Part shown: in pieces, positions 1-64,000 of the stretch | Layout of the letters: every line of letters starts with the position of its first letter | How positions within the stretch are numbered: the first letter of the stretch is position 1 | Source of the DNA: Acholeplasma sp. | GTDB lineage: Bacteria; Bacillota_I; Bacilli_A; Acholeplasmatales; UBA5453 | Assembly: GCA_036677365.1 (NCBI GenBank) | Contig: JAVBWN010000016.1 | Span: forward strand, 32,001-96,000 | Direction of reading: 5' to 3' | Length of the DNA: 64,000 nt | Made by a program: the position numbers and the translations under genes | The notes under the pieces: generated by a model | What the model saw: the letters and a program-made list of their open reading frames with translations, nothing else | What the model was told of the DNA's origin: nothing | The model's database searches: none

Positions 1-1777
1 AAAGAAAGTTAAAGCGAAACTCAATGACATTTCCGATAAACTCATCGCTTTATATTCCGAACGTGAACAAGCCAAAGGGTACAGTTTTGATAAAGACAAT
101 GAGATGCAAAAACAGTTTGAAGCTGCCTTTGAATACGATGAAACCATCGACCAATTGAAGTCGATTGATTCAGTTAAACAAGATATGGAATCTCAAAAAC
201 CAATGGATAGACTCCTCATTGGCGATGTCGGTTATGGTAAAACCGAAGTCGCGATGCGTGCCGCATTCAAAGCGGTGATGTCCGATAAACAAGTCGCTTA
301 TTTGGTGCCTACCACCGTATTGGCGAGACAACATTATTATGCTTTCAAAAAACGGTTTGAACCGTTTGGTGTGACTGTAGAATTGTTATCACGATTTGTC
401 ACGAATAAGGAACAAACCGATGTTTTAAAACGCTTAAAAGGCGGTTTTGTCGATGTTGTCATCGGGACACACCGATTGTTATCTAAAGACATTGGATTTA
501 AAGATTTAGGGTTACTCATCATCGATGAAGAACAACGCTTTGGTGTGGAACACAAAGAACGCATCAAAGAGATGCGCGTCAATGTCGATTGTTTATCGTT
601 ATCCGCTACCCCAATCCCCAGAACCTTACAAATGGCTTTGATGGGCATTAAAGACTTATCGATGATTGAAACCCCACCTTTAAACCGTTACCCCATTCAA
701 ACCTACATCGTGGAACGTCATGACGCCATCATCAAAGAAGCGATTGAACGTGAGATATCCAGAGCTGGACAAGTTTTCTATTTATATAACCGTGTACTAG
801 ATATGGAACTGATGGTGACGAAGATTTCAAAACTCGTCCCTGAGGCGAAAGTTTGTTTCGCCCATGGGAAGATGTCTAAAGAACAGATTGAAGATGTTTT
901 ATCCGATTTCATCGACCGAAAATACGATGTTTTAGTATCCACAACCATCATCGAAACCGGGATTGATATTCCAAATACGAATACCTTACTGATACATGAC
1001 GCCGATCAACTGGGTCTTTCACAACTCTATCAAATTCGAGGTCGTGTTGGACGTAGTGATAAAATCGCTTATGCGTATTTAATGTATGCACGTGGTAAAC
1101 ACATGACCGAAGACGCGGAAAAACGTTTGAAAACCATTCAAGACTTCACAGAACTGGGCAGCGGATTTAAAATCGCGATGCGCGATTTATCGATCCGTGG
1201 GGCAGGGGATATTTTGGGCGGTGAACAAAGTGGCTTCATCGATACCGTTGGGATGGATATGTATCTAAAACTACTCGAAGAAACCATCGATGAAAAACGG
1301 GGGATTAAAAAAGAAGAACCTAAAGAAGCGATGGATATCCCGTTATCGAATCGACACATCCAAAATGAGTACATTGAAAACGATGAAGTCAGGGTGGCGA
1401 TTCATAAGCGTATCGCTGAGCTTAACACCATCAATGACGTTGAAAACCTTCGTATAGAACTCACCGACCGATTTGGTCAAGTAGATATCAATTTGGTTGA
1501 ATACATGTTTGAGAAGGTGTTTAAGAAATTGATTGCGAAACTGGGGGTAGAAAAGACCATCAAGACCAAGACCGATGTCACGTTGATTCTATCATCAGAA
1601 GCCTCAAAACGCGTCAACGGCCAATCGTTATTTATGACGACAGCGTTGGTAGACTCTACCATTAAACTTGCTTATATTCATGACCGTATTCAAATCACAC
1701 TCATCATTCAAAATAAGCAAAAACATTATCTTGAAGAATTCATTGAGTATTTATCGATTGTCACGCAACATATGTAA
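1..1777 (+). CDS. mfd: Transcription-repair coupling factor (5'-truncated by window edge)
   Basis: Frame open from base 2 (KKVKAKLNDISDKLIALY); motifs GDVGYGKTEVA, IIDEEQRFG, SATPIPRT, QIRGRVGR, RDLSIRGAG; C-terminal TRCF-like region. Confidence 0.97.
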   Translation, partial: KKVKAKLNDISDKLIALYSEREQAKGYSFDKDNEMQKQFEAAFEYDETIDQLKSIDSVKQDMESQKPMDRLLIGDVGYGKTEVAMRAAFKAVMSDKQVAYLVPTTVLARQHYYAFKKRFEPFGVTVELLSRFVTNKEQTDVLKRLKGGFVDVVIGTHRLLSKDIGFKDLGLLIIDEEQRFGVEHKERIKEMRVNVDCLSLSATPIPRTLQMALMGIKDLSMIETPPLNRYPIQTYIVERHDAIIKEAIEREISRAGQVFYLYNRVLDMELMVTKISKLVPEAKVCFAHGKMSKEQIEDVLSDFIDRKYDVLVSTTIIETGIDIPNTNTLLIHDADQLGLSQLYQIRGRVGRSDKIAYAYLMYARGKHMTEDAEKRLKTIQDFTELGSGFKIAMRDLSIRGAGDILGGEQSGFIDTVGMDMYLKLLEETIDEKRGIKKEEPKEAMDIPLSNRHIQNEYIENDEVRVAIHKRIAELNTINDVENLRIELTDRFGQVDINLVEYMFEKVFKKLIAKLGVEKTIKTKTDVTLILSSEASKRVNGQSLFMTTALVDSTIKLAYIHDRIQITLIIQNKQKHYLEEFIEYLSIVTQHM

Positions 1778-1840
1778 TATAGGTCGTTTGTAACGAACAA
1801 AAACACTATAAACACAGTTTTCATACACCTTTAGCGAACA

Positions 1841-1916
1841 AAAAAACACGATTAATTGACCATGAACTGACGCTTCCTCATTAAAAAGCACCTTCATGAT
1901 GGCTTATCGTGTTTTT
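1841..1916. terminator. Long imperfect hairpin between convergent mfd and secB-like genes
   Basis: aaaaacacgat...catgaa pairs with ttcatg...atcgtgttttt; A/T runs at both ends. Confidence 0.55.
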
Positions 1917-1920
1917 AGTT

Positions 1921-2307
1921 TTATTCGATGGCTACAAATTGACGTACATCAATGATTGGCAATACTAATGGGGGTAGTATTGCAGCTGAAACAACAGAAT
2001 TAATTGCTGATCTCATGAAAGGGAAAATCATTTGAATAGCATTTACATTTAGATATGTATCAATCTCTTCTCTAGATGAATACTCTTTTAACGTAAATTG
2101 AGTCTCGAACTCAACACTGATATCCAGTGGAAATGGATTAGTGGGTGTGTTCTTTATCTCAACTACTAACGTTAGTTTGAACTTATCATCGCCTAGGTCG
2201 GTAATCTTTTTATAATAATTAGGTAATATCTTGAAATTTTCTCCACTTAAGCAATTATCAAGCAGGGTGATTTTCTTTGCATGGATGTTGGTGTGGTTGA
2301 TTTTCAT
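1921..2307 (-). CDS. SecB-like chaperone of TAC module
   Basis: 128 aa from ATG 2307 with GGAGGA RBS; SecB signature NAIQMIFPFMRSAINSV...LPPLVLPIID. Confidence 0.85.
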   Translation of the reverse strand: MKINHTNIHAKKITLLDNCLSGENFKILPNYYKKITDLGDDKFKLTLVVEIKNTPTNPFPLDISVEFETQFTLKEYSSREEIDTYLNVNAIQMIFPFMRSAINSVVSAAILPPLVLPIIDVRQFVAIE

Positions 2308-2716
2308 AGTACATTCCTCCTTGATAGTTGTAAACATTATTTTGTTGTTTATTATTAAAAACACGATTATAGTAGAACTCTATATCCTCTCTAAACTCGG
2401 TTATTTTAGAAAACAGAATTTGGTCGATATCAAGTTTATGGTCATTGAGTGTCAATTTTAGTCCCAATGCGTCAGTAATCTTTATGATTGTATCAAGCTG
2501 TGGGGAATTTGTATTATTTTCAATTCTCGCTATAGCGGGTTGTTTTAACCCAGTCATTTCAGCCAATTGTTTTTGACTTATTCCTTTGCTTTTTCTGGTG
2601 TTAACAATAGTTTCAATTAATTCTTTTTCAATTCTGTAAAGATCTCCCCATTTTTTTAGTGTTTCATCGTTTCTTTCAACATCGTCTAAAAATGTAAAGA
2701 TATTATTTTTTTTCAT
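2258..2716 (-). CDS. HigA-like XRE HTH antitoxin with C-terminal ChAD-like tail
   Basis: RKSKGISQKQLAEMTGLKQPAIARIEN HTH, then about 60 aa N/Q/Y-rich tail overlapping the secB-like start. Confidence 0.85.
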   Translation of the reverse strand: MKKNNIFTFLDDVERNDETLKKWGDLYRIEKELIETIVNTRKSKGISQKQLAEMTGLKQPAIARIENNTNSPQLDTIIKITDALGLKLTLNDHKLDIDQILFSKITEFREDIEFYYNRVFNNKQQNNVYNYQGGMYYENQPHQHPCKENHPA

Positions 2717-2779
2717 TTTTGCTCCTCTACCTTATCTTTATTTGCATTAACAAATGAGTATTCAAATGAACCATATATA

Positions 2780-2788
2780 AGTATAACA
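2780..2788 (-). promoter_or_regulatory. Possible internal extended -10 promoter for antitoxin and chaperone
   Basis: TGTTATACT on the minus strand in the 90-bp toxin-antitoxin gap. Confidence 0.4.
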
Positions 2789-2806
2789 AAAAACAATTTA
2801 GGGTTA

Positions 2807-3154
2807 TCACTGTTTTTTATGAATGTTCTTAATGTGTTTTCTAGCAATTTCAATTTCTGATGGTGGTGTCGATTGACTCTTCTTAAAAAAGCCATTCAAT
2901 ATGTAAAACTTTCCATTGAAAAACGTAAACATGACCCTTAAATTAGTGGTACGCAACTCGTACAGATCATCCTCTAGTTTTTTAAAGGACTCTCGTTTGA
3001 ATTTTTCGTTCATCTCTAAACCATGCTCAGCTAGTTTATCCATATATCTTCTTAAATCAATCCAATTTTTAGGGTTCCCCGAACTTTTGATATCAGCAAT
3101 CAAATCATTTATAAGAGCTCTATCTTTGTCTGGGTAAGGAATAACTTCATACAT
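2807..3154 (-). CDS. HigB/RelE-superfamily (Gp49-like) toxin
   Basis: KKLEDDLYELR..LRVMF...ILNGFFKKSQSTPPSEIEIARK; toxin-first order; AGGAG RBS. Confidence 0.88.
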   Translation of the reverse strand: MYEVIPYPDKDRALINDLIADIKSSGNPKNWIDLRRYMDKLAEHGLEMNEKFKRESFKKLEDDLYELRTTNLRVMFTFFNGKFYILNGFFKKSQSTPPSEIEIARKHIKNIHKKQ

Positions 3155-3180
3155 ACATAGATAGGCTCCTTTTCAAGAAT

Positions 3181-3196
3181 ATAACAAATTTGTTAT
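3181..3196. promoter_or_regulatory. Perfect 16-bp palindrome, likely antitoxin operator
   Basis: ATAACAAATTTGTTAT 26 bp upstream of the toxin start. Confidence 0.65.
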
Positions 3197-3449
3197 TGCG
3201 AGATCATTTTATCATGATGGTTCGTATAAGTCAATCACTAATTATTCATCATCAACCAACTATAAATATTAACTACACTTTTTGATGTCCATTTTTAACT
3301 CCTATTTGAATGAAATCGAGATTCACTATAAAAAAAATCAGTCCCATCTATTTGATCGTTCAATTTCTTTTCTATGAATCAAATTCGAAATCTAAAATGA
3401 TTATTACGACAAGTGATATAATGAAGTTAGAAAGGTGGGAGAAACCATT

Positions 3450-5153
3450 ATGGATATCAACGCACTCACACTCAAAGCGAATTCAGGAGATCTAGACGCA
3501 TGTTATGATCTCGCGATGTTATATAAAATAGGTAAGGGTGTTTTACAAAACGACCAAGTCTACGAAAAATACATCAAAATGGCCAGTGCTAAAAACCACC
3601 CTAAAGCCTTATTGGAATTGGGTTTTATTTTAGTGGCAGCAAACAAAGTAGAAGAAGGCATCGACAAGATCAAACTCTCTGCTAAGAAAGGTTACCTCGA
3701 AGCGAACTATTACTGTGGTCAAATCTATTTTGGTAAGTTATACAATCAACCACCCAATTATAAAGTCGGATTTAAATACTTTGAAACATACATGGTGGAA
3801 TATGAGCCACAAACCTTCCAGTTTTTAAGCGAGTTTGACCCACGCTTGTTCTCATCCTCGGATGCAGAACTCGAACGTTTGGTTCAACTCTATGAAAAAT
3901 ACGGGATGCCGAGTGGGTTATACAACGCCGCTATCGTTCATTTAGAAGCGAAGAAACCCAATTATGAAAAAGCAATTGAAAACTTAACCAATGCGCATAA
4001 AAAAGGATACTTAGCGGCCACCCACCGTTTATTCTTAATCTACTATGATCAAAGTCCACTGTATAAAGATTTCCATGGTAAAGACTACGTCAAAGCGACC
4101 ACCTATTATGTACTATTATTAAATGCGAATTATAAACCCAATCTTGAAAACGATGGACAATCTTCTTTCTTCATTCCACCCAAAGGTGGGTATTTGGCAC
4201 AAGTATTCGACTACAACAAATACATCGAAGACTATAAAACCTACATCTTCCAATCGATTTCCTATGAAACGGATTTTTCAACACACATCAAGGATGTTAA
4301 AATCATCCCTGAACTGATGTTAGAACCTCAGCCATTGATGTTTTACAATGGTAAGATCGATTATTATAAAGAAAAACCAAAGAAGAAAAAAGAAGTGGAA
4401 GTCATTCAAAAAGACATCAGTTATAAAAACTTCGAAACACGCCCCGACAGTAAGCTTTCGGTCTTGTCTGAACGTGCCATCTTTGGCAAGTTCAACATGA
4501 CTTCTGGCATTTGTGTATTTAAAGCCTATGAACCTGAAAAACAAATCCTTGAAACACTGCACAAACAAGCCGATAAAGAAAAAGCCACCTATAAAGATTT
4601 ATTGGTGGATTCAAAAATCGATTTTGACTTTGCCTATTTATTTAAGCCATCGCTCAGACTAAGATACAAATACTTAGATGATTCTTATGAAACCAGCATT
4701 ACCCCAGAAGACATTCAAGCTGGTGTCTTGTTAGAAGGGCCACTTAAACCAGAAGTAGAAAAAGCAATTCAAAAAGTCATTAAGAGCATGTCTAAACCAA
4801 AGACCAACCTCTATACCCTCTTTAATATCATTTTATTGTTATCGCTTTTTTCGATGAACTTCTTGTATTTTGACAAACTCGAATCTACCTTGGGTTTAGT
4901 GATGGCACTTGGTTCTTTCGTTTATATGATCGTGGTTTATTTCATGAGTAAACTTGGACCAAAGAAGATTGAAGTGTTATCTAAGACACAACTCATCAAG
5001 ATGAATGACGCCTTAGACTTTAAAAAAGCCATTAAGATCAAAAAAGCCAACGGTAGAAAGAAACGTTTACCACTGGTTTTGGCGGTATTTGGTTTTGTGA
5101 TTGCTTTAGCATTGGTTATGGATGTCTATTTGAATATTGTAAACCTCATTTAG
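3450..5153 (+). CDS. Sel1-repeat protein with C-terminal membrane helices
   Basis: ANSGDLDACYDLAMLYKIGKGV and SAKKGYLEANYYCGQIY Sel1 repeats; about 3 hydrophobic segments at C-terminus. Confidence 0.75.
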   Translation: MDINALTLKANSGDLDACYDLAMLYKIGKGVLQNDQVYEKYIKMASAKNHPKALLELGFILVAANKVEEGIDKIKLSAKKGYLEANYYCGQIYFGKLYNQPPNYKVGFKYFETYMVEYEPQTFQFLSEFDPRLFSSSDAELERLVQLYEKYGMPSGLYNAAIVHLEAKKPNYEKAIENLTNAHKKGYLAATHRLFLIYYDQSPLYKDFHGKDYVKATTYYVLLLNANYKPNLENDGQSSFFIPPKGGYLAQVFDYNKYIEDYKTYIFQSISYETDFSTHIKDVKIIPELMLEPQPLMFYNGKIDYYKEKPKKKKEVEVIQKDISYKNFETRPDSKLSVLSERAIFGKFNMTSGICVFKAYEPEKQILETLHKQADKEKATYKDLLVDSKIDFDFAYLFKPSLRLRYKYLDDSYETSITPEDIQAGVLLEGPLKPEVEKAIQKVIKSMSKPKTNLYTLFNIILLLSLFSMNFLYFDKLESTLGLVMALGSFVYMIVVYFMSKLGPKKIEVLSKTQLIKMNDALDFKKAIKIKKANGRKKRLPLVLAVFGFVIALALVMDVYLNIVNLI

Positions 5154-5159
5154 AAATTG

Positions 5160-5182
5160 ACCTCAGAAATGAGGTTTTTTCT
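5160..5182 (+). terminator. Intrinsic terminator
   Basis: acctca-gaaa-tgaggt followed by T run. Confidence 0.75.
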
Positions 5183-5264
5183 TTGTTTTATCACTGTTTT
5201 TTCAAAATATCATTTATTTTTAAGATTTTGAGTCTATAATGAAATTAAGAAGGATAGTGATAAC

Positions 5265-6251
5265 ATGGCTTTATCACGTGCATCCAGAATCGAACGCGAA
5301 CGCAAAAACTTCATATTAAAACGTTACTTAAGCGGCATCATGCTCACGACAGTCGCTGCGGTAGCGTCTTTAAGGTTATTCCAACCGGTTTTGATTCAAC
5401 TGCTATCACTGTATAATACCGGTAATACATTAAACTATGAATTCTATATTGAACATCACCCGGATTTAAAAATGGAAACCTTAAGGGTGAGTTTAGAAAG
5501 CACACAAGAATATTATGAACAACCGCTGGGTGTAGGTAACCAAATGGGGGCATTCAATACCCTCATTGTGGGCAGAGAATACACATTAAAAGTGAAGGGA
5601 GATTTTGGTTTTGGGGATCAGTCGGTCTATGAAACCAAATACCGACTCTCAACCAAACCGGTGGGCAGTCTTTCCATTTCACAAAACATCCACACACTCT
5701 ATTATTACTTAAGTGTCACAGACTTATATGACATCATCCCAAGCGAGGTTGTTCTATTGAGGGTATATCAGTTTGGGGTACTGTTTGAAACCATCGAAGT
5801 CGTATTGGACGCTTCGGGCAACACCCAAAGCTATGGCGAAATCAATGACGTTAAGGCAGATGGGTTCGAATACCACTTCGAAATTGTTTACCCAGAGCGT
5901 GGTGGTTATCAAACCTTATATGAAACCGACTTCAAAACCTCCAATGACCCAGTCATCTATGGCAGTGCCTATATCGATTTAGATCAAGTATCTTATTATT
6001 TCTATGTGTATGATTTCGCTTTAAAACGATTAACAAATGATATTAGGATTGCTTTGTATTTGGATCAAACCAAAGTCTATGAAGTGACATTGACACTGTC
6101 TGAAGAACTCATCGTAGAAGGGATCATCGAAAACATCGACCCAACCAAAGTATATGAAATCCAGGTGTCTTTATATTTAGAAAAAGGATTTAGCGTTATC
6201 CATCAATCATATGTGTACCAATGGGAGGAACACTACAATGAAACTCAATAA
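5265..6251 (+). CDS. Hypothetical membrane-anchored beta-rich protein
   Basis: 328 aa ORF, AAGGA RBS, N-terminal hydrophobic segment, about three similar beta-rich blocks ending YETKY/YETDF/HQSY. Confidence 0.65.
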   Translation: MALSRASRIERERKNFILKRYLSGIMLTTVAAVASLRLFQPVLIQLLSLYNTGNTLNYEFYIEHHPDLKMETLRVSLESTQEYYEQPLGVGNQMGAFNTLIVGREYTLKVKGDFGFGDQSVYETKYRLSTKPVGSLSISQNIHTLYYYLSVTDLYDIIPSEVVLLRVYQFGVLFETIEVVLDASGNTQSYGEINDVKADGFEYHFEIVYPERGGYQTLYETDFKTSNDPVIYGSAYIDLDQVSYYFYVYDFALKRLTNDIRIALYLDQTKVYEVTLTLSEELIVEGIIENIDPTKVYEIQVSLYLEKGFSVIHQSYVYQWEEHYNETQ

Positions 6252-7173
6252 AAAACAAATCACAACCATCGTTTTCGGTTCACTCGCAGGCGTATTTCTA
6301 CTACTCGCGATTTTAGGTAAATACATTTTTAAACCCGGGACACTCCTCTATGAAATCTCTGCAGATAACATCGGTAAATTTTTTGGCGTGGTGGATTTCT
6401 TTGAAAACAACATTCCAAACATCGTCGAAACCATCGCAGTCATTGTGTTCTTATGGGTGGTATCAAAGCTCTCTGAATTACTGTTAAAAGTGGTTACCCT
6501 CAAAGGCAAGAAATCCAGAACCATCGCGAACTTACTCGCATCGATGATCAAGTATGGTGTTTTAATCGTTGGTGCATTCCTAGTCTTATCTGCTTGGGGT
6601 GTTTCAACACCTACCTTACTCGCATCACTAGGTATTTTAGGGTTAGCATTAACCTTTGGTGCACAATCCTTGGTTGAAGATATATTATCTGGACTATTCA
6701 TCATTTTTGAAGACCAATTTGAAATCAATGACATCATTCAAATTGGTGACTTTAGGGGCCGTGTCACAGACATCGGCGTACGTGTCACCAAGTTTGAAGA
6801 CGTCAATGGCGACATCAAGATTATTAACAACTCGGATATCCGCGGCGCGATCAATACCACCAATAAATTATCCCCTGCCATCTGTGATGTATCGGTATCT
6901 TATGGTGCGAATCTTAAATCCATCGAAGAAGTCATCAAAGCAAATCTACACAAAATCAAAGAAAACATACCAAATATCAAAGAAGGGCCATTCTACTATG
7001 GTGTTCAAGAATTGGGGGCTTCCGGGGTAGTTCTACGCATTTACGCGAAGTGTGAAGAGTTGGATAAGTATGGTGTCAGACGTCAACTCAACCGCGAAAT
7101 CAAACTCATCTTTGATGAAAATAACATTGAAATCCCATTCAATCAAATTGTGGTACATCAGGCTAAAGAATAG
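6238..7173 (+). CDS. mscS: Small-conductance mechanosensitive channel
   Basis: LGILGLALTFGAQSLVEDILSGLFIIFEDQFEIND...IEIPF; GGAGG RBS. Confidence 0.9.
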   Translation: MKLNKKQITTIVFGSLAGVFLLLAILGKYIFKPGTLLYEISADNIGKFFGVVDFFENNIPNIVETIAVIVFLWVVSKLSELLLKVVTLKGKKSRTIANLLASMIKYGVLIVGAFLVLSAWGVSTPTLLASLGILGLALTFGAQSLVEDILSGLFIIFEDQFEINDIIQIGDFRGRVTDIGVRVTKFEDVNGDIKIINNSDIRGAINTTNKLSPAICDVSVSYGANLKSIEEVIKANLHKIKENIPNIKEGPFYYGVQELGASGVVLRIYAKCEELDKYGVRRQLNREIKLIFDENNIEIPFNQIVVHQAKE

Positions 7174-7263
7174 TGATCACACACTATTCTTTTTTTTGAA
7201 TGTAAAATGAAATAGTAAATAATACACAATTGGTGTATAATCAACCTAAAGAAGGCGATACTT

Positions 7264-7995
7264 ATGCAGCTCTTACTATTTATGTTCATTTTGAACTATT
7301 TTATCTTTAGAAGAGACATCGATGTAGATTATTTAAGAAATAACTTCTTTTCGATCCATTTCTACAGATGGATGGTAATGATTCCAGTAATAATACCCTT
7401 GATTCCTTATCAGTTTTATGAATTTGATAACTATGCGATTACAAATATCTATACGTTTGTTATTGAGTTTTCGGTATCTTTTAGTACATTATTCATTATT
7501 TTTGATATGGGTAGGAATCTATTTAAAATCAAACACCCAGAAATCTACTATAAAAATCACTTCTTCATTATGTCAATCACAGCTATGATTGAACTTTTAA
7601 TCAGTTCAATGATTATGCATTATCTCATCGGATTAGAGGAATTGGTGTTCATCATTGGCTCAGAGCGATATTGGTTTGGTGCGTATGTTATCTTGATTGT
7701 ACCTATGTTCTATATTCAGGTATACATCGATCAAGTGAACAAAAGAGGCATAACGATTTTCCCTTGGTTAAGTATTTTTGAACGGGTATTTTGGTTTTAT
7801 GTCATCACAGAAGGTTTATGGTTTCTATTACCGGCAACCCTACTCATTCGATGGATTGTCCTTCGATTTCCTAAAGGGAAACACTTATATCATTGCTTTT
7901 TCACTGAAGTCATGTTAAATCTTGTCACAGTTTTGGCAGTACTGTTTTATGTGGCTTTATTCTACTATGGGTATTATGAAGTGTTCTCGTACTGA
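7264..7995 (+). CDS. Multi-pass membrane protein, paralogue 1
   Basis: 243 aa, very hydrophobic, WLSIFER motif. Confidence 0.7.
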   Translation: MQLLLFMFILNYFIFRRDIDVDYLRNNFFSIHFYRWMVMIPVIIPLIPYQFYEFDNYAITNIYTFVIEFSVSFSTLFIIFDMGRNLFKIKHPEIYYKNHFFIMSITAMIELLISSMIMHYLIGLEELVFIIGSERYWFGAYVILIVPMFYIQVYIDQVNKRGITIFPWLSIFERVFWFYVITEGLWFLLPATLLIRWIVLRFPKGKHLYHCFFTEVMLNLVTVLAVLFYVALFYYGYYEVFSY

Positions 7996-8014
7996 TCGTA
8001 AGGGGTGATTAAGG

Positions 8015-8746
8015 ATGTCTATATTTATATTCATAACATTGTTGTTTTATATGGTTCTCTATATTGAGTTGAAACCAAGCATTTCAAGTAGCCGAATGTG
8101 GGCCCAAATGCTCATCAAGTGGCTGATATACTTTATAATTGGGTTTTCTATGTCATGGGCATTTAGGGATGAATATCAGTTATTCATTATGGAACCAAAC
8201 ACAAGAGGTATATGGGTTATCAGCCTATGGTTGATTTTAGGGTTATTGATGGATGTGGGTCTTCAGCTGTTGAAATTGAGGTATAGAGCATTTTGTAGTA
8301 AGAATGCGCCTTGGATTTATGTTGTCTTCGTTCTTTTACAATCGGTTATGACGTTCTTGTTCTTCAATAATATTGGTATACAGATGAATCCATGGTTGAG
8401 GTCTGAATTCAATCTCCTCATCGTGATACTCATTACAGTGTTCCCTGGACTTCATCTTGAACTGATGACACAACGTATTGAACAAAAATACCACCCAATT
8501 TGGCCAATCATCAATATATTTGAGCGAGGGTTCATTTTATATTGTTTCTATTTCGGCAATCTCTATTTAGTGTTCATGCCACTTTCTTTAAGGATCATCA
8601 GCACAGTGATACCTCAAAAAAATTTAAAACGCTCTGATCAACTCTATCAAGCCGTTTTGAATTTGTTAATCATGGGATTTGTTTTAGTCGTTACGATGTT
8701 GATTGCGGGTCCAGATATCCTAAATATGTTTTTCAGAAACTATTAA
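8015..8746 (+). CDS. Multi-pass membrane protein, paralogue 2
   Basis: 243 aa, very hydrophobic, IINIFER motif. Confidence 0.7.
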   Translation: MSIFIFITLLFYMVLYIELKPSISSSRMWAQMLIKWLIYFIIGFSMSWAFRDEYQLFIMEPNTRGIWVISLWLILGLLMDVGLQLLKLRYRAFCSKNAPWIYVVFVLLQSVMTFLFFNNIGIQMNPWLRSEFNLLIVILITVFPGLHLELMTQRIEQKYHPIWPIINIFERGFILYCFYFGNLYLVFMPLSLRIISTVIPQKNLKRSDQLYQAVLNLLIMGFVLVVTMLIAGPDILNMFFRNY

Positions 8747-8764
8747 AACACACATATTAAATAC

Positions 8765-8800
8765 AAAAAGTGCTTTCATAAGTTTGAAAACACTTTTTTT
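8765..8800 (+). terminator. Intrinsic terminator
   Basis: aaaaagtgctttca...tgaaaacactttttt. Confidence 0.6.
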
Positions 8801-8866
8801 GTACATTTTTGTTGCTTTTTTTATGCTAATTTGTAACAATATAAGCATTGGAGGATTTATAAACCT

Positions 8867-11592
<2,726 letters not shown>

Positions 11593-11594
<2 letters not shown>

Positions 11595-11620
11595 GGCACG
11601 AATTTTCGTGCTTTTTTCTT
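11593..11620 (+). terminator. Intrinsic terminator
   Basis: ggcacga-attt-tcgtgct plus T run. Confidence 0.8.
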
Positions 11621-12093
11621 TAGGTCAAATCCTAAATGAAAAAAATCGAACAATTTTTGAAAGCGAAATTCGATGTGTTACGTTATTGGTCACTAGATGT
11701 TGAAATTGATCTCTTGAAATGATTAATAACTACAAATCATAGTTGCTTATAAAGGCTTCATGACGGGATTAATTGTTTTTAATATTTTCTTAAGATGACT
11801 TTTATTGAATGAAATGAAAAAGACATTAAAATATGATAAAATAACGTGGCGTCTATTAATATGAACAGGTTTTCATGCGATAATCCATAACTGTTGACTA
11901 ACTTTACAAGATTTATATGATATAATCATACTGTATCTATTTTCAGCCCATTTTGAAGCGTTTTTCGTAAAAATTACATTTTTATTACAGATACCACAGC
12001 GATTTATTTATACATAAAATAAACTAGTGATATAATGAGATAAAATGATTTGAATATAGAAGTTTATTCGGGGATTACTTGGGAGGGACAAGT

Positions 12094-13965
12094 ATGCCAA
12101 TTAAGTTGAACAAGAGTCAGATTTTACATGACTTAGGCATGATGGTAGTCGATATCATATTGATTTTTTTATCGTATTTCGCATTTATTTTAATGTATGT
12201 TGTGGTTAAAGCAGATTATCAAGTAGACATGTTTATGCTCGCCATTGTTTTACCGACGGTGGCTGTGATGAAAATTATTGTTATGTATTCACTTGGCATT
12301 TATCGTATGCTTTCAAGACATGTTGGATTTGAAGATGTCATGCGCATATCGATTGCAGCCATCATCACCAACATCGTTATCGTTATATATATTGCACTCA
12401 CCAACCACTTGTTCATGTTCAAGTCGGCATATATTTTCATTACCCCAATCGAAATCATTCTTTTAACATTACCGCGCATACTTAATCGTATCCGCCTATT
12501 CATAAAAACAAACATATTTGTCAATCCAAATGAAGGTAGAAGAACCCTCATCATTGGTGCTGGTTCCGCTGGTGAACTGGTATTAAGAGAAATCTACCGT
12601 AATAAAGATTTAACCAACCACCCTGTCGCATTCCTCGATGACAATCCGAACAAGATTGGCAATCGATTGAATGGGATTTTAATCGTAGGTCCAGTAGAAC
12701 ACATCAGTAAATTCATTGAAGACTATAATGTCGAAGAAATCATTCTAGCCATCGCTGATTACCCAATTGAAAAACTCAATTGGTTGGTCAAAGAAGTATC
12801 TAAGTACAAACTCAAAATTAAGAAGTTACTATCCTATAGCGATGTCGATCGTGGCAATCCAAAAATTGTTAACGTTAAAGTTGAAGATTTACTCAACCGC
12901 CAAGAAATTCATTTAGACAATAAAGGCATATCTGCTTTTATTAAAGATGAAGTGGTTTTAGTCACCGGTGGCGGTGGGTCGATCGGCAGTGAGCTTTGTA
13001 GACAAATCGCTGAACTCAAACCGAAAACACTCGTTATTTTTGATATCTATGAAAATAACGCCTATGATATTCAACAAGAACTATTAAGAAAATTCTCCAA
13101 AGAACACCGCAGTGAAGAATTGCATCTAGTGGTAAGAATTGGATCTGTTTATAACAAACAAAGACTTGAAACCATCTTCCAAGAATTCAAACCGACCATC
13201 GTATTCCACGCAGCTGCATACAAACACGTGCCACTCATGGAAGACAGTGCGGTTGAAGCCGTGAGAACCAATGTCATTGGTACGTATAACACTGCTTCAT
13301 TATCGAATCAATATGGTGTAAAGAAGTTTGTTTTAGTTTCTTCGGATAAAGCTGTACGTTCGACCAACGTCATGGGTGCGACCAAACGTTTTGCAGAACT
13401 CATCATTCAAAACCAACAAACAGACAAAGGAACGAAGTTTTCTGCCGTTCGTTTTGGTAATGTCTTAGGCTCCAATGGGTCAGTCATCCCATTATTTAAG
13501 AAGCAAATCGAAGATGGTGGTCCTGTTACGGTTACTCACCCTGAAATCAACCGTTTCTTTATGACCATTCCAGAAGCGGTCAGCCTAATTTTACAATCCG
13601 CAGTGTACGCAGAAGGTGGCGAAGTATTTATCTTAGATATGGGTCAACCAGTGAAGATTAAAGACTTGGCAGAAAAGATGATTTCACTTGCAGGGTATGA
13701 ACCATATAAAGATATTCAAATTGAATTCACTGGGTTAAGACCAGGTGAAAAACTATTTGAAGAGCTTTTAGTCGATCACAATTATACCGACCATAAAGCA
13801 ACCGATAACGATAAGATTTACATTGAAAAACAAAAAGAAGTGTGTGACGAAGAATTGTCATTGGTAGATATTTTACTCACGTTTGAAGATAAGTCCAATG
13901 ACGAAATTAAACACCTGGTTTCAAGTGTCGTTAAGACGTATAAAGTCAACGGCGTGGAACATTAA
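12094..13965 (+). CDS. capD: Membrane-bound UDP-GlcNAc 4,6-dehydratase (CapD/PglF/WbpM family)
   Basis: Four N-terminal TMs, IIGAGSAG, VTGGGGSIGSEL, HAAAYKHVP, SSDKAV, MGATKR, RFGNVLGSNGSV. Confidence 0.9.
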   Translation: MPIKLNKSQILHDLGMMVVDIILIFLSYFAFILMYVVVKADYQVDMFMLAIVLPTVAVMKIIVMYSLGIYRMLSRHVGFEDVMRISIAAIITNIVIVIYIALTNHLFMFKSAYIFITPIEIILLTLPRILNRIRLFIKTNIFVNPNEGRRTLIIGAGSAGELVLREIYRNKDLTNHPVAFLDDNPNKIGNRLNGILIVGPVEHISKFIEDYNVEEIILAIADYPIEKLNWLVKEVSKYKLKIKKLLSYSDVDRGNPKIVNVKVEDLLNRQEIHLDNKGISAFIKDEVVLVTGGGGSIGSELCRQIAELKPKTLVIFDIYENNAYDIQQELLRKFSKEHRSEELHLVVRIGSVYNKQRLETIFQEFKPTIVFHAAAYKHVPLMEDSAVEAVRTNVIGTYNTASLSNQYGVKKFVLVSSDKAVRSTNVMGATKRFAELIIQNQQTDKGTKFSAVRFGNVLGSNGSVIPLFKKQIEDGGPVTVTHPEINRFFMTIPEAVSLILQSAVYAEGGEVFILDMGQPVKIKDLAEKMISLAGYEPYKDIQIEFTGLRPGEKLFEELLVDHNYTDHKATDNDKIYIEKQKEVCDEELSLVDILLTFEDKSNDEIKHLVSSVVKTYKVNGVEH

Positions 13966-13980
13966 AAAGGGGTTAATACT

Positions 13981-15762
13981 ATGTGTGGCATTGTAGGTTA
14001 CATCGGCAATAAAGAAGCCAAAGACGTCATTTTAGACGGATTAAAAAGACTCGAATATCGTGGATATGACTCAGCTGGTATGAGTCTTTTTAATACGCGA
14101 TATCAAGTCTATGACGTATATAAAGACCAAGGTAGAGTCGATAAACTCGCCCAGTCTGTTGAAAATAGTCCGAATTCCAACATTGGTATAGGACACACCC
14201 GTTGGGCAACCCACGGGAAAGTGAACAAGGTCAATGCGCACCCGCATTACTCACGTTCACGTCGTTTCATCATCGTTCATAATGGTGTTATTGAAAACTA
14301 TCATCAGCTCAAAGAACAATACCTTCAAGGGGTCAAGTTCGAAAGCGATACAGACACCGAAGTCATTGCACAACTCATTGAAACTTTCGCTGGAACACTC
14401 AATGTTGAAAATGCGATTTTAACCACATTGAGATTACTTAGAGGTTCATACGCCTTACTCATTTTGGACAATCAAAATCCAGAACAGTTTTTCGCTGCCA
14501 AATACAAGAGCCCGCTCTTAATTGGTCGAGGTAAAGAAGGGGTCACCGTCGCTTCTGACCTCATGGCACTCATTGGTTACAGTGAAGAATACTTACCATT
14601 AGAAGACAAAACCTTCGTGGTAGCGAGCCGTGATCACGTTCAATTATATGACATCAATCATAGCCCTTTACAACCTAAATTCTGTATCATCGATATGAGT
14701 AATGACGACGTTGAAAAAGGCGAATACGCCCACTTCATGTTAAAAGAAATTCACGAGCAACCTTCAGTTGTTCGTCGTATCGTTTCGAATTACTTCGATA
14801 ACGGAAAATCCCGTATTGATGAGAAAATACTCGATGACATTAAAGCTTCCGATCGCATCTATATCCTAGCTGCAGGGACCTCCATGCACGCGGGTTTAAT
14901 CGGCAAAGTTTTATTTGAAAAGCTCGATCAAATCCCTGTTGAAGTGCATATCGCAAGTGAGTTTGCTTACCAAAAACCATTGCTGTCTAAAAAGCCATTT
15001 TTCATCCTTGTCTCGCAGTCTGGTGAGACCGCAGACTTAAGAGCGTGTTTAGTTAATATCAAGGAAATGAACTTTCCGATTTTAACTGTCACCAACGTAC
15101 CAACCTCAACCCTTGCGAGAGAAGCGAAGTACTTTTTAGAACTATACGCTGGTCCTGAAATCGCAGTTGCGAGTACGAAAGCCTATGTCGCGCAAGTCGC
15201 TGTTTTATCATTAATTGCTTATGAATTATCCAATAAAGATTTTGATATTAGAGAAGAGCTAACAAAGGTCGCTTTGTCGATTGAAAACTTCTTATCTTGT
15301 CAAACGATGTTAGATGTTACACGCTACTTATTGACCCATAGAAACTGTTTCTTCATTGGTAGGGGACTCGATTACTATACCGGACTGGAAGCGGCTTTAA
15401 AACTCAAAGAAATCTCTTATATTCAAACCGAAGGCTTCGCTGCTGGTGAACTCAAACATGGTACCATCGCGCTCATAGAGGAAGGTACCCCAGTCATCGC
15501 GTTGATCTCGGATCCAAAGATTTCACACAACACCAGAAGTAATTTGAATGAAGTCATCGCACGTGGTGCGAGAACCATTCGAATTGTCACCAGTGAGGTC
15601 GCTGAAAATGGCGATGAAGTCATCGTGGATGCTGTTCACCCAATACTCACCCCAATGGTCATGGTCGTGCCTACCCAACTCTTGTCTTATTACGCTGCTT
15701 TAGAACGTAGTTTTGATATCGATAAGCCAAGAAATCTCGCAAAGAGCGTTACAGTTGAATAG
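13981..15762 (+). CDS. glmS: Glutamine-fructose-6-phosphate aminotransferase
   Basis: MCGIVG, LEYRGYDSAG, GHTRWATHG, SQSGETAD, PRNLAKSVTVE. Confidence 0.98.
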   Translation: MCGIVGYIGNKEAKDVILDGLKRLEYRGYDSAGMSLFNTRYQVYDVYKDQGRVDKLAQSVENSPNSNIGIGHTRWATHGKVNKVNAHPHYSRSRRFIIVHNGVIENYHQLKEQYLQGVKFESDTDTEVIAQLIETFAGTLNVENAILTTLRLLRGSYALLILDNQNPEQFFAAKYKSPLLIGRGKEGVTVASDLMALIGYSEEYLPLEDKTFVVASRDHVQLYDINHSPLQPKFCIIDMSNDDVEKGEYAHFMLKEIHEQPSVVRRIVSNYFDNGKSRIDEKILDDIKASDRIYILAAGTSMHAGLIGKVLFEKLDQIPVEVHIASEFAYQKPLLSKKPFFILVSQSGETADLRACLVNIKEMNFPILTVTNVPTSTLAREAKYFLELYAGPEIAVASTKAYVAQVAVLSLIAYELSNKDFDIREELTKVALSIENFLSCQTMLDVTRYLLTHRNCFFIGRGLDYYTGLEAALKLKEISYIQTEGFAAGELKHGTIALIEEGTPVIALISDPKISHNTRSNLNEVIARGARTIRIVTSEVAENGDEVIVDAVHPILTPMVMVVPTQLLSYYAALERSFDIDKPRNLAKSVTVE

Positions 15763-15771
15763 GAGAAATTT

Positions 15772-17079
15772 ATGGGAAAATATTTCGGTACGGATGGCAT
15801 CCGTGGGGTTGCTTTTGAAAAACTCACCGCTGAACTCGCTTTTAAAGTGGGCTTAGCCATTGGGAAAGTAATTCACCCAAAACAAATCGTCATTGGTACA
15901 GATACCAGACAATCGAATAACATGCTTGCTTACTCACTCGCCTCCGGCGCGATGAGTCAAGGCGTCGATGTGTTATTCGCTGGCGTCGTATCTACCCCAA
16001 TGATTGCGTATTATAGTGAAATCCATCAAATCATTGGTGTCATGATCACCGCTTCTCACAACCCTTATTATGATAATGGGATTAAAATCTTCGATCAAGG
16101 GTTTAAAACGGTCGATGAACTCGAATTAAAACTTGAAAACATCATCGACAACGGCCCATTTGACGTAGTAGAAAAATGGGGTAATTTAAACATCACGGAA
16201 GCTGTAGAAAAATTATATATTGAGTTTTATGACAAACTCGGATTGAAACCAAGTAACTTATCGATTGTATATGACAGTGCGCACGGTGCGAACTATCAAA
16301 TCGCTAAAAAACTCTTTGATCAATATCACAAAAATGCCTTTCAAATCAATAACCAACCCGACGGATTAAACATCAATGTGGGTTGTGGCTCTACGCACAT
16401 GGAAATGATTTCTGAGGTTGTTCAATCCAGAAAAGCAGACATTGGGTTTGCTTTTGATGGTGACGCTGACAGATGTTTGGTGGTGAATAAAAAAGGTGAA
16501 GTGGTCGATGGCGACCAAATGATCTACCTTTTTGCAACCCACCTAAAATCCAAAGGTGAACTGCCTAAAAATCATGTGGTACTCACCAAGATGAGTAACC
16601 CAGGGATGTTAAAGAAACTCAAAGACAATGGCATCTCTTATTCACTCACCGATGTAGGCGATAAATACGTCTTTAAAGAAATGAATGATCACGGTTACGG
16701 TCTTGGCGGTGAAGCTTCAGGACACATTATCTTGAATCATATTATGCACAGCGGCGATGGTTTATTATCCGCTTTATACCTCTTAAAAATCATTCAAGAA
16801 AGTGGTAAATCATTGGAAGAACTCTTAGGCGACATCGCTTTATACCCACTCAAGATGATCAATATTAAAAACGTGGATAAAGCCGTTCTAAAGCGAGATT
16901 CAGTCATCGCTTTATTGGAAGATGTCAAGAAAGTTTTAAAAGATGACTACTTATTATTGGTTAGACCGAGTGGCACAGAACCACTCATCCGTGTGACAAT
17001 GAGTTACCAGGATGAAGTGGTATTAGATAGAGAAATCAACCGTATCGTAGACTTAATTAAGAAAGAAGGTAGTGTGTGA
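15772..17079 (+). CDS. glmM: Phosphoglucosamine mutase
   Basis: KYFGTDGIRG, ITASHNP, FDGDADR, GGEASGH, RPSGTEP. Confidence 0.95.
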   Translation: MGKYFGTDGIRGVAFEKLTAELAFKVGLAIGKVIHPKQIVIGTDTRQSNNMLAYSLASGAMSQGVDVLFAGVVSTPMIAYYSEIHQIIGVMITASHNPYYDNGIKIFDQGFKTVDELELKLENIIDNGPFDVVEKWGNLNITEAVEKLYIEFYDKLGLKPSNLSIVYDSAHGANYQIAKKLFDQYHKNAFQINNQPDGLNINVGCGSTHMEMISEVVQSRKADIGFAFDGDADRCLVVNKKGEVVDGDQMIYLFATHLKSKGELPKNHVVLTKMSNPGMLKKLKDNGISYSLTDVGDKYVFKEMNDHGYGLGGEASGHIILNHIMHSGDGLLSALYLLKIIQESGKSLEELLGDIALYPLKMINIKNVDKAVLKRDSVIALLEDVKKVLKDDYLLLVRPSGTEPLIRVTMSYQDEVVLDREINRIVDLIKKEGSV

Positions 17080-18461
17080 TGAAAAAGTACGCTTTAATCT
17101 TAGCTGCGGGTAAAGGTACCCGTATGAGAACCGAGTTACCTAAATGTGCTTTCCCAATTTTAGGTAAACCGATGATTGAATACATTGTCGAAAATATCGA
17201 AAAAACAGACATCGATGAAATTGTCGCGATTGTGGGTCATAAAAAAGAAGTCATCATGGACTTACTGAAAGACCGTGCCAAATACGCAGTTCAAGAACAA
17301 CAACTCGGTACTGGACACGCAGCACTATCTGCAGCACCACTACTTGAAGGTAAAGAAGGTACGACCTTCATTCTCCCTGGGGATATGCCACTCATGGAAT
17401 ACCCACTCATGGATAAGCTTATGAGAGCCCATGAAGAAATGGGTAACGACCTGACTGTCGTTACCATGGTTGTGGATTACCCTAAAGGTTATGGTCGTAT
17501 CGTTAGAGATGAATACGGTACAGTCAAAGGGATTGTTGAAGAAAATGACTGCACTGAATCCGAAAAACAAATCAAAGAAGTCAACTCCTCTGTTTACATC
17601 GTGGATAACAAAGCGTTGTTTGAAACCTTAAAACAAATCAAAAAGAATGACCGTAAAGGTGAATACTATTTAACCGATATTGTTAGCTTGATGCATCAAC
17701 ATTATAAAGTGAATACATTCGTTGTTAGAAATTCCATGGTTACTATGGGAATCAATGACTTATACGCGATATCCATCGCTGAAAAGTATTTAAGAGATTC
17801 CATCAATAAAGGCCATATGTTGTCTGGTGTTTCCATGGTGAACCCTGAAACGATTACCATTGGCCATAACGTTGTTATTGAAGAAGGTGTATGGATTTAT
17901 CCAAACACATCCATCACGGGCAATTCAGTCATTAAAAAAGGTGCCATTATCGGACCGAATACAGAAGTTAAAGATTCCTTCATTGATGAAGGGGCTGAAA
18001 TTAGACACAGCTTAGTCATTGAAAGTAAAGTCGGTAAGAAAACAACAGTAGGACCATTCGCTCACTTAAGAGGTCACGCGAATATCGGGGATCACAACCG
18101 TATTGGTAACTTCGTTGAAGTGAAGAACTCAACCACAGGTGATGATACCAAAGCAGCACACTTAGCCTATATTGGTGACGCAGAAGTTGGCGAACGCGTA
18201 AACTTTGGTTGTGGATCTGTTACAGTCAACTATGATGGTGTCAAGAAACATAAAACTATCATCGGTAATGACGTCTTCATCGGATGTAACGTCAATATGG
18301 TCGCACCGATATCAATCAGTGACAATGTCTTTATCGCAGCTGGTTCTACAGTAACTAAAGACATTCCAAAAGGTTCATTGGCGATTGCGAGAAATCAGCA
18401 AATCAATAAAGAAGATTACTATAAATACTTAATTAAGCCTAAAGCAAGTGAAAAAGAATAG
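17079..18461 (+). CDS. glmU: Bifunctional UDP-GlcNAc pyrophosphorylase / GlcN-1-P acetyltransferase
   Basis: LAAGKGTRM, QLGTGHA, GEYYLTD, hexapeptide region, GNFVEVK, NYDG. Confidence 0.97.
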   Translation: MKKYALILAAGKGTRMRTELPKCAFPILGKPMIEYIVENIEKTDIDEIVAIVGHKKEVIMDLLKDRAKYAVQEQQLGTGHAALSAAPLLEGKEGTTFILPGDMPLMEYPLMDKLMRAHEEMGNDLTVVTMVVDYPKGYGRIVRDEYGTVKGIVEENDCTESEKQIKEVNSSVYIVDNKALFETLKQIKKNDRKGEYYLTDIVSLMHQHYKVNTFVVRNSMVTMGINDLYAISIAEKYLRDSINKGHMLSGVSMVNPETITIGHNVVIEEGVWIYPNTSITGNSVIKKGAIIGPNTEVKDSFIDEGAEIRHSLVIESKVGKKTTVGPFAHLRGHANIGDHNRIGNFVEVKNSTTGDDTKAAHLAYIGDAEVGERVNFGCGSVTVNYDGVKKHKTIIGNDVFIGCNVNMVAPISISDNVFIAAGSTVTKDIPKGSLAIARNQQINKEDYYKYLIKPKASEKE

Positions 18462-18472
18462 ATAAAAACACA

Positions 18473-18508
18473 TAAAAAGCGATATTTTTGAAAAATATTG
18501 CTTTTTTT
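18473..18508 (+). terminator. Intrinsic terminator ending capD-glm operon
   Basis: aaaaagcgatattttt / aaaaatattgcttttt stem. Confidence 0.8.
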
Positions 18509-18569
18509 ATCGAAAAAACGGACAAAAACACGCAAAAAAACGTTTTATCAAGTGATAGAGGGTGGTAAA

Positions 18570-19841
18570 ATGAATTTTAATGAAGAAAATCAAAATGATT
18601 CAGTAATGGGTAGATTTACTATTGAAGATTTTTTTAGTTTACTAGAAAAATCAAAATTCAATGAGAAGATATTATCAACACGAGAATATTTGCTAAATCA
18701 GATGTATGATAATGGAATAAAGAAGAGTATAAGAAATTTCTATATTGATCCTATTAGAGATAATGTTGTTTTTTATCGTGGAATGGATAATGAAGCTCAT
18801 CCCGTTAGTCCCAGTATCACACGACTTATAAATCCTTTAGATGCAAAGATAGAGAGTCATTATTTGGGAACATTATTGAGATATCCTTTTTTAAATGAAG
18901 ATTCAAATAGTGGCATATCTATAAAAATGATGGCTAGAATGCAACACTATAATTACAAATCACGATTAGTAGATATTACAGTGAACCCATTTGTTGCGAT
19001 ATATATGGCTTGTTATAACTCTTTCACAATAAACGGCAAATTGATTAAATTTGCTTATATTAATAACACTAAAAACGAAGGAAACGTTAATCAGTTGAAA
19101 TCATTGCATTTTACTACTAGCATAAATGACTCGGTTAAAGATAATTTGCGTCTACTTGATTCCATTATAAGTAGTACACCCTTTAAACAAAAAGTGAAAA
19201 ATTACACTAATCAACCAGTTGGTATTATTGACTTACAATTGTTTAAGACTAATTCTGCATCATATGATCTGAGATATGATGCTCAAGAAGGTGCTTTTAT
19301 CATGTTCATGAATGATTATCTTTCACCAGTTTCACCATTACAAACAAAATCCATGAGTAGACTTATTTATGAATATATAGATGCAAGTGACAAATACAGT
19401 TTACTGTATTTATTAGCAAAAAATCGGATTACTTACGTAACCATATACCCAGATAAAGAACTATCACATGAAATTATCAAAATATATAACAAAGCCACAA
19501 TAACGACAGGAATAAGTTCTCTAAATAATGATATCAGTCAATTAAAAAATGAGTTCATTGAATTGGCACACATTAATAAATACGATTTACTACACATTAA
19601 ATCACTTTGTAAAAAATATTATAATGACCAGTCATTAATAGAATTTTTACTGACAGATTACATCAAACTGATCAATATGAAAAAGAAACTCAAAAGTGAT
19701 CGTATAAATTTACTAAAAACAAAACCTTTAAACGTTCAGTCCATGAATAAAATCAATTATGAGATTAATATACACAATGATGGGGTAAACAAACTAGCGA
19801 GTATTTCAAATGATTTAAAATTTAAGGTGCAATTAATATGA
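18570..19841 (+). CDS. FRG-domain protein
   Basis: VFYRG, PSITR, MQHYNYKSRLVDITVNPFVAIYMA, RYDAQEGAF match FRG motifs. Confidence 0.75.
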   Translation: MNFNEENQNDSVMGRFTIEDFFSLLEKSKFNEKILSTREYLLNQMYDNGIKKSIRNFYIDPIRDNVVFYRGMDNEAHPVSPSITRLINPLDAKIESHYLGTLLRYPFLNEDSNSGISIKMMARMQHYNYKSRLVDITVNPFVAIYMACYNSFTINGKLIKFAYINNTKNEGNVNQLKSLHFTTSINDSVKDNLRLLDSIISSTPFKQKVKNYTNQPVGIIDLQLFKTNSASYDLRYDAQEGAFIMFMNDYLSPVSPLQTKSMSRLIYEYIDASDKYSLLYLLAKNRITYVTIYPDKELSHEIIKIYNKATITTGISSLNNDISQLKNEFIELAHINKYDLLHIKSLCKKYYNDQSLIEFLLTDYIKLINMKKKLKSDRINLLKTKPLNVQSMNKINYEINIHNDGVNKLASISNDLKFKVQLI

Positions 19842-19898
19842 TGATAATAAAAAATCCAAATGATTATACGAATAAATTTTATATAATGAGGTTTTAAG

Positions 19899-21632
19899 AT
19901 GGAAAACTCAGTTGTATTAGAAAATCAATCCTCTGCAATATTTAGTATCTATAAACTGGATATTGATGCACTTGTTAATGATGAGGACAACAACTTAATT
20001 TTTGAAGACAAAATAACCCCATTAGAAAAAGTAAATGCTTTTGTTGCCATTAGGTTGGCAAACCTAGACAGTAATTATATCTATAGTAATAATAATCATT
20101 TTCACACTTATTTATTCAATGCAGGGAATGTTGCTAAATGGAAAGAGTTTATTGAAGCATTTTTTTTGCATGAAAATGTTTCCGAAGATGTTTTTAAAAC
20201 AAAATTCCCATCGTATATTATTTTAAAAGAAATTGATAATAGTATTTATTTTATGACCGCGGGGTTAGCCAACTCTATTTTTAGCAATTATAAAGAAAAG
20301 ACATTTGGTTTGGATCTTGTACCTAAATTGATTGAAGAAGATGATTCAATCATCAAACATATAGCAGATCATAGAGTTTATGGGAATAGAAACAATGTAA
20401 ACTATGTAAATAGAATAGAATCTGCGTTTAATAACGAGATAAGTTATGAAGCAATATATAAAGAAATGGGTATAACTGCCAAAAAAGATATACAAAGAAA
20501 AATTGGTTTATATGTTAGCGAAGATAGCAATGATACCCCGATATCTTTTGGTGCAGGTGTTCATATTGGTAAGAGAATATCAGCCAACGAACTTAATAAT
20601 ATTATTAACACAATAAATATTTTGTACAGAGATGATACTAAAATCAACTTTGCACTAGGGTACATAGTTGATGCGAATCGTAAGGGCATGAAGCAAAGTG
20701 CGATTACTGAAAACTATTTTGAAGCAATCGATAATGGAACAGGTGAGATAGAATTAAGCTATAATTATGAATTAAGCTATAATATAAAAGACTATATACT
20801 CGTAAACTCTAAAAATGCAGAATTGGTTGATGTTATGCAAAAATCAGGTGTAAACACGTTAACAAGTATTGATGATATTATTAAAATAATTCGATATGAA
20901 CAATCTAGGGGTAAAAAATCTAGAAATTTCATGAAGAATTATGCTTTATCATTCAATTACCAAAAGATTAAGTTTTTTGATTTGCTTGAAGTATCTCACC
21001 AGTTTAATGAAACCCAAGTATATCTTATTGATGGAATATGGTATGTTTTTGATACTACATACTTAGAATATCTAAATAGGAAATATAACGCTCTAATAGA
21101 GGAATCAAAATCACATTATAATGGAAAACTATTAACCATTGATGTAAAATTCCTAGATAAAAAATTTATAAATGAAAATGAACTTAAAAAATCTATAGAA
21201 AATAGCACGATACTCATTGATTCAGATGAAAAATATTATAAAGGTATAGAAATTGCAGACGCAATATACTGTCAAGAAAACACCATCTACTTATTTCATA
21301 ATAAATCATCCTTTGATGCTAAAGGTTGTAGAGACTTACTTGGACAAATAGATACTTCAAGCAACATTTTATTACACATGATGAGTAATTACTTAGAAAA
21401 TTTTGATGACACCAATCGATATGTTAACGATTTGAAAAAAAACAACACAACAAAAACTATTCATGTTGATGAATTTGATTCGTTATTAAAAAGTAGTTTG
21501 ACAAAAATTGTTTATGTTGCATATTTCACGAGTATTATTCAGGAAAACAAAAAGTCAAACTATGTTAAATATCTAATAGAAACTACTCATTACAAATTGA
21601 AAGATAGAAAACATGGATTTATAGTAATTTAG
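19899..21632 (+). CDS. TIGR04141/DUF6119-like protein with putative C-terminal nuclease-like domain
   Basis: SIYKL, YFMTAG..FGLD, VYLIDGIWY, IEIADAI...LFHNK...CRDLLGQ pattern; 577 aa. Confidence 0.65.
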   Translation: MENSVVLENQSSAIFSIYKLDIDALVNDEDNNLIFEDKITPLEKVNAFVAIRLANLDSNYIYSNNNHFHTYLFNAGNVAKWKEFIEAFFLHENVSEDVFKTKFPSYIILKEIDNSIYFMTAGLANSIFSNYKEKTFGLDLVPKLIEEDDSIIKHIADHRVYGNRNNVNYVNRIESAFNNEISYEAIYKEMGITAKKDIQRKIGLYVSEDSNDTPISFGAGVHIGKRISANELNNIINTINILYRDDTKINFALGYIVDANRKGMKQSAITENYFEAIDNGTGEIELSYNYELSYNIKDYILVNSKNAELVDVMQKSGVNTLTSIDDIIKIIRYEQSRGKKSRNFMKNYALSFNYQKIKFFDLLEVSHQFNETQVYLIDGIWYVFDTTYLEYLNRKYNALIEESKSHYNGKLLTIDVKFLDKKFINENELKKSIENSTILIDSDEKYYKGIEIADAIYCQENTIYLFHNKSSFDAKGCRDLLGQIDTSSNILLHMMSNYLENFDDTNRYVNDLKKNNTTKTIHVDEFDSLLKSSLTKIVYVAYFTSIIQENKKSNYVKYLIETTHYKLKDRKHGFIVI

Positions 21633-21889
21633 AGCATGAATAATGAATTCATAACTGATATGTTGATAAGGTAGATACGATTAGTGAAACGCATTACGGT
21701 AATAGTCAATTCAATTAGATTCTAAAAAGAGATATGAATTCTTATAGTATTTATTGAACGTCGAATATTATCGATACAACTGGCCCAAATATATTAGGTA
21801 TTAAGAAAAAAGAAAATAAGTATACAGCTTAATATCATAACAGATTAAGGTCACATTTATTAAAAATACGATATAGTAAGGAGAAGAAA

Positions 21890-22297
21890 ATGTTAGATAA
21901 AAATACAGCAGAAAAATTATGGAAAGACGTTTTTGGTAATGTTGAATGGGCTACTGATTGTTTCGGTACAACAATGCATCGAGATGCTTGGAGCAACGAA
22001 CCGGTTATGCTATTAAAACCAGGAAACAATAGAAAGTATGATTATAGTTGGAACATAGATCATATTAGACCAAAATCTGATTTTCCAAAAGAGTCAGATG
22101 CAGACTTTTTCAATAATTTTGAACCTATGCATAGATTAAATAATGGTGCAAAAAGTGATAACTATCCTCACTTTGAGATTGATGGAAAAAAGTACAAAGT
22201 GTTCAAGCAAGAACAATATTATGGCTATGGAATTATCAGTGTTGCTGAAAACAAAAAAGTTGATTGGAAAAGCGTTCAAAATAGACATTATAAATAA
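21890..22297 (+). CDS. Stand-alone HNH endonuclease
   Basis: WNIDHIRPKS...NNFEPMHRLNNGAKSD; AAGGAG RBS. Confidence 0.85.
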   Translation: MLDKNTAEKLWKDVFGNVEWATDCFGTTMHRDAWSNEPVMLLKPGNNRKYDYSWNIDHIRPKSDFPKESDADFFNNFEPMHRLNNGAKSDNYPHFEIDGKKYKVFKQEQYYGYGIISVAENKKVDWKSVQNRHYK

Positions 22298-22337
22298 CAG
22301 ATAAAACAACAATGTGACTAATTTCTGTATAATTACT

Positions 22338-22370
22338 AAAGGTGTACTTTTTTTGAAGTACACTTTTATT
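22338..22370 (+). terminator. Intrinsic terminator
   Basis: gtgtactt / aagtacac stem plus T run. Confidence 0.65.
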
Positions 22371-22391
22371 ACATACTACACTTCTCACTAA

Positions 22392-22409
22392 TGGTAAAAA
22401 AATTTACCA
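22392..22409. promoter_or_regulatory. Inverted repeat, candidate XRE operator
   Basis: TGGTAAA-aaaa-TTTACCA; half-site ATGGTAAAA repeated near 22434. Confidence 0.5.
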
Positions 22410-22472
22410 ATAATCTTGTTATTGCTGAAATACATGGTAAAATATAAGTGTATTAAATAGGAGAGATGAAAA

Positions 22473-23597
22473 ATGAACATTTCACTTGTGATTGGAAAAA
22501 ACATTCAAAAGCTCATGGAAAAAGAGAAGGTCTCGCTAAGACAGTTGAGTGAATCAATTGGCATTACTCATCCAACTTTAAGCCACTATGTTGAAGGTAA
22601 ACAAGCGATAGATAGCGAAAAACTGATGTTAATCGCGAAGTTTTTTAAGAAACCGTTTGACTATTTTTTTAAAGAAGATAACAAACAAATCACTTTTATG
22701 TTTAGAGCGGATAAAGCTAATAAGGATATACAAAATATTGATATAGAACATTTGTCAAATACCATATATTCCTATTTAGATGTAATCGGCGATGTTGGAT
22801 ACCAGTATATTCCCCAAAAATATCAACTTAACTTAAAAGAAGACAAAAAGAGTTTATTCAATTTGATTGCGAAAATAGCCTATGAACAAAGAAAGTTTGC
22901 GAATATTGAAAACGTCATTCCAGATAACTACTTTGATGTCATACAAAGTATAGGCATCAATGTGATTGTCAAAGACTTTAAAAATGATGCTTATTTCGGT
23001 GCGTCATCTTATTCGTCCGATTTAGGCAGCTACATCATGATTAATAACTCCGATAAGGTATCAGAAGAAAGAAAGATATTCTCTTTAATTCATGAGTATG
23101 CACACTTATTATTCCATTCGGACCAATACTCTGATAGCCAGTTTAACGCGTTTTATTTAAACAGTAAAACCGATATTAACGAACAAATCGCCAATAAGTT
23201 TGCTGGACATTTTTTGATGCCAAGACATTTAGTAGAATCATATATGACTTCTAGAAATAACGTGGATGCAATCGAAATGAAAAAGTATTTTAAAGTGAGT
23301 ATTCAAACCGTGTATGTCATGTTACATGAATATGGGTTTATTTCTAAAGAAGTCTATAATGATTTTTGGAGAAGAATTAACCTTAATGGCTTTAAACAAG
23401 AAGAACCGTTCCCACTCGATAAGATTGATATTCAAGAAAAGAATGTCAAATTAGTCAACAGAATCAAAGATTTGTATTTTAATGAAGCAATCAGCGCGAA
23501 TAAAATTTCTGAGGTACTCGGTATGGATACCTTAGAAACTAGAAAACTGTTGAAAGAGTGGAGAGATATGGATGAACGATATTTATCACTCAAGTAA
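22473..23597 (+). CDS. XRE HTH fused to ImmA/IrrE Zn metallopeptidase
   Basis: N-terminal HTH; RKIFSLIHEYAHLL (HExxH); EQIANKFAGHFLMP. Confidence 0.92.
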   Translation: MNISLVIGKNIQKLMEKEKVSLRQLSESIGITHPTLSHYVEGKQAIDSEKLMLIAKFFKKPFDYFFKEDNKQITFMFRADKANKDIQNIDIEHLSNTIYSYLDVIGDVGYQYIPQKYQLNLKEDKKSLFNLIAKIAYEQRKFANIENVIPDNYFDVIQSIGINVIVKDFKNDAYFGASSYSSDLGSYIMINNSDKVSEERKIFSLIHEYAHLLFHSDQYSDSQFNAFYLNSKTDINEQIANKFAGHFLMPRHLVESYMTSRNNVDAIEMKKYFKVSIQTVYVMLHEYGFISKEVYNDFWRRINLNGFKQEEPFPLDKIDIQEKNVKLVNRIKDLYFNEAISANKISEVLGMDTLETRKLLKEWRDMDERYLSLK

Positions 23598-24096
23598 CAT
23601 TAGTGTGGTTGTAGATAATAACATTTTAGTGGATTTATATGAACTGAATTGCATTCACCTATTATTCTTAATCTTTGATATAGTCATTATCCCTAAGATT
23701 ATTTATGAAGATGAAATCACATCGGAGATTAAAGATATTCTAAAGACATATCCTATTGAAATAGGAGCTATTACGACAGAAATTGGGTTAGATGCATACG
23801 CTATACTTGTCTCGAATGAATCATTCAAAAGATTGTCAAGATACGATCGTTTTGCAATAGCGATCTCCAAAGAGAACCATTACTTTTGTAATAGTAATGA
23901 CAAACTGGTTCGAAAAGCATGTGAGTATCTGGATGTAAAATATACAGGCATTCTAGGTATACTGGGAAGAGCTTATAAGAAAAATTGTATCTCAATAATT
24001 CAATTAAAATCGTATTTAGATGATTTAATATCGGATAGAACCTCTTGCTATATTGATAAAAAGATTGTAGATCAGTTTAAAATCGAAATGGAATAA
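23572..24096 (+). CDS. PIN-domain protein (DUF3368-like), putative toxin
   Basis: VVVDNNILVD, LSRYDRFAIA, SNDKLVRKAC..LDVKYTGILGIL; overlaps upstream gene. Confidence 0.8.
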   Translation: MNDIYHSSNISVVVDNNILVDLYELNCIHLLFLIFDIVIIPKIIYEDEITSEIKDILKTYPIEIGAITTEIGLDAYAILVSNESFKRLSRYDRFAIAISKENHYFCNSNDKLVRKACEYLDVKYTGILGILGRAYKKNCISIIQLKSYLDDLISDRTSCYIDKKIVDQFKIEME

Positions 24097-24122
24097 TCAC
24101 AATTTAATTTCGATGCAAACCT

Positions 24123-24160
24123 AAAAAACAGGACCCATTTTGATGTGTTCTGTTTTTTCC
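24123..24160 (+). terminator. Intrinsic terminator
   Basis: aaaaaacagga...ttctgtttttt. Confidence 0.6.
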
Positions 24161-24179
24161 TTTTATATGAATACATAAT

Positions 24180-24212
24180 ACTGAAACACGATTCAGTGAA
24201 TCATGATTCAGT
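24180..24212. repeat. Tandem overlapping dyads upstream of recombinase pair
   Basis: ACTGAA-acacga-TTCAGT overlapping perfect palindrome TGAATCATGATTCA (24197-24210). Confidence 0.7.
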
Positions 24213-24293
24213 AAAACACAATGACATTAAAGTAATTAATCATCGTCTAACTGTATTCATTATAGAAGAACATTTAAGATAGGAAATATAACC

Positions 24294-25277
24294 ATGAACG
24301 AACACCCTTTAGAACTGTTAATCCAACAATACCTCGTTGAAAAAGACATCACTCAAGGCACCTATGATCTTTTCAAAATCATTCTCGACCAATATGTTAC
24401 CTATTTGAGAGAATATAACATAGACTTTCCGAATACATCGGATGTCATCGCGTTTCTAGAATGGAAGAAAAGTGAGGGTTGTTCAATCCGCTGGACCAAC
24501 CATCAAATTGGGACCTTAAAAAACTTTTACAGGTATTTATGTTTGAATCAACAGCGCTTAGGTTTACCTGAAGCGTATGCCTATGATATCATGCAACCAA
24601 TCCAGCGGGAGACTTTAGACCATAATGAATTTAAACCCACCTTATCTACTGAACAAGCCAAACAGCTGTTATTGTATTGTAAGGAACGTAGAGATACTCG
24701 CTCACAATACCGTGATTACGCCATCGTTTATCTAATGCTCACCACCGGTGTGAGAAGCGTTGAGGTCAGACGGGCGAAACGAAAAGATTTAAAACGGATC
24801 CAACAACAATTGGTCTTATACATCCAAGGAAAAGGCAGAACTGCACCCGATGCGTATGTAAAAATTCCAAAGGGTTTAGAAGTGGCCATAAACGACTATT
24901 TATCCTTAAGGAAAGACATCAATCCTTTTCTATTTATTGGTCATTCTAGACATCAAACCACGCCTTACTTATCGCGCTCTTTCGTGATTAAAATGTTTAA
25001 ACAGTTGATGAAAGATGCCGGATTAGAAGAAACCCAAGTGACTGCCCATAGCTTACGACATACCGCTGCGACCATCAATCTATTACGTGGTGGGTCATTA
25101 GAATCGACTAGACAACTTTTAAGACACGAAAATGTAACAACAACCATGATATATGCCCACCACGTCGGTCCAATGACAGGAGAACCAGAAAACGAAATCG
25201 AACGTCTGATTTTAAAGGATGATGAAACCAATAAGGAGGTATCGGATGCATCGACACCCATTAGAAGCCTTAAGTGA
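24294..25277 (+). CDS. Tyrosine recombinase, full catalytic set
   Basis: TGVRSVE (R), QGKG (K), HSLRH (HxxR), LRH (H), TMIY (Y). Confidence 0.95.
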   Translation: MNEHPLELLIQQYLVEKDITQGTYDLFKIILDQYVTYLREYNIDFPNTSDVIAFLEWKKSEGCSIRWTNHQIGTLKNFYRYLCLNQQRLGLPEAYAYDIMQPIQRETLDHNEFKPTLSTEQAKQLLLYCKERRDTRSQYRDYAIVYLMLTTGVRSVEVRRAKRKDLKRIQQQLVLYIQGKGRTAPDAYVKIPKGLEVAINDYLSLRKDINPFLFIGHSRHQTTPYLSRSFVIKMFKQLMKDAGLEETQVTAHSLRHTAATINLLRGGSLESTRQLLRHENVTTTMIYAHHVGPMTGEPENEIERLILKDDETNKEVSDASTPIRSLK

Positions 25278-26217
25278 ACAGTATTTAGCGGAGAAAAAGT
25301 TGTCGCCTTCGAGCTTAAAATCGTACCGAATCTCATTTAAACACTACATAGCATACCTAAAACAATACGACATTTTATACCCGACAACGGGTGATGTGAT
25401 TAAGTACCGACAACATAAAAGAGACATCGGGTGTTCAACCTACTACATTCATGTCCATATATCCGCACTTAAGGGTTTATACAAGTATTTGAGTCTAAAT
25501 CAAAAAAGATTAGCCATACCAGAGGTTTATGCCCATGACATCCTGGGTCCGATTAAGGGTGAACAGATTAAGCGTCAAATGACCAAACCGGTGTTAACGA
25601 TTGAAGAAGCGAGACATCTGATTTTGTTTACCAAACAACAACGACAGTTTATTTGGCACTACAGAAATCACGCAATCATCTCGTTGATGTTGACATCAGG
25701 GCTATCGGTTCATCAGGTTGTACACGCAAAAAGGGCGGATTTTATCGAGGAAGCAGGTACGTATGTCCTTTATATCGCACGAAAAACCAGTCAAACCAAA
25801 GATAGAATTAAACCATCGAAAGGCACCACCCTAGCCATCCTTGATTATTTATCCAAACGTCATGACGATAACCCGTACTTGTTTTGTGCCCACAAAAACA
25901 AGCAAACCCTAAACCCATTAGAACGGATGTTTTTCTATACCATGTTTCACCGCGTTTTAAAAGAAACCAACTTAGAACATACCGGCATTACGCCTTACTG
26001 TTTGAGACATACCGCTGCGTTATTCAATTTAGAACGCGGTGGTTCGATTGAACAAACCAAAGCGTTGTTGGGCCATGTGAGTATCAAATCTACTTTGGTT
26101 TATCAAGCGTATTTAGACCGTTTGAAAAACGACGCTGAACAACAAATTGAATCGATGCTCATCCATGAAGATACGGCTTTAGAGGATACATTTTTACCCT
26201 ATATATCATTCGAATAA
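25246..26217 (+). CDS. Tyrosine recombinase paralogue with degenerate active site
   Basis: Colinear with upstream gene (HPLE..QYL.EK, YL.LNQ.RL..PE.YA.DI) but SGLSVHQ and YCLRH; AAGGAGGT RBS. Confidence 0.9.
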   Translation: MHRHPLEALSEQYLAEKKLSPSSLKSYRISFKHYIAYLKQYDILYPTTGDVIKYRQHKRDIGCSTYYIHVHISALKGLYKYLSLNQKRLAIPEVYAHDILGPIKGEQIKRQMTKPVLTIEEARHLILFTKQQRQFIWHYRNHAIISLMLTSGLSVHQVVHAKRADFIEEAGTYVLYIARKTSQTKDRIKPSKGTTLAILDYLSKRHDDNPYLFCAHKNKQTLNPLERMFFYTMFHRVLKETNLEHTGITPYCLRHTAALFNLERGGSIEQTKALLGHVSIKSTLVYQAYLDRLKNDAEQQIESMLIHEDTALEDTFLPYISFE

Positions 26218-26320
26218 CTCAAGTTCTATTTAGAATTAGGGTACATATAAACCTAGCACTTAAACCCCATAAGTGCTATTTTTCGCGTGATTTAGGCATC
26301 TAGAAAGAGTTCAGAAAGCA

Positions 26321-26409
26321 TTTGTTCAAATTTCGAACAAAAGTTGGATTTTTCTCTTGTCATTTGATAAGGTTATGGTGTAAAATAGGATTATTCAATA
26401 ATCGAACAA
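26321..26409 (+). promoter_or_regulatory. Promoter bracketed by two TT(G/A)TTC-N7-GAACAA dyads
   Basis: Dyads at 26321-26341 and 26391-26409; TTGTCA (26357) with 18-bp spacer to TAAAAT (26381). Confidence 0.65.
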
Positions 26410-26423
26410 TGGATGGTGACCCG

Positions 26424-27044
26424 ATGAACGATAACGCATTCTTTAAACCGACAATTCTTTATAAAGAATATATGGTCTTAGACCTCATTGAAAAAAACCC
26501 TAAAATTACCCAAAGGGAAATGAGTAAGTTGATAGGGGTTGCTGTGTCTATGATCAACGACTACTTGGAAGAATTCGAGAAAAAAGGCCTCATTAAAAAG
26601 AAGAAATACTCAACCAAAACCGTTGAGTATTTAATCACGAAAAAAGGGACTGAAAAGAAAAAAGTCTTAAACATTGGGTATTTAAACTCAACCAAAGACT
26701 TATACTTCCAAGCGAAAGAGAACTTCGAGAAGTTCTTAGCTCAAGTCAAAGACAAAGGCTTTAACAACATCCTTTTATACGGTGCTGGTGAAGTCGCAGA
26801 AATGTTGTTACATACCATCATGACCAGCAAGACCAATGAAGTAAATGTCTTAGCGGTCATTGATGATGATCCGAATAAAATCGGATCTAAGATTGGTAAT
26901 TATGTCATTATTCCTAAAGAAAGTATTCGAGACTTTGACCATGATGGTATCTTGGTATCTACATACAATCGTAAGGATGAGATTAAAGCCAAGTTATTAA
27001 AGATTGATTATCCAATCGAAAATATTATCGAGTTTTTTGAGTAA
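26424..27044 (+). CDS. Winged-helix (MarR-like) regulator with C-terminal Rossmann-like domain
   Basis: NPKITQREMSKLIGVAVSMINDYL...YLITKKG; LLYGAGEVA...VIDDD. Confidence 0.85.
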   Translation: MNDNAFFKPTILYKEYMVLDLIEKNPKITQREMSKLIGVAVSMINDYLEEFEKKGLIKKKKYSTKTVEYLITKKGTEKKKVLNIGYLNSTKDLYFQAKENFEKFLAQVKDKGFNNILLYGAGEVAEMLLHTIMTSKTNEVNVLAVIDDDPNKIGSKIGNYVIIPKESIRDFDHDGILVSTYNRKDEIKAKLLKIDYPIENIIEFFE

Positions 27045-27065
27045 AAAGAGGTAAAAACAACAACT

Positions 27066-27659
27066 ATGTTCTATTTAAAGTTTAAACGTTTTTATGATAC
27101 AGTATTAGCTTTCATTGGTTTAATTGTATTATCCCCACTATTCTTAATATTAATGATCTTAATCAAACTAGATTCAAAAGGACCGATTCTATTTAAACAA
27201 AAGAGAATTGGTAGACATAAAAAGCATTTCTATATCTTAAAGTTTAGAACCATGCGTATCGATACACCTAAAGATACACCAACCCATATGTTGGAAAATC
27301 CACAACAATGGATTACTAAGGTAGGTAAGTTCTTAAGAAAGACAAGCTTAGATGAGCTACCTCAAATCATCAATATCCTAAAAGGTGATATGTCTATTAT
27401 CGGACCTAGACCCGCATTATGGAATCAATACGATTTGATGGATGAAAGAGATAAGTATGGTGTTCACAGTCTATATCCAGGATTAACTGGTTACGCACAA
27501 ATCAATGGTAGAGATGAACTCCCTATCCCTGAAAAAGCAAAACTAGATGGCTATTATGTAGAACATATTAGTTTTTGGTTAGATATCAAAATATTTTTTG
27601 GCACAATTAAAAGCATTATAAAATCTGAAGGAATCGTTGAAGGAGTTAAACATGATTGA
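27066..27659 (+). CDS. Initiating sugar-phosphate transferase (Bac_transf family)
   Basis: KRFYD, LDSKGPILFKQKRIG, KFRTM, LRKTSLDELPQ, GPRP, PGLTGYAQ. Confidence 0.95.
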   Translation: MFYLKFKRFYDTVLAFIGLIVLSPLFLILMILIKLDSKGPILFKQKRIGRHKKHFYILKFRTMRIDTPKDTPTHMLENPQQWITKVGKFLRKTSLDELPQIINILKGDMSIIGPRPALWNQYDLMDERDKYGVHSLYPGLTGYAQINGRDELPIPEKAKLDGYYVEHISFWLDIKIFFGTIKSIIKSEGIVEGVKHD

Positions 27660-28542
27660 TATTTCTAATACTCGCCCATTAGTATCCGTTATTATTCCGA
27701 CGTACAAACAAGAGAAACTTCTTATTAATGCTATTAGTTCAGTTTTAGCACAATCTTACCGAAATATTGAACTAATCGTTGTAGATGATAATTCTGATGA
27801 ATCAAATATATCAATAAAAAGTATAATTGAACAAATTAACGACAAGAGACTCATATATATTAAAAACACTGTTAATCTAGGTTCAGCAAGGACTAGAAAT
27901 GTAGGAATAAATTTTTCAAAAGGTGAGTATATTACTTTTTTAGATGATGATGATGAGTATTATCCGGATAAAGTTTACACACAATTAAGCGAAATGATGA
28001 AAAATAACTCTGATTACTCTACGACAAATATGTTATTAGTGAATGATAAAAGTGAAGTTATTGGTAAAAGAGAAAGAAGACAAATTAAAAAATGCAAATC
28101 CCTTTTCATTTATCATATGCTTTACCACCTAACGGGTACGTCAACAATGATGTATAAAAGAAATTTTTTATTTCGAATCGGGCTATTCAACTCTATTGAT
28201 ATAGGTGATGAATTTTACTTAATTCAACGTTCAATTGAGGCAAATGGTTCATTTACACATGTAGATAAAATCCTTGTTAGTGCTCTTGTTCATAAACCGG
28301 GATCTGGATTATCTTTAGGAGATAAAAGGCGAAATGGTGAAATAACGTTATTCAATTTTAAGAAGAGATATTTTGATAAACTATCAATATATCAAAGACA
28401 GTTTGTTAGAATGAGACATCATTTAGTAATGGCCAGAATTCATCTCAAAAATAATGAAAAATCCAAATTTGCAATATTTCTTACTCTTGCTTTTTTTAGT
28501 AATCCAATAGGTTTTTTTGATTTTATTGTTAGGGGTATTTAA
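27652..28542 (+). CDS. GT2 glycosyltransferase
   Basis: VSVIIPTY, IVVDDNS, RNVGI, ITFLDDDD. Confidence 0.92.
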   Translation: MIDISNTRPLVSVIIPTYKQEKLLINAISSVLAQSYRNIELIVVDDNSDESNISIKSIIEQINDKRLIYIKNTVNLGSARTRNVGINFSKGEYITFLDDDDEYYPDKVYTQLSEMMKNNSDYSTTNMLLVNDKSEVIGKRERRQIKKCKSLFIYHMLYHLTGTSTMMYKRNFLFRIGLFNSIDIGDEFYLIQRSIEANGSFTHVDKILVSALVHKPGSGLSLGDKRRNGEITLFNFKKRYFDKLSIYQRQFVRMRHHLVMARIHLKNNEKSKFAIFLTLAFFSNPIGFFDFIVRGI

Positions 28543-28543
28543 T

Positions 28544-29743
28544 GTGAACATATTATTTATATCCGGTGTTTTTGATAATAAAACTAAGGATTACATAGAA
28601 AATAACAACAAAGGATATCTTGAGTATTCTGCTAATAACTTCCAAATAAATATCATAAAAGGTTTGGTTGAAAACGGACACAATGTAAAAATTATTTCAG
28701 CACCATTTTGTGGATCATGGCCTCAAAGTTCTAAGATTGTTATGTTCAAAAATAATATAGAAAACGGCGGAGTAATTAAATATGCTAAGTTCTTTAATAT
28801 ATGGGGGATTAGGCAAATTAGTAGGTATTTGTCAATTAGAAAAATGATATTGCAATACCCAGGATATGATTGTGTTTTAGTCTATTCAGCACATAATCCA
28901 TTTCTAAAAGCCGGATTAAAATATAAAGAAAAGAATAAATCTCTTTTATGCAATATTGTTCCCGATTTGCCAGAATACATGAGTTTGAAGACGAAAAAAA
29001 CACTAATATATAGATTTTTTAAACAATTCGATATTTCAAACTATTACAAAATGTCAAAGGCATTCGATTCATTTGTAGTTTTAACAAGTCAAATGGCTGA
29101 TAGAATAATGCGCAATACGAAGAAAAGACCTTACATAGTACTAGAGGGTATTACTAATGAATTGATTGATAACAAGCTACCAGCTGATTTTGGTGATTAT
29201 ATTCAACTTAGCTATGCGGGTAAGCTAGATATCTCTTTCGGTGTAAAAAAATTAATTGAAGCATTTCAAAATATTAAATCTGATAAACTCATTTTAAATT
29301 TGTGTGGTTCGGGTGAATTGAACGATTATATAATTAAAGCTTCAAAATCGGACATTAGGATTAAATACCATGGATTCTTAAGTTACGATAAAGTTAAAGA
29401 AATTTTGAAGCAATCTGATATTTTAATAAATCCAAGGAGTGATGTGTCGGACTTTTCAATGTTCTCTTTCCCTTCAAAAAACATTGAATATATGTCATTA
29501 TCAAAACCTGTAATTTGTTCAAAACTTAGCGGAATGGATGATACTTATAATAATTTTATTTTTAGACTCGATGATAATTCTGTAGAAAATCTTCAGAAAG
29601 CTATAGAGAGAGTCATTAATAGCAATAAGAATATCATTGATGAAAAAATTAACAATGCTACAGCCTACATTAATCAAAATTTATACTATAAAAATGCAAC
29701 GCTAAGAATAATTGATTTAATTAAAAGGAGTAACTACAAATGA
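28544..29743 (+). CDS. GT4-like glycosyltransferase
   Basis: YAGKL, GSG, INPR...FSFPSKNIEYMSLSKPVI; GTG start inferred. Confidence 0.85.
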   Translation: MNILFISGVFDNKTKDYIENNNKGYLEYSANNFQINIIKGLVENGHNVKIISAPFCGSWPQSSKIVMFKNNIENGGVIKYAKFFNIWGIRQISRYLSIRKMILQYPGYDCVLVYSAHNPFLKAGLKYKEKNKSLLCNIVPDLPEYMSLKTKKTLIYRFFKQFDISNYYKMSKAFDSFVVLTSQMADRIMRNTKKRPYIVLEGITNELIDNKLPADFGDYIQLSYAGKLDISFGVKKLIEAFQNIKSDKLILNLCGSGELNDYIIKASKSDIRIKYHGFLSYDKVKEILKQSDILINPRSDVSDFSMFSFPSKNIEYMSLSKPVICSKLSGMDDTYNNFIFRLDDNSVENLQKAIERVINSNKNIIDEKINNATAYINQNLYYKNATLRIIDLIKRSNYK

Positions 29744-30678
29744 TTTTATATTTCATAATGTATCCATTTGAATTTTTGATGAGGATATTTCGAAAAATAA
29801 TTGGACACAGAAGATTTAAGAGAATGTTTTACTGTGGACAAATAGTTATGACTAAAAAAAGAACAAATGAATACATACGGCAACTCATAAGAAGTAATAA
29901 ACCATTTTTAGTATGCCGTTTTGGTGATGCTGAACTAAAAACAATTGTTCAAAGCTTGGAGATAGGTTTTAATATCAGAAAAGATTTCGATGAAAATCTC
30001 AAAAGAGTTATGCATCTCAATGCAGGATTTTTTCCACCGGAAACTGACAATTTAATTATGTTTTCGAATATGATGCTAGAATCAATTGGAGATGTGGATG
30101 TGTTTGGAGTTTGGTTTAATTTTATGGAAAACTATGTCATTAAAAGGTATTCGAATAATTTCAAACTTTCATATTTGGAAGATTTGGAACCATATAGATG
30201 TACATTACCATGGTCGGCAGAGTTAAAAGGAAAAAAAATTTTAGTAGTACATCCATTTTCTGAATCAATTAATCAACAATTCATGATTAAGGAAAAACTT
30301 TTTACAAATACGCAGGTACTTCCTGACTTTCACCTTATAACATATAAATCAGTACAAACCAATGCAGGCTCTTCTACATCATTCAATAGTTGGTTCGAGG
30401 CACTTGAATTTATGTTTGATGAAATCAAATTTATTGATTTTGATATCGCAATTGTTGGTTGCGGATCTTATGGATTGCCACTTTCAGCAAAAATAAGGAA
30501 AATGGGAAAAGGTGTAATTCACTTAGCAGGCGCTACACAAATTATGTTTGGTATAAGAGGATCTCGATGGGATATTAGAAAAGACATGAGTAATATGTTT
30601 AACGAACATTGGATTAGACCAAATAGTAACGAGAAACCGAAAGATGCTAGTAAGGTTGAAGGAGGATGCTATTGGTGA
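29740..30678 (+). CDS. Uncharacterised polysaccharide-locus protein, possible GT-D-like transferase
   Basis: CRFGDAE, PWSAELKGKKILVVHPF, DIAIVGCGSYGLPL, IHLAG. Confidence 0.55.
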   Translation: MILYFIMYPFEFLMRIFRKIIGHRRFKRMFYCGQIVMTKKRTNEYIRQLIRSNKPFLVCRFGDAELKTIVQSLEIGFNIRKDFDENLKRVMHLNAGFFPPETDNLIMFSNMMLESIGDVDVFGVWFNFMENYVIKRYSNNFKLSYLEDLEPYRCTLPWSAELKGKKILVVHPFSESINQQFMIKEKLFTNTQVLPDFHLITYKSVQTNAGSSTSFNSWFEALEFMFDEIKFIDFDIAIVGCGSYGLPLSAKIRKMGKGVIHLAGATQIMFGIRGSRWDIRKDMSNMFNEHWIRPNSNEKPKDASKVEGGCYW

Positions 30679-31760
30679 ACAAAGATAATCGTCTGAAAGT
30701 TGCTCAGGTTGTAATCAATCCCAAAAGAGGTGGTGGCGTTTCTACTGAGTACCAAAGTCTAATGACTTCAAGTATCAGTGAAAAAGTTAAATTATTACCA
30801 ATTATACTACCAGTTTCACACAAAGGTATTAATCTTAGAGATATACGATATTATTATAAGGAATTGAAGAATAGTGATTATGACATCGTTCATATTAGAG
30901 GCGCTGGTACTGATTCGTTAAATGCAATAATTGCAGCAAAACTACTGAATAAGGGTAAAATATATACTGTTGTTCATGGATTATATAGTGAAATAATTTA
31001 TAGGAATAAAATAAAAAAGTTATTAAACAAATACTTAATAGAGAACATCATTTTCTACTTATCTGACTACATATCGTTTTTATATAATAATCACAAATAT
31101 GAATACAAATTGAGAAAAAAAATACTAAATAATGTATATAACATGTATCCCTATATGGATTCATACGATGATAAAGCTGTAACTGAATTAAGAAATAAAC
31201 TTGGGATCAGTATTAATGATTTTGTTGTTTTATATGTAGGTAGAATTACTATAGAAAAAGGACTAAGATATCTAAGTAGTGCAATACTAGATAGAGACAT
31301 TAAATCTATTGATAATATCAAATTTATTTTTGTTGGAGATGGACCATACAAAGAACAAATGGTCACACTTTTAAGTGAAGAAATCGATAAGAAAAGAGCA
31401 ATATTCATTGGTAATACCGATAATGTAGCCAATTACTATTATCTTTCTAACATTTTTATTAATCCTTCTCTACATGAGAATCATTCAATATCAATTCTAG
31501 AGGCAATAAAAACACAAACACCGGTCATAGTAACAAATGTCGGGGGAAACCAAGAAACTGTGATTAATGGTGAATATGGAATTATTATATCACCGCATAG
31601 TGTTAATGATATTATAAGCGCTATTATTCAATTATTAGACATTAAAACATTTGAAAAATATAAAAAAAACATGTGTGTATTGGATAATCGTTTCACACAA
31701 GATGAAGTAATTAAAGTTTTGTATGGAAATTATATTGAGATTATGAGGAGTAAAAAATGA
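30666..31760 (+). CDS. GT4 glycosyltransferase
   Basis: YVGRITIEKG, VGDG, PSLHENHSISILEA..PVIVTNVGG. Confidence 0.9.
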   Translation: MLLVNKDNRLKVAQVVINPKRGGGVSTEYQSLMTSSISEKVKLLPIILPVSHKGINLRDIRYYYKELKNSDYDIVHIRGAGTDSLNAIIAAKLLNKGKIYTVVHGLYSEIIYRNKIKKLLNKYLIENIIFYLSDYISFLYNNHKYEYKLRKKILNNVYNMYPYMDSYDDKAVTELRNKLGISINDFVVLYVGRITIEKGLRYLSSAILDRDIKSIDNIKFIFVGDGPYKEQMVTLLSEEIDKKRAIFIGNTDNVANYYYLSNIFINPSLHENHSISILEAIKTQTPVIVTNVGGNQETVINGEYGIIISPHSVNDIISAIIQLLDIKTFEKYKKNMCVLDNRFTQDEVIKVLYGNYIEIMRSKK

Positions 31761-32530
31761 TAAACGATGTGTTTTTCTTATACCTTACAAATGATAAATA
31801 TGAATTTCTTTGGAACGATTTTTTTATTCTTTTACTCAAGTATTGGAAAGATTTTCCATATGAAGTACTAATTAATACAGAAAGCATTAAGTATGAAAAC
31901 GCAAATTTAAGATTAAAACATACTACACTTTTCAATAAAGAATCTAGTTGGTCGGATAGACTAATTCATTACTTAAACAGCACTAATGAAGAGTACGTTA
32001 TCTTATGGATGGATGATCACTTTATTTATGATTATGTTGATTCAGAAAAAATCAGCTTTGCTGTTAATTTATTAAAAGACAACAAGAAGATTGGACATAT
32101 CTCTTTTGAAAATCAACCAGGAAGTAAAGCAAGCAAAGAATTCGAATTTCTGTCTAAAAGAAAATTGTTTTCACAGTATAGAATAAGTTTACAACCAGGC
32201 ATATGGAATAAAAAGTATTTACTTAAAATTCTAAAAAAAAATGAGTCACCTTGGCAGCTTGAAATAAGTGGATCATTTAGAAGTATATTTCTACCTAGTA
32301 GAATTTATTGCTTTAATAGAAAAGTAATATTCACGCACGGCGGAGCCTTAATCATGAGAGGGAAACTTAATTATGATATAGCTAATTTTTTTATAGAAAA
32401 TGAAAATATTGATATGAATTATCCACTTAATAGATATATTAAAGAAACACGAAAAAATGGAGTCATTTTAAAATCGTTACGATTATTAAAATATATCTTA
32501 GATGCGGTTAAATCAATTTTCAGTAGGTGA
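31757..32530 (+). CDS. Putative GT-A-like transferase of unassigned family
   Basis: WSDRL, YVILWMDDHF, SLQPGIW, ESPWQLE. Confidence 0.5.
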   Translation: MINDVFFLYLTNDKYEFLWNDFFILLLKYWKDFPYEVLINTESIKYENANLRLKHTTLFNKESSWSDRLIHYLNSTNEEYVILWMDDHFIYDYVDSEKISFAVNLLKDNKKIGHISFENQPGSKASKEFEFLSKRKLFSQYRISLQPGIWNKKYLLKILKKNESPWQLEISGSFRSIFLPSRIYCFNRKVIFTHGGALIMRGKLNYDIANFFIENENIDMNYPLNRYIKETRKNGVILKSLRLLKYILDAVKSIFSR

Positions 32531-32531
32531 T

Positions 32532-33686
32532 ATGATGAAAAACAAGTACTTTAATTACTCACTAGCACTATATGTGTTTTTAATTCCATTTGAGGAAGCT
32601 TTGAATTTAGGTTTTGGGAGTTTACTTAGAATAATTGGGATATTTGTCATATTCGCGGGAATATTCAATCTTAAGGCAAAATTTAGCGTAAAGTTAGAGT
32701 ATATGCCGTTCATATTGTGGATGATACTATTTATACTATCTTTTTTTTGGAGTACCTCTACTCAATGGTGGCTCTATTATTTTCAAGTATATTTTACACA
32801 ATTTGTTCTAATTTCAGTACTAATAATGTTCAATAGAGCCACGATTAATATTAATAGAATATTCAATACACTTATATACAGTTCAGTCCTATCCAGCATC
32901 ATTCTATTTATTCCAGGTATATCGGCATTTACCGATGAAGGAAGAAGGACAATTATACTATATACTAAAACACTTGACCCTAATGTATTGGCATCATTTT
33001 TAGCTTTAACAATACTCATTATATTAGACAGATTAGTAAATAATAATCGAAAGTATATTAATTTGTTAAGCATATTGATTGTGCTTTGCGGTGTCTTTCT
33101 CACAGGTTCTAGAGGTACATTAATCTCTCTAATATTTGGGTCCATTATTTATATCACCTATTACTATTTAAAATATGGAAAAATCAAGTCAATATATAAA
33201 TATTCAATTATTATTTTAGTAGGAATAATTATTATATTTTACAGCTTGCCGAATACGCTATTAGATAGATTTACGTTAGATAATTTAATTGGGCTTAATG
33301 AATTAGATCCTAATGTACACAGTAGATATACAATTTGGTCTTTTGTTCCTGGACTATTTAAGCAAAATCCAATTTTTGGTTTTGGTGGTGGTAATTTTAT
33401 GGTCGCATTGGATATCGTGTATAGACAATCCGCGTCACACAACATATACTTACTAACATTAGTTGAGCTTGGAATTATTGGTTTTTTCATATTAGGTACT
33501 TGGGTATCTATGTTGTTTTATAAAGCTATTAATTTGAAATCACCACTTGCCTTATCATTAACTTTTACATTATTTGGCATTGGATTTTTTATTGATAGTT
33601 TGAGCTTTAAATTTTTTTGGATTTTTTTAGCAATTGTATATATTGTTTTAAACAAAAAGGAGATTGAAATGCATGCTATCAAATAA
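32532..33686 (+). CDS. wzy: Wzy/O-antigen ligase family polymerase
   Basis: Many TMs, DPNVLA, LTGSRG, NPIFGFG, SHNIYLLTLVELGIIG. Confidence 0.85.
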   Translation: MMKNKYFNYSLALYVFLIPFEEALNLGFGSLLRIIGIFVIFAGIFNLKAKFSVKLEYMPFILWMILFILSFFWSTSTQWWLYYFQVYFTQFVLISVLIMFNRATININRIFNTLIYSSVLSSIILFIPGISAFTDEGRRTIILYTKTLDPNVLASFLALTILIILDRLVNNNRKYINLLSILIVLCGVFLTGSRGTLISLIFGSIIYITYYYLKYGKIKSIYKYSIIILVGIIIIFYSLPNTLLDRFTLDNLIGLNELDPNVHSRYTIWSFVPGLFKQNPIFGFGGGNFMVALDIVYRQSASHNIYLLTLVELGIIGFFILGTWVSMLFYKAINLKSPLALSLTFTLFGIGFFIDSLSFKFFWIFLAIVYIVLNKKEIEMHAIK

Positions 33687-34668
33687 AGTCTTACTGATTA
33701 CCGGAGGTACAGGATCTTTCGGTAATGTTGTAGTCGCAAAATTTCTAAAATCTGACATAAATGAGATTAGAATTCTCTCTCGTGATGAAAAGAAACAAGA
33801 AGATATGCGTAAGTTATATAACAACGACAAACTCAAATTCTATATTGGTGATGTTCGTGATTATAACTCCATAGAAGGTGCGTTTATCGGAGTTGATTAT
33901 GTTTTCCATGCAGCAGCATTAAAACAAGTCCCTTCATGTGAATTCTATCCAATAGAAGCAGTAAAAACCAATGTATTGGGTTCGGATAATGTCATATCTG
34001 CTTGTGTCAAAAATGGCGTTAAGAAGGCTATCTTCTTATCTACAGACAAAGCTGCATACCCTATTAATGCTATGGGTATGAGTAAAGCAATGATGGAAAA
34101 AAACGTTATTGCGAGATCACGACAATTAAGACCAAATGACACCGTATTATGCTTAACACGTTATGGTAACGTTATGGCTTCACGTGGTTCTGTCATTCCT
34201 CTGTTCTTAGATCAAATCCAAGCAGGAAAACCAATCACCATTACCAATCCTGAAATGACACGTTATATGATGACATTAGAGGATGCTGTGGATTTGGTTC
34301 TTTATGCATTTGAACACGGCGAACAAGGGGATTTATTCGTTCAAAAAGCCCCAGCAGCTACCATCGATGTACTAGCTAAAGCTGTATTGGATTTAAAGAG
34401 ATGCAATATTCCACCAGTTTATATTGGAACTAGACATGGTGAAAAATTATATGAAGTTTTGGTTACGCAAGAAGAAATGACGAAAGCAGTTGACCTTGGC
34501 GGCTTTTTTAAGATCCCAGCAGACAATAGAAACCTCAATTATGATAAATTCATTGAAAAAGGTAGTAAAGAAATTGTATTAGCTGAATCCTATCATTCTC
34601 ACAACACTGCTAGACTTGATGTTGAAGGTATGAAGAAATTATTATTGAAATTAGACTTATTTAAGTAG
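33673..34668 (+). CDS. fnlA: UDP-GlcNAc 4,6-dehydratase/5-epimerase (FnlA/CapE)
   Basis: ITGGTGSFG, SRDEKKQ, HAAALKQVPSCEF, YPINAMGMSK, YHSHNT. Confidence 0.93.
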   Translation: MLSNKVLLITGGTGSFGNVVVAKFLKSDINEIRILSRDEKKQEDMRKLYNNDKLKFYIGDVRDYNSIEGAFIGVDYVFHAAALKQVPSCEFYPIEAVKTNVLGSDNVISACVKNGVKKAIFLSTDKAAYPINAMGMSKAMMEKNVIARSRQLRPNDTVLCLTRYGNVMASRGSVIPLFLDQIQAGKPITITNPEMTRYMMTLEDAVDLVLYAFEHGEQGDLFVQKAPAATIDVLAKAVLDLKRCNIPPVYIGTRHGEKLYEVLVTQEEMTKAVDLGGFFKIPADNRNLNYDKFIEKGSKEIVLAESYHSHNTARLDVEGMKKLLLKLDLFK

Positions 34669-34677
34669 GATATACAT

Positions 34678-35787
34678 ATGAAGATACTAGTTACTGGAGC
34701 TAAAGGCTTTATTGGAAAAAACTTAATCACTGAACTTAAAAACCAAAAATACACAGACATTTATGAATACGATATGGATTCTACATTAGAGGATTTGGAT
34801 CAGTATTCAAAAGACTGTGAGTTTGTATTTCATCTAGCAGGGGTGAATCGACCTAAAGACCAAAAAGAATTTCTTGAAGGCAACTTTGGATTCACATCGG
34901 TGCTTTTAGATAACCTTAAGAAATACAACAACAAAGCTCCAATTATGCTCGCATCTTCAATTCAAGCAGTACTTGATAATCCTTATGGTATTAGTAAGAA
35001 AGCTGGGGAAGATCTCTTATTTGGATATGGTAATGAAACAGGTGCAAAAGTGCTTATTTATCGTTTTCCAAATGTGTTTGGAAAATGGTGCAGACCAAAC
35101 TATAATAGCGCTGTAGCGACATTCTCATATAACATCGCCAATGACTTACCAATCACTGTAAATGACAGAAATGTGGTTATGAACTTAATCTACATCGATG
35201 ATTTGGTTAAGGAATTGATTCATGCTTTAAAAGGTATTGAAAATAAAAAGGATGATTTTTGTTATGTTGAACCTGTACACACAGTAAAACTTGGCGAAAT
35301 TGTCGACTTATTGTATTCATTTAAAGAAAGCAGAAATGACCGTTCTATTCCTAATACTGCTGACCCATTTACGAAGAAACTATACACCAATTATTTAAGC
35401 TACTTACCAAAAGACAAATTCAGTTATGATCTAAAAATGAACATCGATTATCGAGGTTCATTTACAGAGTTTTTAAAGACACCTGATAGAGGACAAGTTT
35501 CAATAAATATATCCAAACCAGGCATTGTTAAAGGCAATCACTGGCATCACACCAAGAATGAGAAATTCTTGGTTGTGAGCGGTACCGGTGTGATTCGCTT
35601 TAGAAAAATAGATGAAACAGAAGTATTAGAGTATTATGTTAGTGGAGATAAATTACAAGTTGTCGATATTCCACCAGGCTATACACATAATATTGAAAAC
35701 TTAGGTAATACAGACATGGTCACTGTGATGTGGGCGAATGAAAAGTTCGATCCTGAAAGACCGGATACGATTTTTGTGGAGGTTTAA
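34678..35787 (+). CDS. fnlB: FnlB/CapF reductase-epimerase (SDR plus cupin)
   Basis: VTGAKGFIG, HLAGVNRP, NVFGKWCRPNYNS, KGNHWHHTKNEKF. Confidence 0.93.
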   Translation: MKILVTGAKGFIGKNLITELKNQKYTDIYEYDMDSTLEDLDQYSKDCEFVFHLAGVNRPKDQKEFLEGNFGFTSVLLDNLKKYNNKAPIMLASSIQAVLDNPYGISKKAGEDLLFGYGNETGAKVLIYRFPNVFGKWCRPNYNSAVATFSYNIANDLPITVNDRNVVMNLIYIDDLVKELIHALKGIENKKDDFCYVEPVHTVKLGEIVDLLYSFKESRNDRSIPNTADPFTKKLYTNYLSYLPKDKFSYDLKMNIDYRGSFTEFLKTPDRGQVSINISKPGIVKGNHWHHTKNEKFLVVSGTGVIRFRKIDETEVLEYYVSGDKLQVVDIPPGYTHNIENLGNTDMVTVMWANEKFDPERPDTIFVEV

Positions 35788-35791
35788 TCAA

Positions 35792-36919
35792 ATGAAAAAA
35801 CTAAAAGTAATGACTGTTGTAGGTACAAGACCAGAAATCATTCGATTATCTGCTGTCATTCATAAACTCAATTCATCAGAAGCGATTGATCATGTTTTGG
35901 TCCACACAGGACAAAACTATGATTATGAGCTTAATGAAGTATTCTTTAAAGACTTTAATTTAAAGAAACCAGATTACTTCCTAAACGCAGCTACTGGAAC
36001 AGCAATCGAAACGATTGGTAATATTTTGATCAAAATCGATCCAATCCTAGAAGAAGTTAAACCAGATGCATTTTTAGTATTAGGTGATACTAACAGTTGT
36101 TTAACTGCTATCGCAGCAAAACGTCGTCATATTCCGATATTTCATATGGAAGCCGGCAATAGATGTTTTGATCAACGTGTACCAGAAGAAACCAATAGAA
36201 AAATCGTAGACCACATCTCTGATATCAATCTACCTTACAGTTCAATCGCGAGAGAATACTTATTAAAAGAAGGTTTTCCTGCAGATAGAATCATTAAAAC
36301 AGGTAGTCCAATGTATGAAGTATTGATGAGTAAGAAAACTGAAATTGACAATTCAGATGTACTACAAAGACTTGGACTAGAATCAGGTAAGTACTTTGTA
36401 GTATCAGCACATAGAGAAGAAAATATTAACTCGGAAAACTTCTATGATTTAGTCGTTACCCTTAATACAATCGCTGAAGTCTATCAATTACCAATCATCG
36501 TTTCTACACATCCTAGGACAAGAAAAATGATTGAAGCAAAAGGTATTAAGTTTAATCCATTAATTCAAACATTGAAGCCACTTGGATTCATTGATTATAA
36601 TAAACTTCAAATTGAATCCAAATGTGTGCTGAGTGATTCGGGTACAATTAGTGAAGAGTCTTCCATACTAAAATTCAAAGCTTTAAATATTAGGGAAGCT
36701 CATGAAAGACCAGAAGCAATGGAAGAAGCTGCAGTCATGATGGTAGGGTTAAAAAAAGAAAGAATTTTGCAAGCCTTGAATATTTCATTTTTTGAATCAC
36801 ACTATAAACATAATTCAGTAATAGATTATGACAGCAATAATGTTTCTTTTAAAATTGAACGTATAATATTATCATATGTAGATTACGTAAAGACACGAGT
36901 GTATCGAGAACGAGTATGA
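35792..36919 (+). CDS. fnlC: FnlC/CapG 2-epimerase
   Basis: [53 protein letters not shown]. Confidence 0.93.
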
Positions 36920-37428
36920 AAAAACTATTTGTACCACTAGCGAGAATTATTGAGATAATTGATAATTATGTCAAGAGATTGATAGGTTTTTCACAAATCT
37001 CAAGAATAAAACACAAAGGATTAAACTGCCATATAGAAAGAAATTGCATAATAAATACGGCAAATGTAATTTTTGGAGACAATATTTTTATCGGCCCTGG
37101 GTGCTTGTTGTTGTCAACTAAAGCCAAAATTATCATTGGAAATAATGTAATGTTTGGTCCGAATGTATCAATTATAACCGGGAATCATAGAATAAATGTA
37201 AAAGGGGTTCCAATGATAAGTGTAACAGAAAAGCAAACAGATGACGATGAGGATGTAGTAATTGAAGATGATGTATGGATTGGTGCTGGAGCCATTGTAT
37301 TAAAAGGTGTTCGAATCGGGACAGGATCTATTGTAGCAGCAGGAAGTGTTGTGACCAAGGATATACCCGCATATCACATTTACATGGGTGTACCAGAAAG
37401 GAAAATTATTGAAAGAAGTTTTCAATAA
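36916..37428 (+). CDS. Hexapeptide-repeat O-acyltransferase
   Basis: [38 protein letters not shown]. Confidence 0.9.
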
Positions 37429-37458
37429 TAAAGTTTTAGGAAAGAAAGTGAAAGGAAA

Positions 37459-38463
37459 ATGTTGATGAATTCGCTGTCTGTAATAATCCCAGTATACAAT
37501 AATGAACACACTATCGAAAAATGTATTACGAGTTTAATATCAAACACTTCAGATATCGAATTTATATTCATTGATGATGGTTCAACTGACAACAGTAGCT
37601 ACATTATAAAAAAATATCAGAGTAACTATTCAAATATACGATATTTCTATAAAGCAAACTCGGGAGTAAGTGATTCTAGAAACTTAGGACTTGAGAAAGC
37701 AAAAAACAGATTAATTGCTTTTGTTGATGGAGATGATTTTTTAGAAAAATATACCTATGACAACATTTTAGATAATTGGAATGAAAGATGTTCATTATTT
37801 GTTTTTGATTATAGTATAAAATCCGGAAATTCTATTAATAAATCAGTTCTAAACTTAACGAATAGTGAAATATTTTTACAAAGTGAAAACGAAAAGTCAG
37901 AGTACATAAATAGTTTGTTGAATTTAAATAAGGTTCCACACATAGGACACTCAATTTGGAACAAGATATTTCAAAGAGAAATAATAGTTAAATACAATAT
38001 TAAATTCAATAAAAGTATTATTATTGGAGAAGATTTGTTATTTCTTTTGCACTATTTAAAACACACCGATTGTTTAATGACAACTATAAGTGCTTACTAC
38101 TATTATGTTAGACATGATTCATCGGTAATGAATAGTTCAACTAAAGACTTTTTACCCTTATATGACAAACTTTCAAATGAAATTGGTGCATTAAGGAATT
38201 ACTTAAATATAGCAAATTTCAAGTGTAACTATCTTTCAAACATGGTATTTTATGTTCTTAATTCGAAATACTACAAGAATTTATCATTAGGAGAAAAAGC
38301 CAAATATTTATCATCAATTAGGGAAACTAACATTATTAACAGTCTAGACAACTATGAAGGTATCAGTCTGAAAAGAAAGGTTATCATAAAACTTATAAAA
38401 TATAATATGAATTATATTGCTATATTTATAATTGAATTAAATGATATAATTAGGAAAATATGA
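37459..38463 (+). CDS. GT2 glycosyltransferase
   Basis: SVIIPVYN, IDDGSTDNS, GVSDSRN, FVDGDD, IWNKIF, GED. Confidence 0.92.
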   Translation: MLMNSLSVIIPVYNNEHTIEKCITSLISNTSDIEFIFIDDGSTDNSSYIIKKYQSNYSNIRYFYKANSGVSDSRNLGLEKAKNRLIAFVDGDDFLEKYTYDNILDNWNERCSLFVFDYSIKSGNSINKSVLNLTNSEIFLQSENEKSEYINSLLNLNKVPHIGHSIWNKIFQREIIVKYNIKFNKSIIIGEDLLFLLHYLKHTDCLMTTISAYYYYVRHDSSVMNSSTKDFLPLYDKLSNEIGALRNYLNIANFKCNYLSNMVFYVLNSKYYKNLSLGEKAKYLSSIRETNIINSLDNYEGISLKRKVIIKLIKYNMNYIAIFIIELNDIIRKI

Positions 38464-39563
38464 AAAAAATTGGAGTCTTGACATTTCACTGGGCAGATAA
38501 TTATGGAGCAGTTTTACAGGCATATGGACTTACAAAATATTTATCAGAAAGTACACAAGAAGTAGAATTAATTGATTTTAGACCGTTAAAGTTAATGGAA
38601 CCTTATAGAATTTTATTTAATCCTGTAAAAAAAATACAATCACTCGGATTCCTAAATGGGATTAAAACTATAATCAAGAGCATTATTCAAATACCATATA
38701 ATTATAAAAAAAAAATAGCATATATTAATTTTAGAAAAATGCTACCAATTTCAAATATAGTGTTAACGAGATTTAGTGATTTCTCCATTAACGCTAAAAA
38801 TTATGATTCTATTATAGTAGGTAGCGACCAAGTATGGAACCCCGAATTTTTTAATAATTATGAAGATATATTTTTTTTGAATTTAAAAGATATCAATACC
38901 AAGCGTATATCGTATTCAGCAAGTTGCGCTATTATCTTGAATCAAAGCCAGATAAGTTTTGTTGAATCAAAGTTCGCCTCTTTTGATTTTGTATCAATAA
39001 GGGAAAAATCAACAATACAACAGTTTAGCAAAAATAAAAAAATATATCATACTGTAGATCCGATTTTTTTGTTGGGTGTCCATGATTGGACAAAATTGAT
39101 GTCTACTAAATCGTACAATTTTAAATACATTTTCGTTTATGACTTGATTTTCGATTTAGAAATAGTTAATTTTGTCAATGATTTAGCTCGGAAAAATAAC
39201 TATTACGTAATCACATATTCCGGATCTACTAAATATATAAATCACAAAAAATCTATTCGAGATAAAGGTCCTATACAATTTATTGAAACAATAATGCAGT
39301 CTGAAATTGTCGTGTCAAGTTCTTTTCATGGAGTGGCGTTTGCAATTTTATTTAAAAAACAATTCTACACATTTAATCATCCAACAAGAGGGATTAGAGT
39401 TAAGGATTTGTTAGATGATTTAGGTATTAAAAACCGTGATATTGTAAATTATAGTGAAAATAATATAGTTAACTATAGTGATGTTGATCAAATTTTAAGT
39501 AATCTTATAAAGTCATCAAAAGAGTACTTGAAAGAATCGCTGGGGGATTGTCATGAGAACTAA
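38460..39563 (+). CDS. Polysaccharide pyruvyltransferase family protein
   Basis: NYGAVLQAY, VGSDQVWN, SIRE, VDPIFLL, SSFHG. Confidence 0.9.
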   Translation: MKKIGVLTFHWADNYGAVLQAYGLTKYLSESTQEVELIDFRPLKLMEPYRILFNPVKKIQSLGFLNGIKTIIKSIIQIPYNYKKKIAYINFRKMLPISNIVLTRFSDFSINAKNYDSIIVGSDQVWNPEFFNNYEDIFFLNLKDINTKRISYSASCAIILNQSQISFVESKFASFDFVSIREKSTIQQFSKNKKIYHTVDPIFLLGVHDWTKLMSTKSYNFKYIFVYDLIFDLEIVNFVNDLARKNNYYVITYSGSTKYINHKKSIRDKGPIQFIETIMQSEIVVSSSFHGVAFAILFKKQFYTFNHPTRGIRVKDLLDDLGIKNRDIVNYSENNIVNYSDVDQILSNLIKSSKEYLKESLGDCHEN

Positions 39564-41067
39564 GAAATTTCTTATTAACAGTGTTTTTTCAGTTCTTGAG
39601 CAAATAACGTTAGCGGTTATAGGTCTTCTTTTACCTAGAATAATGATATTCTATTATGGATCGGAGTTAAATGGATTAGTTGTTTCAATAACACAATTCA
39701 TTGGGTATTTTAAATTAGCTGAGGCTGGAATTAGTACAGCATCAATATTTGCACTTTTTAAACCTATAGCTAATAATGATTCCATAGAAATAGCGAAAAT
39801 CGTCAAGTCTACTCAGTCATTATATGTGAAATCTGGTATAGTATTCTTAGTTGGAGTCTTGATACTAAGTATAATTTATCCTATCATCGTCAACACAGAT
39901 AATCTATCATTTTTTGAGATTTCATACTTAGTATTTATTATAGGAATTTTTGGTGGATTAGACTTCTTCATTTTTGGAAAATTTCGTGTTTTGATAACCG
40001 CTGATCAAAAACAATTTATGATTTCTATTGCATCTATGGCGTACTTAATTTCTAATTTTATATTAGTATACATTTTATCTAAAAATAACACTGATATATA
40101 TATAATGAAGTCTTTCGCCATGATCAGTTTTCTTGCTAAAATTATACCGCTATATATATATTCATTTAAAAAGTATAGGTTTATTTTTAATAGTAAAAAT
40201 GTCAAACCGGCTCATATACCACATAGGTGGGATGCTTTCTATATTCAAATATTAGGCGCGACACAAGTTGCTACACCAATTATATTAGCTACAATTTTCG
40301 TGAACTTAACTCAAGTTAGCATATTCTCTGTATATTTAATGGTGTTCTCATCACTAACAGGGGTTTTAGGGATTTTTAGTTCAAGTTTAAGTTCCATTTT
40401 TGGAGATATCATCGCTAAAAAAGAATTGAAATTATTGAACAAATCATATTCACAATTCGAGACCGTATACTATATTATAATAACAGTAATATTTTCTGTT
40501 TCAATTCTGACAATCTCCAGTTTTATTGGTATATATTCTCGTGGTGTTACTGATACTAATTACAATTGGACTATGTTGGGTATCTTGCTAGGAATTAATG
40601 CATTATTATATAATTTAAAAGTACCACAAGGAATGGTTGTAATGTCTTCGGGGAAATTCAAAGAAACTAAAGTTCAAAGCACGATTCAAGTTTTAATAAT
40701 AGTTTTTTTTGGGATTTTGCTTGGATATTATTATGGAATTATTGGCATCGTCTTTTCTTCTATTTTATCGAATATATACAGGGTAATAGATTTGATTATA
40801 TATGTTCCAAAGTACATTATAAATAACAACATGTTTAAAACAATTCAAAAGGTGATTATATCTATAGGAATTTTTTCTACTTCAATATTTTTATCAATCA
40901 TTATAAAACTAGACATTAATGATATAATAAGTTGGGTTCTATATGGAGTAGTTTTAGTAATTGGTTATTTCGTTTTAACATTATCAATTTTCTATACTTT
41001 GAACAGAAATGATATTAACGAAACATTTAGTAGAATTCTTAGAATCGTAGGTATGGTAAAAAAATGA
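39553..41067 (+). CDS. wzx: Wzx-like flippase
   Basis: 504 aa with many TMs, YGSELNGL..SITQF, AEAG, LFKP. Confidence 0.8.
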   Translation: MRTKKFLINSVFSVLEQITLAVIGLLLPRIMIFYYGSELNGLVVSITQFIGYFKLAEAGISTASIFALFKPIANNDSIEIAKIVKSTQSLYVKSGIVFLVGVLILSIIYPIIVNTDNLSFFEISYLVFIIGIFGGLDFFIFGKFRVLITADQKQFMISIASMAYLISNFILVYILSKNNTDIYIMKSFAMISFLAKIIPLYIYSFKKYRFIFNSKNVKPAHIPHRWDAFYIQILGATQVATPIILATIFVNLTQVSIFSVYLMVFSSLTGVLGIFSSSLSSIFGDIIAKKELKLLNKSYSQFETVYYIIITVIFSVSILTISSFIGIYSRGVTDTNYNWTMLGILLGINALLYNLKVPQGMVVMSSGKFKETKVQSTIQVLIIVFFGILLGYYYGIIGIVFSSILSNIYRVIDLIIYVPKYIINNNMFKTIQKVIISIGIFSTSIFLSIIIKLDINDIISWVLYGVVLVIGYFVLTLSIFYTLNRNDINETFSRILRIVGMVKK

Positions 41068-42065
41068 AAATTTTCAGGAAGTTAACACCTAAAGTAGTAA
41101 TGTCTTTTTTAAAGAATACTAAACTAGTACAATCAGTGATTAGAGTTTACTTTTTAGATAGTCTTTTGTATTATAAATATCATAGGAACAAAAAGACTCA
41201 ATTTTCAAAGATAAAATTAGAAAGTTTAATACTCTATCATACTCATTCTATTGAAAAAGGACTTACAAATATAAAATTTAGAGTTGGTTTTGGAAGATAT
41301 GCTATAACTAATTTGATTAGGTATTTACAATTATATGAAAAATTAAAATACCCTACTAATTGTACAGCGTATTTGTCAGGAGTTACTGTATTACGAGCAT
41401 ATAAAAATTTACATATGACATTTGGCTATGAAGACGTTTCAATTAACGACTATTTGTCTACTTTAAACGAAATAATCCTCAATAATCATATCGAAGCCGG
41501 TGTTTTTTATCATTCAAATACTTATCATGCTGACTCACAATTTGATTTTTATAATTTTGCAAAGAATAGAAAAAGTGTACGAGATTTTGGAGATGAAAAA
41601 ATTTTAGATTCGGTTATCGAAAAATCTATTGAAGCAGCATCATTTACCCCTTCTGTATGTAACAGACAACCATGGGGGACAAAAGTAGTGACAACGAAAT
41701 CTAAAATTGATGAAATCTTTCAATTACAAAAAGGTTTTAATAATTATGGGAATAACACTTCTGGTATCATAGTTATTTATACTGAAACCGAAGCCATGTT
41801 ATCCATAAATGAAAGAAACCAACATTTTATAGATGGTGGGATGTATAGTATGTCTATTTTATATGCATTGAATTCTTATAATGTTGCTGCATGCGCATTA
41901 AATGCTGCATTAGATCATAAAACAGAAAATGAAATTAAAAGAATATGTAAAATACCAAAAAGCTCAAAAATAGTTATTTTTATTGCTTATGGATCATATC
42001 CATCTAATTATAAAACATGTGTTTCTTCTCGAAAATCACATTTTGAGACTAATGAATTTATCTAA
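41064..42065 (+). CDS. Nitroreductase-family flavoprotein
   Basis: HSIEKGL; RKSVRDF, TPSVCNRQPW, IDGGMYSM. Confidence 0.88.
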   Translation: MKIFRKLTPKVVMSFLKNTKLVQSVIRVYFLDSLLYYKYHRNKKTQFSKIKLESLILYHTHSIEKGLTNIKFRVGFGRYAITNLIRYLQLYEKLKYPTNCTAYLSGVTVLRAYKNLHMTFGYEDVSINDYLSTLNEIILNNHIEAGVFYHSNTYHADSQFDFYNFAKNRKSVRDFGDEKILDSVIEKSIEAASFTPSVCNRQPWGTKVVTTKSKIDEIFQLQKGFNNYGNNTSGIIVIYTETEAMLSINERNQHFIDGGMYSMSILYALNSYNVAACALNAALDHKTENEIKRICKIPKSSKIVIFIAYGSYPSNYKTCVSSRKSHFETNEFI

Positions 42066-42068
42066 TTA

Positions 42069-42830
42069 TTATGCAATCAACAACGTCGTCCCCGACTTTT
42101 TAAAAGCTTCCACATAAGCCTCACTCGGCATCTTATCTGTAATGATATAATCGATGTCCTCAAACTCACAGGTCTTACATAAAAAGATTTTATCAAACTT
42201 CGTATGGTCTACAAGTAGTATATGAACCTTTGAATGGTTCATCATTTCTCTTTTTACTAAAGCTTGCTCCAAGGAGGCTTCAGTAATACCTGAGGCTAAG
42301 GATATCCCTCCACATGAGAAGATAAAAGCGTTACAATTAAAGTTTTTAATATAGTTCACCGTATCTATTCCTAGAACAGAGTTTGTATTGTTATAGATGA
42401 TACCACCAGGCAAATACACCCGCACATTTGGACTTTGTGTTAGAATGGCAGCGTTATTTAAACCATTGGTAATTACCGTTACATTCGGTAGGTTATCTAA
42501 TAGTGGTAATACATAACCGGCAGTTGAACTTGAATCCACAAAATAAGACTCATTTTTTGTTAACAGCGTCGCGCATTTCACCGCGATGCTGTTTTTTTCT
42601 TTGACTTGTGTTTGAACACGAACCAAAATGGATGACTCTCTAGAAGAAGATTCTATCAAAGAGGAATGACCGTGGGTTCGATGGATGATCCCTTGTCTTT
42701 CCATATCATTTAAATCTCTTCTTAAGGTAGATTCACTGATAAAGAGCTTGTTTTGTAAATTCTTGTTTGAAATGGTTTTTTCTTTCTTGATAATCTCAAA
42801 AATCTTTCTTTGACGTTCATTAAGTATCAT
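42069..42830 (-). CDS. DeoR/GlpR family regulator
   Basis: ERQRKI, ISESTLRRDL, DSSST, VITNGL, LVDHTKF; GGAGGA RBS. Confidence 0.93.
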   Translation of the reverse strand: MILNERQRKIFEIIKKEKTISNKNLQNKLFISESTLRRDLNDMERQGIIHRTHGHSSLIESSSRESSILVRVQTQVKEKNSIAVKCATLLTKNESYFVDSSSTAGYVLPLLDNLPNVTVITNGLNNAAILTQSPNVRVYLPGGIIYNNTNSVLGIDTVNYIKNFNCNAFIFSCGGISLASGITEASLEQALVKREMMNHSKVHILLVDHTKFDKIFLCKTCEFEDIDYIITDKMPSEAYVEAFKKSGTTLLIA

Positions 42831-42847
42831 AGATTCCTCCAAAAATG

Positions 42848-42966
42848 TGACTGAATATGACTGAATTTTACAATTATCGTGACTAATTGTCAAGATAACG
42901 TTCATTTGTTGACTTTAATCCGTCACATTTGTTATAGTTGGGATGAACCTAATGAAACCGTTTCCA
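42848..42966 (+). promoter_or_regulatory. Divergent control region with TGACT repeats, promoter and cre-like site
   Basis: TGACTGAAT twice (42848, 42858), TTGACT (42909) to TGnTATAGT (42930-42938), TGAAACCGTTTCCA (42953-42966). Confidence 0.65.
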
Positions 42967-43010
42967 GCGATAACAACGCGATTATATTTATATTTATGAA
43001 GGATGAAACA

Positions 43011-44255
43011 ATGATAAAAAAAATGACTTTAGCAGTACTGGGTTTTGGCCAACGTGGCGTCGTCTTCTCTAATGTTGCCAAATCGTACCCAGATGAGATT
43101 GAGCTTGTGGCTGCTTGTGAGAAAAATACCCATAAGCATGCATGGATTAAAGCGAATTATCATTTGAATGAAAATCAAATCTACAGTGACTTTGACACAT
43201 TCATGAATGCAGGTAAACTTGCAGATATTTTAGTGATTTCAACCATGGATCAAGATCATCACTTACACGCATTAAAAGCATTAGAAGTCGGTTATGACAT
43301 ATTGCTAGAAAAGCCGATTGCTTTAAGCAAGAAAGATATCTTTGAAATTAAGGATTTAGCCAATAAATTAAATCGTAAAATTGCAGTTGCCCACGTACTC
43401 CGATACACGCATTTTTACAATGAGATTAAAAAACTCATTGACCAAGGGGTACTAGGTAGTATTGCAACCCTCCACCAAACTGAGAATGTTGGTTATCTAC
43501 ATTACGCACACAGCTTTGTGAGGGGTAATTGGCACAATTCCAATACCTCTAGCCCGATGATTCTCGCCAAAAGTTGTCATGACATCGATATCATCAGATA
43601 CCTAGTCGGTAAACGTGTTGAAAAAATTTCATCTTTTGGAAACCTTCATTACTTCAAAAAAGAAAACAGGCCAAAGAATGCAGCTAAAAACTGTATTGAC
43701 TGTAAGGTGGATTGTCCATTTAATGCAATCCAGTTCTATGAAGAAAATCCAAGTTGGATGGCATTCTTCAGCTTAGAAAAAGACGCTAAAAAAGTTTTAT
43801 CCGATCGGAATTTAAATTACGGACGTTGTGTTTATGATATGGACAACAATGTGGTGGATCACCAAGTACTCAACATGCAATTCGAAGATGGGTCATCCGC
43901 ATCCTTCACCATGACCGCTTTCTCCTATGAGACCCATCGACGAATTGAGATTAAAGGGACCAAAGCGGAACTTGTGGGCGACTTAGAAGATAACCTCATT
44001 ACTGTGATGCCATTTGGAAAAACCCCATTTAAGATTGACATCAAAGCCCTCACCGATGACTTTAGTTATCACTCCGGTGGTGACAAAAATCTGCTCATCG
44101 ATTTTGTCAGAGCTGTAAGAGACAATACATCATTCTTAACAGACATCAACTACGCTGTAGAAAGCCACTACTTAGCATTCGATGCGGAAACATCTAGACT
44201 CAATCAAGGGTTAGTCATAGATACATCCAAATCATGGAGCGATTATGAACGATAA
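43011..44255 (+). CDS. Gfo/Idh/MocA NAD-dependent oxidoreductase
   Basis: LGFGQRG, LLEKPIA, HSFVRGNW, AKSCHDID, HSGGD. Confidence 0.88.
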   Translation: MIKKMTLAVLGFGQRGVVFSNVAKSYPDEIELVAACEKNTHKHAWIKANYHLNENQIYSDFDTFMNAGKLADILVISTMDQDHHLHALKALEVGYDILLEKPIALSKKDIFEIKDLANKLNRKIAVAHVLRYTHFYNEIKKLIDQGVLGSIATLHQTENVGYLHYAHSFVRGNWHNSNTSSPMILAKSCHDIDIIRYLVGKRVEKISSFGNLHYFKKENRPKNAAKNCIDCKVDCPFNAIQFYEENPSWMAFFSLEKDAKKVLSDRNLNYGRCVYDMDNNVVDHQVLNMQFEDGSSASFTMTAFSYETHRRIEIKGTKAELVGDLEDNLITVMPFGKTPFKIDIKALTDDFSYHSGGDKNLLIDFVRAVRDNTSFLTDINYAVESHYLAFDAETSRLNQGLVIDTSKSWSDYER

Positions 44256-45696
44256 TCATCATTATCTCACAGTGGATTTAGGCGCGTCATCTGGACGCGT
44301 CATCATCACCACTGTGGGTAATTCAATCATTCAAAAAGAGGTTCACCGTTTCAAAAACCAACCGATTCAAGAAGCGGTTCTTTTAGTATGGCCATTTGAA
44401 TACCTTTTACAAGAAATCTTGTTAGGCATTCAAAAAGCCTTTGAAATCGAACCCAACCTAGAATCGATTGGGATTGATACTTGGGGTGTCGATTATGGCT
44501 ATATCGGTAAGGATGGATTATTGCTTAGAAACCCTGTATGTTATCGTGACGAAAGAACCTTACAAGGACAATCGCTCACCAACGCCTTCTTTTCAAAAGA
44601 AGATTTATATGAACAAACAGGTATTCAACACTTAAGATTCAATACAATTTATCAACTCGCTTATGATTTAAAATACGAACAAAAACTACTAAAAAATGCA
44701 CGTACCTGGTTAATGATGCCAGATCTCATCGCTTATTACCTCACAGGTAACCCACGAATAGAACTGACCAATTTATCCACAACCAGTTTTTATAACCCTA
44801 AGGAAAAAAACATCATTGATGCATTATATCGTATGGGGTTTAACAAAGATTTAATACCTCAAGGAATTCAACCTGGTGAAGTCTATGGGTATCTTAAAGA
44901 AGATATCGTCAATAAGTATCACTTAAAAAATGTACCAGTAATTGCGGTGTGTACACACGATACCGCTTCGGCGATTCACAGTATCGATGTGAATCATGAC
45001 GATGTGTATATTTCATCTGGAACGTGGAGTTTGATAGGTAAATTATTAGAACAACCCCTCATCAATTTAGAATCGTATCTCGCTTCTTATACCAATGAAG
45101 TCGGATTTAACCATCAAATCAGATTCTTAAAGAACATAGCAGGCTTTTGGGTAAAAAACAAAATCATAGAAGCCTTTAAACTGGATAAAATCGATTACCA
45201 ATCACTAGATCAAGAAATTAATCAAAATCTAACCTTTAATTCAATCATCGACTTAGATGCCCCTGAATTTGAATTAGGCATCGATATCCTAGAAGAGATC
45301 AAATATTACTGTATCAAAACGAATCAATCCACCCCAAAAACCTTAGCAGAATACCTCGCGTTATTTAACTACAGTCTCGTCTGTAAGTATAAGCACCATT
45401 TAGAAACACTTGAGAGATTAACCCATATTAAAACAAAACAAATCATCATCATTGGCGGCGGTTCACAAAATGACCTCATCAATCAGATGACCGCCGACAT
45501 CACTGGTTTAGTCGTCATCAAAGGTGATAAAGAAGCAACCTCGATTGGGAATGCTTTAGTACAACACCAATCAAAGTATCCAAATTTCAGTAAATCAGAC
45601 TTAAGAAGTAAAAACCAACGCATGTTTAAACCGAAAAATGACCTATCCAAGGTATATCAGAAATATCAAACCATCCTAAAGGGGCGAATCATATGA
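44245..45696 (+). CDS. rhaB: Rhamnulokinase
   Basis: DLGASSGR, EVHRF, IGIDTWGVDY, FNTIYQL, HDTASA, ISSGTWSL, GGGSQN. Confidence 0.92.
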   Translation: MNDNHHYLTVDLGASSGRVIITTVGNSIIQKEVHRFKNQPIQEAVLLVWPFEYLLQEILLGIQKAFEIEPNLESIGIDTWGVDYGYIGKDGLLLRNPVCYRDERTLQGQSLTNAFFSKEDLYEQTGIQHLRFNTIYQLAYDLKYEQKLLKNARTWLMMPDLIAYYLTGNPRIELTNLSTTSFYNPKEKNIIDALYRMGFNKDLIPQGIQPGEVYGYLKEDIVNKYHLKNVPVIAVCTHDTASAIHSIDVNHDDVYISSGTWSLIGKLLEQPLINLESYLASYTNEVGFNHQIRFLKNIAGFWVKNKIIEAFKLDKIDYQSLDQEINQNLTFNSIIDLDAPEFELGIDILEEIKYYCIKTNQSTPKTLAEYLALFNYSLVCKYKHHLETLERLTHIKTKQIIIIGGGSQNDLINQMTADITGLVVIKGDKEATSIGNALVQHQSKYPNFSKSDLRSKNQRMFKPKNDLSKVYQKYQTILKGRII

Positions 45697-46937
45697 CACA
45701 AAATGAAAAATACAATATAGCGAAATCCATCTATCAAAAATATGGTGTTGATGTCGATCAAGCGATTCAAACACTCAAACAAACACCTATTTCTATACAG
45801 TGTTGGCAAGGGGATGATGTCAAAGGCTTTTATAGTAATGAAGCACTCTCTGGTGGTATTTCAGTAACCGGAAATTACCCATTCCGAGCAAGAACAATTG
45901 AAGAACTTCGAAGCGATTTAGAAGTTGTCTTTCAATTGGTTCCATTCAAACATCGCGTGAATTTACATGCGATTTATCTCGATACTAAGGATAAGATCGA
46001 ACTGGATGAAATCGAACCGAAACACTTTGAATCTTGGGTTAATTGGGCGAAAAAAGAGGGCATTGGATTGGACTTCAATCCAACCCTATTCTCACATCCA
46101 ATGGCAGCTTTAGGATTTACGTTATCATCCAATGATGATCATATCAGAAGCTTTTGGGTAAGACACGTCAAACAATCCAGAAAAGTGGCTCAGTATTTTG
46201 GAGAAGCCTTAGGGATTGAAACGGTATGTAATTTATGGATACCAGATGGTTATAAAGACACCCCATACAACCGACTAGCACCAAGAATTCAACTTCAAAA
46301 ATCGCTAAATGAAATTTATACATCCAAATTGGATCGTGTGGTAGACACCCTTGAATCGAAACTCTTTGGTATTGGGGCGGAATCATATACAACCGGTTCA
46401 CACGAATTTTATATGGGGTATGCGATTAAACACAATCTCGGGTTATGTTTAGATTTGGGGCATTTCCATCCAACAGAACAAGTATCGGATAAACTCTCTG
46501 CCATGTCGTTATACGTGGATCACTTATTACTACATGTATCCAGACCAGTACGCTGGGATTCAGACCACGTGGTTACACTCAGCGATGATTTACTCAGTGT
46601 TACAGAAGCATTGGTTCGAGATGATTTATTAAAGAAAACAGCGATTGGATTAGACTATTTTGACGCTTCAATTAATCGTATTGCAGCGTGGGTGATTGGT
46701 ATCAGAAATACACAAAAAGCGTTGTTAAAAGCCCTATTAGAACCGAAAGAATTGATTGAGAAAATAGAAAAAGCACAAAACTATACCGCTAGATTGGCCT
46801 ACCTAGAAGAGTTAAAAGCATTACCATTCGGGCTGGTTTATGACTACATTTGTGAAGTAGAACATAAACCCGTTGGCATCGATTTCTTAAAAAAAATAGA
46901 AGCTTATGAAGCCAACATGAAAGGCAAACGACCATGA
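45693..46937 (+). CDS. rhaA: L-rhamnose isomerase
   Basis: CWQGDDV, RVNLHAIY, LDFNPT, WIPDG, ESKLFGIG, GHFHPTE, HVSRPVRWDSDH. Confidence 0.97.
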   Translation: MTQNEKYNIAKSIYQKYGVDVDQAIQTLKQTPISIQCWQGDDVKGFYSNEALSGGISVTGNYPFRARTIEELRSDLEVVFQLVPFKHRVNLHAIYLDTKDKIELDEIEPKHFESWVNWAKKEGIGLDFNPTLFSHPMAALGFTLSSNDDHIRSFWVRHVKQSRKVAQYFGEALGIETVCNLWIPDGYKDTPYNRLAPRIQLQKSLNEIYTSKLDRVVDTLESKLFGIGAESYTTGSHEFYMGYAIKHNLGLCLDLGHFHPTEQVSDKLSAMSLYVDHLLLHVSRPVRWDSDHVVTLSDDLLSVTEALVRDDLLKKTAIGLDYFDASINRIAAWVIGIRNTQKALLKALLEPKELIEKIEKAQNYTARLAYLEELKALPFGLVYDYICEVEHKPVGIDFLKKIEAYEANMKGKRP

Positions 46938-47749
46938 TAAAAAACATATTAGAATCGAGATTTATCCAAGAATTTTCCAACGTCATCGATAGAATGTACC
47001 TCTTAGGTTGGGACGAAAGAAACGCCGGGAATGTTTCATACATTCTCGATGAAGCCGAATTATCCGAGTACCTAGACTTATCTAAAATAGGGCGATTATA
47101 CCCGCTTCAAATCAATGCGAAACCGTTGGCAGGTAAATACTTACTTGTCACAGGGTCAGGTAAGTATTTCAAAAATGTCAAAGAACAACCAGAAGCGAAT
47201 GCTTGTATTGTAAAAGTCACACAAGCAGGTGACCATGTCGAAATTCTATGGGGATTAAAACCGACCGAAAGACCGACATCCGAATTATCGACACACCTAG
47301 CTTCACATATTTCTAGACTTGAAGTAGACCCAACGCATAGGGTCATCATCCACACACACGCGACATATTTAAATATGATGAGTGCAATCACTGAACTCGA
47401 TGAAAAAACATTCACCAAAGCATTGTGGGGATTAAATACAGAAAACATCATCATCTTTCCAGAAGGCTTAGGCATCATTCCATGGGAAATTCCAGGGAAC
47501 GGGATCATTGGAAAAAACACAGCAGAAAAATTTAAAACATTCAAAATAGTCTTATGGCCACTCCATGGCGTAGTCGCATCCGGTGACACCCTAGATTCAA
47601 CGTTTGGTTTGGTTGAAACAGTAGAAAAAGCCGCCATGACCTATTTGGTGATTAAACCATTTAATAACCATAAACTCATACCAGATGCAGATTTAGTTAG
47701 ACTTGCGAAAGCTTTTAATGTCAAACCGAACGAGGCATTCATCAAATGA
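46934..47749 (+). CDS. rhaD: Rhamnulose-1-phosphate aldolase
   Basis: GWDERNAGNVS, TGSGKYFKN, PTSELSTH, IHTHAT, WPLHG, ETVEKAA. Confidence 0.95.
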   Translation: MIKNILESRFIQEFSNVIDRMYLLGWDERNAGNVSYILDEAELSEYLDLSKIGRLYPLQINAKPLAGKYLLVTGSGKYFKNVKEQPEANACIVKVTQAGDHVEILWGLKPTERPTSELSTHLASHISRLEVDPTHRVIIHTHATYLNMMSAITELDEKTFTKALWGLNTENIIIFPEGLGIIPWEIPGNGIIGKNTAEKFKTFKIVLWPLHGVVASGDTLDSTFGLVETVEKAAMTYLVIKPFNNHKLIPDADLVRLAKAFNVKPNEAFIK

Positions 47750-48726
47750 AAAAAGTCATCGTTATTATGTTGATAGCACTCGTTATGTTATCCGGATGTA
47801 AGGAAAAAGAAAAACCCATCATCGATGACACTGGCGCAATAGAATTATTAGAAGACCCGACGTTCTCCACTGGATTTCAGTTGTTAGGTATTAGTCCTGT
47901 CGTCGATGGTAGAACCATTCAACGACATCTAGACTATAACGGTGAAGCACTGCCTTCAACCAGAAATGTATGGTATATGGCACAGTGGTGGACCCCACAC
48001 GATGTTACTGATGCAACTTATGCTAAAGTGAGCGGCGTTCACACATACACCACTGAATCGAGAACCTTACATATAAATCCAAGTGACCACGGTTATTTGA
48101 GAATTGATCTAAAAGCATCCAAAGAGTATAGTGAACCAAGACAAAGTGGTCAACCTTGGACACATGCACTCATTGAACAAGATTTCAACGAGTCAGTGGG
48201 TATGCAAGCCTTATCTGCACTCATACTCAAACTTGAAGTCACTGTGAATTCGGTTGAAAACTTAACGGGTTCAGCTTATGATCCATCCAAACACGCAGCA
48301 CAACTCTTATGGTATTTAACGTTAAGAAATGTTGTTCCAGAAGATGCTGATCCAAACGAAGTAGGAACTCGAGGAGACTTCCTATGGTTTGGCATTCCGA
48401 TTTATGATAATCGTTCCGATTTTATAGCACAATCAGCCCATCTCGACCAAGGTGGTCCCGGTACAACCAATAAACTCATTTATTCAATGTCTTCAAGAAA
48501 CTATTTTGATGAAAAGATTCAAATGGGTAAAACCTATCAAATTGAAATTGATGTCTTACCTTACTTACAAGAGGCATTCCTTTACGCGATTCAAAACAAT
48601 GCCCTGGTGAATGCACAATATGAAAACATGCAAATTGGTTATATGAACTTAGGTTGGGAACTCCCAGGAACATTTGATGTATCATCGACTTTTAGAAATA
48701 TATCCATCAAAGCAGTTAAGAAGTAG
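47746..48726 (+). CDS. Lipoprotein of unrecognised family, paralogue A
   Basis: Lipobox LSGC; motifs shared with 48734 and 58731. Confidence 0.8.
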   Translation: MKKVIVIMLIALVMLSGCKEKEKPIIDDTGAIELLEDPTFSTGFQLLGISPVVDGRTIQRHLDYNGEALPSTRNVWYMAQWWTPHDVTDATYAKVSGVHTYTTESRTLHINPSDHGYLRIDLKASKEYSEPRQSGQPWTHALIEQDFNESVGMQALSALILKLEVTVNSVENLTGSAYDPSKHAAQLLWYLTLRNVVPEDADPNEVGTRGDFLWFGIPIYDNRSDFIAQSAHLDQGGPGTTNKLIYSMSSRNYFDEKIQMGKTYQIEIDVLPYLQEAFLYAIQNNALVNAQYENMQIGYMNLGWELPGTFDVSSTFRNISIKAVKK

Positions 48727-48733
48727 GTGTGAT

Positions 48734-49627
48734 ATGAAAACAATCGAATTATTAACAGACACGCATTTTAAAACAGGCTTCCATGTGCTTGGAATCAATC
48801 CGACCATCAATCATCGAAAAATTTACAAATATTTAGATTACAACGGTGAAGCTTATCGAACCAATTGGCCTGTTTGGCAGATGGCTCAATGGTGGACACC
48901 ATTTGATTTATCCGAATCTACATTCAAAAAATCAGAGGATCGTTTTATATATGACACCCCTTCTAGACACATTGAAGTGAATCCAAAAACGGGGTATCTC
49001 AAGATGGATTTATTTGGGTCTAAAGAGTATCCGCTTGGGCCAAGAAAAAGCGGTAGTGAGCCCTGGAGTCACTTACTCATAGAACAAGATTTCAACGAAA
49101 GTGTATCACTAGACTTCTTGAAATCACTCACTTTGAAATTGTCATTCCAGATTGAATCTGTTCAAGATGAAAACCAAGGGTTGTTTAATCCGAATTTACA
49201 CGCAGCCCAATTCTTATGGTATTTCGTCATTCATGACACAGGCATTGAAGGTTCTAAAGGGTATGGAAACTTTAAAGAATTCTTTTGGTTTGGAATACCA
49301 TTGTTTGATAGTCGATACCCATTCATCGAGGAATCGATGCATGTCGACCAAGGCGGCATAGGTACTACTGGTAGACTCATCTATTCAATGTCAAACAGAA
49401 ACTACCTAAAAGAACCCATTCAATTTGGAAAACCATATGACATAGAAATTGACATTTTACCGTTTGTTTTAAAGGCAAAACAGTATGCATTAGATCATGG
49501 CTACTTAAAACGACACGATCAAGCAAACTATCAAATTGGGTATATGAATTTAGGATGGGAATTACCAGGTAGATATGACGTGAAATCGCATATTCAAGGG
49601 ATTTCAGCGTTGGCAGTTTTGAAATGA
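48734..49627 (+). CDS. Signal-less member of same unrecognised family, paralogue B
   Basis: Starts directly at IELL motif, AGGTG RBS, no signal peptide. Confidence 0.8.
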   Translation: MKTIELLTDTHFKTGFHVLGINPTINHRKIYKYLDYNGEAYRTNWPVWQMAQWWTPFDLSESTFKKSEDRFIYDTPSRHIEVNPKTGYLKMDLFGSKEYPLGPRKSGSEPWSHLLIEQDFNESVSLDFLKSLTLKLSFQIESVQDENQGLFNPNLHAAQFLWYFVIHDTGIEGSKGYGNFKEFFWFGIPLFDSRYPFIEESMHVDQGGIGTTGRLIYSMSNRNYLKEPIQFGKPYDIEIDILPFVLKAKQYALDHGYLKRHDQANYQIGYMNLGWELPGRYDVKSHIQGISALAVLK

Positions 49628-49674
49628 ATCGATTCAACAACTGAAAAAGTTGTAAAAAATATATGGAGGGAACC

Positions 49675-52068
49675 ATGAAAAAATTAGTATCATTCGGTTT
49701 AATCGTTGTTTTAGCGTTTATGTTGATGGCAAAGCAAGCTAAAGCAGCTGTATTACCAGAAAATCCACCAGTCATTGGTGTGGAATCAACCACAACGGAT
49801 TTCTATTCACATTGGCAACCAGGTAGTTTTGGTGCAACCCGTATTGGCGACCAAGGCGTCGCAATGGCATTAACATCTGGATTCGGTTTAAGAGCGGGAT
49901 TTAGAACCCCATTTAACGCAACCGATTTTGAGATGCAACTGGATTTAACTTATATGGACCCAGGTACAGCTACGATTACTTTCTTTGGACCACAAGGGTC
50001 ATACATTAGCGGTAATGGTGCAGTACTTTCCATTGAATTCGTTAAACATACGACTGTTGCGAACAAATACTTAGTCGCTGTTCAAATTGGGTCTGGTACA
50101 CACCACGTATCACTACCTGAATTCGTATTAGTTGAACAAGGTGACTGGGAAGATTCGAACTGGAAAGGTTACCAATTGGTAGCACCAGAAGACGTGATTA
50201 CAGTATCGATCAAAGAAGTTGGTACTAACGTGAACGTGACCATCAATGGTCAAGTCTTTGTGGTTGCTTCTTCCACGTTCTATTCAAACTTCGCTGATAA
50301 GACAAACTCATATTTCTTAGTTGGTGCTTTGAATATGGACGGAACCGTTCAAACGTTAGTTGCGAATTATGTTGTCGATGCAAGCAGAAGAGCTTATTAT
50401 GCTGAAGATGGCGCATTCGATACATTCAAGACAAATTTAGTTGCTTTAGAAACCGCGTTACTTGAGGACTTATCAGTCATCACGAATGTTCAAGCAGCTC
50501 AAGCAATCAATGCTAACCTAGACATTGATACCTTAAAATCATATGACAAGAATTTTTTCAGATCAAGATTTGATGCGGCTCAAAGCACACTCTCTCAAGC
50601 CATTACTGAACTCGGTGGGGATATCGTTCTAGACGAACTAGAAGCATCCATTGTCAACCTTGAAGGTAAAGTCAACCTCATTTCAAACTACACAACAGCA
50701 AATCAAGCAATCGCACAACTAACGATTGCCCAAGATAAAGAAGTAGCCGTGGATGCTTCTGAATTCACCCCTGAACAAATAACAAGACTTGGTCAATTGT
50801 CAGACCGCATTGTAGCTGCTGACACATTAATCATTTCCAAAGTCCATGATTTAGTCTCAGCACAAATCGATGCATTTGAAGCAGCCGTATTGGATTTATC
50901 CAACATTTCAAAAGTCAATACAGCTTTAGATGCTAGAGCAGCTGTATCCAAAAATTTGATCAGTTTACTAGAAGAAGCAGACCAAACTGAGTTCAATAAT
51001 GCTTTTGATGCTGCTGAAACCACTTTGATGGCTGCAACTCAAACATTGGACGGTTGGATCGTTGGTGACAACACCTATGTCATTGAAAACAACAATACAT
51101 TTGAAGCAACATTCTTAGGTTCTGGTTTAGGTGAAGGTGGGAACGGCCTATTCTATGAACTAGAACAACTCGATGTTAGAAATTTCAGAATGACTTTAGA
51201 CATCTCTGCAATTACAGTTGAAGCTGGTGGTTGGATTAGCTTCGGTATTATGGAAAATCCAGAAATCTTCTCAACCGCAGATGATTCTTCAGTACAAAAT
51301 AACAAAGGATTATTCTTCTTGATTATTCCAGATGGTGCAAATCAAGCCAGAGTTGAAATTTACATGTTAAGTTTATACTCAAACCGTTTCTTCGATGCGA
51401 AACGGACAGCAACACTTAATATCAATTTAAGCAATGAAATCGTTGTGGATTTCTCCACTGAAATGCGATCTGTATCCGGTGTTACCGATGAGTATCTAAG
51501 AATCTCTATTGGTGGGCAAGTTATGACTGGCGATACCATTACAACCAGATCACTTAAAACATCATTGGCTACAGGTAAGGGTTATCTATACTTAGCAGCA
51601 ACCGGTGGCACTTATGCTTCAAAAAATACCATCAGCGTATCTTTCATCAATGGTAAAAATCCACTTTCCGATAGTTTAGTCGTAGACTATGCACCAGCAC
51701 CTCATGTTTTAACCACTTCATTATCGTATGAACTTGAAACACTCACAGATAAAAACATCGAATTCTATAACAGAGATTTATCCTATGTGGTTAAAGTGAA
51801 TGATGTCATCGTTGATGCTTCTAATTACACCTATGCCAATAACATTCTTAAACTTAAATCCAGTTTCTTAGAAACACTTGAAGCTGGTGAACACACTGTG
51901 AAAATTGAAACTGCTGGTGGAGTTGCAACCGTAGCGTTGACAGTGACCGCTGCACCACAAGCGCCACAAGCAGCCAACAATGTAGTTTGGATTTCAATTG
52001 GTATTGGTGGCGGGGTTATTGCTTTAGCTGTAGCCGCGTTCTTCGTCTTTAAGAAAAAAGGTATCTAA
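49675..52068 (+). CDS. Membrane-anchored surface protein with two beta-rich domains, helical spacer and X2-like domain
   Basis: Signal peptide ending AKA; NYTYANNILKLKSSFLETLEAGEHTVKIET X2-like; C-terminal TM followed by KKKG. Confidence 0.7.
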   Translation: MKKLVSFGLIVVLAFMLMAKQAKAAVLPENPPVIGVESTTTDFYSHWQPGSFGATRIGDQGVAMALTSGFGLRAGFRTPFNATDFEMQLDLTYMDPGTATITFFGPQGSYISGNGAVLSIEFVKHTTVANKYLVAVQIGSGTHHVSLPEFVLVEQGDWEDSNWKGYQLVAPEDVITVSIKEVGTNVNVTINGQVFVVASSTFYSNFADKTNSYFLVGALNMDGTVQTLVANYVVDASRRAYYAEDGAFDTFKTNLVALETALLEDLSVITNVQAAQAINANLDIDTLKSYDKNFFRSRFDAAQSTLSQAITELGGDIVLDELEASIVNLEGKVNLISNYTTANQAIAQLTIAQDKEVAVDASEFTPEQITRLGQLSDRIVAADTLIISKVHDLVSAQIDAFEAAVLDLSNISKVNTALDARAAVSKNLISLLEEADQTEFNNAFDAAETTLMAATQTLDGWIVGDNTYVIENNNTFEATFLGSGLGEGGNGLFYELEQLDVRNFRMTLDISAITVEAGGWISFGIMENPEIFSTADDSSVQNNKGLFFLIIPDGANQARVEIYMLSLYSNRFFDAKRTATLNINLSNEIVVDFSTEMRSVSGVTDEYLRISIGGQVMTGDTITTRSLKTSLATGKGYLYLAATGGTYASKNTISVSFINGKNPLSDSLVVDYAPAPHVLTTSLSYELETLTDKNIEFYNRDLSYVVKVNDVIVDASNYTYANNILKLKSSFLETLEAGEHTVKIETAGGVATVALTVTAAPQAPQAANNVVWISIGIGGGVIALAVAAFFVFKKKGI

Positions 52069-53208
52069 ATGAACAAAAGAGTAAACTACAAGCACATCAC
52101 AATGCTTTTATGCTTACTCTTTACCGGTTTATTTTTGAGTGCATGTCAACAAGAACAAGGCTATCAGTATGGTGAAAAACAAATGTTGGTAAAATTATGG
52201 GAAGACAAAACGATCTATAATGAGACGGTCGTTCTCGAAGATAATGGTTCAGAAATATCAGGCAAATTGTTATTTGCACCTACTGAAATCATTGCCGTTA
52301 GGGATTATACACTGGATAAAGTATACGATCCCTCTGAATATGAAATCAGAGGAAACATCATTATGAGAACAGATACATCCACGATGCCATTTTTAACAAC
52401 AGAACAATTGGCTGGAAAAAATTTGCCTGAAGCATATGCATTTAGCACGTATCAAGCAAAAGCCCCTGGCACACAAATCATCTTTACTGAAGGTATTGGG
52501 ATCGTCATGCATCAAATCGCGGTTACATATAAACACGCATCTACATGGGCAGGGATTACACCTGCCCATCAAGTAGATGCATTGAAGCGATTTAATCAAA
52601 AAATTAGCGCAGGTGAAGCAGTAAACGTCGTACTTTATGGGGATTCTATATCCACAGGTGCAAACTCATCGGGTGTATTGGGCATCAAACCTTACCAAGA
52701 CGATTTCGGCACAATGTTTACCAATTATTTATCAAGTAAATACCATACCACCGTAAATCTCATAAATACGTCCAAAGGTGGGATGTTATCTGCTTGGGGT
52801 AAAGACAATGTAGATGATTTAGTGAATGATTATGATCCGGATTTGGTCATCATTGGTTTTGGTATGAATGATGGTTCATTGGGTGTTTCTCCTTTAACTT
52901 ATAAAGAGAATATTGAATTTATGATACGTTCCATTCAATCAAGAAACCCGGAAGCAGACATCATTGTCATGCATACCATATATGCGAATCCATTATCGAT
53001 TCAAAATCAAGGTCAAGCGTCTTATTTACCAGAATTAACAGATTTACAATCTGCCTATGGGGTTGCATTACTTGACATGGGCAGCATCACTGAAGAATTA
53101 TATAAAACCAAAAAGGGTGTGGATATTCTAGCGAATAACATCAACCACCCTAGTGATTTTTTAGTTAGAATCTATGCAGCAGGACTCATTCAGGTGTTGG
53201 AGGGATAA
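52069..53208 (+). CDS. SGNH/GDSL esterase lipoprotein
   Basis: Lipobox LSAC; YGDSIS, SKGG, FGMND, NHP. Confidence 0.88.
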   Translation: MNKRVNYKHITMLLCLLFTGLFLSACQQEQGYQYGEKQMLVKLWEDKTIYNETVVLEDNGSEISGKLLFAPTEIIAVRDYTLDKVYDPSEYEIRGNIIMRTDTSTMPFLTTEQLAGKNLPEAYAFSTYQAKAPGTQIIFTEGIGIVMHQIAVTYKHASTWAGITPAHQVDALKRFNQKISAGEAVNVVLYGDSISTGANSSGVLGIKPYQDDFGTMFTNYLSSKYHTTVNLINTSKGGMLSAWGKDNVDDLVNDYDPDLVIIGFGMNDGSLGVSPLTYKENIEFMIRSIQSRNPEADIIVMHTIYANPLSIQNQGQASYLPELTDLQSAYGVALLDMGSITEELYKTKKGVDILANNINHPSDFLVRIYAAGLIQVLEG

Positions 53209-53209
53209 C

Positions 53210-55489
53210 ATGTTAACCTATAGCGCAGATTACAAGAGTTTAATAGAAGCTTCTTATGAAATGAAAGAAGAAGCGAGAAATGCCGCGCTATTTACCACAG
53301 GGAATGGGTATTTTGGTATTAGAGGATCATTCGAAGAATTCGGTTCTTTGAATGTTCAAGGCGCGTACATTCGTGGATTAATCGATGAAATCATCGAAAT
53401 CCCTCAAATTTATATCGATAACGTATACATGCGCAAATATTATATAAACGAGTTGGAAGCGAAACAGTTTGAAACACAAGACTCGTGCATTAATTTTGCA
53501 GATATTTTACTCTTAAGATTTAAAATAGGTGATCACGTTTTCTACCCATGGGAAGGTAAAATCGAATCATGGGTCAGATACATCGATACAAAAGATGGGT
53601 CTTTGGTGAGGACATTGGTTTGGAATGACTTAGAAGGTCATTTAACCAAATTATCATTTAAGCGATTTGCTTCATTTAAAGACAACCATCACTATTTCAT
53701 TCAGGCGACATTGGAAAAACTCAATCATGACTTAGATGTGGTGATTGACAGTGGTTTAGATACATTCATCAAAACCAATGGTCAAAAAAAATCCAAATTG
53801 AAATCATTTCATTATGACTTAGGACAATTTTTGTTCGGTGTTGGTGATAAATATCATTTTGAGACTGCCATTTCGATACACAATGAGGTAGATAAAGTTT
53901 CATCTACTTGGCAATATGACAATGGGTGTCATTACGAAAGAATTTACCCCAAAGCAAATAGAACCATTCAAATTACAAAATCAATCGTTGTTCATATGAC
54001 ACAAGATGTAATCAATAAAGACATTCTAGCGAAAATCAACCAAGAAGCCATGTTGGCAGTGAAGAACGAAACGTATGAAAACCATTATAAGAAGCACTTG
54101 TCCGTTTATGAACAAGCATTCAATTTAATGAATGTCGAACTAGAACACCCATCCGATGATGCATTATTTAAGTATGCAAACTATCAAACCTTAATTTCAC
54201 TCGACCGCTATGATCAAGTCCATAGCGTCAGTGCGAAAAACCTGACAGGGGAAAAATATAACCAATTTGTTTGGTGGGATGCAGAAATATTCCAGTTTCC
54301 TGTGTATTTAATGACACACCCTGAAGCCGCGAAGTCGATCCTAATGTACCGCTATAATCGTTTAGAAGAAGCGATTAAAAACGCTAAAAAAGAAGGCATC
54401 GATGGGGCACGATTTGCGTTTTGCTCGTCCGTTTTAGGCGATGAAAAGGTCTGGGCTTACGCCAGACACCCATTCATGCAAATCCACATCAATTCAGACA
54501 TCGCCTACGCTATTTTATCCTATTATAGAGTGACAAAAGATTTAGATTTTATGGTGAATTATGGGGTAGAGATGCTTTTAGAAATATCCAAGTACTTTAT
54601 CCAAAGAGTCCGTTATAATGAAGCTCTAGATCTCTATGATTTAAATAACGTCACCGGGACCGATGAACACCACCCATACATCAATAACAATGCCTACACC
54701 AACTTCATGGTTTCTTATGTGTTAACAGAAACAGTGGAATGGTTTAAAACAAGAGGATTAAAAGAAAAGTATGGCGTGACTAAATCACTACTTGAAAAAA
54801 TCAAACATGTTGGTCACAAGATTAAAAAGAGTATGACCAAAGATGGCTATATCCCTCAATTTGATGGGTATTTCAATTTAAAAGAAACGTTAGAAGTCAC
54901 TGGTAACGGGTCAGCGAAGAGTTTCCAAATGAAACAATCGGGCCTATACCACGAATCACAAATCATCAAACAACCCGATGTCATTATGTTATTTACCTAT
55001 ATTGACATTCCACTTGGTCCAGTATCTTATGAGCGCAACTGGCAGTACTATGAAAGAATGTGTGAAGCGTCCTCTTCACTCACCTATCCAGTTCACGCCA
55101 TCGCGGCGATTGACCATCAAGAATATGACAAATTTTATGACTATTGGTATAAGAGCGTTGCGATCGATATCATAGATCATCACAAAGAAGCACATTTAGG
55201 CTTGCATGCTGCATGTATGGCAGGTGGTTGGTATGCTGTATTTAGGGGTTTGTTTGGCTTCAAACCAGCTTTAGACTACTTAGAACTTAATCCAACGTAC
55301 TTTGAACGTTGGGGTAGCGTAAAAATGGCGTTTATGTATCAAGGTAAACACATTAAAGCAGAATTGACAAAGCAAAGTGTGACGATTATTTGTAAAGAAG
55401 CTCTCGTTTTGGTATATCAACAACAAATTTATGAACACAATAAAAAAACCATCATACCATTGTTAGGTATGAGAAAGGATCATTTATGA
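53210..55489 (+). CDS. GH65 family glycoside phosphorylase/hydrolase
   Basis: LFTTGNGYFGIRG, WWDAEIF, QIHINSDIAY, GTDEHH, NNAYTN, IIKQPDV, SSLT. Confidence 0.92.
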   Translation: MLTYSADYKSLIEASYEMKEEARNAALFTTGNGYFGIRGSFEEFGSLNVQGAYIRGLIDEIIEIPQIYIDNVYMRKYYINELEAKQFETQDSCINFADILLLRFKIGDHVFYPWEGKIESWVRYIDTKDGSLVRTLVWNDLEGHLTKLSFKRFASFKDNHHYFIQATLEKLNHDLDVVIDSGLDTFIKTNGQKKSKLKSFHYDLGQFLFGVGDKYHFETAISIHNEVDKVSSTWQYDNGCHYERIYPKANRTIQITKSIVVHMTQDVINKDILAKINQEAMLAVKNETYENHYKKHLSVYEQAFNLMNVELEHPSDDALFKYANYQTLISLDRYDQVHSVSAKNLTGEKYNQFVWWDAEIFQFPVYLMTHPEAAKSILMYRYNRLEEAIKNAKKEGIDGARFAFCSSVLGDEKVWAYARHPFMQIHINSDIAYAILSYYRVTKDLDFMVNYGVEMLLEISKYFIQRVRYNEALDLYDLNNVTGTDEHHPYINNNAYTNFMVSYVLTETVEWFKTRGLKEKYGVTKSLLEKIKHVGHKIKKSMTKDGYIPQFDGYFNLKETLEVTGNGSAKSFQMKQSGLYHESQIIKQPDVIMLFTYIDIPLGPVSYERNWQYYERMCEASSSLTYPVHAIAAIDHQEYDKFYDYWYKSVAIDIIDHHKEAHLGLHAACMAGGWYAVFRGLFGFKPALDYLELNPTYFERWGSVKMAFMYQGKHIKAELTKQSVTIICKEALVLVYQQQIYEHNKKTIIPLLGMRKDHL

Positions 55490-56973
55490 AAAAAGTTTTG
55501 ACCCTATTGGCTATCATCCTATCGGTTGTCATCGTTGCTGCTTGTAACGGTAATGGCGGTTTAGGCGAAATAAAAACCATCGTTATTGATGGTGGAGGTG
55601 ATATTGGTAATTTTAACTCGACACCATTGATGACCCCTAGTGAAGCTAATCCATTCCCATATAACACACTAGAAGTATTAGCAAGAGAGTGGGAAAAGCT
55701 CAATCCGAAATATAAAATTGAAATCAATAAAACATCATCTAATGGCGATAGAGCCATTTTGGTCCCACAACTTAACAACAAAACCGCCCCAGATATTACT
55801 TATCAGAACGGGACTGTTGTCAATATGGACTTAGGAAAAGACTATTATGTCGTTTTAAATGAGTATTTGAATAAACCAAACAAGTATGTATCAGGCAATA
55901 AGGCATGGAAAGATTTATACATACCTGAAGAACTAGCACAAAATATGGCTTCAGATGGCAATTATTACACCATAACACTGGAAAAAGTACCTGTAGGTAT
56001 CATGTACAATAAAGCAATACTCGCAGAAGCAGGTATCACAAAAATCCCATCAACCTATGCTGAATTTTTACAGGCATTGAGTGATATAAAGACAAAAACA
56101 ACCAAAGAAGCTTATACAACGACTTACACTTGGTATGATATCGTCCTTGAATCCACAATGTTCTCTGACATATTACCACTCGCCGATGTCTTAACTGTCA
56201 ACGGGAAAGTCGATACAGAAGAATTTGTCAGAGCTTATGAAAAAGGTATTTGGAATCCAACATTGAATGCCCTTGGATCAGGTGCTACGCTCGTAGATAA
56301 CCGTTATTATGAGTATATTAAAGTAACTAAAATGAAAACAGAATTCTATCCACAAAATTGGCAAAGTTATGATGCGCATACCAATTTCGTCAATGGTAAC
56401 CTCGCGATGGTTGAAGTAACCGGTAGAGAAATTCGTAAACTTTCCATCAACAAAAACATCAATTTTGAATGGGGCGTTATGCCGTATCCAGATTTGACGA
56501 CAGCAACAACACCTTACGCTTATGCACCATCCATTCGTGGCGTAGCCGGGTTGGCGACACCATGGTTTATTACCAATGCTGCTGTAGAAAAAGGCACAGT
56601 AGAAGGTGCAGTTGACTTTTTAATGTTCCTAACAGCACCACAAAATAACAATCGTTTGATTGGTGACCTAAAAGGTGGCATTCCACTCAATCCCAATTCA
56701 GAAACAGCAATAGCCCCTTATTTGCAAGAATTATTGGAGATTTACACCCAAGATAAAGCAACCGTATCCACAGGCAATCGCGTTTATTGGGGATCAGTAA
56801 ACTCATGGGCAATGTTAGGTTATGCCTATAATACAGCATTTATCAAGAGTTTACAGGACATCGATAATGGTGTCAAAACCGAAGAAGAGGTTGCCAAATC
56901 ATTGGCACAAACCATACGTAATACGATACAAGCATTAAAGATTGAAAATCAATACGACGAGTCGAAATGGTGA
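55486..56973 (+). CDS. Sugar ABC transporter substrate-binding lipoprotein
   Basis: Lipobox VAAC, APDI, MYNKAILAEAGI..IPSTYAEF, FEWGVMPYP. Confidence 0.88.
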   Translation: MKKVLTLLAIILSVVIVAACNGNGGLGEIKTIVIDGGGDIGNFNSTPLMTPSEANPFPYNTLEVLAREWEKLNPKYKIEINKTSSNGDRAILVPQLNNKTAPDITYQNGTVVNMDLGKDYYVVLNEYLNKPNKYVSGNKAWKDLYIPEELAQNMASDGNYYTITLEKVPVGIMYNKAILAEAGITKIPSTYAEFLQALSDIKTKTTKEAYTTTYTWYDIVLESTMFSDILPLADVLTVNGKVDTEEFVRAYEKGIWNPTLNALGSGATLVDNRYYEYIKVTKMKTEFYPQNWQSYDAHTNFVNGNLAMVEVTGREIRKLSINKNINFEWGVMPYPDLTTATTPYAYAPSIRGVAGLATPWFITNAAVEKGTVEGAVDFLMFLTAPQNNNRLIGDLKGGIPLNPNSETAIAPYLQELLEIYTQDKATVSTGNRVYWGSVNSWAMLGYAYNTAFIKSLQDIDNGVKTEEEVAKSLAQTIRNTIQALKIENQYDESKW

Positions 56974-57872
56974 AGATTATGAAGAAAAATCAGCAAAAAA
57001 CAAAATTTCAATATAAAGCATTTATTTGGCTTTCACCGGCCATTTTGTTATTGCTGATTTTCTCATATTATCCACCGATTCGCACATTGATGTTTTCATT
57101 TACGGACGCTAACGGGGCAGGCATTGGAAAATTTGTGTTTTTAGATAATTTCATTGAACTATTTTCATCTCAGGTTTTTTATAGAAGCTTAATCAACGTC
57201 ATTATATTCATCTCGGTTGGCATGTTTGTCGGTAATATTGCAACCATCTTATTGGCTGAATTACTGTATAACTTGAAAAGTCGATTCGCCAGTGCATTTT
57301 ATCGGTTTTTATTCATCATACCTGTCCTTGTGCCTGCTGTTGTCATCATTTTAATCTGGCAATACATCGTTTTTGCGGGTGGAGACTCAGGGATTGCAAA
57401 TAGAATTATGGGATTTTTTGGCGGAGATAACCAAAATTGGTATTTTGATCCAAAACTTGCACCTGTGGCTATTTTATTAACAGCATTTCCGTGGGTAGCA
57501 GGGACTTCATTTTTGATATATTTAGCCGGCTTACAAAATATTTCAAGTGGAGTAATTGAAGCGTCCAAACTAGATGGTGCGAATATGATTCAAAGAATTA
57601 TTCGAATTGATCTACCCTTACTCAAAGGACAAATCAAGTATTTTGTGGTTATGGGCATCATCGGTGGTTTACAAAATATCAACCTACAAGTATTGGTGAC
57701 AGGCAGTGGACCCGGTACATCTAACGCCACCAACGTACCAGCGTTCATGCTTTTCGAAGAAGCATTTACATATGACCGTTATGGTTATGCATCTGCGATT
57801 GGAATAGTCATATTTTTAATGACCCTTGCTTTTACTATTTTTAACATGAAAAAGCTGAAAGGAAATGACTGA
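56967..57872 (+). CDS. Carbohydrate ABC permease
   Basis: IYLAGLQNIS..IEASKLDGA EAA loop, YGYASAIG. Confidence 0.92.
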   Translation: MVKIMKKNQQKTKFQYKAFIWLSPAILLLLIFSYYPPIRTLMFSFTDANGAGIGKFVFLDNFIELFSSQVFYRSLINVIIFISVGMFVGNIATILLAELLYNLKSRFASAFYRFLFIIPVLVPAVVIILIWQYIVFAGGDSGIANRIMGFFGGDNQNWYFDPKLAPVAILLTAFPWVAGTSFLIYLAGLQNISSGVIEASKLDGANMIQRIIRIDLPLLKGQIKYFVVMGIIGGLQNINLQVLVTGSGPGTSNATNVPAFMLFEEAFTYDRYGYASAIGIVIFLMTLAFTIFNMKKLKGND

Positions 57873-58719
57873 TATGAGATTACTCAAATTTTTACGTAAA
57901 AACTATGTTGAAGTCATCATTACAACGATAGTCATGGTGCTGCTATTGCTATCCTTTTATCCGTTATACATGTTGGTCATTAAAAGTTTTAAGACCATTT
58001 CAGACGACCAATCCAACCCTTTCGGTCTACCGGTTGTATGGAGTTTAGAAAACTATGAATATGCGTGGATTGTTATCAAACCATACTTATTTAACTCACT
58101 GTTTGTAACGACAATCCAAACCCTCGGTATCGTTACAGTGGGGTCATTTACTGCCTTCGCTTTCGTCCGATTTAATTTTCCATATAAAAACACAATTTTC
58201 TATATGATCATTGCATTACTCATGATGCCGGGTATCGTCACTTTGACAAGCCAATATGAACTCGTTAATAAATTAGGACTGGTAAATTCCCATTGGGGTG
58301 TTATCTTACCAGCAATTTCGGGGTCTATTCCATTCGCCACTTTTCTCTTAAGAACATCTTTTTCAGGGGTATCCACAGAGTTATTAGATGCCGCAACCAT
58401 CGATGGGGCTACTGATTTTCAGGTGTATTACAATGTGATGTTACCAATTTCTAAACCCATCATTTGGACTTTAGTAATTACCTCTTTTATCGGGGGATGG
58501 AACGATTATTTATGGCCATCCTTGGTTTTATTAGATGAAAAACTCCACACCTTACCCATCGCCCTAGTCAATTTCACCACCTCTTATTACGGAATGACTG
58601 GCGGTTATGGGGCACCTTTCGCAGCTTATGTTATTAGTAGTTTACCGCTACTCATTGTGTTCTTAATGGCTTCAAAACAATTTATTGCCGGTCTTACCAG
58701 TGGCAGTATCAAGATGTAA
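57865..58719 (+). CDS. Carbohydrate ABC permease
   Basis: ELLDAATIDGA, WNDYLWP, KQFIAGLTSGSIK. Confidence 0.92.
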   Translation: MTDMRLLKFLRKNYVEVIITTIVMVLLLLSFYPLYMLVIKSFKTISDDQSNPFGLPVVWSLENYEYAWIVIKPYLFNSLFVTTIQTLGIVTVGSFTAFAFVRFNFPYKNTIFYMIIALLMMPGIVTLTSQYELVNKLGLVNSHWGVILPAISGSIPFATFLLRTSFSGVSTELLDAATIDGATDFQVYYNVMLPISKPIIWTLVITSFIGGWNDYLWPSLVLLDEKLHTLPIALVNFTTSYYGMTGGYGAPFAAYVISSLPLLIVFLMASKQFIAGLTSGSIKM

Positions 58720-58730
58720 AGGAGAAACAA

Positions 58731-59705
58731 ATGAAAAAGATTCTATTGGTTCTAAGTTTTTTAGGGATATTTTCTATACTTACCGCATGTGATAACAAAA
58801 AACCTACACCAGAAAGTAAAGTCATTGAACTTATTCAAGATAATCTATTCAAGAATGGTTTCGTCATCTCTCCCGCAGATAACGAACCTCAACCAGACAA
58901 TAGATACCCACTTGATTACAACTTAACTTATGGCACACCCGATGGACAAATCGCTTGGTTATTGGGTCAAGCAGGTAATCGATTTGGACTAGCAGATGAT
59001 TATGCATTGTTGGGAAAAGAAGTTGCATACTCAAACGGATATTATACGATTGAAGATACATCCAAACAATTGATTATCAATCCGGAAACGGGTGAAATCA
59101 CGTTTGTCTTGAATACATCCAAAGAATATTTAAAGCCTCGTGAGGCGAAAGAAGCATGGCCACATTTACTCATTCAACAAGGGTTATCACAAAACATTTC
59201 GGTGAGTGATGTTGAAAGTATTGTTTTGAGTATGTCCATTCAACTCAATAGTCTCATCAATCATATGTCGAATGAAGAATACAATCCATCCTTACATACC
59301 GCTCAATTTTTGATGTATATCGTTGTTCGTAGCAATGCAGCAGCGGATGCGGGTGAATATATGTGGTTCGGAATTCCCTTTTTTGATGCGCGATACCCAC
59401 TCATGCAAGAAAATGGGATGATTGATGCAGGGACCTCAGGCAATACTGGGAAATTCATTTATCAGATGCCACAAATTGATTTTATGCCAAATGGATTACA
59501 AGTCGGTGTCAACAACCAGATCAATGTGGATTTAATTCCTTATTTTGCGAGAGCATTAATGCTTGCAAAAGAAAAAGGCGCATTATTGAACACCACGGTT
59601 GACGATTTATATTTAACCAACATGAATATTGGCTATGAAATTCCGGGTACTTATGATGTGTCGATTACAATTCAAAATTTCTCATTGAAAGCGACTAAAA
59701 AATAA
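58731..59705 (+). CDS. Lipoprotein of unrecognised family, paralogue C
   Basis: Lipobox LTAC; WPHLLIQQ, HTAQFLMY, WFGIPFFDARY, MNIGYEIPGTYDV. Confidence 0.8.
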   Translation: MKKILLVLSFLGIFSILTACDNKKPTPESKVIELIQDNLFKNGFVISPADNEPQPDNRYPLDYNLTYGTPDGQIAWLLGQAGNRFGLADDYALLGKEVAYSNGYYTIEDTSKQLIINPETGEITFVLNTSKEYLKPREAKEAWPHLLIQQGLSQNISVSDVESIVLSMSIQLNSLINHMSNEEYNPSLHTAQFLMYIVVRSNAAADAGEYMWFGIPFFDARYPLMQENGMIDAGTSGNTGKFIYQMPQIDFMPNGLQVGVNNQINVDLIPYFARALMLAKEKGALLNTTVDDLYLTNMNIGYEIPGTYDVSITIQNFSLKATKK

Positions 59706-59706
59706 A

Positions 59707-60351
59707 ATGATAAAGGGCATCATATTCGATTTAGACGGGGTCATCGTATCCACCGATGACCTTCATTTTATGGCGTGGAAAAAAATAGCATCCCAAGAAG
59801 GTATTGTATTTGATCGAACCATCAATCACCAATTACGAGGTGTATCTCGAATGGAATCTCTAGAGATTATCCTATCGAAATCCAATAAAAAATATACAAT
59901 GGATGAAAAATTAGCACTAGCAAAAATTAAGAATGATTACTATGTTACATTACTGGATCAATTATCTCAAAAAGACATTCTTCCAGGCGTCACACATCTT
60001 TTGGACTGGTTAAAGCAAACCCAAATCAAAACAGCCATTGGATCATCAAGTAAAAATGCAAAAACGATACTGAGAAAAATCGGATTATATGAGATGTTTG
60101 ATCATATCACCGATGGTAATGATATCTTACACAGCAAACCCAATCCAGAAGTGTTTTTAAAAGCCGCGCATGCGCTTGGTTTAGAGAATAGTCTTTGTGC
60201 TGTGGTGGAAGACGCTGAAGCAGGTATAGAGGCCGCTAAAGCAGCGGGTATGTATGCTTTCGGCATAGGACCAGCCAGTACCTATCATAAAACAGACTGT
60301 CCATTAACATTCATCGACGAAATTAAACAAACCCTAAAAATACAAATGTAG
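59707..60351 (+). CDS. pgmB: Beta-phosphoglucomutase
   Basis: IFDLDGVIVSTD, HFMAW, LRGVSRMESL, SSSKNA, KPNPEVFL, VEDAEAG. Confidence 0.93.
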   Translation: MIKGIIFDLDGVIVSTDDLHFMAWKKIASQEGIVFDRTINHQLRGVSRMESLEIILSKSNKKYTMDEKLALAKIKNDYYVTLLDQLSQKDILPGVTHLLDWLKQTQIKTAIGSSSKNAKTILRKIGLYEMFDHITDGNDILHSKPNPEVFLKAAHALGLENSLCAVVEDAEAGIEAAKAAGMYAFGIGPASTYHKTDCPLTFIDEIKQTLKIQM

Positions 60352-60385
60352 AAGATTGTCAGCAATTGATAATCTTTTTTGTTTT
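60350..60385 (+). terminator. Intrinsic terminator ending glycan operon
   Basis: aagattgtca...tgataatctt plus T run. Confidence 0.7.
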
Positions 60386-60417
60386 CTGGGTATATAATAA
60401 CCTCAGGTGGTGATACT

Positions 60418-61332
60418 ATGAAACTCATCGATTATCTTATGGGAAGTGACTCATCCATTCAATCCCTCGCGTCTAAACATCTATTGAATAAAGAAATCAA
60501 AGTCAGAAACAGCGAAATCATTGAATCCTATTTAAGTCACTTTGATCATAAAACCTATCAATTTGGTGAAGGTATATATTCACCAAAATGGATATCCACC
60601 TTCTATACCTTAAGAGACCTTGCACAATTCAACATCGATGATCAGAACCCAATATTTCAAAAGTGTATCGATACACTCTTGAGTCATCTGTGGAACAAAG
60701 ACGCCTTCATCGAAGACGATATCTGTGTCGTCGCGATGCTTGTCAGTCTGTGTACGTATGCAAGAAGAGACACAGGTATCATTGATTCGATTATGGATTA
60801 TTTGATACAAACCCATCAAACTGAAGATGGTGGTTGGAACTGTGCTTGTACCAGGCATGATACCAAGAAGAGTTCAATTAATACCACGCTATCCGTATTA
60901 GAAGCTTTTAGGGATTATGAATATTATGGTTACACCAATAAGCTACAAACCATAAAACCATTGAATCAATCAGGTATTGAATATCTATTAAGGAAGAAAC
61001 TCTACTTAAGAGAAACCACTCAAACACCGATATTCAAATACATCCAAGATATTCATTTCCCCATCCATTGGCAATACGATATTTATCGTGCATTAGACTA
61101 TTTCGCATCCATCAAATACCCATATGACCCAAGGATGGAACAAGCCTTAAACATCTTCAAACAATCCTTTAAGAATGGGTTGTTACCAAGAGGGAAAACA
61201 TTCTCAGGTAAAACACACTTTAGATTAATAACGGAGGATGTGGTTAAAATCAACACCATCCGAGGTTTAAGCGTATTAAAAGTGTATGATCAAAATATGT
61301 ATCAAGCACTTATGCAAACAACTATCGACTAA
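60418..61332 (+). CDS. Hypothetical protein, prenyltransferase/terpene-cyclase-like helical fold
   Basis: YSPKWISTFYTL, QTEDGGWNC, FPIHWQYDIYRALDY. Confidence 0.6.
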   Translation: MKLIDYLMGSDSSIQSLASKHLLNKEIKVRNSEIIESYLSHFDHKTYQFGEGIYSPKWISTFYTLRDLAQFNIDDQNPIFQKCIDTLLSHLWNKDAFIEDDICVVAMLVSLCTYARRDTGIIDSIMDYLIQTHQTEDGGWNCACTRHDTKKSSINTTLSVLEAFRDYEYYGYTNKLQTIKPLNQSGIEYLLRKKLYLRETTQTPIFKYIQDIHFPIHWQYDIYRALDYFASIKYPYDPRMEQALNIFKQSFKNGLLPRGKTFSGKTHFRLITEDVVKINTIRGLSVLKVYDQNMYQALMQTTID

Positions 61333-61358
61333 CTCATCCGAACTGGATGAGTTTTTAT
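61331..61358 (+). terminator. Intrinsic terminator
   Basis: aactcatcc-gaact-ggatgagtt plus T run. Confidence 0.8.
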
Positions 61359-61550
61359 CTGGTTTTTATAAAAATAATGAGTACACATGATTTTAAGATA
61401 CAAGTTTACTCATAAATTAGGAAAACAATCTTTTTATTGGACCTAATAGTGAAAAATAGCGCTTTATGGGCATTCAATCATTTGTGAAAGTATGCTTAAC
61501 AATACCTTGTGATATAATATAAAAAACCAACCCATGATGAGGTATATCAA

Positions 61551-62603
61551 ATGAATCATTTATTCAAAGAGATGTGTAAAAACGACGGACTCAGACAACG
61601 CTTTATGATTGCGATATCATCGGTTCAAGTCATATTTTCTATCATCGTAATGCTTATCCTCAATATTCAACCTATTTTGTGGGTGAATATTGGCGGATTG
61701 ATTGCGTTATTTTTCAGTTTTTATGTCATTAAGAAAAGAAGAACTTATTTGTTGTATGCAGCATTTACCATATATGCTGCAGGATCGATTCTTTTAACCA
61801 CGTTGTATCTAGAAGAAGGCTATGGTTTCGTTTATTACCTAATCATGATCATCCCTTTTGGGTTTGTAATACTGTATGACGTCATCACATTCAATAAAGT
61901 TGTCATCAGTACACTCTTAGGTACCACCATTACCATCATCAGTTATGCATTATATCAACTGTTATTAGATATAAACCAACCTGTTTCCATTGGGGGTCAC
62001 TTTTTCCAGGAAATTGTTCTATTCATCAATATTTTCTTGATTATGGTCATTCTGTTTGTTTTCTTCTTGATGTTCTCATTTCGATTGGAATGTTCTAAAG
62101 AACGAGAAAAACAAATGCGTGACCAATTAACCTATGAAGCCAATCACGATAAACTGACTGGTTTATACAACCGAAAGTTTATCGATGTGCTTTTAGATAA
62201 AATTCAAGTTTCATCCTTAGAAACGTATTTATTATTAGCAGACCTCAATGGATTCAAAAAGATTAACGATACCTATGGACACCAAATGGGTGATCAAGTA
62301 TTGATCGATGTAGCCCAAATCATTCAAAAACACCTACAATCCGATTGTTATGCGCTTAGGTGGGGTGGCGAAGAATTTATCATCGTATGTATGAATCAAA
62401 CGATAGATTTTGTGAATGATTATGTTGTAAGGTTAAAAAAAGACATCGAAGCCATCCATTATGAATCATACCCACAATTAAATATATCGATTGCAGTGGG
62501 GATATCGAAACATGACCCAAATAAAACCATCGATATCACCATCCAAATGGCAGATCAACGGATGTATGAGGATAAAACAAAGTATAAATCAACCCATAAG
62601 TAA
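61551..62603 (+). CDS. Membrane-bound GGDEF diguanylate cyclase
   Basis: About 6 TMs, DKLTGLYNR, DLNGFKKINDTYGH..GD, RWGGEEF, AD.RMY. Confidence 0.92.
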   Translation: MNHLFKEMCKNDGLRQRFMIAISSVQVIFSIIVMLILNIQPILWVNIGGLIALFFSFYVIKKRRTYLLYAAFTIYAAGSILLTTLYLEEGYGFVYYLIMIIPFGFVILYDVITFNKVVISTLLGTTITIISYALYQLLLDINQPVSIGGHFFQEIVLFINIFLIMVILFVFFLMFSFRLECSKEREKQMRDQLTYEANHDKLTGLYNRKFIDVLLDKIQVSSLETYLLLADLNGFKKINDTYGHQMGDQVLIDVAQIIQKHLQSDCYALRWGGEEFIIVCMNQTIDFVNDYVVRLKKDIEAIHYESYPQLNISIAVGISKHDPNKTIDITIQMADQRMYEDKTKYKSTHK

Positions 62604-62611
62604 AAACGATA

Positions 62612-62656
62612 AAAAGCTGTGATGGTCAGACATGAATCTGTATCATCACAGCTTTT
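62612..62656 (+). terminator. Long hairpin terminator
   Basis: aaaagctgtgatg...tatcatcacagctttt. Confidence 0.75.
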
Positions 62657-62940
62657 CAATTAGCTTTTAGACATATTTTCCACAAATTTCTCGAACTGAG
62701 CATTTTATTCAAGCAATTTTAAATAAATCCGGAAAATTTTTCTATCAATGAAATCTTATTTTGGTCAGAATATTTTTTTGATAAGACAAATTCAAAAATG
62801 AGGTTTTAAACACCTAAAATGCTAGAATTCTATCAAAAACTATGATCGATGTGAAAATATCTATATTCTTTTCCGAAAAATCTTTGAAATGTTATAATTA
62901 GATTAATGAACTATAATAACAACCATAAATGAGGTACACC

Positions 62941-63501
62941 ATGAAAGAAACAGAAAAAAGGATTCTACAAGCCGCAACCAAACTATTTTCTGAACAAGGT
63001 TATGCGAATACATCCACGAAGAAAATAGCGGATGCTGCAGGGGTGAATGAACTCACCATATTCAGACAATTCAAAAGCAAAAGTAATCTCTTACAAGCCG
63101 TCATTCACCACCACGCATTTGAAGGGTATATCGTAGATAAAATCTCCAAAGAAGTGACGTATGATGTGAAAAAAGACATTGAAATATTTACCCACACCTA
63201 TTACATGTTTTTAAAGAACAACATTAAGATGTATCTAATTCAGGTTAGAGAAACAGACGACACCTCGAAACGTTTTACCAACACCATCGAGTATACAGCC
63301 TTCATGAAAAAATACTTCCAACAGAAAAAAGAGGAAGGCACATTCATTGGGGATCCGAACTTAGTCGCCACATCGATTGTTTCGATGGTGATGGGGATAT
63401 TTACACTTAAAGTATATGCCCCAGAAATATATCATGATACAGACTATCATGATTTGATGAACATCTTCATCGAGAATTTGATCAAATTATATACCAAATA
63501 A
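62941..63501 (+). CDS. TetR/AcrR family regulator
   Basis: ILQAATKLFSEQGYANTSTKKIADAAGVNELTIFRQFKSK. Confidence 0.93.
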   Translation: MKETEKRILQAATKLFSEQGYANTSTKKIADAAGVNELTIFRQFKSKSNLLQAVIHHHAFEGYIVDKISKEVTYDVKKDIEIFTHTYYMFLKNNIKMYLIQVRETDDTSKRFTNTIEYTAFMKKYFQQKKEEGTFIGDPNLVATSIVSMVMGIFTLKVYAPEIYHDTDYHDLMNIFIENLIKLYTK

Positions 63502-63503
63502 TG

Positions 63504-63531
63504 AGGTTGCCAATGGGCAACTTTTATTTTT
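63504..63531 (+). terminator. Intrinsic terminator
   Basis: gttgcc-aatg-ggcaac plus T run. Confidence 0.7.
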
Positions 63532-63625
63532 ATAAATTTTGCATGAAAGCGCTTGATTTATCCTGACCTCATTTGTATAATGTAAGTAAGTGCTTACATG
63601 TATTATGAAGAAAGGAAGGTATGTA

Positions 63626-64000
63626 ATGAAACAAAAACTAATCTCAACAGAAGCTTTTGTTGCGAAAATCCAGGATGGCGCAAGCATCATGGTAGGTGGG
63701 TTTATGAACATCGGAACACCAACAGGGATCATTGAAGAAATCCTTAAATCCGATTTAAAAGACCTCACCATCATCTGTAACGATGCGGGATTACCAGGCG
63801 TAGGCGTAGGTAAACTGATCGATGCAGGTAAAGTCAAAAAATTGATTGCATCTCACATCGGATTGAATCCGACAGCGGGTAAGAAGATGCAAGCAGGGGA
63901 AATGGAGGTTGAACTCATTCCTCAAGGTACCTTGGCAGAACGCATTCGTGCTGCAGGTGCAGGTTTAGGTGGTTTCTTAACACCAACAGGTAGAGGTACG
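63626..64000 (+). CDS. atoD: 3-oxoacid/acetate CoA-transferase subunit A (3'-truncated; absent from ORF track)
   Basis: Hand translation MKQKLIS...[12 protein letters not shown]...ICNDAG...SHIGLNP...[36 protein letters not shown]. Confidence 0.92.

Follow-up and report, generated by a model that had tools for sequence, protein, structure and literature searches.

A conserved tandem pair of tyrosine recombinases, one with a relaxed active site, upstream of a polysaccharide locus in Acholeplasma-like bacteria

Introduction

Tyrosine recombinases are usually judged to be active or dead by their RKHRHY set of residues. Two adjacent genes in a 64,000-nucleotide stretch of Acholeplasma sp. DNA (the window) raise the question of what becomes of such an enzyme when the Arg-I position of this set is given up beside an intact paralogue: does the protein decay, does it keep working with a rearranged pocket, or does it serve as a partner of its neighbor? 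A preliminary description of the window had labeled the second protein a pseudo-enzyme. To our knowledge, the mobile-element biology of Acholeplasma-like bacteria is poorly known, and a search of the literature found no description of this pair.

Results

The first gene, YR-A (A; positions 24294-25277, + strand), encodes a canonical simple (Xer-like) tyrosine recombinase of 327 aa, as judged by its ORF, BLASTP, Pfam and alignment. The second gene, YR-B (B; 25246-26217, + strand, in an ORF open from 25219), encodes a 323-aa paralogue of A with a degenerate Arg-I position, as judged by its ORF, Pfam, alignment and model. The likely start of B is the ATG at 25246, because an AAGGAGG lies 7 nt upstream and the orthologues start at an equivalent M-x-x-HPLE; counted from this ATG, the two genes overlap by 32 nt. 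Over 310 residues the two proteins share 41% identity (BLASTP, E 2e-84), and the initial account of overlapping paralogues on one strand, the second with a full ORF and a strong ribosome-binding site, was borne out. With curated cut-offs of 27.1 bits for PF00589 (catalytic) and 22.3 bits for PF02899 (SAM-like N-terminal), A scored 81.7 and 29.2 bits and B scored 49.5 and 29.7 bits, and both domains place A and B in the tyrosine recombinase superfamily. An AlphaFold model of B (mean pLDDT 83) has a two-domain recombinase fold, with XerA, XerH and Cre as its best PDB matches.

The hexad of A consists of R154 (codon at 24753-24755, + strand), K180, H252, R255, H278 and Y287, confirming the R-K-HxxR-H-Y pattern first reported for this protein. 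At the aligned columns B has S154, K180 (preceded by R179), Y251, R254, H277 and Y286, i.e. S-K-Y-R-H-Y, and the catalytic set R-K-H-R-H/W-Y is complete in A and fails in B only. On the + strand, Ser154 of B is encoded by tcg at 25705-25707, Arg179-Lys180 in the beta-hairpin by cga aaa at 25780-25785, Tyr251 at the first His of HxxR by tac at 25996-25998, and the retained nucleophile Tyr286 by tat at 26101-26103. The alignment thus agreed with the preliminary description on the Arg-I to Ser change at 25705-25707 and on the retention of Arg-II, His and Tyr, and the quoted peptides were present. The peptides of its YCLRH versus HSLRH contrast were also present, but this His-to-Tyr change is specific to the lineage: the first-His column of B-type rows is mostly His, with Tyr in five, Cys in one and Asn in three.

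We compared the two types of protein more widely. A-type proteins were invariant for RKHRHY and a QGKG hairpin in 36/36 rows, whereas the Arg-I column of B-type proteins held Arg in 28 rows, Ser or Thr in 32 and Lys in 9 (69 typed of 70 rows). The hairpin lysine column was also variable among B-type proteins, being N, E, T, H, A, L or P in many rows that retain Arg-I. Arg-II, His-III and Tyr were kept in all full-length B-type rows, across deep divergence.

Ser or Thr occupied Arg-I in 22/22 rows of the well-supported clade that contains the window's B, with identities to it down to 55-59%. From sequence pairs with dS < 2, we obtained dN/dS values of 0.09-0.21 for B and 0.05-0.13 for A, and B stays under strong purifying selection. 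Both checks proposed at the outset therefore came out positive: every close orthologue has Ser or Thr at Arg-I, and the dN/dS of B, about 0.1-0.2, is below 1. The identity of B was at least 3 points below that of A in four of seven comparisons with the window (77 vs 85, 74 vs 79, 47 vs 50 and 43 vs 50). On a quick tree of B, from which the clade above was also taken, the distribution of Ser and Thr needs four changes, of which well-supported branches force only one, so that repeated independent loss of Arg-I in the B lineage appears likely from the alignment and tree but is unproven.

Individual copies of the genes do decay: A is split into two frames in Acholeplasma laidlawii 8195, and B is frameshifted in the metagenome locus L147. 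These broken copies are what could be said for the view that Arg-I was lost through recent decay, or seems lost through a sequencing error, with B a dying duplicate. That view, to which we attach practically no credence, is refuted by the clade-wide Ser/Thr, the low dN/dS and the intact frame of B, whose protein sequence has been recorded identically on three contigs.

It may instead be that B is fully active with a rewired pocket, for example with Arg179 replacing Arg-I, and that A and B are two active enzymes like XerC/XerD or FimB/FimE. There is precedent for this in Smyshlyaev et al. (2021; PMC8138268), where IntDOT works without Arg-I because another arginine substitutes, and where the IntDes recombinases, of unknown function, combine a displaced Arg-I with a His-to-Tyr change; the window's B has both of the changes of IntDes. 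Loss of Arg-I alone is insufficient for calling B a pseudo-enzyme, and that label is not established. By analogy with IntDOT, Arg179 beside the hairpin lysine makes a rewired active site possible, and an Arg just before or at this column was found in the window's clade and in three other Ser/Thr clades. The invariant Tyr, Arg-II and His-III argue that B still performs chemistry, and this counts against the attenuated B that we favor below; the strong purifying selection also fits a fully active B. However, Arg179, although conserved across the window's clade, is absent from several other Ser-type lineages: five (B_L063, P0022, the L075/L078/L080 group, P0029 and P0050) lack Arg at both hairpin positions, so that compensation is not general; the hairpin lysine is also often replaced where Arg-I is kept. 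We consider a fully active B doubtful, while giving it real weight.

B was not found without A. Among 61 related genomes searched, all ten with a match to B had a match to A directly upstream (the pair thus occurs in 10/46 genomes of good quality), and A and B stood in tandem at 23 of 25 loci of the genome collection, with the other two ending at a contig edge. The genes overlap or lie no more than about 35 nt apart at nearly all loci. Strict co-occurrence and overlapping genes are the genetic evidence that bears on an A-B complex; a complex prediction with each protein entered as an alignment scored 0.19 against a mark of 0.32, in a run without controls.

The pair is specific to Mycoplasmatota, where it forms an accessory unit about 2 kb long. 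On every contig that reaches far enough, a winged-helix regulator of exopolysaccharide (EPS) and a polysaccharide operon are found downstream of it. In the window this constant downstream neighbor, R (26424-27044, + strand), is a winged-helix (HTH_24/MarR-like) regulator with a Rossmann-like C-terminal part, followed by T (27066-27659, + strand), a Bac_transf initiating sugar transferase that is the first gene of an operon extending to about 42065. Among loci with B, R was found downstream at 17/25 in genomes and 24/38 in metagenomes; the remainder nearly all end too early. At one locus, 8 kb of defense genes follow B with no regulator in view.

R was present in 19 of the 61 genomes and the pair in 10, and the presence of the pair needs five changes on the R tree, at least four of them forced by well-supported branches. 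In genomes G001 and G008, A and B are 98% identical and the R proteins 66% identical; the common tract is 3.4 kb long and has sharp edges, the right one falling within R. The pair is thus optional and horizontally exchanged. In three complete genomes it lies about 5%, 70% and 75% along the contig, and it therefore has no fixed chromosomal place. Duplicated pieces of A or R border the cargo in loci L177 and L151; these duplications and the edge inside R look like homologous recombination and would require no dedicated recombinase, which weighs against the reading preferred below. Searches of phages, plasmids and viral contigs with the pair returned only matches below 30% identity, and the pair does not correspond to an integrase known from phages or plasmids.

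Variable cargo (18498-24096, + strand) separates the GlmU terminator from the pair, and two congeneric genomes carry unrelated genes in its place; this interval differs among the three congeners while both flanks are held in common, and a contig of another sample joins 18508 to 24175. The cargo genes in the window are FRG/PDC-S15-like, DUF6119, a 135-aa ORF, RmrA-like HTH-M78 and PDC-S70/DUF3368. Defense-type genes also lie between A and B in L151 and occupy kilobases between B and R in G037, G044 and L147. Genomes without the pair, too, have defense genes gathered upstream of R, and this likewise weighs against a part of the pair in their movement.

At the left edge of the conserved unit, the region upstream of A (24226-24293, + strand) comprises a TTAAAGTAA-type box, a TA-rich -10-like stretch, ATAGA(A/G)GAAC and a ribosome-binding site. 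The same layout was seen by eye before A at most of 22 loci and may act as a promoter; a consensus promoter scan made no call at 24226-24293. A 36-nt element of alternating GATTCAGT and TGAATC half-sites (24180-24215, + strand) lies at the right edge of the cargo; it is identical in Paracholeplasma vituli despite saturated synonymous sites in A between the two, and contig joints from other samples fall at 24175 and 24179. We rejected this element as an att site, as it was found only in the window's genome and P. vituli, in one copy each.

At the right edge of the unit, a terminator-like TAGCAC-N13-GTGCTA palindrome with a T run (26254-26283, + strand) had exact outer boxes and the fixed N13 at 11/23 pair loci and was present at 0/11 regulator loci without the pair. 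Homology with a genome that has no pair resumes 24 bp past it. The control region of R (26330-26423, + strand), with a TTTGTTC-N7-GAACAAA palindrome, a TTGTCA-18-TAAAAT promoter and a CGAACAAT leader, lies outside the unit and is also found in genomes without the pair. The spacer after B in the window, about 200 bp, holds the terminator and the R promoter.

The conserved palindromes at both edges of the unit could be taken to mean that B acts outside recombination, as a DNA-binding regulator or directionality factor that represses, for example, the A-B operon or the EPS regulator. The relaxed Arg-I and hairpin lysine and the faster evolution of B relative to A in four of seven comparisons would agree with this. 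Of the roles first proposed for B (heteromeric partner, directionality factor, Tyr donor in trans or repurposed regulator), that of a pure DNA-binding regulator agrees poorly with the data: retention of Tyr, Arg-II and His-III in the full-length B-type rows would be unexpected for a mere DNA binder. The translational coupling of B to A suggests that the two form a 1:1 complex, and we regard a role outside recombination as quite improbable.

We searched for sites on which the pair might act. A second copy of the TAGCAC-N13-GTGCTA palindrome was found neither in the window nor in the genome, and as a single-copy sequence it does not provide a pair of recombination sites. Around the unit and across the polysaccharide locus, searches for long repeats, direct or inverted, gave only chance-level matches, no dif-like or attC-like repeats were common to the intergenic gaps of the cargo, and an Rfam scan gave no relevant match. 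Words of the AAAACAC type that cluster at both cargo edges were dropped as candidate sites because the two congeners do not conserve them. Empty-site comparisons (G058 vs G044, G048 vs G037, and contigs C35 vs C22 of G001) showed sharp breakpoints with no duplicated core. Strand-switching joints were absent from the contigs of four public runs, which is weak evidence, as contigs are blind to rare variants. Because no recombination site, inversion or excision was found, we infer the biological role of the pair rather than observe it.

The constant order of recombinases, regulator and polysaccharide operon suggests a further possibility, namely that the pair is a phase-variation switch of the polysaccharide locus that inverts a promoter segment between B and R. 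A similar layout is documented in the T1 antigen cluster of Salmonella, where a FimB-like recombinase precedes an invertible switch of 269 bp; three more genes come next (one resembling a putative regulator), and then the polysaccharide genes (PMC11294581). FimB and FimE, like A and B, are tandem paralogues directly upstream of a surface-structure operon, whereas the T1 case has a single recombinase (PMC11294581). However, around the R promoter the only inverted repeats were GAACAA-type operator half-sites, which are also present without the pair, and no promoter segment flanked by inverted repeats, or other invertible segment, was found at the pair in contig data, in which a rare inversion would be invisible. 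The B-R spacer is 108-293 bp at most loci and had one orientation in every assembly examined, the four runs (as contigs) gave no strand-changing joints, and kilobases of defense genes part B from R at the three loci named above. A and B are, moreover, full-length two-domain recombinases with negligible scores to the NCBIfam invertase models (19 bits against a cut-off of 221). We find a phase switch improbable.

Discussion

XerC and XerD form a heteromer of two paralogues in which catalysis by one partner can be dispensable. Along with XerA, XerH and XerS, they are, like A and B, simple two-domain recombinases without an arm-binding domain, and they gave the best family and fold matches. A and B are nevertheless not XerC/XerD, in agreement with the initial account: separate XerD and XerC-like genes lie on other contigs, and the pair falls far below the Xer cut-offs (96 bits for A and 91 for B against 329.6 for the XerD NCBIfam model, which a locus on contig C27 matched at 335.3; 121 and 93 bits against 220 for XerA). 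Unlike the near-universal housekeeping XerC/XerD, the pair is accessory (10/61 genomes), its genes are adjacent, overlapping and tied to the EPS locus, and B lacks Arg-I.

A row of genes with the tyrosine recombinase (YR) fold is also found in Tn554 (TnpA/B/C), RIT (RitA/B/C), SE (IntA/Tfp/IntB/Srap) and GInt (GinA-D) elements, which like the pair are target-specific and accessory. The earlier exclusion of a three-gene RIT stands, since there are two recombinase genes only, no third is adjacent and the neighbors are unrelated; flanking inverted repeats were not found either, and RIT-like loci are distant relatives, with HMM scores of 40-60. In contrast to Tn554, SE and GInt, the pair consists of two equal-sized genes with no large recombinase and no conserved small gene like TnpC, Srap or GinD. 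Terminal inverted repeats were not detected, and B keeps Tyr, Arg-II and His. SE and GInt nevertheless offer a precedent for a partner such as B, in that YR-fold proteins without catalytic residues operate there beside active recombinases (PMC10214605). IntDOT/IntCTnDOT and IntDes share with B the lack of an arginine at Arg-I (PMC8138268). They act singly, however, as integrases that have arm-binding domains and belong to Bacteroidetes elements or Desulfovibrio, whereas B follows another simple recombinase in a Mycoplasmatota pair and has R, K, S or T at Arg-I within one family.

The integron integrase with attI resembles the pair as a resident recombinase that adjoins variable, often defense-related genes, and the unit is indeed vertically inherited within one clade while the adjoining cargo turns over. 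The pair could be pictured as a resident landing pad rather than as the integrase of an island in transit, a device in which an obligate A2B2 tetramer with a weakened B captures and sheds defense-gene DNA in an integron-like manner without attC. The weakened pocket of B would allow one pair of A-led strand exchanges, with replication completing the reaction, and defense DNA would enter or leave at three fixed points around A and B, beside the EPS locus. If true, this would be a gene-capture device private to wall-less Bacillota. Unlike in integrons, no attC-like repeats separate the cargo genes, cargo orientation and position vary, and scores to the IntI model TIGR02249 were low (40.5 bits for A and 26.9 for B against a cut-off of 265); we regard such a device as a long shot.

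The reading that we prefer, with a probability of about 0.4, is that A and B form a heteromeric Xer-like recombinase in which A is the catalytic subunit and B a partner of attenuated activity. The two proteins would be co-translated subunits of one site-specific recombinase without an arm-binding domain. A would be fully competent for catalysis, and B would be a selectively maintained partner whose pocket has loosened at Arg-I and near the hairpin lysine. Most likely, B would bind the second half-site of an asymmetric core and help to assemble the synapse. It may cleave poorly or not at all, in which case A would lead strand exchange, comparable to those Xer reactions that need the catalysis of one partner. 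The genes, the upstream box and the terminator-like palindrome together make up the horizontally exchanged accessory unit, about 2 kb in length, which sits just upstream of the EPS regulator where defense genes come and go, and which probably inserts or removes DNA there.

In the B lineage Arg-I has been abandoned and the hairpin lysine relaxed, while the nucleophile is kept and strong selection persists, always beside a paralogue that is untouched. The pair is thus a natural experiment on the division of labor within a recombinase tetramer, and possibly also a compact system of two proteins with asymmetry built in. Its place between a defense hotspot and a surface-polysaccharide locus ties the pair to two phage-host traits in Acholeplasma-like bacteria.

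Catalytic residues of the tandem recombinases

The co-directional tyrosine recombinase genes A (24294-25277, + strand; 327 aa) and B (25219/25246-26217, + strand) encode proteins that share 41% identity across a 310-residue alignment (E 2e-84). In each, the recombinase catalytic domain and the SAM-like N-terminal domain score above their Pfam cut-offs. We took the ATG at 25246 as the start of B because AAGGAGG lies ahead of it and the orthologues start at a matching M-x-x-HPLE; with this start, the two genes overlap by 32 nt. In its AlphaFold model (mean pLDDT 83), B folds into two domains as XerA, XerH and Cre do. The residues were re-read at aligned columns and agreed with the preliminary description: A carries R154-K180-H252-R255-H278-Y287, and B has S154 (tcg, 25705-25707) in place of the first catalytic arginine, Arg-I, followed by K180, Y251, R254, H277 and Y286.

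Of 1354 candidates, 66 proteins matched B at E up to 0.001, and the 62 hits longer than 280 aa were aligned (P0013, P0014, P0053 and P0062 were left out). Arg-I is Ser or Thr in every aligned hit from 89% down to 55% identity to B. The row set was enlarged with later loci to 36 A-type and 70 B-type sequences; the set contains near-duplicates, and its rows cannot be counted as independent. All 36 A-type rows have RKHRHY with a Q/H-G-K-G hairpin. Among 69 B-type rows (one was excluded from typing, its hairpin region being missing), 28 have R at Arg-I, 32 have S/T and 9 have K, and the residue in the hairpin-lysine column varies widely. All full-length B-type rows retain Arg-II, His-III and Tyr; these untouched residues suggest that B still grips DNA and perhaps cuts it, and they make it improbable that B is a regulator that does not recombine.

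In a quick tree, the B protein of the window belongs to a well-supported clade of 22 rows, all with Ser or Thr at Arg-I; across the tree S/T requires four changes, only one of which is forced by well-supported branches. Tyr at the first His is restricted to near relatives of the window and the P. vituli group and does not characterise the family as a whole. Taken over gene pairs whose dS is below 2, dN/dS was 0.09-0.21 for B and 0.05-0.13 for A. The conserved Ser/Thr and the low dN/dS of B indicate that the loss of Arg-I is old and selected, and they exclude decay or sequencing error as its cause.

The pair had been proposed to consist of an enzyme and a pseudo-enzyme. The selected loss of Arg-I stands, but the label goes too far, since IntDOT is active without Arg-I and uses another arginine instead, according to Smyshlyaev et al. 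2021 (PMC8138268). In the B protein of the window Arg179 adjoins Lys180, and by analogy with IntDOT A and B could both be fully active enzymes. However, as we read the alignment, several other Ser-type lineages have no arginine at this hairpin position, so rescue by Arg179 is not general, and we consider two fully active enzymes unlikely.

Distribution and family assignment

B is present in 10 of the 61 related genomes, with A directly upstream every time, and its closest named match is a Paracholeplasma protein. A scan of one genome per species, at a locus threshold of 40% identity or more, yielded 25 loci, nearly all titled Mycoplasmatota or unresolved Bacillota (Paracholeplasma, Acholeplasma laidlawii 8195, Peloplasma, Mariniplasma, Izemoplasmatales and "Tenericutes" MAGs); four MAGs are titled as other groups, perhaps through mis-binning. 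The next-best hits fell below 30% identity and were single recombinases or distant RIT-like sets, and searches of phage, plasmid and viral-contig collections likewise gave only matches below 30%. Both proteins score far beneath the cut-offs of every named family, and other contigs of the genome studied here carry a separate XerD, which passes its NCBIfam cut-off, and a XerC-like gene.

At the A. laidlawii 8195 locus (L079, 9079-10008) A is split into two frames and B is intact, with AAA_21-type gene pairs on both sides of A-B, the one between B and the regulator including RloB. On an Izemoplasmatales contig (L082:2270-4086), a 509-aa frame followed by a B fragment matches the A and B profiles alike, which could reflect either a fusion of A with B or a frameshift in the assembly.

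Heteromeric Xer pairs are known. In IntDes recombinases, which have no assigned function, Arg-I is shifted and the first His is replaced by Tyr (Smyshlyaev et al. 2021, PMC8138268), and the SE and GInt multi-recombinase elements include YR-fold proteins without catalytic residues (PMC10214605). On the features tested, the A-B pair fits none of these, nor IntDOT, nor the recombinases of polysaccharide switches. A full-text literature search, largely outside subscription journals, found no description of the pair; an earlier report is possible.

Regulator and polysaccharide operon

The order is constant: A, B, a winged-helix regulator (R, 26424-27044), a Bac_transf sugar transferase and the polysaccharide (EPS) operon. 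R lies downstream in 17/25 genome loci, the other eight contigs ending within 883 nt of B, and in 24 of the 38 metagenome loci holding B; 13 of the remainder end within ~1.6 kb of B. At one metagenome locus, L147, B is followed by 8 kb of defence-type genes with no R in view. R itself occurs in 19/61 genomes, and nine of these lack the pair. The R tree twice groups pair-bearing with pairless genomes as strongly supported sisters, and the pair label needs five changes on it, at least four of them forced. The pair is thus optional, added to a regulator and operon that are inherited vertically.

The control region of R (26330-26412) holds a TTTGTTC-N7-GAACAAA palindrome upstream of a promoter and a CGAACAAT leader downstream. 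These elements belong to R and are conserved across families, whether or not the pair is present; they probably form a set of autoregulatory operators. Polysaccharide switches with a recombinase upstream are known (PMC11294581), and the pair could be an EPS phase switch. However, the B-R spacer keeps one orientation in all assemblies examined, with no sign of promoter inversion, and no strand-switching joints were seen in the contigs, which hide rare forms; we regard a phase switch as improbable, if slightly less so than a B that only regulates.

After the EPS operon, GC returns to the genome level at 42069-49627, where a DeoR regulator precedes rhamnose catabolism genes (FGGY-family sugar kinase, RhaA, class II aldolase). 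At 1921-3154 (- strand), Gp49-like (HigB-type), HTH antidote-like and SecB-like genes in a row resemble a toxin-antitoxin-chaperone set.

Edges and movement of the unit

About 70 nt before the start of A, most loci examined share a TTAAAGTAA-type box, TA-rich sequence and bases resembling ATAGAGAAC. After B, a palindrome predicted to fold as a terminator (TAGCAC-N13-GTGCTA, then a T run; 26254-26283) is single-copy in the genome. Its outer boxes and spacing are exact in 11/23 pair loci, with one or two changes in at least four more, and it was not found, at up to two mismatches, in any of 11 R loci without the pair. In genome G037 it sits beyond extra genes following B, and homology with the pairless congener G048 starts 24 bp past it. 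A 36-nt array of GATTCAGT/TGAATC half-sites (24180-24215) is identical in Paracholeplasma vituli despite saturation at neighbouring synonymous sites, and occurs once in each of the two genomes.

The genome studied here, G009 and G005 have GlmU (left) and A-B-R (right) in common at 76-87% nucleotide identity, and the genes between GlmU and A are unrelated, bar one two-gene HTH-M78/PIN-like module; there the pair was passed on vertically and the cargo was replaced. The reverse holds for G001 and G008, where A and B are 98% identical and the R proteins only 66%. Their common tract starts ~190 bp upstream of A and stops ~220 nt inside R; identity falls abruptly at either end, and the left flanks are unrelated. 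This shows horizontal movement of the unit, and the right breakpoint, inside the R gene, looks like homologous exchange.

A defence-gene hotspot

The cargo (18498-24096) is a 5.6-kb low-GC insert between the GlmU terminator and the pair. It encodes FRG/PDC-S15-like, DUF6119 (TIGR04141), RmrA-like HTH-M78 and PDC-S70/DUF3368 PIN-like proteins and a 135-aa ORF without a family; PDC-S15, RmrA-like and PDC-S70 are candidate defence families. In P. vituli and in one genome from a different family, the region upstream of the pair likewise contains the HTH-M78 and PDC-S70/DUF3368 genes together. At other loci the cargo includes TIR, reverse transcriptase, AbiEii, AAA_21/RloB and similar genes. One contig of another sample links 18508, just past the GlmU terminator, with 24175, and two further samples have joints at 24179.

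Cargo lies upstream of A in most loci, between A and B in L151, and between B and the palindrome or R in G037, G044 and L147. At L177:634-8925, two direct copies of A and its upstream region (~91% identical over the first 300 nt), the first without B behind it, flank 6 kb with AAA_21/RloB and SatD/DUF3307 genes. At L151:4816-11401, an AbiEii-containing gene pair separates A from B, and a second AbiE pair behind a partial regulator is flanked by duplicated pieces of R (278-nt direct repeats, 83% identical). No second recombination site, flanking repeats or repeat common to the cargo genes was found, and a search for dif-like sites between the cargo genes was negative as well. Pairless genomes also accumulate defence genes upstream of R, so the hotspot does not strictly depend on the pair.

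Strict pairing, overlapping genes, an invariant A and a relaxed but selected B argue for a two-subunit recombinase with unequal partners, and we infer that the subunits bind each other. Our preferred, tentative reading (probability roughly 0.4) is that A would be the catalytic lead and B an attenuated partner, and that the pair would act at this hotspot.

Follow-up and report, generated by a model that had tools for sequence, protein, structure and literature searches.

Gene content of the locus

The window, i.e. the whole 64,000-nucleotide stretch of Acholeplasma sp. DNA that was analysed, contains an operon on the + strand with a divergently oriented regulator:

42069..42905, - strand: DeoR-family regulator, divergent from the operon (Pfam DeoRC, 7e-44, and HTH_DeoR)
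42879..44255, + strand: Gfo/Idh/MocA oxidoreductase, operon gene 1 (Pfam GFO_IDH_MocA N and C domains)
44245..45696, + strand: FGGY kinase, rhamnulokinase-like (RhaB; Pfam FGGY_N and FGGY_C)
45693..46937, + strand: L-rhamnose isomerase RhaA (Pfam RhaA, E 1e-186, 621 bits)
46934..47749, + strand: class II aldolase, rhamnulose-1-phosphate aldolase-like (RhaD; Pfam Aldolase_II, E 1e-25)
47746..48726, + strand: paralogue A, 326-aa lipoprotein outside the cell (lipobox LSGC)
48734..49627, + strand: paralogue B, 297 aa, no signal peptide, cytoplasmic
49663..52068, + strand: 801-aa surface protein (AlphaFold pLDDT 82.6, Foldseek)
52069..53208, + strand: SGNH/GDSL esterase lipoprotein, putative glycan deacetylase (lipobox LSAC; Pfam Lipase_GDSL_2, E 3e-16)
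53174..55489, + strand: GH65 (Pfam GH65 N and central domains)
55486..56973, + strand: ABC sugar-binding lipoprotein, next to two permease genes (lipobox VAAC; weak NCBIfam match to TIGR03850, E 1e-6)
56967..57872 and 57865..58719, + strand: two ABC permeases (Pfam BPD_transp_1, E 2e-10 and 4e-16)
58731..59705, + strand: paralogue C, 324-aa lipoprotein, the most divergent of the three (lipobox LTAC)
59707..60351, + strand: beta-phosphoglucomutase (NCBIfam TIGR01990 bPGM, 253 bits versus a cut-off of 189)
60379..61353, + strand: 317-aa protein of no known family (unmatched in Pfam and NCBIfam)

A promoter-like sequence (TTGACT-18-TATAGT) was found at positions 42909-42938, and the true start of the Gfo/Idh/MocA gene is probably downstream of GTG 42879. 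The only NCBIfam matches of its product were weak, below-cut-off ones to inositol and glycoside 3-dehydrogenases. Similarly, the GH65 gene likely starts at ATG 53210. A terminator-like hairpin after the 317-aa gene (61331-61353; 10 pairs, then TTTAT) probably marks the operon end. The RhaB-like assignment of the FGGY kinase is supported, since its gene adjoins those for RhaA and RhaD; RhaB-like matches in Bacilli loci reached 30-33% identity only. The 801-aa protein has a signal and a C-terminal membrane anchor; its domains are two concanavalin-like beta sandwiches, with a helical stalk of about 220 residues between them, and one Ig-like domain. Foldseek matched it to lectin-like domains, adhesins, and S-layer proteins and, more weakly, to GH16 and PL7, and no Glu was invariant across 16 homologues. 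This protein is likely glycan-binding.

A widespread family with a jelly-roll fold

The open reading frames of A, B, and C were all confirmed on the + strand. Lipobox-type signals were present in A (MKKVIVIMLIALVMLSGC) and C (MKKILLVLSFLGIFSILTAC). The start codon of B is ATG 48734, 5 nt past a Shine-Dalgarno-like AGGTG site and 7 nt past the A stop, and C is preceded by a ribosome-binding site (AAGGAG) 7 nt upstream. Pairwise BLASTP gave 50% identity over 298 residues between A and B (E 2e-103) and 32% over 338 residues between A and C (E 1e-58), similarity well above chance, indicating that the three are true paralogues. Their three-way alignment contains 74 invariant columns, among which are all of the ordered motifs that a preliminary description had read from the DNA (IEL..D..F..GF, SKEY..PR, W.H.LI.Q, H.AQ.L.Y, WFGIP..D.R, D.G..G.T...IY.M, and MN.G(W/Y)E.PG..DV). 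The source genome carries no copies other than these three. The division into two lipoproteins outside and one cytoplasmic copy inside, proposed in the same description, is real and was seen again in other Bacillota. Indeed, exported and cytoplasmic paralogues fall into separate clades across Acholeplasmataceae and Bacilli, and the clade that contains C is a separate one, found behind the permease genes in the respective loci.

The view that the family is unnamed held as well, as A, B, and C had no match in Pfam, NCBIfam, or the PDB sequences and members are annotated solely as 'hypothetical protein'. The family, whose profile A matched at E 3e-122, comprises 1156 representative clusters from at least seven phyla, so that, on sequence evidence, this is a widespread, real, and uncharacterised family of about 300 residues. 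In 50,697 phage records, tblastn found no match to B. Of the best 150 representatives, about 120 are single-domain proteins, and the N-terminal extension is absent in 50 of 261 members, B among them. In some members the family domain is the sole globular domain, next to a dockerin or a T9SS signal. Other catalytic domains are joined to it in eight of 30 multi-domain members, the fusion partners being GH16, SGNH (e.g., the SGNH/GDSL-type domain fused in P0136), alpha/beta-hydrolases, BNR sialidase-like domains, and the metallo-beta-lactamase fold.

A loose resemblance to GH12 jelly rolls had been suspected, with structure prediction and Foldseek as the proposed check; this was run on B and returned GH12 as the nearest fold. 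The AlphaFold model (pLDDT 95.5, pTM 0.92) had GH12 structures as all of its best Foldseek matches (3amh_B, E 2.9e-9). A wide structure search (VIA) gave GH12 at Z 13.2, 13.1, and 12.2 (194-207 residues aligned), above GH11 (about 10) and CBMs or PL7 (about 8-9). In a second comparison, the best 43 matches were all GH12 (Z 11.2-13.4), the highest (Z 13.4) aligning about 205 residues. GH12 consists of the endo-beta-1,4-glucanases and xyloglucanases of clan GH-C, such as Thermotoga maritima Cel12A (3amh), Pyrococcus furiosus EGPf (3vgi), and Bacillus licheniformis XG12 (2jem). It shares with the family a two-sheet beta-jelly roll in which one helix precedes the final two strands. Superposition covers 185-207 of 218-270 residues at 3.4-4.0 A, and GH12 enzymes, too, are secreted, single-domain, and often found in glycan-degrading loci or with dockerins. 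GH11 xylanases, of the same clan, likewise have a jelly roll (Z 9.9-10.8, 173-189 residues aligned), but match less well and differ in genomic context and in lacking sequence similarity to the family. The resemblance thus stands as one of fold, whereas membership of GH12 does not: PF01670 had no match in A, B, or C, the family is longer by about 40-80 residues, and kinship rests on fold alone because hhalign against 20 GH12 proteins gave a probability of 0.03-0.7%, i.e. no sequence homology. According to the model, the family fold is a GH12/GH11-type beta-jelly roll with an active centre unlike that of GH12.

Conserved residues and the putative active site

Conservation was scored in 260 diverse family members (residue numbers as listed for B). 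E276, W48, and G274 are fully conserved; D205 and W111 occur in 259 members, D9, D192, and R194 in 258, H113 and R104 in 251, and Y99 in 248, and H156, Q118, Q159, and N272 are other strongly conserved positions. Most residues that had been called invariant from the three paralogues thus hold across the family, except for E117, the Glu of 'LIEQ' (200/260), and position 182 before WFGIP, which is D or E in 153 of 260. The Glu of the C-terminal G(W/Y)E, singled out earlier, proved to be invariant and to coincide in position with the GH12 acid/base. Indeed, E276 is located 21 residues before the C-terminus on the strand following the single long helix, in a G-x-E turn of the penultimate strand as in GH12; the acid/base of 2jem is 18 residues ahead of the last aligned residue. 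In the sole better-scoring stretch of the low-confidence hhalign alignment, GH12 'FGTEI' falls on family 'LGWEL'. The GH12 nucleophile (motif D-E-L-M-V-W in a Paenibacillaceae GH12 set) has no recognisable conserved acid counterpart among the 260 members, and the invariant D9, W48, W111, H113, D192, R194, and D205 are the family's own. E117 was rejected as its equivalent, being conserved in 200 members only and outside the range allowed by the aligned spans, as was position 182, an acid in 153 only. Glu276 may act as general acid, with Asp192 or Asp205 as second carboxylate, in a sugar cleft that would be lined by Arg194, His113, Gln159, Asn272, Trp48, Trp111, and Tyr99.

Nucleophile loss is also typical of lectin-like derivatives of glycosidases. 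The proteins would then be non-catalytic binders on a GH12-type scaffold that capture or escort rhamnose-glycans, comparable to inactive, lectin-like glycosidases or to the lipoproteins that bind glycans at the surface in polysaccharide utilisation loci. Carbohydrate-binding modules are often appended to catalytic domains, and such a function would agree with the attachment of the family to other catalytic domains, with CBM-type structural matches (4d0q, Z 10.8; CBM16, Z 9.0; CBM4, Z 8.8), and with the position of the surface lipoproteins A and C next to an ABC binding protein; D9, D192, and D205 might just as well bind calcium. It is nevertheless unlikely: a lectin role is not obvious for B and the approximately one-fifth of the family without export signal, the domain of about 290 residues is twice as long as the matching CBMs and has its best and longest alignments with GH12 and GH11 enzymes, and E276 is retained throughout. 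Moreover, the family aside, the only polymer-cutting candidates in the operon are proteins of no known family. The single-domain majority, the cytoplasmic copies, the sole globular domains beside dockerins or T9SS signals, and the exported and cytoplasmic clades speak for an enzyme rather than a module.

The strongly conserved R194, R104, H113, H156, Q118, Q159, N272, and Y99 presumably resemble the Arg/Gln/His/Tyr sets found in jelly-roll lyases. As polysaccharide lyases similar to PL7, PL18, or PL20, the proteins would use these residues to cleave by beta-elimination beside a uronic acid in an acidic rhamnose glycan. PL7 alginate lyases (2cws, 1vav, 3zpy) and PL20 (2zzj) share the general fold (Z 8.0-8.3), sulfatases beside the family in four loci hint at anionic substrates in some lineages, and the source genome has two GH88/GH105-type genes. 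However, the GH12 matches are clearly higher (Z 13 versus 8), both GH88/GH105-type genes lie away from the operon (contigs C25 and C12), and a Pfam scan of 143 neighbour proteins (96 + 47) found none of GH88, GH105, or KduI/KduD type, so that the conserved neighbourhood contains no uronate-processing genes. As the conserved partners (GH65 Glc-Rha phosphorylase, beta-phosphoglucomutase, and rhaBAD) handle neutral sugars only, elimination is very unlikely.

Rhamnose context and proposed pathway

The operon GH65 shares 44% identity over 93% of the length (688 bits) with P0370, a named L. phytofermentans enzyme, versus 241 bits with kojibiose phosphorylase 3wiq, and is, by this comparison, of the Glc-alpha1,3-L-Rha phosphorylase type; in the operon it is accompanied by a beta-phosphoglucomutase. 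A characterised enzyme of this type is entered in Table 1 of PMC11442529. Of that system, the phosphorylase is the only characterised component, and the available text of PMC11442529, PMC8950772, PMC3899277, and PMC8537180 names neither an upstream enzyme nor a natural polymer.

The substrate, Glc-alpha1,3-Rha, has a free reducing rhamnose, and therefore some rhamnosidic bond must be cut. Neither GH78 (PF17389) nor GH106 (PF17132) had a match in the source genome (99.86% complete). These exo-alpha-L-rhamnosidases carry out the class of reaction proposed here, alpha-L-rhamnosidic cleavage, and GH78-like or GH106-like genes neighbour the family in 11 loci. The endorhamnosidases of phage tailspikes (P22, Sf6) also cleave such bonds. 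GH78 and GH106 are (alpha/alpha)6 barrels and tailspikes beta-helices, both unlike the family.

Among about 400 sampled genomes of the phylum, the family occurs in six and GRP-type GH65 (scored at 600 bits or more) in five, all five carrying the family; within the genus of the source, three of six genomes have both and three have neither. The family's tracking of the phosphorylase, proposed earlier as a check, was thus borne out in these genomes, but 32 of 61 long loci, mostly from Verrucomicrobiota and Planctomycetota and some from Pedobacter, have neither a GH65 nor any rhamnose-linked gene up to 10 kb away. In 77 loci, the commonest neighbours were ABC permeases (24), SGNH (20, the commonest enzymatic neighbour), the sugar-binding lipoprotein (20), GH65 (18), and the 801-aa protein (17); rha genes were nearby in 12 and the DeoR-family regulator in 11. 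GH78-like genes flank the family in seven loci (Paenibacillus, Cohnella, Pedobacter, Chitinophagaceae) and GH106-like genes in four (Clostridia or other Bacillota). Clostridia loci also contain proteins of about 800 aa of no known family. The 317-aa protein had no homologue in the 61 long loci.

Outside Bacillota, neighbourhoods are mixed (GH43, GH15, GH38, GH13, GH89, GH123, GH172 (DUF2961), and sulfatases). The proteins could accordingly be enzymes whose rhamnose link stems from other genes, acting as endo-glycanases for another heteroglycan linkage, as transglycosylases, or in oxidative (3-keto-sugar) glycoside cleavage. The last option recalls three loci (L031, L046, and L070) with a xylose-isomerase-like TIM barrel and DUF7133/cytochrome c, one (L076) with a 3-keto-disaccharide hydrolase and Gfo/Idh/MocA, and gene 1 of the source operon; GH78-like or GH106-like genes, where present, could themselves act as rhamnosidases. 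This is still rather unlikely, as Gfo/Idh/MocA genes occur near the family in four of the 61 long loci only, the source genome has no other recognisable candidate for rhamnosidic cleavage, the family follows the Glc-Rha phosphorylase genome by genome, and three to four paralogues per locus fit the stepwise breakdown of one polymer.

Because a GH12-like fold is combined with a glucose-rhamnose operon, A, B, and C are good candidates for the missing polysaccharide cutter. We give a probability of about 0.5 to their being a new family of glycan-cleaving enzymes for rhamnose-containing glycans, at work both outside the cell and within it; the genes around them suggest rhamnose/alpha-glucoside glycans rather than the beta-glucans of GH12. 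A missing endo-rhamnanase had been envisaged for this place: the part concerning a rhamnosidic bond is strengthened by the GH65 type, the lack of GH78 and GH106, and the co-occurrence, whereas we infer catalysis, hydrolysis over elimination, rhamnosidic specificity, endo versus exo action, the residue roles, and a rhamnan as natural polymer. The depolymerase could instead be another protein of no known family, such as the 801-aa protein here or those of about 800 aa in Clostridia.

With A, B, and C as the cleaving enzymes, a first step would take place outside the wall-less cell, where the 801-aa lectin-like protein would grip the polymer, the SGNH lipoprotein deacetylate it, and the lipoproteins A and C cleave the rhamnose-containing backbone into oligosaccharides. 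Secondly, the ABC system would import these. Thirdly, cytoplasmic B would trim them to Glc-alpha1,3-Rha and perhaps some free rhamnose. Lastly, GH65 would phosphorolyse Glc-alpha1,3-Rha into beta-Glc1P and L-rhamnose, both of which may be channelled into glycolysis by beta-phosphoglucomutase and RhaA/B/D. If so, A, B, and C would supply the step that the operon lacks, cutting the parent polysaccharide of the glucose-rhamnose sugar.

Three unnamed paralogues in a rhamnose-glycan operon

The rhamnose-glycan operon of the window (approximately 42879-61353, plus strand) encodes three members of one unnamed protein family, referred to here as A, B, and C. The three open reading frames listed in the preliminary description were retrieved at their positions, all on the plus strand, and every motif reported for them was present in a three-way alignment with 74 invariant columns. 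Pairwise comparison gave 50% identity between A and B (E 2e-103) and 32% between A and C (E 1e-58), and a profile search of the 1.97-Mb genome (99.86% complete) revealed exactly these three copies. None of them had a Pfam match at E <=0.01 or an NCBIfam family, the signal peptide of A being the sole match, and their three-sequence profile matched no PDB sequence, even at E 10. A word-indexed protein search returned 134 relatives, the named ones being annotated as 'hypothetical protein', and the closest named organisms were Paracholeplasma manati (81%) and Acholeplasma. Searched against 1.84 billion representatives, a 71-sequence profile (A2) retrieved 1156 clusters at E <=1e-3 and 636 at E <=1e-30. 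Encoded relatives were found on 315 stretches (contigs, one genome per species) from Acholeplasmataceae, Bacilli, Clostridia, Paenibacillaceae, Sphingobacteriaceae, Chitinophagaceae, Verrucomicrobiota, Planctomycetota, Armatimonadota, Cloacimonadota, and Hydrogenedentota. The ESM Atlas neighbours of the family were unnamed clusters throughout; the closest named cluster, DUF5648 (score 0.80), was discarded as a chance-level match. A phage or plasmid origin was rejected as well, tblastn of B being unmatched in 50,697 phage and 72,556 plasmid records. No publication on the family was found in a literature search whose coverage excluded most subscription journals. The family is unnamed but real.

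Organization of the operon, in gene order (plus strand, except for the divergent regulator)
Ahead of the operon, divergent: DeoR regulator, first element
42909-42938: promoter-like site, after the DeoR gene
Gene 1: Gfo/Idh/MocA oxidoreductase
Gene 2: RhaB-like kinase
Gene 3: RhaA (621 bits)
Gene 4: RhaD-like aldolase
Gene 5, 47746-48726, +: A, 326 aa, lipoprotein-type signal (…LSGC)
Gene 6, 48734-49627, +: B, 297 aa, no signal; ATG 7 nt beyond the stop of A, with AGGTG 5 nt upstream of the ATG
Gene 7, 49663-52068: 801-aa surface protein
Gene 8: SGNH esterase lipoprotein
Gene 9, 53174-55489: GH65, putative Glc-alpha1,3-L-Rha phosphorylase
Gene 10: sugar-binding lipoprotein
Genes 11 and 12: two permeases
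Gene 13, 58731-59705, +: C, 324 aa, lipoprotein-type signal (…LTAC)
Gene 14: beta-phosphoglucomutase (253 bits, above cut-off)
Gene 15, 60379-61332: 317-aa protein
61331-61353: terminator-like hairpin, probably closing the operon

The GH65 protein of the operon (Pfam Glyco_hydro_65m, E 2e-77; 65N, E 5e-36) matched the named Lachnoclostridium phytofermentans enzyme with 688 bits and 44% identity, and the structures of kojibiose phosphorylase (3wiq) and maltose phosphorylase (1h54) with 241 and 179 bits, respectively. Its closest characterised relative is Cphy_1019, which makes glucosyl-rhamnose phosphorolysis its putative activity. In Table 1 of PMC11442529 and of PMC8537180, the L. phytofermentans phosphorylase is the single characterised representative of this specificity. 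Such a phosphorylase requires free Glc-alpha1,3-Rha, with the reducing end of rhamnose free, so that some enzyme must cleave rhamnosidic bonds. Neither GH78 (PF17389) nor GH106 (PF17132) had a match in the 99.86%-complete genome, and within the operon no function is assigned to A, B, C, the 801-aa protein, or the 317-aa protein. The preferred reading, to which a probability of about one half is given, is that A, B, and C represent a new family of glycan-cleaving enzymes, whose fold is of clan GH-C type and whose catalytic set is its own, and that they would here produce Glc-alpha1,3-Rha from an acetylated glycan of rhamnose and glucose.

Fold and candidate active centre

The AlphaFold model of B, built with the A2 alignment as input (mean pLDDT 95.5, pTM 0.92), is all-beta, with 18 strands and a single long helix (residues 242-254) ahead of the last two strands. 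When this model was searched against the PDB with Foldseek, GH12 cellulases ranked first (3amh_B, E 2.9e-9). Similarly, in a Foldseek-independent VIA search of 48,161 chains, GH12 headed the list (Z 13.2, 13.1, and 12.2; 194-207 residues aligned, rmsd 3.6-3.9 A), followed by GH11 (about 10), carbohydrate-binding modules (CBMs; 8.8-10.8), and PL7/PL20 lyases (8.0-8.3); in a second look, the top 43 rows were all GH12 (Z 11.2-13.4). Since GH12 heads both rankings, the loose resemblance to a GH12-like jelly roll that had been proposed from the sequence was correct at the level of the fold. Indeed, the fold of GH12 (PF01670, clan GH-C), two antiparallel sheets with one helix before the last two strands, is present in the model of B.

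Membership of GH12 itself was considered in the form of a divergent branch. For comparison, 20 GH12 genes were taken from Paenibacillaceae, one of them confirmed against the GH12 reference 2jem (E 1e-87); GH12 genes occurred in 31 of 301 genomes of the family of a Paenibacillus genome and in none of 400 genomes of the phylum of the window. Alignment of the 71-sequence family alignment with these GH12 sequences by hhalign gave probabilities of 0.7%, 0.03% (global), and 0.46% (local). As this is no significant similarity, divergent membership of GH12 was given up as a hypothesis: by sequence the family is not GH12, and kinship is undetectable at that level. GH12 enzymes are endo-beta-1,4-glucanases or xyloglucanases, whereas the genomic context of the present family, with the putative GH65 Glc-Rha phosphorylase and rhaBAD, argues for a different substrate.

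A lyase, which would cleave the glycan by elimination, is in keeping with the jelly-roll shape shared with PL7-like enzymes, which matched the model less well than GH12 did. None of 143 neighbour proteins of family loci scanned with Pfam contained a GH88/105 or Kdu domain, and the two GH88/105 genes of the genome are located on contigs other than that of the operon. This alternative is considered very unlikely.

Conservation was calculated over 260 of 267 family sequences, seven having been removed for low coverage or duplication. E276, W48, and G274 (numbering of the model of B) were conserved in all 260, D205 and W111 in 259, D9, D192, R194, and G279 in 258, L115 in 255, H113 and R104 in 251, and Y99 in 248. 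E276 lies in an M-N-L-G-W-E turn on the penultimate strand of the model. In 2jem, the Glu of F-G-T-E is found 18 residues ahead of the last aligned residue, and interpolation from the aligned ranges places this acid/base at about model residue 277. In the low-confidence hhalign alignment, the sole better-scoring stretch sets FGTEI of GH12 on LGWEL of the family. Given this projection and the motif pairing, E276 is the probable counterpart of the GH12 acid/base in the model.

The nucleophile of GH12 is the Glu of D-E-L-M-V-W (residue 134 in Thermotoga maritima Cel12A, according to PDB titles). In the alignment with 3vhn_B (model 46-297 on chain 18-256, 198 residues aligned), the aligned ranges place the equivalent of this residue between model residues 121 and 216. 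The only conserved acids in that range are D192 and D205, Q159 being conserved in 243 of 260 sequences. Two candidates for a GH12-type nucleophile were rejected, namely E117 of the 'LIEQ' motif, which is conserved in 200 of 260 sequences and lies outside the range, and the (D/E) ahead of WFGIP (position 182), which is Asp or Glu in 153 of 260. The alignments thus lean towards a nucleophile that is not conserved as in GH12. With D192 and D205 as the sole conserved acids in the nucleophile range, the predicted active centre of the family, if there is one, would differ from that of GH12.

Distribution, gene neighbourhoods, and export

Across 77 loci, an unbiased clustering of 899 ORFs, to which Pfam labels were added, gave the following as the most frequent neighbours: ABC permeases (24 and 20 loci), SGNH esterase (20), binding protein (20), GH65 (18), the 801-aa protein (17), DeoR (11), RhaB-like (8), RhaD (8), a GH78-like 807-aa protein (7), RhaA (6), beta-phosphoglucomutase (5), SusC/SusD (5), and GH106-like, CE2-like, and sulfatase proteins (4 each). 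The family was represented by 116 copies across 74 loci, often with two to four per locus in Bacillota. The preliminary description had proposed a search for co-occurrence with rha and GH65 genes. Among approximately 400 sampled genomes of the phylum, the family occurred in six and GRP-type GH65 (at least 600 bits), the type of the operon's GH65 protein, in five, all of which carried the family; these co-occurring genomes are kin, so that they may represent two or three independent events rather than five. One family-positive genome (97% complete) was without GRP-type GH65, and among six genomes of the genus of the window, three contained both and three neither. Of the cultured Paracholeplasma species, P. 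vituli carries the operon, and P. manati has relatives of B and of the GH65 protein. Of the 61 loci of at least 8 kb, a rhamnose-specific gene or GH65 was found within 10 kb in 29 and was absent in 32. The latter belong mainly to Verrucomicrobiota, Planctomycetota, and some Pedobacter, in which the family gene is often alone. An enzyme of another specificity is considered an unlikely alternative.

Two Pedobacter loci (L045, 6433-12017, and L061) have the order SusC, SusD, family copy, GH78-like protein, family copy, SGNH. Their 807-aa GH78-like protein has a weak Bac_rhamnosid6H match (E 4e-19), and their SGNH protein is homologous to that of the window; such loci would be the form that the system takes in Bacteroidota, GH65 being absent from it. 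At four further loci (L031, L046, L070, and L076, around position 10000), from Pedobacter, other Bacteroidota, and one Verrucomicrobiota, the family gene adjoins either a xylose-isomerase-like TIM barrel with DUF7133/HEAT/cytochrome c proteins or a 3-keto-disaccharide hydrolase with Gfo/Idh/MocA, the latter also being the opening gene of the operon in the window. Both sets are reminiscent of oxidative (3-keto) glycoside cleavage.

In a quick tree of 66 copies, calculated by maximum likelihood and with SH-aLRT as the only support measure, C belongs to a clade (support 99) whose members come after the permease genes of their own loci, 12 of 14 scoring a signal. A and B group in a second clade (support 97), in which exported copies and those without a signal split into sub-clades of their own, in Acholeplasmataceae and Bacilli alike. 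In a rough census of 261 N-termini, 50 had no extension, 162 were signal- or lipobox-like, 28 carried long N-terminal domains, and 21 were unclear. The split into outside and inside steps, proposed because A and C have lipoprotein-type signals and B has none, was borne out by these sub-clades, which together with the census indicate that the division is old and maintained.

The domain stands alone in approximately 120 of the best 150 representatives. Among 30 multi-domain representatives scanned with Pfam, eight joined it to other catalytic folds (GH16, SGNH, three alpha/beta-hydrolases or BD-FAE esterases, BNR_2, BNR_4, and a metallo-beta-lactamase fold), three had dockerins, three T9SS sorting domains, two Big_2, and one a Listeria-Bacteroides repeat; 13 had no further Pfam domain, two of these being tandem duplications of the family domain. 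This pattern fits a secreted carbohydrate-active module, catalytic or binding alike, and would thus accommodate a lectin-like, non-catalytic derivative, as would the CBM matches of the fold search. CBMs are usually attached to a catalytic domain and measure approximately 100-200 residues, in contrast to the approximately 290 residues of the family domain; the non-catalytic alternative is judged quite unlikely.

The preferred reading of a new glycan-cleaving family can be extended, tentatively, to one in which these proteins found a glycoside hydrolase family that is new and whose catalytic centre has been rebuilt; in it, Glu276 would be paired with Asp192 or Asp205 and the GH12 nucleophile position would be lost. 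The proteins might then be the first cellular endo-alpha-L-rhamnanases, depolymerising acetylated rhamnose-glucose polysaccharides of Gram-positive walls and so supplying the orphan phosphorylase with its natural substrate, and the wall polymers of neighbouring bacteria would be food for wall-less Paracholeplasma as well as for gut Bacilli and Clostridia. According to PMC6601261, Gram-positive wall polysaccharides include rhamnan-backbone RGP, glucorhamnan, and clostrhamnan types, the rhamnose-glucose polysaccharides consisting of a 1,2/1,3-linked rhamnan backbone with side chains of glucose. These are an attractive, though speculative, candidate for the polymer used by the animal-associated Bacillota.

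If the family is catalytic, its sequence clusters, at least 1156 in number and all blank in current annotation, make up a new CAZyme family, spread over Bacillota (Acholeplasmataceae included), Bacteroidota, Verrucomicrobiota, Planctomycetota, Armatimonadota, Cloacimonadota, and Hydrogenedentota. It would account for the substrate source of the sole known Glc-alpha1,3-L-Rha phosphorylase and provide a first handle on the breakdown of rhamnan-type polysaccharides by bacteria, gut species included; enzymes other than exo-rhamnosidases and phage tailspikes are not known to act on these polymers. Possible tools to type or trim streptococcal, enterococcal, and lactococcal wall polysaccharides might also result.

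Other uncharacterised proteins and flanking regions

The 801-aa protein belongs to a second unnamed family, with a sub-threshold CBM_X2 match only, and its homologues occur alongside the GH12-fold family at 17 of the 77 loci. Its model (16 homologues, pLDDT 82.6) contains a pair of concanavalin-like sandwiches with a helical stalk of approximately 220 residues between them; an Ig-like domain comes next, and the protein is anchored in the membrane at its C-terminus. Foldseek matched it to lectin domains, adhesins, and S-layer proteins, and more weakly to GH16 and PL7, and no invariant Glu was present in the alignment of the 16 homologues. A tailspike-like beta-helix endorhamnosidase was rejected, the model showing lectin-like sandwiches and a stalk instead. 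From its model, the protein looks like a glycan-holding protein, for which a catalytic role is possible. The 317-aa protein, encoded by the last gene ahead of the hairpin, matched neither Pfam nor NCBIfam, and related loci do not share it; it contains a Q..DGGW-type motif, which is reminiscent of the alpha/alpha repeats of terpene cyclases or prenyltransferases.

Large proteins without a Pfam match were also encountered at loci of other genomes. In four Clostridia loci, another protein of approximately 800 aa is encoded between GH65 and the copies of the family.

Large proteins without a Pfam match at family loci of other genomes
L023:10959-13292, protein of approximately 800 aa
L025:10951-13326, protein of approximately 800 aa
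L027:8916-11318, protein of approximately 800 aa
L069:10943-13462, protein of approximately 800 aa
L037:10906-13716, other large protein
L055:15796-18435, other large protein
L057:14314-17838, other large protein
L059:9354-12191, other large protein

Candidate CAZymes that await characterisation abound in these loci. In another Clostridia locus with the family and GH65 (L026:17754-20696), a beta-phosphoglucomutase-type HAD domain is fused to a GH95 catalytic domain in one 980-aa ORF.

Directly upstream of the glycan-degrading operon, a surface-polysaccharide biosynthesis cluster (26322-41067, 27-31% GC) encodes an initiating sugar transferase, GT2 and GT4 transferases, a Wzy-like polymerase, an FnlA-type dehydratase and epimerases, a UDP-GlcNAc 2-epimerase, an acetyltransferase, and a pyruvyl transferase; rml genes were not seen in this cluster. 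Further upstream, a low-GC island (18498-26217, 28-31% versus approximately 37%) contains genes for an FRG-domain protein, a DUF6119 protein, an HTH and M78 (ImmA/IrrE-like) protein, and two tandem tyrosine integrases, and looks like an integrated mobile or defence element.
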